Shown here: piece after piece, positions 1 through 64,000 of the stretch
How positions within the stretch are numbered: the stretch's first letter is position 1
Layout of the letters: each line of letters starts with the position of its first letter
DNA from: Callorhinchus milii
Lineage: Eukaryota
DNA: 64,000 nucleotides
Assembly (NCBI RefSeq): GCF_018977255.1
Contig: NW_024704807.1
Coordinates: 186,001 to 250,000, forward strand
Direction of reading: 5' to 3'
Notes under the pieces: model-generated
What the model saw: only the letters and a program-made list of their open reading frames with translations
Told to the model about the DNA's origin: nothing
The model's database searches: none
Translations under genes and position numbers: made by a program

Positions 1-377
1 TGGCCTTCTTTTAATACAAGAAGCCCCGTCACTAACTCAAAGGATAAACAGAGAGTCTGTGAACTTCCAATAAATTCAAAGCACATTCATCATTTGTGTT
101 TGATGCACAATGATGTTTAATAACACTTCTTTTAGGAAACAACAATTACTTATGGATACGTCGGAAAAGAATGTCGGTATGTATGCACATTGGAAATCTT
201 CTAGGATTCACATAACTAATTAATTATTCCACGAGACACGCGGCATATCAATGTCCAACTATCACAATATTTAAAAGATTGTTAAATGTTGTATCATTGA
301 TTGACCATTTGTGAACGGCTGACACATTTCAACAGTATTTCAAACCATTGGTTTTTGGATTTACAATAAACACTGTG

Positions 378-393
378 TTGGGATTGGGACGAT
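378..393 (+). other. Antigen-receptor D segment (IgH/NAR-type, 12/12 RSS)
   Basis: 5' RSS: GGTTTTTGG(350-358), 12 nt, CACTGTG(371-377). Core: TTGGGATTGGGACGAT. 3' RSS: CACATTG(394-400), 12 nt, ACAAATACT(413-421). No stop codon in any of the six frames. Confidence 0.9.
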
Positions 394-776
394 CACATTG
401 GCAACCATCAGCACAAATACTGCGCAACTATTTTCTTGGAAACACATGAGACTTGATCACTGACAACCGTATACTATTTAATGTTCCTGAATGTGTCGAC
501 ACTTTGCTTTCAAAATTACTTATTTCAAACGGACATTTCTGGATTTATTTGTAGAGAGGTGTTCTTTGTGCCGTACACTTTGTCTCTGTTTGGGAGGAAA
601 TAATATTGAAAATAAACATGTTTTATACAAAAGAATAGTACGAAGATGGAACCACTGGTGAATCGGTAAGGATTAATGGCCAATTTGTCAGTGTTTGTTT
701 GCGTTAGTGACAGTGTTAAACAGTGATCTGACAGAACAGTTTTTGCGCCTCAGAGAATGAGTGTTGTGTGACTGTG

Positions 777-823
777 GTTCTTTAACGAAGACGGATCAGG
801 AACCAAAGTAATTGTAACAAAAA
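777..823 (+). CDS. J segment with 23-RSS, IgNAR/NAR-TCR-like (FFNEDGSGTKVIVTK)
   Basis: AGTTTTTGC(738-746), 23 nt, GACTGTG(770-776). The J motif xGxGTKV has D in place of F/W. Phase-1 donor GTGAGT at 824. Confidence 0.88.
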
Positions 824-891
824 GTGAGTGAATCAATAATCGATCGAAATTAATTGAAATTAATAGAAACAAAAAGCAACTGGCGAAGAAA

Positions 892-1111
892 NNNNNNNNN
901 NNNNNNNNNNNNNNNNNNNNNNNNNNNNNNNNNNNNNNNNNNNNNNNNNNNNNNNNNNNNNNNNNNNNNNNNNNNNNNNNNNNNNNNNNNNNNNNNNNNN
1001 NNNNNNNNNNNNNNNNNNNNNNNNNNNNNNNNNNNNNNNNNNNNNNNNNNNNNNNNNNNNNNNNNNNNNNNNNNNNNNNNNNNNNNNNNNNNNNNNNNNN
1101 NNNNNNNNNNN
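892..1111. other. Assembly gap (220 N)
   Basis: Run of N; the ORFs spanning it are artefacts. Confidence 1.
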
Positions 1112-1719
1112 TATGTTTTATTCCACAAGTGAAACTGCTTTGAGCTGCTCACAGACTGAGAGAGAAACTGATACTGGCAGCAAACCAGAGAAAAAACCTC
1201 CTCCAGCAGCGGTCTTAAAGTAAAGATATTTACAGCAGGAAACTCTCCAGTTGCCTAAACTGTAAACCCGCAGAGTTAACGGTACAATCTGACACCTGAT
1301 TCTTTGCTAAACATTCCCATGATCACAGACACCCAAAGCCTCAATGTGGATAATCAGCTTCAGCAAACAAATATATGATTAGAGGAACAAATCTAAATTA
1401 AATGGTGCATTTAAGAGAGATCATGTCAATTGTGTCACACGAATAGTCACACTGTCTGTGCTTGCATTAAATATGGTTCATATTTGGAGCGGATATGCAG
1501 GAGCAGAGCACTGTATACTTAATCCATTCAGAATGTCTTAATTTCACTGTTACAACAGTAATCCTTTTATTTGGTGAAAAGAATTTCACGTACAAATTAC
1601 GAATGATGCCAAGGCCTTCGAACAGGAATCCAATGGGTTTTTTTTCCACAGTGATTACAGGGAAGAGTGGCTTCATTTATGTGAAGAGACTATTGTCTGG
1701 CAATGTTCTCCGAAGAGCA

Positions 1720-2100
1720 CCGAAGGTTTAGAGGAGATTTAATTCAAATGTTCAAAATTGTGAAAGAGATTTGATAGGGTGGATCAGGGGAAAATGCTTC
1801 CACATGCAAGTGAATCAGTTTCCAGTGGACACATGTTGAACTTAATTGGTAAAAGGACAAGAGGGGAGATGAAGAGAATTTTATTTACCTGCAAAGATTT
1901 TACAATCTGCAATGCAGTGCCTAAAATTGTACTGCAAACAGATTGTATCATAAAGCTCAAACGGGAATTGGAAGAAATACATTGCGACGCTAGGGGTTAA
2001 GAGAATGGGATTGGGATTAGATGGACAGCTGTTTCATAGAGAAGGTAAAGGCAATGTGGGCCGAGTAACCTATTTGTGTGCTAAAATATACTATGATTCT
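1720..2100 (+). mobile_element. Degraded CR1-type LINE 3' fragment (approximate limits)
   Basis: Resembles the better-preserved CR1 3' end at 23195-23594; no intact ORF. Confidence 0.55.
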
Positions 2101-2127
2101 AAGTAACTTGAAATTAAATCCCCACAG

Positions 2128-2429
2128 GATCGAGTAGTGCAGTTTGCCAGACACAGCCTCAACAAGCGGCTTTTGCTGGTGAGACCGTTTCATTGAATTG
2201 CAAATATATATTATTCAGTGAAGAGGATTTCATCATCTACTGGTACCGTCAGTCCCATGGCGAGACGCTGAAATACCTGCTCCAAAGAAAATCCTCAGTA
2301 GAGGGAGGAAACCCTACCAGAGATCGTATTTCTGCTTCTCTTGACACTGCCAAGAAAATCAGCGTTTTAACCATCGCCGACCTGCGGCTGACAGACTCCG
2401 CTATGTATCACTGTGCACTCAGTCTGCAC
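2128..2429 (+). CDS. TRDV: TCR delta-type V exon, apparently leaderless (NAR-TCR supporting V)
   Basis: Acceptor cccacAG at 2126-2127. Open frame SSSAVCQTQPQQAAFAGETVSLNC...YWYRQ...DSAMYHCALSL with Cys23, Trp41 and Cys104. Phase matches the J donor at 824. No leader exon found in the sequenced part of 824-2127. Confidence 0.85.
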
Positions 2430-2468
2430 CACAGTGATACACATCATAGGAAGCCTCGTACAATAACC
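2430..2468 (+). other. 23-RSS of the + strand V
   Basis: CACAGTG, 23 nt, ACAATAACC. Confidence 0.93.
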
Positions 2469-2889
2469 CTCATCACAACCAAAGCTGGGAAACAGTACAG
2501 TACAGTTAGTGACAGACAGTGAATCAAACCCTCTCCCAACCGCCACCGTGGCTTAAAGCTTATTGAGTTCGTATCAAGTTAATCTAAAATATATTTTATT
2601 TTTACTAAACGCTAGAAATTCTGGAACGCTTCCCATCCATCTTTCCACCATGAGTTCCTCCAAACCCCCCACTCAAACCCCTGTATCCTTTTCAAGTCCC
2701 GCCTGAAAAACGTTCTTTGATGTTCACTGTTTACTTTGGCGATGGCTTTCGCCAATGTTCAGCCGATTTTAATAAATATTCGATCCACATAATGTGGTTT
2801 TTGTTTGCACTAAAAGCTGGATAACCTTTCGCATCTCTGTGCACTGAACAATTCCCTTATACTTTCTAACATTAAGTAATGAACTCATA

Positions 2890-2919
2890 NNNNNNNNNNN
2901 NNNNNNNNNNNNNNNNNNN
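2890..2919. other. Assembly gap (30 N)
   Basis: Run of N. Confidence 1.
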
Positions 2920-3003
2920 ATGAGATAGTCCATTCATCCCTGGGTAATTGTATGGTAAATAACCGCTATTGGACACGAGCTGCTTATACCGGGAGTGTTG
3001 ATG

Positions 3004-3914
3004 CGTGTTGTTGTGTAATTACACTGCAGATAAACATCATCCCCTTCATTCGTTATCACAGTAGATTGGCGCTGCGTCACAGAATCTCCTCCACAATGTC
3101 CTGCGAAGTAGACAGATATCAGAGTTCAACAGCAATAATAATAAAAATAATAATTGGATTTGACATAACCGCTTATCACTTGGTTGAGACATCTGCAAAT
3201 TCTTCACAGAATATACATCTGCTTTGTAGTTTGTGGGCGATACGTGGCAGTTAATTGCGCACAACATTCTCCCCAAAATAGCTATTGAATAAATTTCAGC
3301 ATTCTTAATGTTATTATCAGTATACGTTTTTCTAAAGGGTGATTTGCCGTCGAAATGTGATCCAACAATCGCTTAACAAACGGCTACCAACTGACTGCAA
3401 GGTAAACAGAGGTGTGTATTTGTGGTGTATGGAAAAATTCATAAGGTTACGCCCTGTCTGTCACGGGAATCGGGACCCAGATCCTTTCGCTTGCGAGGCC
3501 AGTTCGCTATCCGTTGAGCTAGATGTCTCCATGAGGCATGGACCGTATTGGCTTTTTATGCAATAAACAGAAAAACATAGGAACATAGGAATTAGGAGCA
3601 GGAATAGGCCTTCCGGTCCCTCGAGCCTGCCTCGCCATTCAATAATAACATGGCTCATCTTCTAACCTAACTCCATCTGCTCGCTTTTGCCCCATGTCCC
3701 TTAATCCCTCCATCCTTTAGAAATCTCTCAATCGCAGCCTTGAATCTGCACATGGACTGAGCATCTACAGCCTTCTACGGTAGAGTATTTCATAAAATCC
3801 TTAAATAAAACATAAGCATTTGATAATATGTGCAGGAAATAGAATGATAGAATGATTTTATGGCTTACCTGACAAGGCAATGATAGCTGCTACCACACAG
3901 ATATACATTATCAT
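3004..3914 (-). pseudogene. Truncated TCR V gene (leader 3869-3914; V exon 5' part ~3004-3100 only)
   Basis: Leader MIMYICVVAAIIALSG with donor GTAAGC. Exon GHCGGDSVTQRQSTVITNEGDDVYLQCNYTTT then loses homology to the paralog at 15149-15461; no Trp41, YYC or RSS. Adjacent to an N gap, so misassembly is possible. Confidence 0.8.
3572..3795 (-). mobile_element. CR1-type LINE 3' end fragment in V intron
   Basis: Reverse complement matches the tail at 23500-23594 (ggcctactcctgttcctaattcttatg-type end). Confidence 0.75.
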
Positions 3915-5381
3915 GTGCATTTAATGTCACGGACGTTGAGAGAACGATAATGGTTTAGTTGGAGAATGTTGGCTGGCAGAGAGTAAGATATAGTGAGGAG
4001 CACTGAACAGGAAGTAATCTACCGAAGTTACCCTATACTGTGAGGGATCAGGTCTGAGGTTTACGTAAGAATCTTGAGTCTCTGCGTCATGTTCTCTGCT
4101 CTGCCGTCTCACTCTTTGGTTGGTTCTCTTCCAGCAGTGATGTGCTGTGCTCAATCGGGTGTCTGAAACCCGAAGCAAGTTACACGCATTTTTAATGCAT
4201 TTACGCATTTCGTCTTCAAAATGCACAGTCACTCTATGTTACAGTATATTCTGTGAAGCGCATTGAGACATCTCAGAGGCGAAATTATTCGCTCTACTAA
4301 ATGTCAAGGATTATTGTGTTATAGACAATCACCAGAAGGCAGGACGGTGTATTCAGTGGAAGCCTTGAGTGTGTGCAGACGGCTAGAGACACAAGTCTAA
4401 TGTGTGCTGCCATCACATCCCCGGGGGCAGCTGTCAATTTGATAACGAGGTGAAACGAGCCATTGAGAGGGTTCAAAGCGAAAGGCGAGGAGCCACGTGA
4501 AGTCAGCAGTTTCTCAGATGTCTCTGCCCCAATTATTTGAAAGTTTCCCTTCCGTCACTTTCCGCTCTATGCATCTGGGTTTCAGCAGTTTGGGTACAAA
4601 GTACAAGTTTTCTACGATAACTCATTTCTTCAAGTTACTGTGTTTTACGATTTATTTCGCGGAATGATCCTACATACATAATCATGTATTTTTGTTAAAC
4701 TGGTGTCTGACATATGTGGAAACCATTTCCATGCATATGATTATCTAAACCAACCTTTGGGTTATAATAAAAGTAATTAACATAACGATTTACCACTTGT
4801 CCGAGTCGACTGTACGGTCCTCCGAGGGTACCGTGTAAAGTGCATCGACAGTGTATTTTGTGGACAACACCCGGCAGCCAAGTGCATAGTGCTGCGTCTC
4901 TCAAACAGTCTTTGATCGAGTGATCCATTTTGTTGATGGATTATTACACCCGAAAAAGAGATCATCCAAACTGCTGTGAATCGGGTTCCTCGTTCCGCCT
5001 CAGTAAACCATTAAAAATAATAAGGATCTTTGCATTTAATACAGCGCTTCATCACCTATTCGATGACACATAGCATTTGGTAGGTTGTACGGTGAAGTAA
5101 GTTGACTGTTTATGTTACCGGCGAAATGTCGCAGCCGTTTGCGCGTAACAGTGTCCCACACACAGTTGTGCATTGAAATTTTTTCTCTCTTTATAGGAAT
5201 TATCACCATCGGAAAAACGATCGGTCAATCAACTAACAACCATATTCCGACTTACTGCTGGATAGACAGACGCATGTGGAGTAACGAAACTTGGCCAACA
5301 TTTGGCACTGCCCGGTATTGAACCCAATTATTTCGTTTGCGAAGCGAGTGCTCTAACCGTTGAGTTGCAGTAAAACCAACA

Positions 5382-5420
5382 TGTTTTTGTACAGGTACCT
5401 CTTAGACACACAGCACTGTG
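5382..5420 (-). other. 23-RSS
   Basis: CACAGTG, 23 nt, ACAAAAACA on the minus strand. Confidence 0.93.
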
Positions 5421-5879
5421 CCTTCCGCACAGAAGTAAGTGGCGGTGTCTGACACTCGCAGGTCTTGGATTTTTAGAGTGCAGTTTCTCTGTCTTGTATT
5501 AGCCAAAGCGCTTATCCTGTCCTTCACATTGATGTCTTTTGTTCCCAAAACCAAGAACCGGATGGAACCGTTTCCATACTGTGTGTACCAATGAAAGGTT
5601 GGGCCGGACACAGTGGTGTTGCACTCCATAGATACGTTTCCATTTTCATTCCCTGTCACGACCTGAGGTGACTGTGAAACGTCACTTTCAGCCAATACAC
5701 CTGGAAAGATAATATAAATGAACATACTCGCAAAGGAATTAAGATAGTGTCTGGCGCGATAAACTGTAATTATTTAGCAGGTAAAAAAGAATTTGTTGAT
5801 CCAAATTCATGCACTACTTACAGCAAAGCTTTATTGTTAAATTCAAAATAATATACGTTGCGCTGAAAATCTGCTTCAT
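5421..5879 (-). CDS. TRAV/TRDV: TCR alpha/delta V gene (leader 5822-5879, V exon 5421-5700)
   Basis: Leader MKQIFSATYIILNLTIKLC with donor GTAAGT. V exon VLAESDVSQSPQ..MEC..HWY..DTATYFCAEG, open frame. Confidence 0.9.
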
Positions 5880-5896
5880 TCTCGACTCCCTTCGAT

Positions 5897-5904
5897 TCAC
5901 GTCA
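5897..5904 (-). promoter_or_regulatory. CRE-like motif TGACGTGA in V promoter
   Basis: 18 nt upstream of the leader ATG; identical motif at the same spacing in the paralog (17982-17989). CRE-like elements are typical of TCR V promoters. Confidence 0.55.
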
Positions 5905-7654
5905 ATGTATCCGGATGAATTGCAACCAGAAATCATCTAAAGTCAGCGTCTGATGGATAAACGTTGGTTCACTTGAGACGTTGACTCTTATCCCCGCGTC
6001 ATTACTCTGTCTCTGTTCATTGCTGGAGATGTATTGCGACTCCTCCTATCTTTTAAGTTCAGATTCCCTCCGCCTCGCAGAGGCAAACCACAGCAATGTG
6101 TGAAAGAGACAGTGAAGAGGAAGCGAGTTACAAAGATTGAAGCAGATAAAAGTAAAAATAACAATAACCCTTGCTTGCTTTTCATACAACGCCTTATCAC
6201 GTCATTGAGACGTCTCAAAGCGCTACATGCAGTATACTGCAAAGTCAATTGACGGCATAAGTTGTAGGACAGTGCGGCAGATCATTACGCACATACGTCG
6301 CCCACAAATATTTGTGGCTTGAATGACTTATTTAGCCCTTTTTGGGGGAATGTTACCACTGAAATCTATCAGCCATCTGAGTAGCAACCGGGTTACTATT
6401 TACTGCAATGTTAAGCCAAACCGTGTGGAGTAAGGATAAGTGCCAAAAAATTTTGCCCGAATAAGAGTCGAACACATGTCGCCTTGCGAGTGCTCTAACC
6501 ACTGAGCTATACGTCCAGATGTCCTGAGGAATGAGCCCAGATCTTGATAGCTTGGCGAATTGCAAGAATAGTGTATCAGGACCTTTGTGATTAAGCGAAT
6601 GAGATCAATAGGTTCCTAGGGTTCCGTAGAAACCAAATCTAAGATAGATTAGGATATAAGGAAGATGTTTTCCATTAATCGTGGGAGAAGAACAGTCACA
6701 GATTCCTGATGCTCGCTTACATTGTGCGGACTGATATCCTACACGTTGTAAAAAACTGTGATACCGACTCTCTATATTTCGTGTACATCTGTCCTTCTGA
6801 ATGGAAAGTATAAACCAAGGAAACGGACGAGGTTGACAAGCTTCTGAGTACGATTGAATTGCACGATAATGCGTTGTTGAACCACTCATCACAACGTTTT
6901 CAGCCTATGGTGTCTCCACAAAATATCAGCGACACCCAGTGGTTAAACACCTCACTATAATTGTTACACTTAACCCAAATTAACAATGATGATTACAGTA
7001 ATGATTGCCTTTGATAAAGCGCCGTATAGTGCCATTGGGACGACAGAAAGCTTTTCGCAGAATTTAATGTGCAGCATTATGATGTACAGAGATTACTGGG
7101 GGCGAAGCGGGTCGTCTGCTGCACACGAGTATTCATATTTTCAGTGACCAACTTGCTGTTATTTTTTTAAGGGATTATTAATTCTGGAAAAGCGATCAGC
7201 GAAGAGACTACCAACCGTGTTCCTGCGTCTGCGAGAAAGACAGAGGCAAAATAACAATTATGTTATATTATATTATGTGTAGCAACGATATTGTGATTGT
7301 GGCAGTTGAAACGTGGCAGTCTATTGCACACAAAGAGTAAACGATTGAGCTACCAAACTGTTGTTATAATTTTTAAGGAATTGTTACTCCTGGAAAAGCG
7401 TTACGCTGATGGAATGCCAACCGTGTTCCTACAACTGATAGGAAGGCAGAGGAATGTGTGTGGAGCAAAGAAATTTGCCCAATGTTTTGTCCCACCCGGG
7501 AATCCAACCCAAGTCTTCACGCTTGGGAGCTGAATTAGCTCAGGTCAAACCAATATAGCACTGGACTATATAAGTCAACAGATATAAATGCTGTTTTAAT
7601 TTTACTTGATGCAATGGTTCCGCCTCGCTGTTCAGCAGCAAATGAACCAGTTGC

Positions 7655-7693
7655 AGTTTTTATACGGAGTCGCCACACCACGGAAGCAGTGTG
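7655..7693 (-). other. 23-RSS (variant)
   Basis: CACACTG, 23 nt, ATAAAAACT. Confidence 0.85.
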
Positions 7694-8471
7694 GGCTCGT
7701 TGGCGCAGTAATACACGGCACTGTCCCCGATCAGGACGGTGGCAATACTCAGTTTGAAATCTTCTTTCGTTTTATCGACTTTGGAGGAAAATCGTTGTTG
7801 GAAGTCAGGGCTCTTATTATCCTTCCCTGCAACAGACAGAAGAATGTAGACAGGAGCGTTCCTGGAAACTTGTCTATACCAATAGAGATAGGAGGTATCA
7901 CTGATTTTCTGTAAGGCGCAGGATAATTTCACATCTTTTCCCTCTTCAACTGTTATTTCAGCAATCGGTTGATTCCCAATATCTTGCAGGCTGTTTCCTG
8001 TGATTTAAAAGAATATATTGTTGAGCAGCAAGTTTGTCTAATGTGGAGACTGTAACGTATTGGTGAGAGCATTCGCCTCAGAAGCAAGAGTTATCTGGCT
8101 TTTGAATCAGGGCACAGCGAAACTTCAGACAATTTTCTTGGTCCATACACCGCTGTTTAATAAGCAGTAAATAGGATCAAGGTTGTTTGTTGAATGGCAT
8201 CTCTCTTTTCCAGGGGTAATTAACACTTAAATAATAAATGAATAATAAAATAGATAACAATTTGGACACGCAATCAATGACTGTTTGATCAAAAGTGCTG
8301 CTGACAATCGTCTCGAATATATGGAAAGGCACAATATATAATCAAACGATTATTAATACTATAATGTTGTAAAAGGTAAAACAAGATATTAAAAAATATA
8401 TACAAAAGATACTAACGGCAAAGTAAGCTGAGAGTGATTGAGAGCACAGCATATATCGCCCACATGAGCAT
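7694..8471 (-). CDS. TRAV/TRDV: TCR alpha/delta V gene (leader 8417-8471, V exon 7694-7997)
   Basis: Leader MLMWAIYAVLSITLSLLC with donor GTTAGT. Exon NSLQDIGNQPIAEITVEEGKDVKLSC..YWYRQ..DSAVYYCANEP. Confidence 0.9.
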
Positions 8472-8534
8472 CCTGATCCCGTGTCTGACATTAACTCCCC
8501 AATGTGGATTGATGGGGCTTTTGGGCTCAGTAGC

Positions 8535-8790
8535 CACACAGTTACAGCCCCGCCCACACAGAGCCCCGCCCACACAGCCGCTGCCACGCCCACAAATGTA
8601 GGTCACTCAGTCACTGCCCCGCCCACACAGAGCCCCGCCCACATAGCCTCTGCCACGTCCACAGAGCGACGTCACTCAGTCGCTGCCCCGACCGCACTGA
8701 GACGCATCACCCAATCACTGCCGTTACATCGCAGCGCCCCGCCCACACAGCGCCCCGCCTCCTCCACTCCCCCCACACAAACACACACAG
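8535..8790. repeat. GC-box-rich degenerate minisatellite upstream of V leader
   Basis: Repeats of cactcagtcactgccccgcccacacagagccccgccc; paralogous array at 20470-20720. Confidence 0.8.
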
Positions 8791-11209
8791 TGCCACACAA
8801 TCAAGTCACTCAATCCACAACAATGTATGGGCCACTGTTTTATACAGTTGGCTACCAAGTTTGTCTCCCCCCCATTACAATCTAACGACCCATCCAACCC
8901 CTCCGCCCCTCCACCCCACACCCCACAATCTCCCACACCCACAGTGCCGCAAAGTAAGGCAACTCAAACCACAACATTTTGTGGGACACTGCTGTACACA
9001 ATTGGCATCATACAATATTGTCACTCAACTTTCCAGGGTGTTCTGTGAAGAGGTTTCAGACATCTCAATGACATAATATGGCAGTATATCAAATGCAATC
9101 TTTGTTATTATTATCGTTATTATCACAGTGTTGAATAAGACATACCCTTACATTTGTGTTCATTAACCGTGTTTGAGAAATGCTTTTATCATATACAGCC
9201 TTGTCATTTTGTCAATACGCCACAAAACTCCTCGGTGGTTTTAACGTCGAGTACAGAGACAACGTGTTTATCAACTTGGCACCCGATTTGTGCATAACAC
9301 TGTCCCGCAAACAGCTATGAATGAAGGATGAATTTTATAGATGCAAGTCTGCCCAGACAGCGGTAGAAACCTGGTTATTTCTCGAGCAGTGCAATGGCAT
9401 TTTCATAGTCCCTTCAAACAAGCCGCCTGGACCTGGGTTTAATATTAACTCGGTAGGACGAGCTTCACCGACAATAAAGACAGCCAGGTCTGCTCTAGAG
9501 TGTCAGCCCAGAACAGAATAAAATAATCCAATACATATTACACAGTGATCTTTTCAGTCGTATATGTCAGAGACCGTATATTTTTTTCGCACAACAAGTT
9601 GTTCCGATCTTGAACGCGTTGCCTGAAAGGGAACGCGTTCAAGATCCCACCTACAAGTGGAAATACCAGGGATAGAGTGTTGGAATGGGAATGGGCACTC
9701 CCTCTCTCTCCCTGGAGGAATGCATCCTGCTTAACCGATTCATTGATTCACCAGAGTTTCCGGCGAAGAGACAAGGCTTGGGGCAGCTCCTTATGCGTTG
9801 GGGTATCTGCTGGAATCTAACCAGCTAAAACCGCATTGATTGGCATTGAGAGCGATGTCTGGCAAGCTTTCACCCTGCTTGTCCAGGTATGAATACCCTA
9901 CCCATTAGAGCTTTCGCTTGCAGGGAGAACAGTAGTTTTGAGATAGGATTCCCTGCCTCCTGTGACTGGTATGTCCTGTCCTGAGCTTCTCGTGTGACTG
10001 TGTACTCACGAGCAATTCCTTGGAATACTGCGGACCCGCATCGTTCAGGAAGTGGGCGAGAGACCGCCCAAGAGGCCTGACACGATTCCCACAATCTATT
10101 GCCAGGCATTTGACAAACAACATATGCAGTAAAGTTACTTTAACGTGTATCTTATGAATAAATCTTAAAGTCGAGATATGGCGCTGTTTCAAATGCAAGG
10201 CTTATTATTATTATATTTCCGTTCCGAACACCACTAAACATACAGTTAACTTACTTCACAGTGTATCAAGTGAAACGCGTTGAGACTTCTCAAAGACGTG
10301 AAAAGACGCTGTAACAAATGCAAGATTCATTATTATTATTACTGTTATTATTATTCAAGTTAATGTTGCTGTTAATGCTTTTATTATTACTATTGTCATT
10401 ATTATTACTACATCTACTATTGATAACATTATCATTGTTATTAACATTATTTTTATTGTTGTTGTTGTTATTTAGGCATCTTGGCACCAAATCAGTACGT
10501 CGTGCTACTCCTTCACTTTCATGCTAGCAAATAATCAATAGAAAAGACAGGAAAAAGAGAAAGGAACGAACAACAGCACCTCTTAATCTGCACACGTTAA
10601 ACCATATCACTCGGGAATGGGTTCCTTAGGGAATCCTATGCACGGTTTCATACCAGTTCAAAAGAGATAATCAAACGGCAGTCCCATTAAAGGGGTAGTT
10701 TCATCATGTTACCCAAGGTATACGCAAATAGAAAAATATTCCGAGTAATCATGGATTGATTGCAAATGACTTTTGGTTCTGAACCGTATGAATTCAATCG
10801 TGGATCTGTGGTGAAATCGAGCGGAAAATATCGAAGTAAGCTTTGCAACTACATGGGGTACGCGATATTGTTGAGCAACGGGCTTATCATAAGTATTGCA
10901 ATACAGGAAAAATTACATTTGTGAAGCGCCTTACACCCAAGACGTGTCTGTAGCTCACTGGTTAAAACATTCCACTCGCAAGCGAGAGACCTGGGTTCGC
11001 TTCACGGGCGGGAAGTCGAATTCTTGGGCAAGTTTCTTTACTCCACACACATAAACACACGCCAGATAATAATCCATCATGGAAAAAAATAAGTCAACAA
11101 GACAAAAAATTATACTGGACAAAACAACCCACTCCCGTATGTGGGACACTACTGCGCACATTTCCTTCCCTTGTTTCGCTCAGAAAAAATTCAGTCGCTA
11201 CACTTGAGT

Positions 11210-11518
11210 GTGGAGTCCTGTAGCTCAGTAGTTAGAGCACTCGCTTTGCAAGTGAGAGTCCTGAGTTCAATTCCAGGCAGAGGGCGAAACCTTGGTCAAG
11301 TTTCCTTACTCCAAACAGAGCCTAATAATAATCCCTCCAAAACAAAACAATAATAAATTGGTCATATTCAATCTACGACTGTTTGTGGGACATTGCTGTG
11401 CGCAATTGGCTACCGTGTTCGCCCACAAATATACAGTCAATTCACTTTACAGTGTGTTATGTGAAGCGCTTTGGGACGTCCTCACGACGTGAAAAGCGCT
11501 ATATCAAATGCAAGGATG

Positions 11519-11551
<33 letters not shown>

Positions 11552-11556
11552 TATTC
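11210..11556 (+). mobile_element. tRNA-Ala-derived SINE with L2-type tail
   Basis: Box A (tagctcagtag), anticodon arm ctcgc-tttgcaa-gtgag, box B (gagttcaattcc), tail stem-loop, (TTA)n. Confidence 0.9.
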
Positions 11557-11629
11557 TATGAAACGCTTTGAGACGTCTCGAAAACGTGAAAAGGCGGTCT
11601 GTCAAAACGAAATGGTTGTTATCATTCAG

Positions 11630-12075
11630 GTCAGGAGGACGTCCAAAAGCGCTGGACGGACAAGTATTTCTTCTCGAGCTGGTGTTCTGGATCAAAGAGG
11701 GTGGAGGAGAGTAAGCGTAGCAGTGTGCCTAAAGGCTCGTTCGAAGTGAAGGGATTTAAGACGCGCCTTGAAGTAGACAAGGGCGGGAGAGAGGCGAAGG
11801 GCATTGGGATGGGGATGTGTAGGTTAGGGGCAGAAAGTCTGAATACCCGGCCGCCGATGGTAGGACAGGTCGGGCGTGGGACATGGAGCAGACCGGAGCC
11901 TTCTGAGCGGAGGAAGCCGACAGATTTGAGCCTTGAATTTGAGGACGAGAATTTTTAATTCTATCCTCTGGGGGATAGGGAGCCAATCGAGCCGGGCAAT
12001 GTTGGGGGTGAATGGGTCAAGCAGCTTTCTGGGGAAGAGGACCTGAGGTGCAGAACTCTGGAGGTCTGCAGCTTT
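11630..12075 (-). mobile_element. L2 LINE 3' fragment
   Basis: Encodes [19 protein letters not shown], matching the C-terminus of the L2 ORF at 32352-35147. Confidence 0.85.
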
Positions 12076-13098
12076 GTGATTGGAAGAGTTGGAAATATCG
12101 ACTAGAAGGGAGTTGGTGTGTCGAGCCTTGTCGAGCTCATTTCTGCAGTTGCACAATTCGATTAAACTTCGTCAGTTTTAATCTCCCTCCCAAATTAAAC
12201 GCAAAACAACTGATCATAATTGGCGTTTAAAAAATCTAACAAATTTATTATCGCATTGAGATCAACTTGAGGGCGACAGCTTATTTGGGATGAAAACAGT
12301 GAAATAGAAAAAGGGTCACACAAATTGTTTCTTGAGCAATCTAAGCCTTTTGTTATTCATGCTTAAGACTCGGTTTGTACATTTCAGCTGAAGCAGCACT
12401 AGTTTATGAATGTACCAAAGTCAACCGTCACAAGAAGCACCTGTTATTGCTGCCAACGAAGTTAGTTACAGAAAGGAACGTGACAAGTTATGCAAGTTGC
12501 AGTTCATGTTATGTGTGGCTTTAGTGCGCCATCTGCTGGTGGATTGCCTCTACAGCACGTCTTAACTGTCAAGGTCCTACCTGCTCCAGGGAAATTTATT
12601 TCTTAGTCTCATTTCACTGCTCGTTCCTCATAGTGTCTGAGCTACACTGGAATTTTCGGCTCCAATCACCTTCACAAACTTTTACTCTAACGAGTCTCTG
12701 ATTTTATTTGTTCCCACACTTTAATTTTATTCTTCGCTCTTTTCCTGTAGTCTTGAGTAATAATTTTCTGAACATTGAGCCTGGATTGAACACTTACGTG
12801 ATAGAAAAAACACGTTTACAATTATGGAGCTCCAGTCACATCAGGAGAATGCCCCAAGGCGCTGACTACACAATGTATAAAACACGAAATAATCTTCATT
12901 TTTCTTCTTTACATATATGGGTATCCTTTAGTTACTGACATGGTCCAGTCAGGACATTTGTTTAGTTAGTGCTTCGTTTCCAGGCACTAATCGAACCTAT
13001 TGTACCAGCTCAACATGAAATGCTCTGCCGGGTCCACCGATTTGGTATCGTTTGCAAGGCGAATACTCTAACCCCGGAGCTACAGGACTCCAAATGGC

Positions 13099-13144
13099 AG
13101 TTTTTGTAGGGTGCAAACGCTGATCTGTGCCTTAGCGCACAGTG
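13099..13144 (-). pseudogene. V 3'-end relic with orphan nonamer and spacer, heptamer deleted
   Basis: Aligns to 15110-15165 with a ~10-nt deletion removing the heptamer; the rest of the V is replaced by a SINE. Confidence 0.7.
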
Positions 13145-13148
13145 ATGT

Positions 13149-13478
13149 AATGATAATAATAATAATAATAATCCTTGCATTTGATATAGCGCTTTTCACG
13201 TCGGGAGGACGTCCCAAAGCGCTTCATAGAGCACACTGTAAAGTGAATTGACTGTATATTTGTGGGCAAACGCGGCAGCCAATTGCGCACAGCAATGTCC
13301 CACAAACAGTCGTAGATTGAAAATGACCAATTTATTATTGTTTTGTTTTGGAGGGATTATTATTAGGCTCTGTGTGGAGTAAGGAAACTTGCCCAAGGTT
13401 TGGCCCTCTGCCTGGAATTGAACTCAGGTCTCTCACTTGCAAAGCGAGTGCTCTAACCACTGAGCTGCAGGACTCCAC
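13149..13478 (-). mobile_element. tRNA-Ala-derived SINE
   Basis: Full-length copy of the SINE consensus, reverse strand. Confidence 0.92.
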
Positions 13479-15109
13479 AGATACCCAGCGGAATCGTATC
13501 TGCTGGCGTTTGGAAGCCAGTGGATCTGGGCTCGTATGGAGGCATAGAATCTTGATCCACCAAAAAAGAATTTACTTTACAGTATTATCCATGAAGCGAT
13601 TTGAGACGTCTCAAAGTGGTCATGCGGTGCTATAGCAAATGCAAGGATTATTGTCATTATGGTGAATGCATTCATTTGGTTGAAGTTGAACCATGCAGCC
13701 CAGCCATCAGGAATACATTTTTACTTTCTATCATGAAGGCTGGGGTGGCAACCTACCTCTCTTGGTGTTACTTTCTCTTAGGTGTCAGAATGTTTTTCGC
13801 TCAGGATCCCATTCTGCACCATGATCTCAGTCTGGACTGCAATTCTTATTCAGGCAGTTTGAGGGCTGTAGCATGAATTAGCTCTAGGTAAACGCCATCG
13901 CTCGCTTCAGGAATATCTGTGGGGAAATTAATTTATGAAGATTGCCTGTTGTGATTGCCCACAAAATATCTACATTTATTTTTGACAGCAGCTAGTTTCA
14001 TCATTTTGGTTACACCTGCAACATGAAAGGCACTATATCAAAGGCAAGAATTGTTATTATTATAATTACTGTCAAGTCCTGTTTGGAATTGAGTCCAGAG
14101 TCAGGGAATGTCCATCTAAGACAGTTCTTCATTTCCTAAATTAAACGAAGCCATGTCAATTTTAATCTGCTTACCAAAGTAAACCAAAACAAACCACTTA
14201 ACAATATATAGTACATGTATTAGCGCAGTGAGATCCAGTTAAGTGCTTCCGCTTATTTGGGCGAAAGATAATAATATAAAAAATAATAAAATTAAATTGC
14301 TTCTTGAGCTACCCACTGCCATGCTTTGGATACACCTCTGTACATTACAGTTGAAGCACCAATAGGTTTTGTGAGGGAACTATGCCAACAGTCAGAGGAA
14401 GCACCTGTTATTGCAGCCAAGTAAGTTATTTACAAAAAGAAACGTGGCAAGTTTTGTAAGTTGCAGCTGATGAAATATGTGTATTTAGTGACTCATCTTC
14501 TTGTTAGACGTAGCTACGGCAGTTGTACAACTGGAACCATTTGAAAGCAAATTGATCTCATCCCCACTTTAATTTCCCGGTTGTGAATGGCGATATAAAA
14601 ATGAAAGTTGTTGTTTTTCATGCTTTCCTACATACTGAAGCAGCACAGAAAGACATGCACGTGTATCGAGACTCACATGAAAGCAAGTCGTTTAAAATTA
14701 TCTCAGTGACTATATCTTGATTGTATTTAATGATAATAGTCATTGCATTCTTGCGTTTGTTAAGCGCCTTATCACGTATTCGAGACGTTTCTATTCTTCG
14801 TAGAATACGCTGCAAACTAATCGAAGCACACTTTGTGTGTGAAAAGCGGAAGCTAATTTCCGCACATCAGTGCACCAATGGATTGAGTGACAAATATATT
14901 ATCATTATTATTATTTTGAAGGAAATATTACCACTGGAACGAACTGACAATCGACTAACAAGCGGCTGACTACTGACAGCAACCTAAACAGAGACGAGTG
15001 TGTGGAGTAAGGAAACTTGCCCAATGATTCGTTCCGCTGGCAATTTAACCCACGTCTCTCGATTGCGAGGCGAGTGCTGTAACCTCTCAGCTACAGGAAC
15101 TCACATGGC

Positions 15110-15148
15110 AGTTTTTGTAGGGCGCAATCGCTGATCTGTGCCTCTGTG
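15110..15148 (-). other. 23-RSS (variant heptamer)
   Basis: CACAGAG, 23 nt, ACAAAAACT. Confidence 0.88.
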
Positions 15149-15776
15149 GGGCTCAGTGCACAGTAGTACCCCGCGGAGTCTGTCACTCTCACGTGTAATA
15201 CTTTCAATTGGACGGTTCTTCCCATTTCATCCACATTCGCTGAGAAACGCTCTTTTGCAAAGTCTGCATTTTGCTTGATCCTGTTGTTGGAGGATGTGCT
15301 GAGGATAAATTCTGGAGATTTGTTGGGAAATTGACGGTACCAGAACAGATAGTTATTGGTGGTGCTTGCAGCTGTATAATTACACTGCAGATAAACAAAC
15401 TCCCCTTCATTCACTGTCACAGTAGATTGCAGCTGTGTCACAGAATCTCCTCCACAATGTCCTCGGAACACACACACATCAGCGATCAACAGCAATAATA
15501 ATATTTGTATTAGTACTTGGATTCGATATAGACGCATGTCGCATAGTTTATCTCCATATCCCTTAATCCCTCTATCTTTTAGAAACCTATCAATCTCTGT
15601 CTTGAACCTGTACATGGACTGAGCATCCGCAGCCTTTTGCGGTAGAGAATTTCATAAAAGCCATAAATAAAACATAAACATTTGATAATATATGCAGGAA
15701 ACAGGCGGGTAGAGTTAGTTTATCGTTTACCTGATAGGGTAATGATCACTGCTACCACAGAGATGTACATCGTCAT
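15149..15776 (-). CDS. TRAV/TRDV: TCR alpha/delta V gene (leader 15731-15776, V exon 15149-15461)
   Basis: Leader MTMYISVVAVIITLSG with donor GTAAAC. Exon HCGGDSVTQLQSTV..LQCNY..FWYRQ..DSAGYYCALSP. The acceptor is GAG. Confidence 0.88.
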
Positions 15777-17469
15777 ATGTATTTAGTGGCACAGGGCGTT
15801 GAGGGAGGGTTGATGGTGTTGTTGGAAAATGTTGGCTGGGAGGCTGTAAGATACCGTGTGGAGGAATGAACAGGAAATAACCAACAGAAGTTACTTTTTA
15901 CTGTGAGTGAGCAGGTCTGAGGGTTATGCCCAAACCTTGTGTCTGTGTTATTATGCGTCATTTTCTCTGCTCTACCATATCGCTCCTCCATTGGTTCTCT
16001 CCAATCACTGATATGTCTTTGTTCAATCGGGTGCCTGAAACCTGCAACAAATTACACCCATTTTTAAGTTTATCAAAAGGTCAAACATGAGATGAGGATA
16101 TATATGCCATCTCTGGAGTTCTGTAGCTCACGGATTAAAGCCCTCGCCACACACCGAGAGATGTTGGTTCGATTACCGGCATGGCCATCTGTTGTTTAAA
16201 TTTCCTTACTCCACCGTCAACACTGTTTACCCCGTAGTAGGCAGGAATCTGTTAGTTAGTCGATTGCTGATTTACTTTCTGGGTATAAATATCCTGTTTC
16301 CCCTTCAAAATGCACAGCCAATATAATTTAGAGTATATTCGGTGAAGCATATTGAGACATCTCAGAGGCGAAATTATTCGCTCTATTCAATGTCAAGGTT
16401 TATTGCAACATAGATAATCAAAAGAAGGCAGGAAGGGGTATTCAGTGGAAGCCACTGAGTGTGTGCAGATGGCAAGACAATGACCTAATATGTGTTGGCT
16501 TCACGTCCCCGGGGGCAGCTGTCAATTTGGTAACGAAGTGAAACGAGGCATTGAGAGGGTTCAAAGTGAAAGGGTAGGAGCCACATTTCGTCAGCAGTTT
16601 CTCAGCTTTCTCACCCCCAATTAGTTGAGAGTTTTCTTCTTGCCACTCTCCGCTCAAGGCTACTGGGTTACAGCAGTTTGGGGACAAAACACAAGTTTCT
16701 TAGCATCATTCAATTCTACAAGCTACTGCGTTGTACTATTTATTTCGATGAATGAGACTTCACAGATTCACATTTATTTTTCTTAACCGGTGTCTGACCC
16801 ATGTGGGGACACCCATAGCCATTCTTTTTTTAATATCCAAACCAACCTGTGTGTTATAATAATCGCCAATGCCTTTCATATCAAACCTGATCACTTTTTC
16901 GAGTAGTCTATACGAACTTCGCAGGAAACAGTGTATCGACAGTGTATTTTGTAGACAACAACTTGTAGCTACGTGCACACAGCAGTGTCTCGCAAACAGT
17001 CTTCGATCGAGTGATCAACTTTTATAATCGACTAAAAGCGATTATCCAAACTCCTATCAACCGGATTCCTATTTCCGGCTCAGTAAAGCAATACAGATAT
17101 AATAAACCTTGCATTTGATACAGTCCTTGATCACGTCTTCGTGACATTATGCAGCATTTCGTAGGTTGTACTGTGTAGGGAATTGACTGTGTCTGTTATG
17201 GGATAAATACGGCAGCCGAATGCACCCAGCAGTGTTCCACATAATCTTGTGGAATGAAGTGAATTTCTCTTTTCTTTTTAAAGCAATTATTAACCCCGGA
17301 AAAGCGATCTGCCAGTCAACTAACAGCCATGTTGCTACACACTGCGAGGTAAACAGACGTGTGTGCAGTAACAAAAGTAGCACAACATTTTGCCCGAACG
17401 GAAACCGAACCCAGGCCCTCACGCTTGCGAGGCGAGAGCTCTAAATATTGAGCTACAGTAAACCCAACA

Positions 17470-17508
17470 TGTTTTTGTACAGGTCCCTCTTAGACACACA
17501 TCACTGTG
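17470..17508 (-). other. 23-RSS
   Basis: CACAGTG, 23 nt, ACAAAAACA. Confidence 0.93.
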
Positions 17509-17964
17509 CTTTCCGCACAGAAGTAAATGGCGGTGTCTGACATTCGCACATCTTCGATGGTTAGGGTGCAGTTTTTCTGTTTTCTCTCAGCCAAAGCTCT
17601 TATCCTGTCCTTCATATTTACGTCGCTTTTTCCCAAAACCAAAAAGCGAATGGAGCCTTTTCCATGTTGTTTGTACCAATGGAAGAAAGGGTTGTTCACA
17701 GTGGTACTGCATTCCATAGAAACATTTCCATTTTCATTCACTGTCACGGCTTGAGGTGTCTGTGAGACATCGCTTTCAGCCAAATCACCTGGAAAATAAT
17801 AATAAAAATTCTTGGATAGAAATTCAGAAGTTATCTACCAACGTTAATTTGGAATTATTTAGCAGGAAAACAACTGAGCCTTTGTCAGAACTCGCACGCT
17901 ACTTACACAGTAGAAATAATATCAGCTTCAAAATAATATATTTTGCTTTGTAAATCTGCTTCAT
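17509..17964 (-). CDS. TRAV/TRDV: TCR alpha/delta V gene (leader 17907-17964, V exon 17509-17788), paralog of 5421-5879
   Basis: Leader MKQIYKAKYIILKLILFLL with donor GTAAGT. Exon DLAESDVSQTPQ..MEC..HWY..DTAIYFCAES. Confidence 0.9.
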
Positions 17965-19585
17965 TCTTAATTGTCTTCGATTCACGTCAATATCTTCATT
18001 TGAAATGAAACGACAAATTATCAAAATGCAGCGTCTGGTTGTAAACATTTGTCCACTGGAAGAGTTGTCTCTTATCCCCGCCTCATTGTCTTGTCTCTGT
18101 TCATTGCTGGAGGTGTATTACGACTCCTCCTACCGTTTATGTTCAGATTCCCTTCTCCTCGCTGTCGTAAACTATAGTAATGTGTGAAAGAGGCAGTGCA
18201 GACAGACCTAGTTACAAAGACTCAAGGAAATATAAAATTATAATAATAATAATTCTTGCATTTGATATAGCGCTATCAGCTCTTGGATACATCTCGAAAT
18301 GTTTTACAGAATATAAAATTAATTTTAGAGTGAAGCTGGGCAGGCAGTTGCGCACAGCAGTGCAGCGCAAACAGTCATTGAATAAATGACCAATTTGTCA
18401 CTTTTTAACGGTATTATTGCCCCGGCAATCTGTCCGCTATTCGACGAATAACCGCGTTCCTGCGTTCGGTTAAACAGAATGATGTGGAGTAAGGAAATTT
18501 GCACAACATTTCGCAATGATGAGAACCGTAACCTTGTATTCTGGTCGCGAGTCGAGTGTTCTAACCACCAACTTGTAGGAGCAACACGTACGTTGGCAAA
18601 GTGCCAAGATTTGGTAATTGGTAGACTTCAGGAATAGTGTACGAAGAATCTTGTGATTAAGCGAATGAGCTCAAAAGTTTCTCTGGATTCCGTAGAAACC
18701 AGGTTTAGGATACTTTCGGATATAAGGAAGAGGTTTTCCAGTAATAGTGGGAGCAGAACAGTCGGAGAATCCTGATATACTCTTACATTGTGTCGACTGA
18801 TCGCCTACAATTTGTAATCAACTTTGTTTCCAATACTCTGCGTTTCGAGTATATCTGTTGTTCAGAATGGAAAATGCAACCAAGCAATGGGATGCGGTTG
18901 AAAACCTGCTGAATATGATTAGAAGTGGGGAACAGAAACATGCTTTATTGAACCACTTTCACAGGCTACAGTGATGTCTGGTCAAAATATCAGAGCACCA
19001 GTGACACCCAGTGGTCAGACAGCGAAATATATTTCTTACTTTGAATTCATAAATGTTTTCATTTGGTGACATGCCAGGACGTTGAGACGTCTCATTTGCT
19101 TTGCAGAATATACAGTACAGTCTTGTGATTTTGTAATTTTGGGGGTAAAAAGTAATAATATATTGCCCACAAATAGTTATGGATTGATTGAGTGAACACA
19201 TTTTTTTTCAATAAATTGATGCTAATGGTAAAGCCATCCGCCAGTCGACTAACATATTCATATTACTGCTAGGTATACAGAGGCATGCATGTGGAGCAAA
19301 TAAATTAGGCCACTGTTTAATCCCACCCGGGAATCGAACCCAGTCCTGTTGCTTGCGATGTAAATACTCTAACCTGCAACCAATGACTACAGGACTTCCG
19401 ACATGTTCCACTCTAATCTATTACAACGATCATGTTTTAAGCGCCGCTTGCATTATAAAAGAATAAACAATACTTTTTCATGCGTCTCCAAAGACTTGAC
19501 CGGTTTTCTCTGTATTTAAACAGATATAAAGTCAGTTTTATGCAATGGCGCCCACTGGCGGTTGAGCAGCAAAACAACCATTTGG

Positions 19586-19624
19586 AGTTTTTGTACGGAG
19601 TCGCCATAGCTCGGCAGCAGTGTG
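19586..19624 (-). other. 23-RSS
   Basis: CACACTG, 23 nt, ACAAAAACT. Confidence 0.9.
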
Positions 19625-20409
19625 GGCTCTTTGGCGCAGTAATACACGGCACTGTCACTGATAAGGACGGTGACAATACTCAGTTCGAAATCTTCTTTAG
19701 TTTTATTGACTTTGGAGGAAAATCGATCTTGGAAGTCAGGGCTCATATAATCCTTCCCTGCAACAGAGTAAAGTATGTAGACAGGAGCGTTTCTGGAAGC
19801 TTGTCGGTACCAGTAAAGATAGTTGGCATCACTGATTTTCTTTAAGGTGCAGGATAATTTCACATCCTTTCCCTCTTCAACTGGTATTTCAGCAATCGGT
19901 TGATTCCCAATGTCTTGCAGGCTTTTTCCTGGGATTTAAAAGAAAATATTGTTGAGCAGCAAGATTGTCTTCTGTGGATTGCTGCAGTGTAGTGTTGAGA
20001 GCAATCGCCCCACAAGCAAGTGGATCTGGCTTTTATAGCAGGGCAGAGCGAAAGCTTAGGCAACTTTACTTGCTCCATACGCATCTGTTTACCAAGCAGT
20101 AAATAGAAACAAGTTTGCTATTCGATTGGCATCTCTCTTTACCAGCGGTAATTAGCCCTTCAATGATATATCAATGATAAAATAGATAATAATTTGGACA
20201 CTCAATCGATGAGACTATTTGATCAAAAGAGCTGCTGACAATCGTCTCGAATATATGGAAAGGCGCAACATCTAATCAAAGGATTATTAATGGTACATTG
20301 TTGTAAAAGGTATACCAAGATGTTAAGAAAAAAAGATACACAAAAGATACTAACGGCAAAGTAAGCTGAGAGTGATTGAGAGCACAGCACATGTCTCCCA
20401 CATGAACAT
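19625..20409 (-). CDS. TRAV/TRDV: TCR alpha/delta V gene (leader 20355-20409, V exon 19625-19928), paralog of 7694-8471
   Basis: Leader MFMWETCAVLSITLSLLC with donor GTTAGT. Exon KSLQDIGNQ..KLSC..YWYRQ..DSAVYYCAKEP. Confidence 0.9.
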
Positions 20410-20469
20410 CCTGATCCCGTGTCTGACATTAACTCCCCAATGTGGATTGATGGGGCTTTTGGGCTCAGT

Positions 20470-20720
20470 AGCCACACAGTCACTGCCCCGCCCACACAGA
20501 GCCCCGCCCACACAGCCACTGCCACGCCCGCAGTGCCACGTCACTCAGTCACTGCCCCGCCCGCACTGAGCCACGCCCACACAGCCACTGCCACGCCCAC
20601 AGAAATACGTCACTCAGACTATGCCCCGCCCGCACTGAGCCGCATCGCCCAATCACTGCCGTTGCATTACAGCGCCCCGACCACACAGCGCCCCGCCCAC
20701 TCCACTCCCCCCACGCAAAC
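20470..20720. repeat. GC-box-rich degenerate minisatellite upstream of V leader
   Basis: Repeats of cactcagtcactgccccgccc.. and cacagccactgccacgccc. Confidence 0.8.
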
Positions 20721-21013
20721 ACACAGAGTGCCACAAAATCTATTCACTCAAACCACAAAGTTTTGCGGGACACTGCTGTGCACAAATGGTATAAAACAAT
20801 ACAATCTCTCCACTTTTCAACGTATTCTTTGAAGAGCTTTGAGACGTCTCAACGACATAATATGGCAGTATATCAAATGCTCCGTTTGCTTCTATTATCA
20901 TTAATATTACACGGTTCAATAAGACATGCCCTTACAAATGTTTTTTCTATTCGTGTTTCAGAAATGCTTTTATCAAGTACAGCCTTTGTCATTTAGTCGA
21001 TACGCCTCAAATC

Positions 21014-21313
21014 GTGGAGTCCTGAAGCTCAGTGGTTAGAGCACTCGCTTTGCAAGTGAGAGACCTGAGTTCAATTCCAGGCAGAGGGCGAAACCTTGGG
21101 CAAGTTTCCTTACTGCACACAGAGCCTAATAATAATCCCTCCAAAACCAAAAATAATAATAATAAATTGGTCATTTTCAATCTACGACTGTTTGTGGGAC
21201 ATTTCTGTGCGCAATAGGCTGCCGCGTTCGCCCACAAATATCCAGTCAATTCATTTTACAGTGTGTTCTGGGAACGTCCTCCCGACGTGAAAAGCGCTAT
21301 ATCGAATGCAAGG

Positions 21314-21357
<44 letters not shown>
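21014..21357 (+). mobile_element. tRNA-Ala-derived SINE
   Basis: Full consensus with a long (TTA)n tail; absent from the paralogous block near 9270. Confidence 0.92.
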
Positions 21358-21358
<1 letters not shown>

Positions 21359-23194
21359 AATCTCTTCGCAAGTTGACCTCCAATTTGTATACAACACTTT
21401 CCCGCAAACAGCTATGAATGAAAGATGAATTCAACCGATCGAAAGTCTGTCCAGAGACCGGTGGTAAACCTTGTTCTTTCTCGAGCAGAGTAATGGCATC
21501 ATTATAGTCCCTTCATGCAAGCCGCCAGGACCTGGGTTTAATGTCTCCTCGGTAGGACAAGATTCACCGACATTACAGACAGCCAGGCCTGCCTGGAGTG
21601 TCAGCCCAGAACATCAGAACATAATCTAATATATATATCACAGTGAGAACTTCAGCCGCTTTTGAATGTTTCAGTTGCGGGACGAAATATCAATGATCTT
21701 TTCAAATTATATAGTAATAAACTTATTAAATAGCTTAATATTCACGTTTAATGTAATTGGCTGAACAAGCAATGAGGAGGGGAGAAATATTTTTTTTCAT
21801 AGAGCGAGATATTCTGATCTTGAATGCATTGCCTGAAAGTGTGGCAGAAGCCGATACTATAACAACTTTCAAGAGAGAATTGCGACACCGTTGAGAAAAC
21901 AATTTAAGAACGGCTGCTATTTGGGAAAAAGGTAATAATAATAAATATGTGACATAGAACTTGTTTCCTTAGCAACCTAAGCCTTGTGTTATAAGTTTAG
22001 GCAAATCTCTTTGGTTAATTATATTATTTGACTGAAGACTTCGCTGACTTTGATAATTTTACACAAGTGTCACAACAAGTTTGCATTTATGGAAGTCCGT
22101 TCTCGTCAAGAGGATGACCCAAGACAAATGTGTTCACTAGAGCTAAAATAAAAAGTAACCTTAATTCATCTTCTTTAACATAAAAACACTAAACTGTTTT
22201 CTTTCTCTGGTGACTCGCTGAACAGAATGTAGATTTGTTTGGTGTTTTTTTTATTTCCTAATATCAAGTTAATCTGTGATAACTGCACAACCTGGAATGA
22301 ATACATCTGTAATCCAAACATGACTAGTCGAACATTCTCATGGTCATATTTGAGTCCTGGATCTCTACGTGTTTCTATGGCCAGAAATGTGGCAGCGTTA
22401 ATTGCAGACAGTCGGGAAATTATACGTGTGTTTCCTCACTGTGAGTAGCATTTGGCCATGAAGCTGCGTAAAATTCTGGTTCAGTCCTTCCTCTTTGATT
22501 CTACTTACCCCTCCTCTGAAAGCACCTGAAGTCCTTGATTTAGGCCTGTGTCTCCTGTCACCAGCCTTTTTCCCTGGTTCTGTCTCAAGCTCTACCATTT
22601 GAATGCGCTACAAAACGCAGAAGTAGGACATTCAGCCACTTGAGCCAGTTCCAAGGTTATATTACATGAATGCAGATCTATCCATCACATCCAATTATCC
22701 GTCTGGGCATCACATCCTTTGAAAGCCTGAGCTAAATTAAATCTATCAACCTAATTCTGGAAAATATTAAGGAATAAATGATACACAGCTTTTTTGTGTA
22801 AATCTTTCCAGACTTCCATAAAATTTTGCGTAGAATTTTTCTCACGATTTCTCACCTACTTGGCCGGGCTCTGGTTCTTTGATCATGTTCACTGGCTCTG
22901 CATTCCCCCAACCACCAAAAGAAACAGTTTCTCTCCAAGTAGAGGAAATAGCTCATCTGCAAACAACATAAATGAAACTTGTCAGTTTTGATGTTTTCTT
23001 ACTTACTAAAACACAACAGAAAGAACCATGCATGTCGCAGCGCTCCACAGAAAGCAAGAACTTTACAACTATTAGTCGAACAATAACATGACTAGAGTTT
23101 GTAACAATAAGAATAATAATCATTAGAAATTAACCAACCAAAACCACAGAGCTTGCTATTATGAACTCTGTCTGCTTTCTCTAGAATACAGTAT

Positions 23195-23594
23195 AATTAG
23201 GTGAGATCTTATTGAAGCAAATGCGATTCTTAAAGGACTGGATAATATAGAAACTGAGGGATTGTTTCACCTGGTCGGAGAATCTATAACCAGGTTTCAC
23301 AGTCTTAAAACTGAGGGTCAGACATTCAGAATGAGTTGAGGAAACATTTGTTCACTCAGAGGGCAATGAATTTATGGAGTTCACTGTTCCAGAAGGTTGT
23401 AGATGCTCAGTTCTTGAATATTTTGAAGGCTGAGACTGATAGATATTTNAAAAAAAGAGGGATTTGGGGATATGTGTATAGGGCAGTTAATTGGAGTGAA
23501 GTCAGAAGATCAGCCATGATCTTATCGAATGGCCGGGCAGGCTCGAGGTGCCGAAAGGCCTACTCCTGTTCCTAATTCTTATGTGCTTATGTTC
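23195..23594 (+). mobile_element. CR1-type LINE 3' end
   Basis: Degraded RT C-terminus (RKHLFTQRAMNLWSSL) and 3' tail gatcagccatgatcttatcgaatgg..ggcctactcctgttcctaattcttatg. Confidence 0.8.
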
Positions 23595-23796
23595 TTTCCT
23601 GTGTATCGTCCAGCTTGGACCACACAATCAGTTAAGGCTTTCGCTTACACGGTGAACAGGAGCCGAGTGGAATGATCCCACTTTCCCACTCAATGCTCTG
23701 CCCTTTCAGATCCTGCAATTGAGGCAGGATATCTGCCAGGAAAGCTGTCATCAGAAGATGTCTGTGGTATGAGTCTGTTTAAAGTTAAGTGCTTTT

Positions 23797-24060
23797 ACAA
23801 CAACAACAAGATTCCATTTATTGAGCGTCTTTCACGTGGGCAGGACGTCCCAAGGCGCTGCACAGTTGGGTCAGGACCCGAGCATTGGGGAGAAATGGTC
23901 AGGGCGAGGGGAGGGAAGGGAGGGAGCGAGGAGGGGGGAAATGGTCAGGGTGAGGGGAGGGAAGGGAGGGAGCGAGGAGGGGGGAAATGGTCAGGGTGAC
24001 GGGAGGGAAGGGAGGGAGCGAGAAGGGGGTAGAGAGTCGAGAGGGGAGCTGAAGGCTCGG
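23797..24060 (-). mobile_element. L2 LINE 3' end (same family as 31475-35299)
   Basis: Reverse complement of the 3' UTR, stem-loop and (TTG)n tail. Confidence 0.9.
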
Positions 24061-24310
24061 TTTATGTTGAAACTGATTGTATTCTCATTGATTGACATCG
24101 ACATTCAGCTGAATGTCGGATCGTCAATAATAACTGTACACTAACTCGTTTTCAAACAGAAAGGAAGAAAAAAACACGTTTCTCAAAGCCTCAAAGAGAG
24201 CATTGCGGAAACAGAGAAAAGCAAGACTTACTCCCAATGAGAAACTTGTGTTACATCCACACTAACCGCTGGGAGTTTTTGTTCAGTTTTGCCTGTATCG
24301 TGGTACTGTG

Positions 24311-25455
24311 AGGACATACAGTACAGTAATAGGCGGTTCTATCACAAACAGCCATCTTCACCAGTGTTAAGTTGGTGGATTTACTGCTCGTGTCCAGCGT
24401 AGAAGAGAACCCATATTGTGCAAAACTCGCTGAAGATGTACAGCCAGTGCTCCAATGCTGTAATATGTACTGTGGTGTCTTGCTTGGGAGCTGGCGATAC
24501 CAATAAAAATACACGGCCCCTGTGCCAGCTGAATAGGAGCAAGCAAGCGATGCTGTCTGCCCTTCACGAACAATAATTTCGATGTCTGTTTGCTCAGCTC
24601 TCTGTCCAGCAGCATCGCCTGGAAAACACCGTGATTAAGGATGGTCTCTCATAATCTGTGCACCCAGCAGTTCTTGGGAATCAGCGGGCCACGGCCTGCT
24701 TGATGCTCTCTGCCCTGACTGCCCCAACCCATTAGCTGCTCCAACTCTCTTCAACTCCATCCCTGAGTCCATAGGACCCATTCCCTACCTCAAACCCACC
24801 TAATTTGACCGTATACTCATTCCTGTATCTTAGTGCTCCCCTAAGCCAAACCATCTCCAAAGTCAGTGGGACCAGTCTCGATTCCTAAGCAGGACGAACT
24901 TTTACGCAATTTTGGTTACTCCACACACACGGCTGTGTACTCAGCTGCGAATAGGGACCTGGGTGAGAGGCAATTGCTTTTGACTAGTTTCTGAACTGGG
25001 GTTACTAATCGGTCCCGTAAAGTTTCTTAATCGATGACTGTTTATGCTACGCTGTTTTGCGGAATTGTCAGCCGTGTTTTCCCCACAAATAAAGCGTACA
25101 GTCAGTTCGCTTTACACTATATCCTGTGCAAACGCAGGGAATGTTCTTTTGGCGCTGTATAAAATGCAAAGATTATTGTTGCTTATTTTTTCGCATTTCC
25201 CTCTGCACGTGTCTCTGCTCTCAGCTACCACCAGTCACGCCCCACGCCCACACACTTAACTGCTTCCCAAATGCCAATCAATTGCTGTCAAAGAGCCTTG
25301 GGACGTCCCCCCAACTCCAAGGCTACTGCACAAATGCAAACGTGTATTGTTCTGATTATATCGGCGGACACCGTTTTTCACATAGATTCACTTTTTCACT
25401 GTCCATACTCACAAGAGATGATGAAAATCGCGATGATGGAAGCCACAGGTTTCAT
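24311..25455 (-). CDS. TRAV/TRDV: TCR V gene, open frame but atypical RSS (leader 25413-25455, V exon 24311-24618)
   Basis: Leader MKPVASIIAIFIIS with donor GTGAGT. Exon DAAGQRAEQ..SLACSY..YWYRQ..TAYYCTVCP. RSS CACAGTA, 21 nt, ACAAAAACT (24274-24310). Confidence 0.75.
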
Positions 25456-25755
25456 CCCAGTTAGACGATGAGAATTCTGCAAAAACTGGAAGGTTTGATG
25501 CAATCGTTTGTCGGTTCCAGTGGACTGGGGATTGTCGTTCTCTTACAACTTACTTTCACCGACTGAAAGGTATCAGACAACACCAGTCATCAGGCGCTTT
25601 CACCACAAACAAGTGACACCCATTGAACAACACCACATTACATATGTACAGGAGGACATCCCAAGGCGCTGGTTGTGAATTGGCAAAATCAGTAGCTTAC
25701 GAACAAGACAGAAGCCTTCTTTGAGTTGTTTACGGTCCGTTTTTAATATATATTC

Positions 25756-26063
25756 GTGGAGTCCTGGAGATCAGTCGTGAGAGCACTCGCTTTGCAAGTG
25801 AGAGACCTGAGTTCAATTCCAGGCAGAGGGCGAAACCTTGGGCAAGTTTTCTTACTCCACACAGAGCCTAATAATAATCCCTCCAAAACCAAAAACAGTA
25901 ATAAAATTGGCATTTTCAATCTACGACTGTTTGTGGGACATTGCTGTGCGCAATTGGCTGCCGCGTTCGCCCACAAGTTTACAGTCAATTCACTTTACAG
26001 TGTGTTCTGTGAAGCGCTTTGGGACGTCCTTCCGACGCGAAAAGTGCTATATCAAATGCAAGG

Positions 26064-26098
<35 letters not shown>
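25756..26098 (+). mobile_element. tRNA-Ala-derived SINE
   Basis: Full consensus with (TTA)n tail. Confidence 0.92.
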
Positions 26099-26103
<5 letters not shown>

Positions 26104-27129
26104 CGACCTCAGTGTGGAATGCTTCACTCTCTGTGGTGAGTTCTAATCGTATTTGATCGCACCTGGCATGATTTTGTGGGGTCAACTGGATGTCTGACAC
26201 ATGCGGAAACCCATAATCGTGCTTAAGAATATACAAACCAAAATGAACATTCAATTAAAGCGACCCACGTATGGGAATAATATAATAACAATCGTTATAC
26301 TTGATATAGTGCCTTTGTTGTCCAACAGCTCAGTGTTTAGATAAAATCTATAATGCGGTCACTCAATCCACCATATTTGTGGGAAAACTGCTGCGTGCAT
26401 TTGGCGGATGCTTTTCGCCCCGAAAAATGCACCATAAATTCACATTACAGTGTATTCTGTGAAGTGCTTCTACATTTTTCGAAGACGTGATGAGGCGCTT
26501 TAGCAAATGTCAGTATGATCGTGATTATCATCACGTCTTCGAGACGTCTCAACGCGCTTCACAAACTGAACAGAAAAGTGAACTAACTAGTTAACGAGAT
26601 GATGAGCGAGAAGTAATCAAAGTAGCTTGTCGACCGCAAGCGGCGAATGTGTCGCAGTTCAGCTGTCTTCATATTTGATGCCAAACTTGACTTAAATCAA
26701 TGATTGTAATAATAATGTGTTGTGGTTTCCTTTGGCTTATAACACCTGAGGCTCAGGGTACAGTAAAACTGTAAGTCACTGAGACGGCACAGATGTTGAT
26801 GCCTCGCTTCCCACATACTAAATAATAATAACAATAATAATCCTTGTATTTTATGTAGCGCCTCATGGGATCTTCGAGACGTCTCAACGCAAATAACAGA
26901 TTATGCTGTAAAATGAATTGACTATGTATTGTGGGAGAAATGGGACATCCAATTGATCTCAGCAGTGTCCAGCGAACAGTCGGGGAGCTTTGACGAAAAC
27001 GGGATGTAATGTAATAAAAAAAATGTTTTTATTATATTTGCAAACTGAAACACATCAATAGTACCTGGACCGGTAAAGCCTAATTCGTTGACTAACAGTA
27101 ATACTAATAATCCTTCGAAGTTATATAGC

Positions 27130-27408
27130 ATTTTTCACGTGTTCTGGGCGTCTGAAAGCGCGTCACGTAATATGCTGTAAAGTGAAATGACAGTATGATT
27201 GTGGGCGCAACGGGCATCCATTTGCGCACAGCAGTGTACCAGAAACAGTCGTTGATTGAAAATGACCAATTTATTATTGCTTTGTTTTGAAGGGATGATC
27301 AGTAGTTTTGTGCAGTAGCGTAACTTGCCAAGGTTTCGCTCTGCCTCGAATTGAAACCAGGTGTCTCGCTTGCATGGCGAGCTCTCAATCCACTGAGCTA
27401 CATGACTC
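27130..27408 (-). mobile_element. Older, diverged SINE copy
   Basis: Degenerate match to the SINE consensus. Confidence 0.75.
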
Positions 27409-27425
27409 CGAATTCTAATGATAAA

Positions 27426-27746
27426 AATAATAATAATAATAATCCTTGCATTTGATATAGCGCTTTTCACGTCGGGAGGACGTCCCAAAGCGCGTCACAG
27501 AACACACTGTAAAGTGAATTGACTGTATATTTGTGGGCGAACGCGGCAGCCAATTGCGCACAGCAATGTCCCACAAACAGCCGTAGATTGAAAATGACCA
27601 ATTTATTATTGTTTTTGGTTTTGGAGGGATTATTATTAGGCTCTGTGTGGGGGAAGGAAACTTGCCCGAGGTTTCGCCCTCTGCGTGGAATTGAACTCAG
27701 ATCTCTCACTTGCAAAGCGAGTGCTCTTACCACTGAGCTACAGGAC
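27426..27746 (-). mobile_element. tRNA-Ala-derived SINE
   Basis: Near full-length consensus. Confidence 0.92.
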
Positions 27747-28083
27747 ATACTATTAGATCATGGCTGATCTGTACCTCAACTCCAATTTATCTGCCTTTGC
27801 CCCATATCCCTCAGTACTCTTGACCAATTTATTAAGGTGTCAAATAAAATAAAGGGATAGTTGCTATTGCAAGGAATCGATTGCTTTGTTTGTCAAATTT
27901 GCTGTCTGCATTAATTGTGATACTTAATGCTGTGAACGTTTAGCTGACAGGTTGGTGTGAGGTGATTGTGGTTTCCGCTGAGTCTCGCTGCAGACATGTC
28001 TGCTCCCCGCAGGGCCTCAAGGCCTGAGCAAGATTCCGCACACACTTCAACAGATAGACCATCCCCATGTGCAAAGTCAAGGC

Positions 28084-28122
28084 AGTTTTTGTACGAGACT
28101 TCCAGTACAGTCTATCACTGTG
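28084..28122 (-). other. 23-RSS
   Basis: CACAGTG, 23 nt, ACAAAAACT. Confidence 0.93.
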
Positions 28123-29078
28123 GTGAGACTGAAGGCACAGTAATACACAGCGCTGTCAGACACCACCAGCTCAGAGATGGATAAACTGGTGAATGAGTTT
28201 GATTCTTGTAGCTGAGCAAAGAAACGATTTCCAAATCCTGTTCCTCTGTATTGATTTTGATCCGCAGAATATCTGCCAATTGCATACTCCGGTTGTTTGC
28301 CTGGGTAATGCCTATACCATTGGAGATAGTAATAGCTTGCAGTCGTGGAATAGGTACATTGCAGTAACACAGTTTCTCCTTCGTTCTTAACCATCGTGGT
28401 AGCTTCCTGACTGACAGTGTCACCATCACAGAGATCTGCGATAAATACAGTAGAGCACGAAAATATATTATAATCTCGTTGGCTGAGTCATTTTTCAGCG
28501 CCTTGGTATGTCCTTCCGACGGGAAAAGCGCTGTACAACTTTCATTCTTTAGTTAGTAAATAACAGTCATCAATATATATCATGTAGCACATTATCACGC
28601 CATTGAATCGACTGAATGTGTTCTACAGAATACATTAACAACTGAATTTCTTCGTATTTCGTGGGCGAAATTGGCACAGTCGTTTCTCATACAGTCGTGG
28701 AAAGATTCAACAGATTATTTTTTAAAATAGTTTAATTGATTAACGCCCCTGGAAAAGGGATCCTTCAATCAATCAAAATGTTCGGATGGATAAATTATCA
28801 TTATTTGGATGAAGTAAATTAGCCCCGTGTTATAAAGCAATGGGGTTTCTAGTTACCGTTAGTAAAACAGACGCCTGTGTGTGGAGTAAGGAAGCTTCAC
28901 TGAGGAATCTTACCCACTTCCTCTCGCTTGCGAGCGGAGTGCTCTATCCACCAAGATATGGCCTCCAAAAATTATTGTTGAAATGGAGCTGACAAGCAGC
29001 AGCGACACTGAATTAGCTCAACAAGGCCTCACCTGACATGAAGGATCCCAGCACCAGACAGACAGCAAACAGCCTCAT
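28123..29078 (-). CDS. TRAV/TRDV: TCR alpha/delta V gene (leader 29033-29078, V exon 28123-28435)
   Basis: Leader MRLFAVCLVLGSFMS with donor GTGAGG. Exon DLCDGDTVSQEATT..LQCTY..QWYRH..DSAVYYCAFSL. Confidence 0.92.
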
Positions 29079-31474
29079 TTCTGCTCTTCAGTCTGTGTGG
29101 TTGTGTCCGTGGTATCAGTTTGATGATAACCCGCAGTGATTGTCGGCACTGGTGGAGCCACAGTCACACATCACATCTGTTCACGTCGTGTAACAGACTA
29201 TCACCCAGACAGTAAAGTATTGAGACTACGTTCTGTGGGATCTGCACTCATAATCTTGACTGCTTTATACAAGGCACAGGGAGAAGGTAGCAGTGTCACT
29301 GTGTGTGTCAGACATTCACACTGTGAATGCAGTCAGGATGACTGAAACCTTGACCTGTCCCTTCACTGGGGAGAGGTCTGGGTGAGGCTGTGTTGAGGTT
29401 GAGCAGCTCTCGGCCCCACGTTCTCTGCCGATGGTGATCAGACACGGAGGCTGAGAAGCTTCCACAATAAACTCACAGACTCTCACTGTGTCGCTGCTCA
29501 GGCGCCGCGCCCCCCATTAGGAGGTGTTTCTCATTGTCCTTATTTATGTATAAAATATATTTATGTGTACGTCAACTTATGGTACAAAGCTTCTATTTAA
29601 ATTAAAAGTTTTATTCGTGTGCTGATGCTTGAGCTTGTCTCGATATTTAAAGAGGAGCCATTGTCATGTCATCCCCCCCTTCTACAGTGTCACCATTCAG
29701 AAGGTCAACATTGATCACTTTCCTTTCAATACCCGAAAGAGGAAGGAGAGATTATATATAACCATTCAAACTTTATTTAAAAAATATCAAGTAAGAGAAT
29801 GAATGATTGTGAAAACATAATTAATTTTATCTTAAACTGTATTTCTGATCACATTTTATACAAAGCTTTGAGCAAGTTTGTCTTACAACAACACACACCT
29901 GCATTACGATTTAAGAACATCAGAATTTCTCCGGCTGAAAAAGACCATGTTCCTTCAAGTTTGCCTTCCACCATCCGGAGAGACGCTTCAAATGCCTTGT
30001 GCCAAACTATATACTGTGTCCCGAGATATTATTTTCTTGCAGAAACCTATCTCAACTGATCCTGAAATGAAGCACTTTTTTCTTCACGGTCTCGCTATCC
30101 AGACTGTTCCACAAATTTACTCCTCGTGTACTGAAGTAATGTTGCAGACGATTTCTTCAGCATTTACCCTCCTTCATCGCAGGCCGTGTCCTCTGGTTCC
30201 ACGGTTCAGTACAAGATAAAACCGCTTTTCATATTCCTCATTATACCGCCATTAGCTGCTACTTTTTGCCCCCAAAATATTCAGTCAATTCACTTGGTCG
30301 TGTATTCTGTGAAGCGCTTTGAGACGTCTCAATTAAATGATCAGGCGCTATAACATTGGTTCGTGTTATTACATGCAATGCAATGTAAAATGATGGAAAT
30401 GTATAGATTGCAAAGTGTGTGGATCAAATTGTGCATCCATCTCCCATCAAGAAAACAAGAGAGATGTTGGGGCTGCACATTGATCCACATCCCCCCCTCA
30501 CATACCCCAGTATCTGTACTCCCGCTGGACACATACAATGCACAAATGTTTGATGGCCCATCTCAACTCATGAGCCACATTTCCGCCATTGATCTCTCAG
30601 GAACCACGATCAAAGAGAAAAGACGGGCAATTATATCCATATACGGTAATATCACCGCTCATTGGTGAATCTTGTCAGGCGAATGCTTCATTTTATACCT
30701 ATCAACAATCTATTGGTTATATGGACAGAGACATTGGTCTGTGGTGAGCTGTTGACCGGTGCTGGAGGGTCAAGACTGTAGTGGTTTACAGCGCTCGCTT
30801 GATGTTCCTCACATCACTATCACACTGTCCAGTTGTGATGCTGCGGTCACTGGTCATCTACCTTCTTCTCCATATTCTGACATGTAAGTTAATGGTTTCT
30901 GATATATCTTCAACATAATCAAACTATGTGTTATTATTAAAAATTAAGGAAGGTGATTAATCTATGTTAGTCCTGACCACTTTACACACTGATCTTGTAA
31001 TAGTATCAAGTTATATTTACTGAGTTGCAATTTGGTATATGGCGTTTCATGGTGTTGGTAAATTTTAAAGTGAAAAAAGGGAAACGGGCNAAAAAAAGTT
31101 CTATTTTTGATCAAAATATGGGAAATATTTGGATGATCATTTTCCCAATCATTCACGAATATATAAAAAGTGTCTGAAAAATGGATTGCTGTGCAAATAC
31201 ATAGAACGTTTGTGGCATAGTGAAAACTGTTTTAAATATTGTATTCAACGCATTAGAAGCGATATTATCTGTGATTCCTGGAGCAATGTGAATATTTGGT
31301 CAGTGTTGTAATTCTAAGCAGATTATGTGTCATGTGAATTTTACAATTTTTTGATGGTTTTAGATAATGCATTAAATAAAATTCTGGCTTGGTTGCTGGT
31401 GTGTTTTAATTTACAGTTCAAATACGAGCAGTTTATCAGCAATAACTAATATGTATTGAGTTGAATTCCCTTCT

Positions 31475-31648
31475 GTCGGGGAGCGGCAGCAGGACAGCGC
31501 GGGGAGGAGCCTGGGCCTACTGACCCAGGTACTTAAACTCGACGCCGGAGCGAGTGCAGCCAGTCGGGGAGCGGCAGCAGGACAGCGCGGGGAGGAGCCT
31601 GGGCCTACTGACCCAGGTACTTAAACTCGACGCCGGAGCGAGTGCAGC
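31475..31648 (+). repeat. Two tandem 88-bp units at the LINE 5' end
   Basis: Units start at 31475 and 31563 and are identical over the aligned length. Confidence 0.95.
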
Positions 31649-32351
31649 TAGCGAGGGGAGGGGACGGAGCGGGGAACTGCGACGTCATAGATTAGTTTTC
31701 AGGTGAGTGCGCGCGCACAAAAAAAAAAAAAAAAAAAAAAAAAAAATAAAAAAAAAAACCCTCTGCGCCCCCCCCCCCCCCCCCCCAGGGCTCACATCAG
31801 AGCCCACTATGGTCCTGTTGGGTTCGATGCCCCAATCTGCGGGATAATGCCATCCACCTGACCGCTCCCGGTCCCCGCGTGCGCACTATGGCTGCCGCTT
31901 TGACCCGAGCCCCCTCACCCCTCCCTCCCTCCCCCCTCCTCTCTCCCCCCAAACCCTCCCCCCTCTGCATCTCTCCCGCTCTCTCCTCCTCTCTCTCCGT
32001 CCCTCTCGTCTTCTATCCCCACTTGACCCTCCCACAACCTCCCTCTGCTCCAGTCTGGGAATCCTCCGCCGGGCTCACCGCGGCACTCGGCGTTGGCTGT
32101 CCAGCAGCAGCCACACCGACTGCCCCATTCCCCACCACTCTCGCCAGCCACCCCGGACACAGACCCGGGGAGTCAACCTCTCCTCCCTCATCCCCATCTC
32201 CCCCACCCCTGCCTCACAACCTGGACCCCCCTCCCCTCCCACACACCCTTCTGTCAACCGCTCCCTCCACATCGGACTGCAAAATGTCCGCTCCCTCTGC
32301 AACAAGGCCCTGGTCATCAACGATCTCATCCTTGATGAGAACGTTGATATC

Positions 32352-35147
32352 ATGGCCTTGACAGAAACGTGGCTCACCCCAGGCGACACCTTCCCCCTCA
32401 CGGAGGCCACGCCACCCGGCTACACCTCCCACCACATCCCCCGCCCCAACCGCCGTGGCGGTGGTGTTGCCCTTATCTCAAGGACACCACTTGCCCTATC
32501 CCCCTACTCCTCTGGCTCTTTCCCCTCCTTCGAGCACCTCACCCTCTCCCACCCCTCATTCCTCTCCCTTAAAATCCTCCTCCTCTACCGGCCCCCTAAA
32601 ACCTCTCCCACCTTCATCTCTGACATTTCAACACTCCTCACATCTCTTTGCCTCTCCTCTGATCGCCTCATCATCCTGGGCGACTTTAACCTACACTTCA
32701 CCCCCTCCTGCTCCATCTCCACAGACTTCTCTTCCCTGCTCTCCTCACTCAACCTTTCCCTACACATAAACTCCCCCACTCACAGTCACGGCCACCCACT
32801 CGATTTGGTGATCACCCGGGGCCTCAGTGTCTCGGATGTCACTATTACCGACAAGGCCATCTCCGACCACTACTTCATCTCCTTCACCACCTCCACCCCC
32901 CTCCCCACCTCCACCAGACCCACCACCATCTTCTACCGCCCTTGGAAGAAGTTACCCCCACAATCCCTAACCGATGCCTTGGAGTCCTCTGAACTCCTCT
33001 CCCTCTGGCCTTCAACCCTCACCGACCCCTCTTCTCCTCTCTCCCTCCTCCACAATATCCTCTCCTCCACACTCGATACTCTTGCCCCCATCACTTCCCG
33101 CACTGTCTCCTACTCCCGCTCCTCCCCCTGGTACACCACCCACCTCCGCTCACTGAAATGCCAGGTGCGGGCTGCTGAGCGCACCTTTGTCAAATCCGGC
33201 TTAACGGTCCACCGACAAATCTGGCTGGACCTCCTCAAAATTTACCGCTCCACTCTAGCCTCGGCCAAGTCGTCCTTCTACTCCAGGATAATCCTGGAGG
33301 CGAAGAACAACCCCAGGCTACTGTTTTCCACCACATCCCGACTCCTCCGTCCCCCCCGCCACCCCGCGCAGGTCATCTCCTCCAACCTTCACTGCGAGGA
33401 GATGCTGGATTTCCTTGAATCCAAGATCAAGGGAATCCGCTCCGCGGTCACTTCCCCTCCAACTTCCACCCACCACCCACCCCTTCCCTCCCACACTCCG
33501 ACTCCTACCCATCCTCCCCTACACACCTTCGTACCCGTTTCCCCACCCTCTGTCACTGAACTCATCCTATCCCTAAAACCAACCACCTGCTCCCTTGACC
33601 CCATCCCCACTCCACTCCTTATCTCCCAGCTCCATTTTCTTGCCCCACACATCACTGACATCATAAACCTGTCCCTCTCCTCTGGCTCTGTCCCCATTCC
33701 ATTAAAAACTGCCATCATCACGCCCACCCTGAAAAAACCCTCCCTTGATGCGTCGCAGCTATCAAGCTACCGGCCCATCTCCAACCTCCCCTTTCTCTCC
33801 AAGGTCTTGGAAAGAGTTGTCGCCTCCCAACTGCGCTCTTTCCTCTCCACCCATTCTCTTTTTGAACCCCTTCAGTCAGGTTTCCGTGCTGCTCATAGCA
33901 CAGAAACTGCCCTGGTCAAGGTCACCAATGATATCCTGACTATCTGTGACCAGGGCTCCCTCTGTCTCCTCGTCCTCCTCGACCTATCGGCAGCATTCGA
34001 TACGGTCGACCACGCTATCCTACTCCACCGCTTGTCCTCCCACCTCAACCTTCAAGGCACTGTCCTTGAATGGTTTAGCTCTTACCTTTCCCACCGTCTT
34101 CACTTCGTCTCAACGAATGGCTTCTCCTCCACCCCCCGTACTGTCTCATGTGGTGTCCCTCAGGGCTCTGTCCTCGGTCCCCTCCTCTTCACCCTCTATA
34201 TGCTCCCCCTTGGTGACATCATCCGCAAACATGGGGTTAACTTCCACATGTATGCGGATGACACCCAACTCTACCTTTCCTCCTCTACTCTCAACTCCAC
34301 GACCACCGATGTCCTGACAGCCTGCCTGTCCGACATCGAGTCCTGGACGAGAGACAACTTTCTTCAGCTCAACGTGCAAAAAACCGAGGCCCTCCTGATT
34401 GGCTCACGTCAGCGCCTCCGCACCTCAGGCGCTGACACCATCAGCATCCAAGGCTGCACTCTCCACCTCTCAAAGCCAGTCAGGAACCTCGGCGTTTTGT
34501 TCGACCCTGAGCTGTCCTTTCTCCCTCACATCCGCACCACAACTGGCACCGCCTTCCATCACCTCCGGAATATCGCCAGATTACGGCACTACCTCACCCC
34601 TCACGCTGCTGAAACCCTGGTTCACGCCTTTGTCACCTCAAGGCTGGACTATGGGAACTCTCTCCTCGCCGGCCTTCCCGCCACCTCCCTCCACAAGCTG
34701 CAGGTCATTCAGAACTCTGCAGCTCGTGTACTGTCCCGCACCAGGCTTCGCGATCACATCACTCCCACCCTCGCTCGCCTCCACTGGCTCCCCATCCCCC
34801 AGAGGATTGATTTCAAGATCCTCATCCTCACCTACAAGGCCATTCACGGCCTTGCTCCCTCCTACCTCTCCAACCTACTATCCCCCTACCTACCTGCCCG
34901 TACCCTCCGTTCCTCTGGCTCCGGTCTGCTCCACGTCCCCCGCCCCAACCGCCCTACTATCGGTGGTCGGGCCTTCAGCCTCTCAGCCCCCAGGCTCTGG
35001 AACTCCATCCCCCAGTGCCTTCGCCTTGCTTCCTCCCTTTCCTCCTTCAAGGCCGGTCTCAAAACCTTTCTCTTTGACCGTGCCTTCAGCTCCCCTCTCG
35101 ACTCTCTTCCTCCTCCTCGCTCCCTCCCTTCCCTCCCCTCACCCTGA
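32352..35147 (+). CDS. L2 ORF: AP-endonuclease + reverse transcriptase (frame open from 31848)
   Basis: EN motifs NVRSLCNK (upstream of the first ATG), ETWL, YRPP, GDFNLH, SDH. RT motifs [26 protein letters not shown]. Confidence 0.95.
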
Positions 35148-37629
35148 CCATTTCCCCCTCCTCTCTCCCTCCCTTCCCTCCCCTCACCCTGACCATTTCC
35201 CCCCTGCTCGGGTCATGACCCAACTGTGCAGCGCCTTGGGACGTCCTCCTGACGTGAAAGGCGCTCTATAAATGGAATCTTGTTGTTGTTGTTGTTGTTC
35301 TGTTGGTGGAGACCACAGTAGCACTTGAATTAAAGTTAAATATTTGAAAGGATTATGAAAAAGATTTCTATTAAGCTTCTTTGATTGAAAGTTATTTGCA
35401 TATTACCGGCATGTGAAGGAAGGTTTCAACACAAATATTGCATTTCCGCATAGGGTCTTCTGGCTTTTCATCAGAGGGGAAAGAGGCAGAGAGTTGAGGG
35501 GGAAAGAGGCAGCGAGTCGTGCGGACTGGGGGAAGGAGTTCCCGAGCGCAGAGACTGAATGGCTGAATCTATTCCTATCTTCAGTTCAGTATTTTACTTT
35601 CTTTGTTGACTCAAAAGAAAAGGATTGACTGCTGTTGTCCAATAATTACAATTGACAGTGAAGACCTGATGCTGAGGGACTCGGTCCTGTTACAGTGAAG
35701 CTGTTTCTGGTACAATTTCTCCTGTTCAGTATCAGCGCTGCTGTGAGCAATGAAAAGACACTTTTTAGTGAAACACAGAGACTGATAAATGCAGGGATTT
35801 AACATGTAGTTTTAATTTAAATTTTTTTCCAAATAATATTGATTGTATCATCATAAAATGAAAGCTGAAGTTTTTCAATACATCGACAAATAAGCAATCA
35901 GTAAAAGTAAATAAATTTACGTAAATAAATGAAGAAACATTGAGTTAAACACATCAGTAAGTGTCCCATTCCAGTCCCCGTGTTGTAAACACCGGCAGAA
36001 GCTTCCCGTCCTGCGCCGCTGCTATTGACGGTAATCGATCTGGAGGATTGGATCATCACAGACTGAGAGCATTAACTTAGCGACAACCGAGGGCCGGTCC
36101 CTGAGAAAAACATACATTAAATCAGTAACATAGGGACCATCATCTACAGAACCATAGCCAGTGCCCCGCCGCCCTGTATGTGTGTCTCTGTGTCTCTGTC
36201 CTCACTGTAACTGCAGCTGAAATACAATACCGCAGGTTTACAGGACAGTGTCGGGAAAGGGCTTCACGGCTCTGACCCTCAGCAGCTTTGACGTTTGTAT
36301 TGAACACCAACATCACGAGGAGTGAAAAGGAAAATAAATATAAATAAAAAGTGAACAGATGCAGGAGAAGTTTATTCAACACTCTACCTTCCCTCGTGTT
36401 GCAAATGTACTAAACAATATTTCTTCACGTCCAGTATTAGTTATAAGAATAATAATACAGTTGTGTGTTCGGGTGAGTTAAATAGCAAGAATACTTGCAT
36501 TTGTTGTTGTGATTGATCATGTCTTCAAGACAACTCAGAGTGTTTCACATGATGCATCGTCAAGTAAATTGACTTTAAAGAGAAATGCAGCATCTAATTG
36601 TGCACAGCCGTGTCCAACACAGACTTGGATTGAATAATCATATTATTATTATTATTGTTACTTGACTAATGCCCTGTCAGCCTGACTCCCCAGCTCTTTC
36701 CTACATAAGCTGCAGCCCAGCCAGATCCCGCAGCTCTTGTCCTCTCCAGCACCAGCCATGGCAGTCTGTCAGCGCTGCCTCACATGGCTATTTGGAGAGG
36801 ACAGGACCCACAGGGGTCCGGGTGGTCTGTAGCTTGTGTTGTGAAGAGCTGTACAGAGGAAACTTCTCCAGGGCTAAAGTATCCTCAATTTGATCTGCTG
36901 GTGGATTTGGAGCCAGAACAAGATTGAATGTATTTTCTTCCTGGAGCTAAGTCCCTGCGTGGCCTCATTCCACTGAACATCAGCCACAGCCCCACGGCCT
37001 TACTGCTCCCTCGGCAGCTCAATTCCCCACCAACTGCTCACCAGTGTCCAGCTGTTCAGGCCCCGCTGTGTGCCATCCCCTCCCGCAGCCTCTCCCCCAA
37101 CACATTGGCACTTTTAAACCCGCCTTAAATGTTCCCTTTCCACCCGACTCTGGTGGTCGTTCTCTCATCCTTCCTCAGCTCCCCCATGATAATTTATCAA
37201 TGAGATTGTGAAGTCAGTGTGAAGGAAAGTATGAACATCTGCTGTTTCATCTCATATTCCGCAGGTGTTGGCAAGTTACAATCTTTCACATCTTTGTCAG
37301 TGCGACTTTTAATGTATTTGAACACCAATAACTATAGGCTCGGCAATGGCTTCTCAAGGTTTCAGATATTCATGAACATTGTGTATTTTAAAAGTTGTTT
37401 TTATATGATTGAGATTGTAAGCGGTATTGCTCTCAGTTATAGATTAGTTGCATTAGTAATGAAGAATTCATCTTAATGATACTGATGAAAGTACAGAAAT
37501 TCCCAAGGACAGTTATTATCTGTCCTCTCCCAACCTTCAGGAGGCTCTGGCCTTCTCCACACCCCGCGCCCGGCCTACCCCACCATCGGCGTTGAGCTCC
37601 TTGACCCACAGCGCCTGGAGATCCCACAG

Positions 37630-38058
37630 TACCTCTGGCTCTGGTCTGCTCCACGTCCCCCACCCCAACCGCCCTACCATCCGTGGTCGGGCCTTCAGGC
37701 TCTCAGCCCCCAGGCTCTGGAACTCTATCCCCCAGTGCCTTCGCCACGTCCTCCCTTTCCTCCTTCAAGGCCGGTCTCAAAACCTTTCTCTTTGACCGTG
37801 CCTTCAGCTCCCCTCTCGACTCTCTTCCCCCTCCTCGCTCCCTCCCTTCCCTCCCCTCACCCTGACCATTTCCCCACTCCTTGCTCCTTCCCTTCCCTCC
37901 CCTCACCCTGACCATTTCCCCCCTCCTCGCAACCTCCCTTCCCTCCCCTCATCCTGACCATTCCCCCCCTGCTCGAGTCATGACCCAACTGTGCTGCGCC
38001 TTGGGACGTCCTCCTGACGTGAAAGGCGCTTTTTAAATGGAATCTTGTTGTTGTTGTT
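37630..38058 (+). mobile_element. 5'-truncated L2 3' fragment
   Basis: Near-identical to 34910-35299 with an extra 3' UTR repeat unit. Confidence 0.92.
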
Positions 38059-39179
38059 GTCTCCACAGTCTCCTCTTCAACCGCGCATTCCTCCAGGCAG
38101 CTCCCTCTCCCCTCCCTGCCCTCCATCATCCTGATCCCAACCTCCAGCTCGGGGCCCAATCTTTGAGGTCCTCCCGATGTGAAAGAAACTTTACAAATGT
38201 GATGTTGTTGCTGTGTATTACCGCTGAGCTACATGACTCCACAAATGATCCTTGCATTGGATATTGCGCCTGATCACAACCTTCTGACGCCTCAAAGCGC
38301 TTCAAGGAATATACTGTACAGTAAAGTGACGGTGTCATTTGAGGGTGAAACGCGGCAGGAAATGTGCAGTTCAGTATCGCGTAAACAGTCGTGGACCAAA
38401 GTTAAGTGACCAAATTAATATTATTGTAAGGAGATTTGACGTAAAACGACAATGTGGGTCTCTCTCTTCCCAACCCCATGACCAGCTCCAGAGCTGGTCT
38501 GTCAGCTCAGAGTCCCCGCGATGTGTGGGTGTTTCAGCGCCTTGGGACGTCCTCCCGACGGGAAAGGCGCTCTATAAATGGAATCTTGTTGTTGTTGTTG
38601 TGTGTGTTGGGGAGTGCAACAAACACACCACCTCATGACTCGGAGGCGAGAGAGAGAGAGAGAAAGAGAGATAGTGAGAGCAAGAGCCGGAAACGCAACC
38701 GAAGCCGAAATATAAAACTCTGCAGCTGGAACCTTTGTAGCTGTAAATGTATTAGTCAATTTGGATCAAGTCTATTAATTTATTAATCGCATTGTCAAAG
38801 ATGTGAAAGATTGGAACTTGCGAGCGCCAACTTAGTGTGAGATTAAACAGCCGATGTTCCTGTATTCCGTTGCTCTAACTTCATAAACTTAATGATAAAG
38901 CATGTTTTTAACATCCACCATCAAGTAGCACGTCACTGAGACGTCTCAAAGCGCTTCACACAATGTGCTGTAACGTGTAGTGACTGTGACTTTGGTGGGT
39001 GGAACTCAACAAGAATTTTGCAACAGCAGTGTCCCACAAACCGTCGTGGATTAAGCGACCAAATTCTTATTTTGTAAGATGTGGACGATTGCAACTTGCG
39101 AGTTCCTGCTTCTTGTGAGATTACTTTCCTTTGCAATGGCGCCACAAACTTAACGGCAAAGCTTTAACCATCACCGTCA

Positions 39180-39507
39180 GTGGAGTCCTGTAGCTCAGTG
39201 GTTAGAGCACTCGCTTTGCAAGTGAGAGACCTGAGTTCAATTCCAGGCAGAGGGCGAAACCTTGGGCAAGTTTCCTTACTCCACACAGAGCCTAATAATA
39301 ATCCCTCCAAAACCAAAAACAATAATAAATTGGTCATTTTCAATCCACGACTGTTTGTGGGACATTGCTGTGCGCAATTGGCTGCCGCGTTCGTCCACAA
39401 ATATACAGTCAATTCACTTTACAGTGTGTTCTGTGAAGCGCTTTGGGACGTCCTCCCGACGTGAAAAGCGCTACATCAAATGCAAGGATTATTATTATTA
39501 TTATTAT
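39180..39507 (+). mobile_element. tRNA-Ala-derived SINE
   Basis: Full consensus. Confidence 0.93.
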
Positions 39508-39893
39508 CAGTTGCAGTAGTAGTCATATAAATACATGCAACATATATGCATAATATGTTTTATTACCATTTCTCTAAGACTAATTAGACATTTTATCGCG
39601 ACTATTTAGTCACACTGTATATATTGTGTCAGACGCGGTCAGGAGGTATCGCCCTCTGAGATAGAAGGCTTTGATCTGATTTCACTAAACATTTTTAACC
39701 TTAGTTGAACGTTCAATTTGACCGTGAGCGCAACGTTGTGCAGTGGAAGTAGAACGGACTGAGCTTTACAAGTGGGTTACTCTCTGTCTGTCAAAACTAA
39801 TCTGATGGGGAATGAGATTGAAAAGGTCAAAAGGTTTCATCATCCGAACTATACTTCTAAAGCACGTAACTCGCGAAAACTTTCTGATTTCAG

Positions 39894-39926
39894 CTCCTCA
39901 AGTCGACAGTCAAGATAAGAAATCAG
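39894..39926 (+). CDS. SRCR gene short N-terminal linker exon (APQVDSQDKKS)
   Basis: tttctgatttcAG..GTGAGT, 33 nt, phase 1-1. Confidence 0.6.
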
Positions 39927-42900
39927 GTGAGTTTTTTTGGATAAGCTATTTGTCTTCAGCACAAAATTCATCAAATACAATTAAATCAAAACTTTGTAGC
40001 ACCACCAAACCCAAGACTAGGGCCATCCTCCCGACATAAATGGTACGAAAAGTACTGCAGATGCAACTTGCTGAATCTTTTATGGATGTCAGGCTCCATT
40101 GGCTTCCATTAGCAAAACGGATATTGTTTATAATCCTGACACTCACATGCCATTCACCTCATGCCCTTAGCATCTTACTTATACCCCTCCTCCTCTAGCA
40201 GTCCCACCTATCCTTCGGCCTCATCGACAACATCTTGCATTTGTATACCGTCCCTGATGCAGGTTAGCATCTCAGAGCGCCTGGGTCAGCAGGACCCCGA
40301 CCCAGAGAAAGAGGGAGGTCGAAGTGGAAGCTCTTCCCAAGTTATATCAACTTGGAGTCAAGGAGGAGGGATTGAGGAAGAGTGCTGCAGTGTTTCTGGA
40401 CAAGCTCTGCCCTGTTAAGAACCCAGAGACCCTTCCCTTCCCCGGGTGACAGGCACATGTACAAGAAGATAAGAAGTTATTGTTTTTGCTGTGAAGATCT
40501 ATCCCGCAGTTTCAATACATCTCACGTTGAGTTTGTCCTTGTTATTTTTTCTCTCCTTTACAGTACTGAATTGAGAGGAACATTTCCTCTGTTTGTTTGA
40601 ATTTTAACCTCATCTTTGCAGGAACACTCAAGGCGATTCGTGTCTTCCATCTAACCATTGCAACTTTAATACGTATTGACTGGTGTTTTCCTGTAAATTT
40701 GAAGCTAAAGCATTTGCTCCCCGATCCCTCTTTCTCCACCTTATGTAATCCCCTATTTAAACAAACCTAAGTAATACAACTTTAGTAACCTCGGTCTGTG
40801 CTTCAAATCGTCTCTTGATTTACACGCCTCTCCACCCTGTTCTCCCATCCAAATATCCACACCTCGATTCCAGTCCACATTTAACTTTCGTCTTGTGTCA
40901 ATTATTATTGCTCCACATCCCGCTGAGCCTATCAATGTCACCTGAAATGTGAGGACACGTGGAATGTGCAGCACCTTTAACTCTATCATTCTCTGAAAAC
41001 CATCGTTCAAGTCCCACCATCGATTACATATACTGACACAACCTGCACAACTCTTCCAGCGCTTCACAGAATTTACTGTAAGGAGCAATGACTGTGTAGG
41101 CAAATGCAACAGCTGCAACAAAAACAACTCGGATTGATATAGCGCCCTCAACGCCGGACGGCGACTCAGAGCGCTTCCGATTGAGTACAAATATTATTAT
41201 TATAATTATGACTATCCTGCGCGACTGGAAATCAATTACAAAGGCATGTTTTTGGTGATGTTACTTGCAGATCATTTGAGGCTGGCGAATGGCGGCAGCC
41301 CGTGTGCCGGGAGAGTGGAGGTCTACCACGATGGACAGTGGGGCACAGTGTTTGGCCTTGGCTCTGGTGACAGTGGTTGGGACATGTTGGACGCGGTTGT
41401 GGTGTGTAAGGAGTTGGGCTGTGGAGCCGCGCTGTCAGCATCAGGAGACGCTCACTTTGGCGAAGGCTCAGGTCCCGTTGTGACGGAGAATGTTCAGTGC
41501 AGAGGGAGTGAGTCTACTCTGAGGGATTGTCAGTCACAGCCCTGGAGTGACTATTCAGTGTACTGGTCACACTCCTATGATGCCGGCGTCATCTGCTCAG
41601 GTAAATATTTCAGTGTCATTTTTTTCAATCCTCATGTTTTCGGTAAACCACAGTTTGAGAAACTCTGATAGAGATTGCATTCCACATGATGTCAGTTTGT
41701 CAGTTTTAAATCCCTAGTTTTTTTGGGGGTTCACACCGCCTCCTTCCGCTCCTCACCACCCCCCAACCTCTCTCCCGCTGCCGCCCACCCTCCAGCCCTC
41801 CTCCGTCGTTCAATGTTGATTTTCTTTAACCTCCGTGTTTCTGCACAACTGTGGCTTCAATCCTTCAATGAAATAATTTTTCAGCACGGAAGTAAAATAT
41901 ATTTATTTTAAATATATGCGTCCTTAAGATAATAATTAGTAATTAATCCTAGAGAATCCCTCAATCGCCTGGCCAGCACCTCGCCCGGCACCCCACCCCC
42001 GGCTCGGGGTCAACCACTATTAAACGGTCCTAGACATGTTACATGATTGCAAGTTGTTTTTTTTTAACACATTTTCCCTTTCCCGACCAAAGTGTCTCAG
42101 ATAATACGTAGTAATCAAATGTGACAGTAGATCTTGTGAAGAGCTTCGAGTCGTCCACCTGTCATAAACGGCTCAATGTCAAAAATGACGATGGTTATAA
42201 TCTGGAATTAAGTTTGCAAATGGTAAAAATATAATTTTCTAACTGCGGTATGAAGCCTGCGTGCAGTAGTGTTTATTATTTCAACTCAAACGGCTTTCCG
42301 TCCTGCCCCTCTAGCTCACTTGCTGCGCTGCTAATTGCCCCATCCCCACCTTAATAATAATAATAATAATCCTTGCATTTGATATCGCGCTTTTCACGTC
42401 GGGAGGACGTCCCAAAGCGCTTCACAGAACACACTGTAAAGTGAATTGACTGTATATTTGTGGGCGAACGCGGCAGCCAATTGCGCACAGCAATGTCCCA
42501 CAAACAGTCGTAGATTGAAAATGACCAATTTATTATTGTTTTTGGAGGGATTATTATTAGGCTGTGTGTGGAGTAAGGAAACTTGCCCAAGATTTCGCCC
42601 TGACCTGCCTGGAATTGAACTCAGGTCTCTAACTTGCAAAGCGAGTGATCTAACCACTGAGCTACAGGACTCCATTCAGGAGAGGCTTCAATCATTGATT
42701 CAGACTTCTTTTCAAACCGGAACAAATATACATTGAAATCCGCAATGGTTCCTTATGGTGTTCCATCCAAGACAGTCGCTCCATCTCTCCGACTTTTGGT
42801 TTCTTGGGTTTAATTGGCAAATTGCTGCAAAATATTGACCGGGCTTATTAACAGTCCTTTCTTTCTTCATTGTCCTCATTATCTTCTGAGATCCCCATTG

Positions 42901-45900
42901 CACAGCAGGAAATTTCAGTCCCTTCTTTACGCTCTCAGGCTCTCTGACTCCCATTAGGTAGTAGGTACTGTCTCTTCTCATCCTCTCAGACCCCCTTTGC
43001 ACCAAATTTATTGTCCTTCCCTTCCTCACCCTCTCCCACCCCCATTGCACAGGAGGTGCTATCTCTCCTCACCCTCGCAGACTTCCATTGCACAGCAGAT
43101 AGTGCTATTCCTCTGCTCACACTCTCACTCTTCCATTGCACCTCAGGTATTGTCTCTCACCACCTTCTCCGACCCACATTGCCTCTCAGGTGGTATCTCT
43201 CCTAACTCTCTCCGCCTCTTCTTGCACAGTTCCTGCTTACACTCTCAGACCCCATTGCAGACCCCATTGAATTGTAGATACTGTCATTCCACCCCAGTCA
43301 CTTCACTATTAATGCACAGCAGCTACTTCTAAATGATTTGGGACGTCATTCTAACCTGCAGGTCGCAGCGTAAACTTATATTGTGTCCTTTTGAAGCTGC
43401 GTAAGATATTTGTAGGGAAACTCAGCACCACAAAAAAAACTTGCATTGATACGCAGGTAGTTTCGCATGGAGCTTAATCACTACCTCACTCACCTGAAAA
43501 GTATCTAAATGTACATTTCTATCTCTAAATTTCTGATGATTGTTTCAGCTTTCACCTGTTTGCTGTCTGTCGTTAATCTTTCTGTCAACGTGGAGTCCTG
43601 TATCTCAGTGGTTAGAGCACTCGCTTTGCGAGCGAGAGACCCGAGTTCAACTCCAGGCAGAAGGCGAAACCTTGGGCAAGTTTCCTTACTCCACACAGAG
43701 CCTAATAATAATCCCTCCAAAACCAAAAACAAGAATTAAATGGGTCATTTTCAATCTACGACTGTTTGCGGGACATTGCTGTGCGCAATTGGCTGCCGCG
43801 TTCACCAACAAATATACAGTCAATTCACATACAGTGCGTCGTGCGAAGTGCATTGGCACGTCATCCCGACGTGAAAAGCGCTATATCAAATGCAAGGATT
43901 ATTATTATTATAGGTACGTTCTTTGTATTATAATAACCCATATCACGTTAAATCTTCCACTACAGAACATTATCCCCCAAAATTAATTGGTGGAAGCAAT
44001 GCCTGTTCCGGAAGAGTTGAATTGCAGCGCAATTATAAATCGGGAACAATCTGCGATCATTATTGGGATTTACAGGACGCCGATGTGCTCTGTCGGCAAT
44101 TGGATTGTGGCTTCGCTTTGTCAACTGGTTCTGGAACACTGTTTGGGAAAGAAACAGCTCTTATCTGGAAAACTAACTTCAATTGTGTCGGTAATGAATA
44201 CCGAGTGTCGCACTGTCCTGTATCATTCTGGGAGAAGTTCAGCTGTACACATGACAATGATGTTACTGTTGTATGTTCCGGTGAGTGAAATAATAATTCT
44301 TGCATTTGATAAAGTGCATTACTACCTGATTATTATTAAGTCATTGAGACTTCTTCAACGCGCTTCAAATAGTATAACTTAATGAAATCTGACTGCATAT
44401 TTTGTCGTCGGAAAAGCCAACAACTTAAAAAATAATGGGTCATACACTTTAAAAGTAAAATCTACCTTTTCTCAAATGATACGCTGTCTGTCTAACAGAA
44501 CCTGATCTATTGTGTGAGTAAGATTTGCGAAGAGTTATTATTCAGGTGTCAGAGGTGACACCAATCTCCATCTCTAAAAATCAGCACAAACCAAATTTAA
44601 TTTTATTATTGCATACGAGAGCATAGACTCCTGAGACAAAGTGTTTACTCCCGATTCCCATAGAGTAGTCTGGTCCTGATGAAGGACAATCTCTGGTTTT
44701 AGACTGTGACGATAATGCTCTTCTGCTAGAAATGCAACGATTCTTTTAAAAATTCTCCTTCTATTCAAGTATTTGTTTCCTCCTGGCACATGAGGTTAGT
44801 TGTGCACTTGGGCTGGAGGCTGCTGTCATTTTTTGTGTTATTGTCTGTAGATTATGTGTAGCTGTGAACACCAGTAACGTCGTCGTCTGTGAAATGTTCA
44901 TGTAATTTCTACGTTACTATGAATATTTCTGTGTCATTTTGTCGGGTGTATTGTCACATTCGACATACCTATTTTCAATTACTCACACGATATACTTATC
45001 TTCAGCTCTTACAGCTTTGAGTATGAATTGTGCATTGAAATCGTTGCAGGTACACAGTGGCACTTACGGTTAGAGAGCGGTGTGAGCGGCTGTGATGGGC
45101 GAGTGGAGATTTTTCATGACGGTACTTGGGGCAGATTGCTGGACGATTCCTGGAATATATCAGATGGCGATGTCATCTGCCGACAGCTGAACTGTGGCTC
45201 TGCTATTTCAGTCTACAACTCTTCCCAATACGGGGAAGGCACTGGACCTGTGTGGATCAATAATGTTCAGTGTGTGGGAACCGAGACACACATCTGGAAC
45301 TGCTCACATTCCACAGTGGCTTCATCCTCCTGGACCAGCCGGGATGTGGGAGTGATTTGTTCGGGTGAGTGCACTTTAGTGATAAATAGAATAAATGGAA
45401 TAAATCTTTGTTAATTTTGGTAACACATTGCTAAATAACTTACATTATGCCTCTCTCTCGGTGAGTGCTCATCTTCATTGATGTAGAAATGTCCCACCAG
45501 TTTGAATTACTCCACCTGTGATGCTGGGACAAGAGTATGAACGTCAATACACAATGAAAGTTCACACATATACATTGAGTATCAATTAATTTTTTTGGAT
45601 GACGAATAATATTAAACCGCAAACGATCTCTTTATATCCTAAATAGAAATTTGACATACTGTTTTACTTTGCAACAGAACACAAACAGCTTACACTAAAC
45701 GAATCAAATTGGAAAACATTTCGTACTGGAGTTCAGAGTTCAAGTGAGTGAACGTTTACCAATACTTTTTATTTCACCAGGAGGTTTTAAATAGCATTTT
45801 AAATCGGTGCATGTTATGCCTTGAATTAAACTTTCCTCATTTTCAGCAGAAGATGTTCAGATCAGACTGATGGACGGTGGGAGTTCGTGTGCTGGGAGAG

Positions 45901-48900
45901 TGGAGATTTACTACAACAGAACCTGGGGGACGGTGTGTGATGACTCCTGGGGTTCACTTGAGGCGAATGTTGTGTGCAAACAGCTCGGATGTGGATCTGC
46001 AGTTCATACAACATCTGCGGCCACTTGTGGACGAGCCTCAGCTCCAGTTTGGTTGGATGACGTGAGATGTACAGGAAAGGAATCAGCTCTCTGGGAATGC
46101 CCCTCTTCTCCATGGGGGCAACATGACTGTTATCATAAAGAAGATGTGAGCATCGTGTGTAAAGGTAAGAGATTAATCACTTTGTCTTACATCAGCAAAT
46201 TCCACTGATAGGGTGTGAGCTTGGATCAGATTTTAGCACTTTCTCCATTCAGGTAAATGGTATTTGGTTTCAAAGGCCTCATGGAATAATTTTGGCAAAA
46301 GCTAACAATTCAGTGCAGTAATCTTTGCCTCTGATGGTGTTATTACCTGTTCACCTGAGAAAAAATGATCCCATGGGCAATGCTGGAAAAGGCAAGGATG
46401 ATTGCCATTGTGCCCGGGGCCAACTATCCTGGCGATGAAACATGTGGAGTCCTGTAGATCAGTGGTTAGAGCACTTGCTTTGAAAGCGAGAGACCTGAGT
46501 TCAATTCCAGGCAGAGGGCGAAACCTTAGGCAAGTTTCCTTACTCCACAAAGAGCCTAATAATAATCCCTCCAAAAATCAAAAACAATAATAAATTGGTC
46601 ATTTTTCAATCCACGACTGTTTGTGGGACATTGCTGTGCGCAACTGGCTGCCGCCTTTGCCCACACATATAAAATCAGTTCATTTTACAGTGCGTTCTAT
46701 GAAGCGCTTCAGGACGCACTCCTGACGTGAAAAGCGCTATATCAAATGCAAGGATTATTATTATTATCATTATGTTCTATTTGTGGTTAGATGTGGGATA
46801 TTGTATGGCAGTTTGTGTCTAGATATTCCGTCACCACAGTTAGAAACAGCTGTAAAATAGTAATAATAATTTTGTTGTTTTTGGTTTTTGGAGGGATTAT
46901 TATAGGCTCTGTGTGGAGTAAGAAAATTTGATACAGCGCTTTTCACTTCGGGAGGACGTCCCAAAGCGCTTCACAGAATGCACTGTAAAGTGAATTGACT
47001 GTATATTTGTGGACGAACGCGGCAGCCAATTGCGCACAGCAATGTCCCACAAACAGTCGTAAATTGAAACTGACCAATTTATTATTGTTTTTGGTTTTGG
47101 AGGGATTAGTATTAGGCTCTGCGTGTAGTAAGGAAACTTGCCCAAGGTTTCGCTCTCTGCCTGAAATTGAACTCAGGTCTCTCGCTTGCAAAGCGAGTGC
47201 TCTAACCACTGAGCTACAGGAGGTAGATTGACTACGTTGCAGTTGAGAGATTTCAATTCTATCATAACACCATGTTGCCTCACAGAGCACAAGATGCTGC
47301 GGCTGGCGAATGGGCTACATTCCTGCGAGGGGAGAGTGGAAGTGTTTTACAATGGGACCTGGGGCACAGTCTGCTCGGACTCCATGGGAATCGACGAAGC
47401 TGAGGTAATCTGCAAACAGTTAGATTGTGGCAAAGCTCTCGAAGTTGAATATGATGGAAAATTTGACGAAGGATCTGGACCTATTTGGTTGGATGACATG
47501 GAGTGCAATTCAAAGGAATCCTTCCTGTGGCAGTGCTCCTCACGACCTTGGGGTGAACATAACTGTGTTCATTCGGAAGATGTGGGTGTGATGTGTTCAG
47601 GTAGTAAAATGTCCCTTAGTTCACATCTCTGATGAAATATTTATTGTACCTATGTTTGAACCAGTTTGCTTATCTGATGTATTTTTGATGCAGAGAAAGC
47701 TCCGGAAAAAAGGGAGAGGGCAAAACTATGCGATGGGAGATCACCGGATCATCAGATTCGTTTATCAGGTACTGAATGAAAAATAAATGAATGAACAGAA
47801 TTTGTATTTGTTATCAAATCATTCACATCAGGTGGAATTCTAAGTGCGCTTCACATTATCTACTGTAACGTGGTTTGACTGCAATGATAATAATCCTTCC
47901 ATTGGATAATGCGCTTTTCACGTTTTCTTGAATTGTCAAAGCGCTTCACGGAATTTACTGGAAAGTGAAGCGACTGCATATTTGTGGGCGAAACGCGGCA
48001 GACAATTGAGCACAGCGGTGTCCCACAACCAATTGTCGATCTAGTGATCAAATTATTATCACTAATGTTTATTTTTGAAGGTTTATTTATAACAGATCCT
48101 GTAAATAATACTTTACATGATAAATTCTATTGATGACAATATGGAAGAGTGCGTATTTTATTGGTGTGAGTAACTAACATGTGATATGAATACTGTCTAT
48201 CAATACGTCCTCCCGACGCGAAATTCGCTATACAAATGTAATCTTGTTGTTGTTGTTGCTGTCTGATCAGGACAGGAGTTGCGGTTGGTTGGAGGAAGCA
48301 GCATTTGCTCGGGGAGAGTTGAGATACTGAGCAATAAGACGTGGGGGACGGTGTGTGACGACTCCTGGGATATCCGAGAGGCCAGTGTGGTGTGCGGACA
48401 GCTGGACTGCGGCCCGGCCGTGCGGGCTGTGGGACAGGCGGGGTTCGGACAAGGCGCTGGTCAGATATGGCTGGACGAGCTTCACTGCAGAGGAAGCGAA
48501 TCCTTTCTGTGGGATTGTGTCTCTTCATCCGCGGGTCACAGCGACTGCGTTCACAAAGAAGATGCTGGTGTGGTTTGCTCCGGTAGGGATCCGATCTCTC
48601 AATGTTCATTGACAAATTTGAGGTTTTTTAAATATTTCTCAACAAAAGCAGATTAATTCTGACTTGATTTGAAGCCAGAAATTGAATTGTTACTGGATTA
48701 ATGGTGTTTGCGATGTGTTGCAGGTAAACCTCCCAGACCGCCTGTCCCAAACCCATCCTTTGGTAAATAAAACAATTACTTGACCTCTTGATGATGTGTT
48801 GCTTAACATTCATAGATATTACCAACCAGTATTGTCTTTGATTCGTAAACAAGGAAATATACTTAAGCAGTACATTTGTAAACTAACCTGCCACAAGTCA

Positions 48901-51900
48901 ACACTTGAGAAATGAACAGACTGTATAACTACTTTTTAGAAATTAACAGGCTGTTTAACTTCAGGAAAAGATCTCCATATATTCCATTATTAACACGGTT
49001 TGGGCATTTTCTTCTGACTGCACTGTGCAACGTGTCATACATTATTTGGCCTGAGATATTCTTCAGTATAGTATGAATATTTTTCGTTATAATTTCGAAA
49101 ATGTGACGACCACATATTCTGCAACAAAAAATAACAAATGTTATGTCCTTGACTTGCAAAGTCCAGTTGATCAACATACCTTTCGTGGTCTGCATCGTCC
49201 TTGGAATCCTGTTAGCAGTGGTACTGTTTGCACTGATAGTACAGATGGACAGCAATTCTTCAGGAACAGGTGAGCCTGGAATCTGGTCTCACAGCACTGC
49301 CTGGAGCTCCGTTATCAATTCAGAAGAAATCCTACTGATGCACGTCTCTCTCTTGTTAATTTAATACTCTTGTCTGTTTTTACCATCTCGATTTCATTGC
49401 CTATGTTCACATGTATCTCTAAAGTGGAACAAACTGAAACTAAAGACATATACGTTCAAATGCGTAGCTCAAACACAAACACAGATGCATAAAGAAACCC
49501 ACCAGACACAATTAAGCCTCAACGTAAACTGAGCGCAACAACATATATTTCGTAAAGAATACNAAAAAAGTAGTTAAATTGACACAAAAACGTAGATACC
49601 CAAAGCATCACATATACACAGTTGTATTAACACACCAACACACAGAGCTAAGTAGATATTTGTAGGTACCTAAATACAAATGCACAGTCATATTTACCGA
49701 TTGAAACAAACACTTACAAAAACAAGTACACTGATGAATAATGAGGCAATAGTGACGATGATATATTGATATTTTCAAATAATAATACTAACGTAACATG
49801 TTCCAGATATTTACACATCAATTTCAAACTCCACTGTGCAATTTCAGGTTAATATTTTAATTTCTGTACATGTCAACTTCCAACAGAGGAAAAATATCCG
49901 TCTGTTCGTTTGTATCAAGCAATTTATGAAGAAATTGAGGAAGAACCAATCAGAAGAAGAAGCGTTGAGTCTGGCTCCTCTGGTATATAGTTTACAATTA
50001 AGTTTTTTGTATCTCTATCATTGTAAAGACAAACGTCAACATCAGTATCCCGATTGGTGGCAAATGCAAATGATTGAATGCGCTGTGGATAGGATTTCAA
50101 GCTTTTATTCAGAGAACTGAAAAAGCCACATCTTGTTGCGTTGTATCAATTTACCCACTTAATAGAGAGAAAACCTACTGAATACTTCAATTTGTTCGGT
50201 CTTTCAATTTTCAAATATTATCAACGATGATTTCTGCATTTACCAATTAAATTAAGTTACATTATTTAATTTAATATACAGTAAAATAACTGTTAGATAG
50301 TGGGTTTTATAACTTCACCAAAACGAATCCTACAGAAATTAATATAAGCGATGGTTATAGTGTGTCTGTAGTCGCAGCGAATATCTAAAATAATACCATG
50401 TTTTCAAATGTGTCATTCGTAGCCTAAACAGAGGCAGTATTCAAAAATTATATTAATATTATTTAACCAACTTGCTCCTGGTATGTTAAAGATTTTCTCT
50501 TGATCAACATCATATTTTTGAGCGGTTGACCATGTCTTTATCCATGGAAAGTGATCCACGATTTCGGAAAAAAACTCTCATTTTTTATACCTTTTTTCAT
50601 TTTGATATTGGAGTCGAATTAGGCTCTAAGAACCTCTGTAATGTGACAGTAATGACATTATTTGCACAGTTTCAGGATCCAACGATTCTATCAGTAAACT
50701 GGAGTACTACACTGGGGAGAGTGTGAATGGATCTGATGCAGAACAAGGAAACGCTGAGGTGTTTCTTCCGAATGGTGAGTGAGTGAAAAAATTATTGTGT
50801 GCGATACAGCCTCTGATCAATTCGACGAGACGTTTCAAAGCACTTCACATATGTTTACTGTGATTTTTAGTGATTGTATATCTCTTGGTGAACTGGAAAG
50901 GCAATTTGTGCGCAAAATATGCACAGTAATCAGGAGGAATGTGGGGCAACCCTCCAGTATAAGAACTATTTCCCTTTTGAGATTTGCAATATTTAAATTC
51001 CAGCTAAACATCCAAACGGAGCTCAATGCACTGCACTGCTGTGGAGTGTTATCCAGAGTGTGATCTTAGTCCCCGAGTGGATTACAATCAGAAACTTCCG
51101 ACCCAGAGGCCAAAGAGCTCCCAATTTATCCAGTTTTCACAGTAAAACAAGCTTTAATCTTCAGATAAAGTATCTAAAAAGAAATTCAGGATTTTTTCAT
51201 AGTTCAGGCATAAGATACATTGAGCACCACTGTGTCCAAATTTGGGTGGATATGGATAGACATTTGGGGAAGACAAATTTGCAGGGCTGTGGGGAGAGCG
51301 CGGAAGAGTTGGAGTAATTTTGGTCGCTCTTTCAATAGATGGACTGAATGGCCTCCTTCTGTGCTGTATAATATTATGATATCTGCCTCCTTATCCCATC
51401 TGAATGTTTGAGTGCGTAAGACTGACTCACTGTTAACAGATCATCTTCAGGAAGATTACGACGTAGCTGAGGGTGGAACCTTCCAGATGGCGGACCGGGG
51501 CCTCCTCCTGGTCACTGACACACACCCTGATGTCCCCGCACTGACCAGTCACACTGTCCAGGAAGCCTCGCTCTGTCAGGGTAAGAGCCGAACTGTCATG
51601 TCTTAACTTACCGCCGGAGATATTTAATCAGCAACACATCTGGGAGTGAAAATCATCATCACAGTCGCAATTATCATCAATCTTCCATTCCATACAGAAA
51701 TGTAATGGCATAAGGACAACAAGGATCACAATTGTGCAGTGCCTTTCAAGTTAGGACGTCTCGGACAGGCTTCAATGTGTAGTGACTGTATGTGTAGGCG
51801 AGTTGGTACGTGTTTGCACCATGGGATTGGTAATAGGGCAGCTGGAGATATTTGGCCTCGCTGTGATATCTAAAATCAGAATAATTAGTGGTCGATGTGC

Positions 51901-52770
51901 AATCTGAAATGGATATTTCTCGGTTTGATGAATTCATCTCCGAGGCGCTCTGTAACGCCAATAATTGCACATACAGAATGGTGCTCTGTGTAGTGTCAAT
52001 AACTGCACATATAAAATGGTGCTGTGACTTTCCGATTAACGCAGATATCCTTGTTTCTACGTCTTGTTAATAACAACCAAAATGCAGTGAAGGAAATAAT
52101 CGTTCACAGCACTATCAGCAATTATTGAAACGCGCGTTTAAAAATTTATAATCTCATTAAAATTTAACAAGTGAGGAGGAATTCCATCTTGAATGCCCAA
52201 CCTTTCCAGTTTTTTTAAAATGCTGATTGTAGTGATGGAGGTAAGACACACAATCAGAAATCCAAGATGGTTATCTCCGCAATCGGTATTTTTCCTCACA
52301 CACAAACACACAGATACACACGCAGAGACTCACAGACATACACAACATACCTGTGTACACACAGACACAAACGCAGCACATACACGATCATAGACAGACA
52401 CAGGCGCACACAGACAGACACACACCGAGACACACAACACACAGACACTCACAGACAGATAGGCACACACAGGCAAACACACAGACAACACACATAGACA
52501 CACAGACTCACATATATACAGACACACAAATGCAGACGCAGACGCACACTTACAGACACACAGTGACACCTTTCTGAATGTAATCACTAATAAATGATGG
52601 CTCTCTCTGCAGAGGGTGGACATCACACAGACAGTGACCCGCTGTTTCCTGTTGACACCAGTCAGTGTGGTTATGATTATGATGATATTGACTGTGAGAA
52701 TGACACCGAGAAGAACAGACCACTTCCCATTGGGAATCAAAGGGAATCTCCTGAGCTCTGCACCGTCTGA
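39894..52770 (+). CDS. CD163/WC1/SCART-family group B SRCR type I membrane receptor: 6 SRCR domains, TM, Tyr-motif tail; signal exon not located
   Basis: Exons, all phase 1 with AG/GT: 39894-39926, 41271-41600, 43966-44280, 45050-45364, 45847-46164, 47286-47600, 47694-47768, 48271-48582, 48724-48762, 49162-49269, 49887-49982, 50676-50774, 51440-51580, 52613-52770 (TGA). They join into one open frame of ~884 aa. Confidence 0.85.
41271..41600 (+). CDS. SRCR domain 1 (6 Cys)
   Basis: LRLANGGSPCAGRVEV..WGTVF..VVCKELGCG..VQC..RDC..DAGVICS. Confidence 0.95.
42352..42674 (-). mobile_element. tRNA-Ala-derived SINE (intronic)
   Basis: Full consensus, reverse strand. Confidence 0.92.
43590..43911 (+). 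mobile_element. tRNA-Ala-derived SINE (intronic)
   Basis: Full consensus. Confidence 0.9.
43966..44280 (+). CDS. SRCR domain 2 (8 Cys)
   Basis: KLIGGSNACSGRVE..GTICDHYW..FNC..HCPV..CTHDNDVTVVCS. Confidence 0.95.
45050..45364 (+). CDS. SRCR domain 3 (6 Cys)
   Basis: LRLESGVSGCDGRVE..WGRLLDDSW..VQC..WNC..DVGVICS. Confidence 0.95.
45847..46164 (+). CDS. SRCR domain 4 (8 Cys)
   Basis: [54 protein letters not shown]. Confidence 0.95.
46444..46771 (+). mobile_element. tRNA-Ala-derived SINE (intronic)
   Basis: Full consensus. Confidence 0.92.
46861..47220 (-). mobile_element. tRNA-Ala-derived SINE with duplicated internal segment at its 3' end
   Basis: Full consensus followed by a second copy of ttactccacacagagcct..aaaaac before the ATT tail. 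Confidence 0.88.
47286..47600 (+). CDS. SRCR domain 5 (8 Cys)
   Basis: [42 protein letters not shown]. Confidence 0.95.
47694..47768 (+). CDS. Inter-domain linker exon (EKAPEKRERAKLCDGRSPDHQIRLS)
   Basis: ttttgatgcAG..GTACTG, 75 nt, phase 1-1, open. Confidence 0.7.
48271..48582 (+). CDS. SRCR domain 6 (8 Cys, membrane-proximal)
   Basis: [48 protein letters not shown]. Confidence 0.95.
48724..48762 (+). CDS. Pro-rich stalk exon (GKPPRPPVPNPSF)
   Basis: gtgttgcAG..GTAAAT, 39 nt, phase 1-1. Confidence 0.65.
49162..49269 (+). CDS. Transmembrane exon (IPFVVCIVLGILLAVVLFALIV)
   Basis: Hydrophobic stretch with donor GTGAGC. The acceptor (AAG at 49159-49161) is the best phase-1 candidate but is weak. 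Confidence 0.8.
49887..49982 (+). CDS. Cytoplasmic exon 1 (IYEEI motif)
   Basis: EEKYPSVRLYQAIYEEIEEEPIRRRSVESGSS. Confidence 0.85.
50676..50774 (+). CDS. Cytoplasmic exon 2 (KLEYYT)
   Basis: GSNDSISKLEYYTGESVNGSDAEQGNAEVFLPN; AG/GTGAGT. Confidence 0.8.
51440..51580 (+). CDS. Cytoplasmic exon 3 (EDYDVAE)
   Basis: DHLQEDYDVAEGGTFQ..SLCQ; AG/GTAAGA. Confidence 0.8.
52300..52565. repeat. CA-rich simple repeat
   Basis: Degenerate (CA)/(CAGA)n. Confidence 0.9.
52613..52770 (+). CDS. Last coding exon (YDYDDID, stop TGA 52768-52770)
   Basis: EGGHHTD..CGYDYDDIDCEN..ELCTV*; donor GTGAGT at 52793. Confidence 0.8.
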
Positions 52771-54214
52771 TCGCAACATCCCCATCAAACAGGTGAGTTC
52801 ATGATTTACAGCATTACTTACATCACAGAAAGCCGCCAATGATTGATATGATCGTCCTGGTGACATGTGTACTAGTAGTCACAGTTACAGGTGATTGTAA
52901 TGGTTATACAACTTGACCAACACCGGTCAGTGATTTTAATCATTCACAATCCTGACTTGAGGCTGATATTAGACAGAATGGCAGTGATCATGTGCAGCCG
53001 TCACACATGTATTCACGCCAATTGATGATGGAATTAAAATTAAAAACTTCTTGTCAGAAACTTCACAGTGATGTGATCCATGGTTGGATGCGACTAAAAC
53101 GTTAATTTATATTTACTATTCTAAACTGTTGGAACTATTTTCTTTATTTGACTCAGAGATTATTGTTCCTATACGTTACGCGCAAAACTTTTATTTTATT
53201 TTCCTGAATCAAAATTTAATTTCACATTCTGCTATTTGAGCGTAAAAAGTCCTTCTTCCTTTGTAAATGTGGTATCAAATGGCAGAAACATTAACTAAAA
53301 TAGTTGGAAACAGTCTCTCAAACAGCAGCCGGTGAACGAATCCCAAGTAACCGCCCCAGAGATTGTCATTGCCAATGTGCTGTACTTTAGGATGTTATAC
53401 ATGGATCAATATTATGTTATTGATGAGAATAAATTATTTCCTTTAAATAATATCTTTTATTGTCTATTTAACAGAGCCATTCAACCGAAATTTCATCACC
53501 AATAATTACTGATTATCTTTAGATAGAAAACCAGAGGATAAAATGAATACACACGTTCGACCAACTTACCAAAGCAATTAATATGAACCCGTGTCACATC
53601 TTTCTGTGATAGCAAGTTTCCATGTGTGTTCTGTGTAAAACATTCCTCTGTGATTTTCAGAATGATTTGTTTGCATTTCAGGGTGAATTTAATGCATATT
53701 TTAAACATTGCAGTAAACTGATGCCTTTGTTCGTGTTATCATATTACACAGAAAATGGTTGTATTTTTATCCTTTTCTAATTTGTTTTGAATTTACTTTT
53801 ATGCTTACGATTCTAGACTGCAACTGCGCTTACGATTTTTTTTTATTTTCTCGTCATTTTAAAACATTTATTGTGATAAAATTATAAGATGACTGCACAT
53901 AATTGATTAGTTATTTTTGTTGAATTATATCAATCATCTTATTTTATCTCCCCTAAAATGAGTCATTGGTCAGTTGGATTAAAAAAGATCCAGTTTCAGA
54001 TGAAACTTGTATTCGAACCAGAAAGTTCTATGTTTATTCTGTAAACCACGGCGAGTATTAGTTTTGGGAATAATGGTAAAAGTACACGAGCAAACAAAAG
54101 AGAATTGATGTGATGACAGCACCCACCATGTGTCACAAGAGTGATATCTGCTCTTACCTGTTCATCTAATTAACAAACAGATTGTAAATGGTGAGTTAAA
54201 TTCAAATAGACTTC

Positions 54215-54220
54215 AATAAA
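54215..54220 (+). terminator. Candidate polyadenylation signal of the SRCR gene
   Basis: AATAAA ending an AT-rich putative 3' UTR exon that begins at acceptor ttaacAG (53475). Confidence 0.4.
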
Positions 54221-54401
54221 GAGCAAATGGTCATGTGACCGCCCAGTTGTTTGCCATTGTTTTCAAGTGCAGAACACACAAACCACTTACATCTGTCTGT
54301 CCCTGACCACAATGGATTGCAGAAGAATTAGTAGGTTCGTAACCTGAAATTCGGTGTGATTCTCACGAAATACAGCCTGGATCATTGGAGAGGTGTGAGG
54401 T

Positions 54402-54900
54402 AGAGGGCAGTGATGTGGGGTAGAGTGCAGTGATGTGGGTAGAGGCCAGTAATGTGTAGTAGAGGGCAGTGATGTGGGGTAGAGGGCGGTCATGTGGGTT
54501 AGAGGGTCGTGATGTGGATTAGAGGGCAGTTATGTAGGGTAGAGTGTAGAGATGTGGGGTAGAGGACAGTGATATGGATTAGAGTGCAATGGTGTTGGGT
54601 AGAGAGTAGTGATGTGGAGTAGAGGGCAATGATATGGGGTAGAGGGTAATGATGTGGATTAGAGGGCAGTGATGTGGGGTAGAGGGCGGTGATGTGGGAT
54701 AGAGGGCAGTGATGTGGGTTAGAGGGTCGTGATGCGGATTAGAGGGCAGTTATGTGGGGTAGAGAGTACCAATGTAGGGTAGAGGACAGTGATATTGATT
54801 AGAGTGCAATGATGTGGGGAAGAGGACAGTGATGTGGAGTAGAGGGCAATGATATGGGGTAGAGGGTAATGATGTGGATTAGAGGGCAGTGATGTTGGGT
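54402..54900. repeat. 20-bp minisatellite (~25 copies)
   Basis: Unit agagggcagtgatgtggggt. Confidence 0.95.
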
Positions 54901-55384
54901 TGTCCAATCCCGGCTGCTCGAGCGCAGATGGCAAAAACTGGCCTGACAGATCACCACCAACTGTGGCTCGAGCATCTCCACAGCTACAGACTTTCTTTGA
55001 CCCGTGAGAAAACGGCCTTCTTCTCCGACATCATCCTGGAGACAAAAAAACAATTCTAAAGGCCTTTGTTTCCACTACCCATTACCTCCTCCGCTCGCTC
55101 CCTCAGGCCTCCGCAATCTTCGCATCGAACGCCATGTGCGAGGAGGTCATGGACTTCTTTTCAACTATGGTAAATATGTCCGCCTGGCAGCCTCATGCTC
55201 CTGCGTCTTGTCACACACTAGCACTGCATCTTCGCGTCCCTCAGCCTCCCACCTCTCTTCCTACATTCAGGGCCGCGCCTTTGCTCACCTCCTTCCCCCT
55301 CCCCCTCGCTCCGCCTCGGTAATATTTATTGCAAAGCGCTCTGAGCTTGGACGTCGCTACACAAATCTAAGTTTTTGTTGTTGA
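54900..55384 (+). mobile_element. Degraded L2 fragment (internal part plus tail)
   Basis: Similar to 33160-33420 (gcgaggaggtcatggacttc vs gcgaggagatgctggatttc); ends in a tail-like ttgttgttg. Confidence 0.65.
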
Positions 55385-55406
55385 TTGTCCATCAACTACA
55401 CAGTCT

Positions 55407-56255
55407 CTGAGCTCCAATGTCTGTGCTCTGCCCTCTGTACCCGTGGCCTCCTGAAGCTCTGAGCCCCTATGTCTGTGCCCTGCCCTGTGCATCCTTGGCC
55501 TCCTGAGGCTCTGATCTCCAATATCTGTGCTCTGCCCTCTGTTCCCGTGGCCTCCTGAGGCTCTGAGCCCCAATGTCTCTGCCCTGCCTTGTGTTCCCGT
55601 GGCCACCTGAGGGTCTGAGCTCCAATGTGTGCGCTGTGCCCTGGGTACCCGTGTCCTCCTGAGGGTCTGAGCTCCAATGTCTGTGCCCTGTCCTGGGTAC
55701 CCGTGGCCTCCTTAGGCTCTGAGCTCCAATGTCTATGCTCTGCATTGGATACCCGTGGCCTCCTGAAGCTCTGAGCTCCAATGTGTGCGCTCTGCACTGT
55801 GTACCCGTGGCCTTCTGAGGCTCTGAGCTTCAATGTCTGGGCTCTGCCCTCGGTACCCGTGGCCTCCTGAGGCTCTGAGCTCCAATCTCTGTGCCCTGCC
55901 CTGGGTACTCGTGGCCTCCTGAGGCTCTGAGCTCCAATGTCTGTTCCCTGCCCTGGGTACCCGTGGCCTCCTGAAGCTCTGAGCTCCAATCTCTTTGCCC
56001 TGCCCTTGGTACTCGTGGCCGCCTGAGGCTCTGAGATTCAATGTCTGTGCCCTGCCCTTGGTACTCGTGGCCTCTTGAGACACTGAGCTCCAATATCTGT
56101 GTCCTGCCCTGGGTACCCGTGGCCTCCTGAGGTTCTGAGCTCCAATGTCTCTGCCATGCCCTGGGTACCCATGGCCTCCTGAGGCTCTGTGCCCTAATGT
56201 CTATGCTCTGACCTGGGTAACCGTGGCCTCCTGAGGCTCTGAGCTTCAATGTCTG
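55407..56255. repeat. 52-bp minisatellite (~16 copies)
   Basis: Unit ctgagctccaatgtctgtgccctgccctgggtacccgtggcctcctgaggct; the overlapping ORFs are artefacts of this repeat. Confidence 0.95.
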
Positions 56256-57193
56256 TGCTGCTGTGTGGTTGTCTGTTTCAGGGGGAATGCAGTTTAATAT
56301 TTTATATAGTTCGCTTCAGACTCTCTGAAATAACCTCACTTTAATATTGTCTCTCCTTTGTGAATCAGAACTAACATCCAGTGGTACAGGGAAAGGCAAG
56401 TGAGATGGACAAAACACGTCATACATTCAAAGACCTCTCCAACAAATGTCTCTCTTCTGTTTTGCAAACGCTCCACACACAGTGATACCTCTCTGCGAAG
56501 TAAAGAGTGACTATGGCAACTGATATCCGATAACATCTCATCTGGCTGAGTGTTTCCTGCTTGAAATCAACTGTGTTTGCATGTGAGTGTGCGAGAGAAA
56601 GAGACCGAGGTGGGGGTGGGGTGTATTTATCCATATCCACTATTATTAATACTAACGTTATGAGGAGAAAATGAATTTCCCTTGCGTTCTGTGCTATAAC
56701 TGCAGGCATCGCAAACACTGGAGATCAAATCACTGAAATTTAAACCGCAGAGGCCCAATTTCCCTAACATCTGAGTTGTGCTCACAGTCGATACTTCTGC
56801 CGGCCAGAACCACCTCATGTAATTAAGTGTAACCATCATTTGATCACACATATTCCAAATGACTTCACTCTGAGCTATAAATTACTACAGTTCTGTGCTG
56901 ACTTTTTGTGTTTGAAAGAGTTACCATTGGAACTGCTGTCAGATTACATCTGAGCTGCTGCTTGTTTTCTGCTTGAGACAAGTATGTCTGTTTGTGTGTA
57001 TGTGTGTGTGTGTGCGAGAGAGAGACATACAGAGAAATAAGAGTGGGACTGACTGCGAAAGCTAAAGCGACAGATTATCAGGAGAGTTAACATAAATTTA
57101 TTTTGACTTGGCACAGGCTTCGCCCTGCAGTTTCTGTTGCTTTGTTGAAGGTTCTGGATGTGGAGCTAGAAATAAATTCCGTCCTTAATAATG

Positions 57194-57227
<34 letters not shown>

Positions 57228-58519
57228 GTGCTTGTGTGTGAGAGAGAGAAAGAGACGGGGGATGGCAGGTTGGGGGATGTCATTTTTTGGGAGGTGGGCG
57301 TGAAGGGGTAGGAGGTTGGGGGACGAGGACTACTGGAGCGGAAGCTGCAGAGGCAGATCATACACAGTGTTAAAAAAAAAGGATTTTAGTCGACACGGCC
57401 TACACCAAGAATTTCTGTTGTTTTGCAGCAGGACCTGGGATTGTGGTTGAAGCAAATAGCGGCAAAATTAACACATTAGATCGAGTTGTCTCAATCCACT
57501 ATTATTGCACCTTGAAACATGTCAAATAACGCAAATAATGTAGCAGCAAAGAACAAAATATGTAGCGCAAATAGAACATTTACGAGAGTTGCTGTACTAT
57601 AATTACAGGCCTCTGAAACACTGTAGATCAAAGCTCTGTAGATTTAAAACTCAGGCGACAACGTGCTCACATGTGTGTCGGGTTCACACCCCACATGTCT
57701 ACCCGCCAGAGCTAACTCATCGGAGCAAATATTTGATCACACATATTAGGCCTATTCTACCGGTCAGTGGCGAATTAACACTAATTCAAATGGTAATAAT
57801 ATTTACTTTATTTGGTTTAACATTGTTCTCACATGGCCCTCGATACTTGTTACAATTAAATTGACTTTGTTTTTGTAATTTTCACTCTTTGTTCTGGGAT
57901 GCATTAATATTTAACAGGAACTGCACGAAAAACATAGAGTAAGCAGTGACGCTCACCCCCATATCATTGTATACATTACCCTGATCGTTGTCAATGGGTT
58001 TACACTATTCGCCAAAATATTTCTTGCCTTCATTTGTCCGTACAGACAATAAGTTGAATTCGTACTCCAAGCGAAGGCCAATGGTCTCTGAATAGCAATC
58101 AACATCTCTGTAAAAGAGGCTTTGTCCAGTATTACCTTAATATTCCTTGGATTTGATACAGTCCATTATCAAATCCTAGGGACTTAAAAATGTGCTTCAC
58201 AGAATATATAGTAAAATAATGTAGAATATACTGTAACTATTTAGAACATTTTGGTAAATAAAGCAACATGTTTCTATTATTGTACTTTTTCTCTCCAGAA
58301 CATTGTTTTGGTTCGAGTAATAAAGCGTTAACTTAAGAGATCCGCAGCCCTGCTTTGCTGTCGGCTTTTGACAACATTACAATCAGATAAGAAAGCCTGT
58401 CTCCACTCTGCAGTACCTCGGGTGGCCACAGGGGAGCAGATATTTACGCAATTCAATGTGGAAGATCAGCTGGTAATAATAATAATAACCCTTGCATTTG
58501 ATATAGTGCTTTTTTTTTT

Positions 58520-58752
58520 GACCCGAGTTCAATTCCAGACAGGCCGAAACCTTGGGCAAGTTTCCTTACTCCATACACAGCCTAATAATAATCCCTCCAA
58601 AAGCCATAAACAATAATAATACTAGTCATTTTCAATCTACGACTGTTTGTGGGACATTGGCTGCCGCGTTTGCCCACAAATATACAGTCAATTCACTTTA
58701 CATTGTGTTTCGTGAAGCGCTATATCAAATGCAAGGATTATTATTATTATTA
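58520..58752 (+). mobile_element. 5'-truncated SINE
   Basis: Starts near box B, has an internal deletion, ends in (TTA)n. Confidence 0.8.
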
Positions 58753-59320
58753 TAGGCCTGGCTTCTCTATAACAGGCTTGTTCTCTGCATAACAGGCCTG
58801 GTCACTCTTTAACAGACCGATTATCTACGCAACAGGCCTGACCTCAGCATAACGAATCTTTTCTCTGTATCAATTGTCCCGTCCATGTAAAACAGGCCTC
58901 TCCATATATAACTTGACTAGACTCTGCAACACAAGTCGAGTCAATGTTTAACAGGTCTGCTTCCTGCATACCAGGCAAGGTTAATCTATAACAGGCCTGG
59001 TCATCTCTATAACATGCCTAGTCTCTGCATCACAGGCCTGGTCTCTGTATAACAGGCCTGGTCTCTGCACAGCAGCTCTGGACTCTGTATAATAGACTTT
59101 GTCTCTGTATAACAGGCCTAGTCTCTGTTTATCGTGTCTGGTCTCTCCAGAGCAGGTTATCTGTAAATCAAGCTTAGTTTGTGTTTATCGGGCCTGTTTG
59201 TGTATAGAAGGCCGGGTGTCTTATAACAGGCAATCTCTCTGTATTACAGGGCCTGGTTCTGTAGAACAGGCCTGGTCTCTGTATCATAGGCGTTGTCTCT
59301 TTATAACAGGCCTGTTCTAG
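58753..59320. repeat. Degenerate 20-bp minisatellite
   Basis: Unit aacaggcctggtctctgtat. Confidence 0.85.
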
Positions 59321-60779
59321 CTATTCTAATAATAATTATTGCGTTTGATTCAGTGCATTATCGCATCTTAGGGGCATCTTATAGTGCTTCACAGAATATA
59401 CTTTAAAATGAATTGATTGCATATTTTTTTGGGTAAATGCGGCACCAAATTTCGGAGAGCATCGTCCCACAAACATTTTTTGATTGAGTGACCACATTAT
59501 TATTTTTTACAAGAACATTTCTTGGAGGTATAAACAGCCCTAAATATGAGAAAAACTCAGAAACGTTTTCACACACACAACAGTATCACTTACACATTTA
59601 TAAACTTGATATTCTTGTTGAGTTAATCAGTCATGAAAATGGATTATCGAGTGCCTGTTTGTATACAGATTCATCGACTCACTGATATTAATGCAGATCA
59701 ATAGTTTTACAAATTACCAACAACCAAAACATTCAATAGTTCCATGCTTCCAGTAGATACACTGACACTGTCATTCGCAAATCCAACTGAAGTACATAGT
59801 ACCATTCCTCACCATTGTAGCACAATACATTGCATATCTGAATACATTATTGAAAGGATCTGTACAACTTATTATGCAGATTGACGTTATTTCAACGATA
59901 CCTCATTCGAAAATTTTATTTGAGAAAACTGGATAAATAAACCCTGTATGTCAGTCACACGTAAATAGGTTCAGACTTTGTGTATTATTAACTGATGGGA
60001 TGTGTTTAAAGGAAATCATGAATCCAAGAAAAATCCTGGACGTGATGGATAACAGAAATATCCAAAGGGCAGTGTGTCCCAGCCTTACTCAGTGGAATCA
60101 ATCTAACCTCTGGGTCAGCAGTTTGTTGGTTCAAGCCCCATATTGGGACATGGAATCACATTGCCTTAACTAGATTTCTAGTGCAGTGATGGGGCTGTGT
60201 TACATCGTTGGAGGTGCGGACCTTTGCATGAAACGTTCAACTCAGATCTGGCTGACTGTTCAGATGGAAGTTAAATGTCCAATGGCACTTAACTATTCCC
60301 AATGTGAAGCATCATCCCAGAAATTTCTGAATAAAAAACGAGAGTGCTACTGAGCTCCTGAGACAGACTGACACACATTCACTTTATTCCCTTTCAGTAC
60401 TACTCTTGCGTCAATCAGTAAGAAATCTTTTTCAAAGCTGATAATAGAAATTCCATTGTTTATCCATAGATGTTTACTCAATATGAATATTTGTAATATA
60501 TTTCTTATCAGTGGGAATATTCTGATTAATTATGAATCCGGAAATCATTGTTGAATGAAATACATATTTGCACATTTGTGGTAAATAAAGCAACATGCTT
60601 CACTTTTGTGCTTATCTGTCCAGAACTTTGTGTTGCTTTGAGTAATAAAGAGTTAACTTTTGAGTTCCCCAGCCCTGCTGTCATGTCGGGTTTTGAGAAC
60701 ATTACGATCAGATAAGGAAGCCATTCTCCAGTCTGCAATATCTCTGTTGTCCACAGGTGGAGCAGATCTTTTTGTCTTT

Positions 60780-61588
60780 GAAAGTGAAAGATCAGCTGTT
60801 GAACTGCAAGAGAGAAAACTGTCAGATGCTGTTTGTGCAAATGAATTTAATTGATGTGAAATCGGAAATTTTCAATTCGTTCATGCGAATCAAACGAGAT
60901 TGACCGAAATCGGCTTCAGGGTTGGAGTAACCTCTAAAGCTTTGCTCAGTCGGTACCAGTAGAATCAATAGCCACTCAGCGATGCAAATTAGGTACTGTA
61001 CAAAGCCATTTGTTCCCCTTCTGTTTTGGTCACTGAAGGCACCGTATGGGTAATGCAATCTCCACTGGTCAGAAGGGAAAAAAAAGTTTAAAATAAAAAA
61101 CAGATTTAATCAATAATTAATACTGACATTTTATACAGCGCCTTACGAAGTCTTCCAGACATCCCATAGAGCTTCACAGAATACACTGTAAAGTGAGTTG
61201 AATACATTTTGCATTCGAAACGCTGCAGCCAATTGCGCAAACCAGTGCCTCACAAACAAGTCATGGATTAAGTGATCAGTTTATCATGAATTGTTTTTGA
61301 AGGCATTATTGCACCCGAAATGCGATCCGCCTTTTTAGTCGATAGAATAACAATCAGGTTCATCATGCTGTGGGTGGAGTGAGGAAACTTGCCCAATATT
61401 TTGGCCTACAGGTAGTCAACTTGGGTCTCTCGCTTGCGGGGTGTGCGCTCTGAACACTGAGCTACATGACTCCACTGATAAAACCTATGCAATCAATGTT
61501 GAACATTGTCTGAAACTTTGGCGATTGGCCTTATTTGATTAACTATCATTAAATCAGCGAGGGCCAACAGGATCATAATTCCTCCCAT
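60780..61588 (-). pseudogene. TCR V pseudogene (leader 61543-61588 with dead donor; V exon ~60780-61074)
   Basis: Leader MGGIMILLALADLMI followed by TTAATC in place of GT. Exon LTSGDCITHTVPSVTKTEGEQMALYST*FASLSGY*FYWYRL aligns codon-for-codon with 62529-62836. No acceptor or RSS. Confidence 0.8.
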
Positions 61589-62489
61589 CGTCTGAGTTCT
61601 GTCTGCAGATGCCCATTGATTACCTGTGAGGTATTTGAGGTGATTAGCTCCAGCCCAGGCAGCGATAACGTGTGCTTTCATTTATGTCGTTCAAAAGGTA
61701 AAGTGCGAAACGTCCATGTGCTGAGAAACACATTCCAATTTCCGATGAATTATTTGTGTTTGAGTAGAAAGAGAGAACCACAGAATCGTGGATTATAGCA
61801 GAAGAAAAGAAGACCATTCGGCCCATGGTTTCTGCTCTGTGCCATCAAGGATTTTGCTGCGTAACAATTCCTTCAAATAAAAATATAAATAATAATTGGT
61901 CACTTAATCTGTGCTTTTTTGTGGGACAATGCTGTGCGAAATTGGCTGTCGAAATTCGCCCGGAAAATATACAGTCGATTCGCTTGACTGTGTATTCTGT
62001 GAAGCATTTTGAGACGCCTCTAAGTCGTGATAAGGACTGTATGAAATCCAAGGATTATTTAATTATTAAATATATTCAATGCTGTTACTATTTTTGGCTT
62101 GTCTTTAAGATCTGACCGGAAAGATGATGTGAAAGAGCTAAGCAATCTGCTCCACTCTTTCTCAATAGCACTGTATTTAGTTTTTTTTTCCTGAGTGAGT
62201 ACCCGTCCATTTCCCTTTTTGAAAGCTGTTATGGAATCTGGTTCCACCAACTTTTCAGAGGGAGAATTCAAAATCGTTAAACATCTCTGGTTTAAAGATT
62301 GTCTCCTTATGTACCATCTGGTCCTGTGGCCAATTATCTTCAATCTGCACAGCAAGTGCTGTACTTGTCGCGACAGACAATTATGTGAACCTTCAGCAGA
62401 CAGATTGACTTGTTGTGAACGTGGTTCCTGTGAGACAGACTTCCTGGAAACAGACTGCTCTTCTCAGCGCTACCTCACAAAGCTCAGAG

Positions 62490-62528
62490 AGTTATTGTAC
62501 GAGGCTGAGACTGGTGTCCATCACTGTG
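62490..62528 (-). other. 23-RSS
   Basis: CACAGTG, 23 nt, ACAATAACT. Confidence 0.93.
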
Positions 62529-63332
62529 GGTGTAGAGTGCACAGTAATACACAGCGGCGTCAGACAGCTGTAACTGGGAGATGGTTAATCTGCTGGATTT
62601 TCTCGAGGTCTGCAGCTCATCCGAGAAACGAGATTCAGCAAAATTCTCTTTATGTTCAGAAGTATGTGAACACCTCTGTAGAATATACTCGGGTTGTGCT
62701 ACTGAGAGATGTCGGTACCAGTATAAGCAATAGTCGCTCAGTGATGTATGATAAATGCTGTCCAAGGTTACTTGTCCTCCTTCTGTCTCAGTGACTGAAG
62801 TTTCCGACTGAGAAACAGAATCTCCCCGGGTCAGACCTGAAACACAAGCGAAAAATAAAAATGAACAGAATTTACAAAACATCTTGCATTTGATATTCTT
62901 ATGTCTTCTAGACGTTTCACAACACTTCACAGAATATACTGTGAATTGAATTGAATGTATATTTTGTGAAAAAAGCCTGACAGCCAATTGCGCAAAGTAG
63001 TGTTCCACAAACAGCACAGGTTAAAATACTAATTTATTATTTTTTTCTTGGAAGAATTATTCCACCTGATTAAACGATCCACCAATTGGCTGACAAACGG
63101 TTCGTATAATTTCCGAGTGGAGTAATTCAAGAAGCCCAATGTTTCGCCCTGAGGGGAATCGAACTCTGATCTCTCGCTTGCGAGGTGAGCGCTCTATATG
63201 CTGATCTACAAGATTCCACCAATAAAAACCATGCAATCAATTTTGAACATTGGCTTAAAGTTTAGGTATTTGCCTTAATTGATCACCTGGTAGAAAAACA
63301 GCCAGAATCACCCAGATCACAATTCCCTCCAT
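62529..63332 (-). CDS. TRAV/TRDV: TCR alpha/delta V gene lacking Cys23 (leader 63287-63332, V exon 62529-62836)
   Basis: Leader MEGIVIWVILAVFLP with donor GTGATC. Exon GLTRGDSVSQSET..VTLDSIY..DYCLYWYRH..LQRCSH..DAAVYYCALYT, open frame. Confidence 0.85.
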
Positions 63333-64000
63333 CGTCTGAGCTCTATCTGCAGATGCCCATTGATTACTTGTAGGATATTTGAGACGATTGGCTCCAGCCC
63401 CAGCAGTCACTACATGTGCTGTCGCCCAATTGGTAAAGTGGAGAAGGTCCTCGTGATCAGCAACAATTTGCAACCAATTATTCTTTTATGACTCAAACCA
63501 AAGAAAAAAAATATCGTGGATCATAGCTGAACAGAAGGAGGATATTCGCTGCAGTGTGACTGTTTCTACTGCTAAAGATATGAACACTCAGTTCCACGCC
63601 CCAAACTTTCCCCCTCGTCTTGCAATTTTACTTTGAGTTGTAAGTTCCAGTCCAATTCCCTTTTGACAGCTACTATCGAATCTGTTGCCACCACAATATC
63701 AGGATGTACATTCGAAACTGTAACAAGTCTATTGATTAAATAAATGGCTGTCAGTCTCCCCTCAAGTGCTTTTGCCAATTAACTTCAATCTGCGAAATCA
63801 ATTCAGAAGCTGTAAAAGTTTCATATTGAAAAAAAATGTGATGTATGATATTTATAAAGAAATAGGAATGAAATTCAATAAACGATTAAATTATGTTTCA
63901 CACAAAACAACATTAACAGAACACGATATATCACTGAAGTGTGCACAGTTCACCTTCACTGAGAAAAATGGGCCGAAATCTGTTGCCAAAGGAGCAAACA

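What the first reader, a model, noticed from the sequence alone, without database searches (positions are those of the whole stretch)
39894..52770. WC1/SCART-like SRCR co-receptor gene nested antisense inside a TCR alpha/delta V array
Seen: a splice-consistent, stop-free 14-exon gene (6 group B SRCR domains, a linker exon before the last domain, Pro stalk, TM, four cytoplasmic exons) on the + strand, with minus-strand TCR V genes on both sides (28123-29078 and 60780-63332). Established: six-plus SRCR domains, a membrane-distal domain lacking C2/C7 and a tail with YEEL/YDD tyrosine motifs characterise ruminant WC1 and the CD163 family (SCART/CD163L1). WC1 is a gamma-delta T-cell co-receptor and bacterial pattern receptor, and in mammals these genes are not in the TRA/TRD locus. 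Inference: a cartilaginous fish may carry a gamma-delta co-receptor physically linked to, and possibly co-regulated with, its TCR delta locus. That would suggest an ancestral TCR delta-WC1 linkage. I know of no description of this arrangement but could not search the literature.
Basis: partly seen in the sequence, partly recalled or inferred. Interest (0 to 1): 0.9.

Follow-up and report, generated by a model that had tools for sequence, protein, structure and literature searches.

The report
WC1/SCART-like receptor gene inside TCR V array
An intact elephant-shark gene for a WC1/SCART-type scavenger receptor (the family that serves as gamma-delta T-cell co-receptors in cattle and mice) really does sit between T-cell-receptor V segments. 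It looks like a later duplication dropped into the array, not an ancestral TCR/co-receptor linkage.

Summary
The window is Callorhinchus milii unplaced scaffold MU249882.1. All 14 exons listed are stop-free, phase 1-1 and AG/GT-bounded, and encode six SRCR domains, an interdomain exon, a Pro stalk, a TM segment and a four-exon tail. I add a probable signal-peptide exon at 30838-30883, giving 15 exons and 899 aa.

The WC1/SCART reading is supported. D5 falls in the WC1 'e' clade (100/100) and D4 in the 'd' clade (92/90). No domain groups with DMBT1. The tail (YEEI, EYYT, DYDVAE, GYDYDD) matches tetrapod WC1-type tails (hhalign 96%, E 2e-9) but not CD163b tails.

Eight V segments with 23-bp-spacer RSS surround the gene, and the two tested are closest to solved TCR alpha/delta V domains.

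The ancestral-linkage inference is not supported. Four C. milii paralog loci and three elasmobranch loci show no V segments. The block shared with the paralogs runs from window 29176 to about 60600-60880. It starts 98 bp upstream of V28's ATG and ends beside a V pseudogene, which suggests a ~31.5 kb duplicate inserted into the array.

NCBI already annotates the gene, incompletely, as 'M130-like'. Expression and function are untested.

The parts
30838..30883 (+). Probable exon 1: start codon and signal peptide (MLRSLVIYLLLHILT plus 1 base), GT donor in phase 1. An in-frame upstream ATG lies at 30802.
   Evidence: Found by a scan for hydrophobic exons with a phase-1 donor. Same length and phase as Stegostoma exon 1. 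The region is 84-94% conserved in paralog loci L002, L005 and L007. The exon is 87-100% identical in those paralogs, with changes mostly synonymous. Its use is inferred; there is no transcript evidence.
32352..35147 (+). Intact 931-aa LINE ORF (AP endonuclease plus reverse transcriptase) inside intron 1. It explains the GC-rich, C-skewed stretch at 32-38 kb.
   Evidence: ORF list. Pfam RVT_1 E = 7e-37 and Exo_endo_phos E = 8e-11. The interval 31484-35299 has no counterpart in the colinear alignment to paralog L005.
39894..39926 (+). Exon 2, a 33-bp mini-exon (xPQVDSQDKKS), phase 1-1.
   Evidence: AG/GT boundaries. Conserved in paralog P0075 (CPQVDSQDKKP), skate (CQADPSES) and zebra shark (SQADSA).
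41271..41600 (+). Exon 3, SRCR D1. 'a'-like, 6 Cys, lacks C2 and C7.
   Evidence: Groups with bovine WC1 domain 1 at support 85/77.
43966..44280 (+). Exon 4, SRCR D2. b/c type, 8 Cys.
   Evidence: Falls in the b/c superclade at 100/97.
45050..45364 (+). Exon 5, SRCR D3. 6 Cys, lacks C2 and C7. It occupies the position of the SCART 'n' domain.
   Evidence: Clade of 8 at 100/99 with the turtle, caecilian, coelacanth, eel, shark and skate domains that precede 'd'. That clade has no bovine WC1 or M160 member.
45847..46164 (+). Exon 6, SRCR D4. 'd' type, 9 Cys.
   Evidence: Clade 92/90 with bovine WC1 domains 4, 6 and 9 and M160 domain 10.
47286..47600 (+). Exon 7, SRCR D5. 'e' type, 8 Cys.
   Evidence: Clade 100/100 with bovine WC1 domains 5 and 10 and M160 domain 11.
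47694..47768 (+). Exon 8, interdomain (linker) exon: EKAPEKRERAKLCDGRSPDHQIRLS.
   Evidence: Present in NCBI model P0022. A linker sits at the equivalent position in skate, shark and bovine WC1 proteins. An 'ID' exon is a shared feature of WC1, CD163A and CD163c-alpha (PMC2906472).
48271..48582 (+). Exon 9, SRCR D6. d'-like, membrane-proximal.
   Evidence: Groups with WC1 domain 11 and M160 domain 12 only inside a d'+b+c superclade at 78/90.
48724..48762 (+). Exon 10, Pro-rich stalk (GKPPRPPVPNPSF).
   Evidence: Conserved in paralogs P0075 and P0122.
49162..49269 (+). Exon 11, transmembrane segment (IPFVVCIVLGILLAVVLFALIV).
   Evidence: No nonsynonymous change against L005.
49887..49982 (+). 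Exon 12, cytoplasmic exon 1, carrying LYQAIYEEIEEE (the YEEI motif).
   Evidence: Y, I, Y, E, E, I are invariant in six chondrichthyan tails.
50676..50774 (+). Exon 13, cytoplasmic exon 2 (SNDSISKLEYYTGES).
   Evidence: The motif is shared with sharks, skate and turtle tails.
51440..51580 (+). Exon 14, cytoplasmic exon 3 (EDYDVAEGG...).
   Evidence: Aligned to WC1 NYDDAEE by hhalign.
52613..52770 (+). Exon 15, last exon (GYDYDDIDC...), stop TGA at 52768-52770.
   Evidence: The same C-terminus is annotated in paralog models P0021 and P0121.
28084..29078 (-). V28, an intact-looking germline V segment. Leader ATG at 29078, V exon ending at 28123, RSS-23 at 28084-28122. Head-to-head with the SRCR gene, 1.76 kb between the two start codons.
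   Evidence: Sequence read directly. Pfam V-set E = 1e-15. RSS scan. 43% identical to V62. UniRef A0A4W3IEJ6 is identical over the 92% of the query it aligns to.
60825..61588 (-). Pseudo-V (leader-like exon, SINE in the intron, V exon with a stop and a frameshift, no good RSS). It abuts the right end of the SRCR block.
   Evidence: and the tblastn hit of V62 residues 1-38.
62490..63332 (-). V62. Leader, SINE-bearing intron, V exon and RSS-23 (CACAGTG / 23 / ACAATAACT). Cys23 is replaced by Ser, so it may be non-functional.
   Evidence: The best single-domain PDB matches are human Vdelta1 and TRA V domains.
29176..60880 (.). Block homologous to the other C. milii SRCR paralog loci, read as the duplicated unit. 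The left breakpoint is sharp at 29176-29180. The right end is only bounded to 60603-60880.
   Evidence: blastn against L002 and L005-L007. L007 1-486 and L002 32397-32898 are homologous to each other (E = 5e-33) but absent from the window.

Best explanation
Shown.
- The locus encodes an intact type I membrane receptor of 899 aa.
- Its parts, in order, are a signal peptide, six group B SRCR domains in the order a, b/c, 'n-position', d, e, [interdomain exon], d', a Pro stalk, a TM segment and an acidic tail of about 175 aa.
- The tail carries four tyrosine motifs: YEEI, EYYT, DYDVAE and GYDYDD.
- The gene belongs to the WC1/SCART (CD163c-alpha) branch of the CD163 family.
- That branch is a multigene family in C. 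milii (at least five loci sequenced here) and is also present in sharks and skates.
- This copy lies between germline TCR alpha/delta-type V segments, in the opposite orientation.

Inferred, on origin.
- The copy arrived by a segmental duplication of about 31.5 kb, which carried its own promoter region.
- The duplicate was inserted between a V pseudogene and V28 in the holocephalan lineage.
- The linkage is therefore derived, not ancestral.

Inferred, on mechanism, by analogy with WC1.
- The SRCR ectodomains bind microbial or self ligands.
- On co-ligation with the TCR, a Src-family kinase phosphorylates the YEEI tyrosine and downstream tyrosines.
- SH2-domain effectors are then recruited and T-cell activation is potentiated.
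- Expression on gamma-delta T cells is plausible but untested.
For: Gene model. Pfam finds six SRCR domains. NCBI model P0022 is identical to the window exons it uses. The window is on MU249882.1.

Family assignment:
- 'e' clade at 100/100, 'd' clade at 92/90, D3 clade at 100/99.
- No window domain groups with DMBT1.
- The order a-c-n-d-e-d' equals the 'hybrid' chicken CD163_1/_8 organisation described in PMC2906472.
- The interdomain exon is a family trait.
- YEEI fits the family motif Y-(Q/E)-(D/C/E)-(I/L).

Tail homology:
- A whole-library phmmer search finds a turtle WC1-like tail at E = 3e-6 and a shark tail at E = 4e-5.
- hhalign of chondrichthyan against tetrapod WC1-type tails gives Prob 96.2% and E = 2e-9.
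- The control against CD163b tails gives Prob 0.5%.

Functional constraint: dN/dS is 0.37-0.42 against four paralogs. All 15 exons are found in three of them, and 14 in the fourth, whose fetched locus does not reach exon 1.

V array:
- Eight V segments have RSS-23.
- The best single-domain PDB matches are TCR alpha/delta V domains.

Derived insertion:
- No V segments in L002 and L005-L007, nor in skate L003, zebra shark L004 or Rhinoraja L009.
- The breakpoints are described.

Assembly: no gap larger than 1 N lies between V28 and V62.

A gamma-delta link in fish is plausible. In cod, the tcrg/tcrd-expressing T-cell cluster expresses a CD163-like SRCR gene (PMC9276791).
Against: - The scaffold is unplaced, and the family is repetitive (paralogs about 90% identical), so a contig-level error cannot be excluded.
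- The flanks of L005 and L006 are too short on the left to test for V segments. Only L002 (33 kb upstream) and L007 (0.5 kb) speak to the left breakpoint.
- The right breakpoint is only bounded, because L006 ends at window 60603.
- Whether the SRCR arrays share a chromosome with TRA/TRD, in C. milii or in elasmobranchs, could not be tested.
- No SCART, CD163A, CD5 or CD6 sequence was available, so the 'n' assignment rests on position alone and the 'a' assignment has only 85/77 support.
- Direct BLASTP of the tail against bovine WC1 is not significant (E = 0.23).
- The tail is acidic and of low complexity.
- There are no expression data.
- This copy lacks one or two SRCR exons that some paralogs have, and it has a LINE in intron 1.
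- Only two of the eight V segments were typed against solved structures.
Confidence: 0.6

Rival explanations
1. Ancestral linkage. A WC1/SCART-like co-receptor gene was physically linked to the TCR delta locus in the gnathostome ancestor, and the elephant shark preserves that state.
For: The gene sits inside the V array. All C. milii family members seen are on unplaced scaffolds. The whole cluster could therefore lie near TRA/TRD.
Against: Three elasmobranch loci of 51-116 kb hold tandem WC1-like genes but no V segment. Paralog L002 has 33 kb upstream and 3 kb downstream without a V. Paralog homology ends 98 bp from V28's ATG, and two paralogs share a different upstream flank.
Confidence: 0.12
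2. Assembly artefact. The SRCR block was joined to V-array sequence by a mis-assembly of repetitive DNA on an unplaced scaffold.
For: The scaffold is unplaced and 292.6 kb long. SINE copies and paralogs about 90% identical are abundant.
Against: No scaffold gap lies between V28 and V62. No repeat lies between V28's leader (29078) and the block edge (29176), nor between the pseudo-V exon and the right edge. A repeat-mediated mis-join would therefore fall inside the block or in SINEs beyond the V exons, and would still leave SRCR sequence abutting V sequence on both sides.
Confidence: 0.12
3. Bystander scavenger receptor. The gene is a macrophage or epithelial receptor of CD163A or DMBT1 type, or a decaying copy, with no T-cell role, and its position is incidental.
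For: NCBI names it 'M130-like' and names paralogs 'DMBT1-like'. There are no expression data. It has a LINE in intron 1 and fewer domains than some paralogs. Both right-hand V neighbours look defective.
Against: No CUB or ZP domain is present. No domain groups with DMBT1. The tail is of WC1 type and unrelated to CD163b tails. The ORF is intact with canonical splice sites, and dN/dS is about 0.4. In cod, a CD163-like SRCR gene marks the tcrg/tcrd-expressing T-cell cluster.
Confidence: 0.2

Closest known systems
[quoted passage not shown]
   Same: Single-exon group B SRCR domains. A membrane-proximal d-e-[interdomain exon]-d' cassette. A first domain lacking C2/C7. A TM segment plus an acidic tail with, in the same order, YEE(I/L), (N/D)YD(D/V)AE and GYD(D/Y)D motifs. 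A multigene family.
   Different: Six domains rather than 11, with no repeat of the b-c-d-e-d cassette. It has a D3 domain type absent from bovine WC1, and an extra EYYT motif that bovine WC1 lacks. Direct tail BLASTP is not significant. Expression and function are unknown. The bovine genes lie on chromosome 5 with CD163A (PMC2906472), not in a TCR locus.
CD163c-alpha / SCART1-2, and the 'hybrid' chicken CD163_1 and CD163_8 (a + c-n-d-e-d') of Herzig et al. 2010 (PMC2906472)
   Same: The domain order a-(b/c)-[domain between c and d]-d-e-d' is exactly the hybrid organisation described for those chicken genes. The Y-(Q/E)-(D/C/E)-(I/L) motif is present.
   Different: No SCART or chicken CD163_1 sequence was available here, so D3 = 'n' is inferred from position only. 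SCART has N-terminal m and l domains that this gene lacks.
CD163 / M130 (the name NCBI gives this gene) and CD163b / M160
   Same: Same family. CD163 is the closest solved structure. M160 domains 10-12 fall in the same d, e and d' groups.
   Different: The tail is unrelated to CD163b tails (hhalign Prob 0.5%). There are six domains rather than 9 or 12. The CD163A-diagnostic 'k' domain was not tested.
DMBT1 (the name NCBI gives several paralogs)
   Same: Tandem group B SRCR domains, with high overall bit scores.
   Different: No CUB or ZP domains. It has a TM segment and a signalling tail. DMBT1 domains form a separate group in the tree.
Atlantic cod 'm130' gene expressed by the tcrg/tcrd-expressing T-cell cluster (PMC9276791)
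   Same: A CD163-like group B SRCR gene in a fish, associated with T cells that express putative tcrg and tcrd.
   Different: The cod sequence was not compared here. No linkage to a TCR locus is reported for it.
Non-TCR genes inside mammalian TRA/TRD loci (olfactory-receptor genes among the distal V segments; DAD1 at the 3' end) - from my own knowledge, not tested
   Same: Unrelated genes can reside within or beside a TCR V array.
   Different: Here the nested gene belongs to a family that works with the TCR in other species.

Membership tests
CD163 family, WC1/SCART (CD163c-alpha) branch | Group B SRCR domains (6-8 Cys), one exon each | tested here: met
   Six phase 1-1 exons of 312-330 bp. 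Pfam E = 8e-170. Cys counts are 6, 8, 6, 9, 8, 8.
CD163 family, WC1/SCART (CD163c-alpha) branch | Membrane-proximal 'e' and 'd'' domains preceded by 'd', with a separate interdomain exon before d' | tested here: met
   D5 is in the 'e' clade at 100/100 and D4 in the 'd' clade at 92/90. D6 groups with WC1 d11 and M160 d12 only within a d'+b+c superclade at 78/90. The linker exon is 47694-47768. The feature is defined in PMC2906472.
CD163 family, WC1/SCART (CD163c-alpha) branch | Cytoplasmic Y-(Q/E)-(D/C/E)-(I/L) motif | tested here: met
   YEEI in exon 12, invariant in six chondrichthyan tails.
CD163 family, WC1/SCART (CD163c-alpha) branch | Tail homologous to WC1/CD163c-alpha-type tails rather than CD163A/b tails | tested here: met
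   phmmer against 1.8 billion proteins finds a turtle WC1-like tail at E = 3e-6. hhalign gives Prob 96.2% and E = 2e-9 against bovine, deer, turtle and caecilian tails, and Prob 0.5% against CD163b tails. CD163A tails were not available.
WC1 proper | N-terminal 'a' domain | tested here: inconclusive
   D1 groups with bovine WC1 domain 1 at only 85/77, in a clade that also holds M160 domains 1-6.
WC1 proper | Repeated b-c-d-e-d cassette (11 domains) | tested here: not met
   Only six SRCR exons are present in the window.
SCART / CD163c-alpha proper | Diagnostic 'n' domain between c and d; m and l domains at the N-terminus | tested here: inconclusive
   D3 occupies the n position. Its 100/99 clade includes the turtle, caecilian, eel and shark domains that sit directly before 'd' in their proteins. 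No SCART reference sequence was available. No m/l-like extra domains are present.
WC1/SCART | Multigene family | tested here: met
   At least five distinct C. milii loci on five scaffolds were sequenced here, and further predicted proteins exist. Tandem arrays occur in skate and zebra shark.
WC1/SCART | Expression on gamma-delta T cells; co-receptor and pattern-recognition activity | not testable with these tools
   No transcript or protein data were accessible. The only analogy is cod scRNA-seq.
DMBT1 | SRCR repeats with CUB and ZP domains, secreted | tested here: not met
   Pfam finds SRCR only. A TM segment and tail are present. DMBT1 domains form a separate group.
TCR alpha/delta V gene segments (the flanking array) | Leader exon, intron, V exon and a 23-bp-spacer RSS | tested here: met
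   All eight V segments have a heptamer, 23-nt spacer and nonamer with 1-3 mismatches. V28 and V62 were read in full.
TCR alpha/delta V gene segments (the flanking array) | Closest to TCR alpha/delta V domains rather than Ig, TRB or TRG | tested here: inconclusive
   For V62 and V5k the best single-domain PDB matches are Vdelta1/TRA and Valpha/TCR delta. For V28 and V15k the lists are swamped by two-domain scFv chains. They are 35-43% identical to V62.
TCR alpha/delta V gene segments (the flanking array) | Linkage to TRAJ/TRAC or TRDD/TRDJ/TRDC | not testable with these tools
   No J-like segment is present in the window. The rest of the scaffold could not be fetched.

The most novel reading that the evidence does not exclude
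Recombination-coupled co-receptor loss. All minus-strand V segments have their RSS at the low-coordinate end, so the J/C region should lie beyond the low-coordinate end of the window. The SRCR gene lies between V28 and the pseudo-V/V62. Any deletional V(D)J rearrangement using a V distal to it would then excise this SRCR copy on an excision circle. Rearrangement of V28 or a more proximal V would keep the gene, about 1.8 kb upstream of the active V promoter. Retention and expression of this paralog would thus be hard-wired to TCR V usage, much as TRD is lost on TRA rearrangement. A secondary point is better supported. The a-c-n-d-e-d' receptor with a YEEI tail dates back to the gnathostome ancestor.
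Probability: 0.12. Interest if true: 0.75.

Novelty: new member of a known kind. Interest (0 to 1): 0.45.

Why it matters
Published work on the WC1/SCART family covers mammals, chicken and platypus (PMC2906472). In seven full-text searches I found no paper that describes the family in cartilaginous fish, and none that reports a family member inside a TCR locus.

The present analysis shows that the full receptor design is conserved in a chimaera, sharks and skates. That design comprises the d-e-linker-d' cassette, the domain order of the 'hybrid' chicken type, and a tail with ordered tyrosine motifs including YEEI. The family therefore predates the split between cartilaginous and bony vertebrates.

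Cod gamma-delta-like T cells express a CD163-like gene. Together these points make it testable whether SRCR co-receptors were already part of gamma-delta T-cell biology in early jawed vertebrates.

The position inside the V array appears to be a lineage-specific accident. Even so, it offers a natural experiment on what happens to a gene that V(D)J recombination can delete.

Tried and rejected
- A word-indexed homolog search with the tail alone found only C. milii paralogs. The exhaustive phmmer search was needed.
- Direct BLASTP of the tail against bovine WC1 was not significant.
- The homolog search with V28 returned only unnamed 'Ig-like domain' proteins and no elasmobranch hits. It could neither name the locus nor serve as a synteny probe.
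- An exact look-up of the UniRef V28 protein, intended to reach the older independent assembly, found nothing on record.
- PDB searches with V28 and V15k were dominated by multi-V scFv chains and were uninformative.
- Candidate SCART1 orthologues (P0004, P0105, P0086) turned out to be DMBT1-type, so no SCART reference was obtained.
- The basking-shark top hit P0001 is a DMBT1-type array and is irrelevant to synteny.
- The Mobula locus was too long to fetch.
- The short in-frame 'MFLVMLLA' directly upstream of D1 was considered as a start. I rejected it because it is too short for a signal peptide and lies in the polypyrimidine tract of the acceptor.
- The NCBI start at ATG 39812 (MRLKRSKGFIIRT...) was rejected as a signal peptide in favour of exon 30838-30883.
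- No extra SRCR pseudo-exons were found elsewhere in the window.
- No J segments were found.

Full report
**What is there**

The window is 64 kb of eukaryotic DNA. Its only real gaps are at 892-1111 and 2890-2919, plus three single N's.

On the + strand, six ORF blocks carry the C-x-G-R-V-E signature of SRCR domains. Each block is bounded by a polypyrimidine/AG acceptor and a GT donor, and each starts and ends in phase 1.

Reading the sequence between and beyond them gave the remaining exons:
- a 33-bp mini-exon (39894-39926);
- a 75-bp interdomain exon (47694-47768);
- a 39-bp Pro stalk exon;
- a TM exon;
- four cytoplasmic exons, ending at TGA 52768-52770.

All are phase 1-1, and the joined frame has no stop. 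Pfam finds six SRCR domains at E = 8e-170.

**Identity of the window and prior annotation**

The best protein hits by identity are from Callorhinchus milii.

[quoted passage not shown] It is letter-for-letter the window's exons, but it skips D2, part of D6 and the stalk, and it reads through the donor of the third cytoplasmic exon.

P0022 maps to unplaced scaffold MU249882.1 (292,590 bp) of GCA_018977255.1. The gene is therefore already annotated, though incompletely. Paralog models P0021 and P0121 carry the same C-terminal exon as my model, which supports it.

**The missing 5' end**

Exon 39894-39926 has an acceptor and no ATG. In the zebra shark locus (L004) a homologous gene begins with a separate exon, MFVSLVKLLLLQLLN plus one base before GT. 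That exon lies 5.7 kb upstream of a homologous mini-exon.

A scan of the window for ATG-initiated hydrophobic exons with a phase-1 donor found MLRSLVIYLLLHILT plus T before gtaagt at 30838-30883. It has the same length and phase as the zebra shark exon.

The surrounding 600 bp is 84-94% conserved upstream of three paralogs. The exon itself is 87-100% identical in them.

With this exon the CDS is 2700 nt and encodes 899 aa without stops. Use of this exon is inferred.

Intron 1 holds an intact 931-aa LINE ORF with an endonuclease and a reverse transcriptase. This explains the GC-rich, C-skewed stretch seen.

**Which SRCR family**

I cut 154 SRCR domains out of 15 proteins and built trees from a non-redundant subset: 107 domains for the quick tree and 103 for the careful one. 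The proteins were:
- the window model;
- bovine WC1.1 and macaque M160;
- cat, lemming and lizard DMBT1, and a lamprey DMBT1-like protein;
- a chicken SRCR protein;
- WC1-like proteins of turtle, caecilian, coelacanth and eel;
- skate and two shark proteins.

Results from the careful tree:
- D5 sits in a 12-member clade at 100/100. The clade consists only of the penultimate ('e') domains of WC1, M160 and the WC1-like proteins.
- D4 sits in the 'd' clade at 92/90.
- D6 groups with WC1 domain 11 and M160 domain 12, but only inside a d'+b+c superclade at 78/90.
- D2 is of b/c type (100/97).
- D1 groups with WC1 domain 'a' at 85/77.
- D3 belongs to a 100/99 clade of domains that mostly precede 'd' in turtle, caecilian, coelacanth, eel, shark and skate. 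That clade has no bovine WC1 or M160 member.
- No window domain groups with DMBT1.

Herzig et al. (PMC2906472) define the family by the d'/e membrane-proximal domains, an interdomain exon and a Y-(Q/E)-(D/C/E)-(I/L) tail motif. They also describe chicken 'hybrid' genes with WC1's 'a' domain plus SCART's c-n-d-e-d' cassette. The elephant-shark gene has exactly that order if D3 is 'n'. I could not verify this for lack of a SCART sequence.

**The tail**

The tail reads LYQAIYEEIEEE ... SISKLEYYTGES ... EDYDVAEGG ... CGYDYDDIDC.

- Bovine WC1 has AEAVYEELDY ... ENYDDAEEV ... AGYDDVEL in the same order.
- A turtle tail has all four motifs.
- Direct BLASTP against bovine WC1 is not significant (E = 0.23).
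- The exhaustive phmmer search of 1.8 billion proteins returns the turtle tail at E = 3e-6 and a shark protein at E = 4e-5.
- A profile of six chondrichthyan tails aligns to a profile of bovine, deer, turtle and caecilian tails with Prob 96.2% and E = 2e-9.
- The same profile gives Prob 0.5% against CD163b tails.
- YEEI is invariant in the chondrichthyan tails.

**A family under constraint**

At least five C. milii loci on five scaffolds carry paralogs with six to eight SRCR exons. All 15 exons are found in three of the four paralog loci compared. In the fourth, L006, the fetched sequence does not reach exon 1.

dN/dS against those four paralogs is 0.37-0.42. Divergence along the gene is mosaic, which suggests gene conversion.

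Skate and zebra shark loci hold tandem copies with the same architecture and tail, and the Rhinoraja locus holds one such gene.

**The V array**

Eight V-set exons lie in the window (Pfam). Each is followed by a heptamer, a 23-nt spacer and a nonamer.

- V28 has a good leader, an intron, a V exon and a near-consensus RSS.
- To the right of the SRCR gene lie a degenerate pseudo-V and then V62. V62 has a good RSS but lacks Cys23.
- For V62 the best single-domain solved structures are human Vdelta1 and TRA V domains.
- For V5k they are mouse Valpha and a TCR delta chain.
- The lists for V28 and V15k are swamped by scFv chains. These two are 35-43% identical to V62.
- No J segment is present.

I therefore accept 'TCR alpha/delta-type V array', with the reservation that linkage to J/C was not seen.

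**Is the linkage ancestral?**

tblastn with the six window V types tested finds no V in any other locus. The loci searched were:
- four other C. milii paralog loci: L002 (74 kb) and L005-L007 (26-29 kb each);
- the skate locus (116 kb);
- the zebra shark locus (81 kb);
- the Rhinoraja locus (51 kb).

blastn of the window against the paralog loci shows colinear homology from window 29176-29180 onwards. The homology is interrupted by the LINE and by SINEs. It reaches 58.5 kb in L005 and L007, and 60603 in L006, where that locus ends.

The left edge is 98 bp upstream of V28's ATG. Beyond it, L007 and L002 are homologous to each other (E = 5e-33) but not to the window. The window copy has therefore lost the family's usual upstream flank and gained V28 instead.

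The right edge lies within about 200-300 bp of the pseudo-V.

The simplest reading is that a unit of about 31.5 kb was copied into the intergenic space between two V genes. The unit contained about 1.7 kb of its own upstream sequence, the gene, and about 8 kb of 3' flank.

This is inference. The flanks of L005 and L006 are too short to test for V segments, and chromosome-scale linkage could not be examined.

**Could it be an artefact?**

There is no scaffold gap between V28 and V62. No repeat separates the V exons from the edges of the block. A repeat-mediated mis-join would therefore still leave SRCR-unit sequence abutting V sequence on each side.

The scaffold is nonetheless unplaced, and read-level confirmation is needed.

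**How it probably works**

This follows from family knowledge and is not tested here. In WC1, phosphorylation of the YEEL tyrosine is required for potentiation of T-cell activation. The ectodomains bind bacteria (PMC2906472; abstract of PMC8356672). YEEI is the classical optimal ligand of Src-family SH2 domains (my own knowledge).

I therefore expect a ligand-binding SRCR ectodomain coupled to tyrosine-based signalling. Use on gamma-delta T cells is plausible. In cod, the tcrg/tcrd-expressing T-cell cluster expresses a CD163-like SRCR gene (PMC9276791).

**A consequence of the position**

This rests on the standard deletional V(D)J mechanism. The SRCR gene lies between V28 and the distal V segments. 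Rearrangement of a distal V would excise it, and rearrangement of V28 or a proximal V would retain it next to the active V promoter.

Whether this matters is doubtful, because several paralogs lie elsewhere.

**Literature**

Seven full-text searches, plus targeted reading of the elephant-shark genome paper, were run. They found no description of WC1/SCART-type genes in cartilaginous fish, and none of an SRCR gene inside a TCR locus.

**Verdict**

- The WC1/SCART assignment is supported.
- The position inside the V array is real in this assembly.
- The ancestral-linkage and co-regulation ideas are not supported.
- The gene is a new, incompletely annotated member of a known family in an unusual place.

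Noticed in passing
window 32352-35147 (+), and 35.1-38.1 kb: An intact 931-aa LINE ORF (AP endonuclease plus reverse transcriptase) lies in intron 1 of the SRCR gene. The same 45-46-bp C-rich repeat occurs at 35107-35203 and at 37827-37975, which suggests a second, partial element. The interval 31484-35299 has no counterpart in the colinear alignment to paralog L005.
   Followed up: partly
window 3.7-8.8 kb and 15.5-20.8 kb: There is a tandem duplication with a period of about 12 kb, containing a pair of V segments (V5k/V7k and V17k/V19k). The copies are 73-87% identical.
   Followed up: partly
window 2118-2414 (+): One V segment with a good RSS-23 lies in the opposite orientation to the other seven. 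It sits between the two real gaps (892-1111 and 2890-2919), so the inversion could be a scaffolding artefact or a genuinely inverted V.
   Followed up: no
window, many sites (e.g. 27421-27746, 39180-39507, 42352-42676, 43586-43912, 46443-46773, 46926-47221): An abundant SINE of about 320 bp produces spurious ORFs of the form 'MESCSSVVRALALQVRDLSSIPGRGRNLGQV...'. Copies lie in several SRCR introns and in the introns of V62 and the pseudo-V.
   Followed up: no
window 54394-54900 and 55405-56258: Two minisatellites lie 3' of the SRCR gene: a 20-bp unit repeated about 25 times and a 52-bp unit repeated about 16 times. Both regions also match the paralog loci. A long CA-rich microsatellite lies in the last intron at about 52280-52580.
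   Followed up: partly
window 45847-46164 (D4) and 47694-47768 (linker): D4 has a ninth cysteine (SAATCGRAS) and the interdomain exon has a single cysteine (AKLCDG). Both are present in most shark and skate homologues seen. They might form an interdomain disulfide.
   Followed up: no
window 31475-31648 and 31719-31758: A perfect 88-bp tandem duplication (2 copies, 100% identical) and a 40-nt poly-A run lie just upstream of the LINE.
   Followed up: no
paralog loci L005, L006, L007 compared with the window: Paralogs carry one or two extra SRCR exons. One lies between D1 and D2 (CSGRVELY...WGSVCGND). Another lies between D3 and D4 (CSGTVEVYRHGDWRRV...). Divergence along the gene is mosaic: pS is 0-0.08 in D1, D3, D6 and the last exons, but 0.24-0.5 in D2, D4 and D5. 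This suggests gene conversion among copies.
   Followed up: partly
L009 48740-50795 (Rhinoraja longicauda CM130177.1): In this skate the WC1-like gene is followed by an interferon-inducible GTPase (IIGP) gene, not by TCR segments.
   Followed up: no
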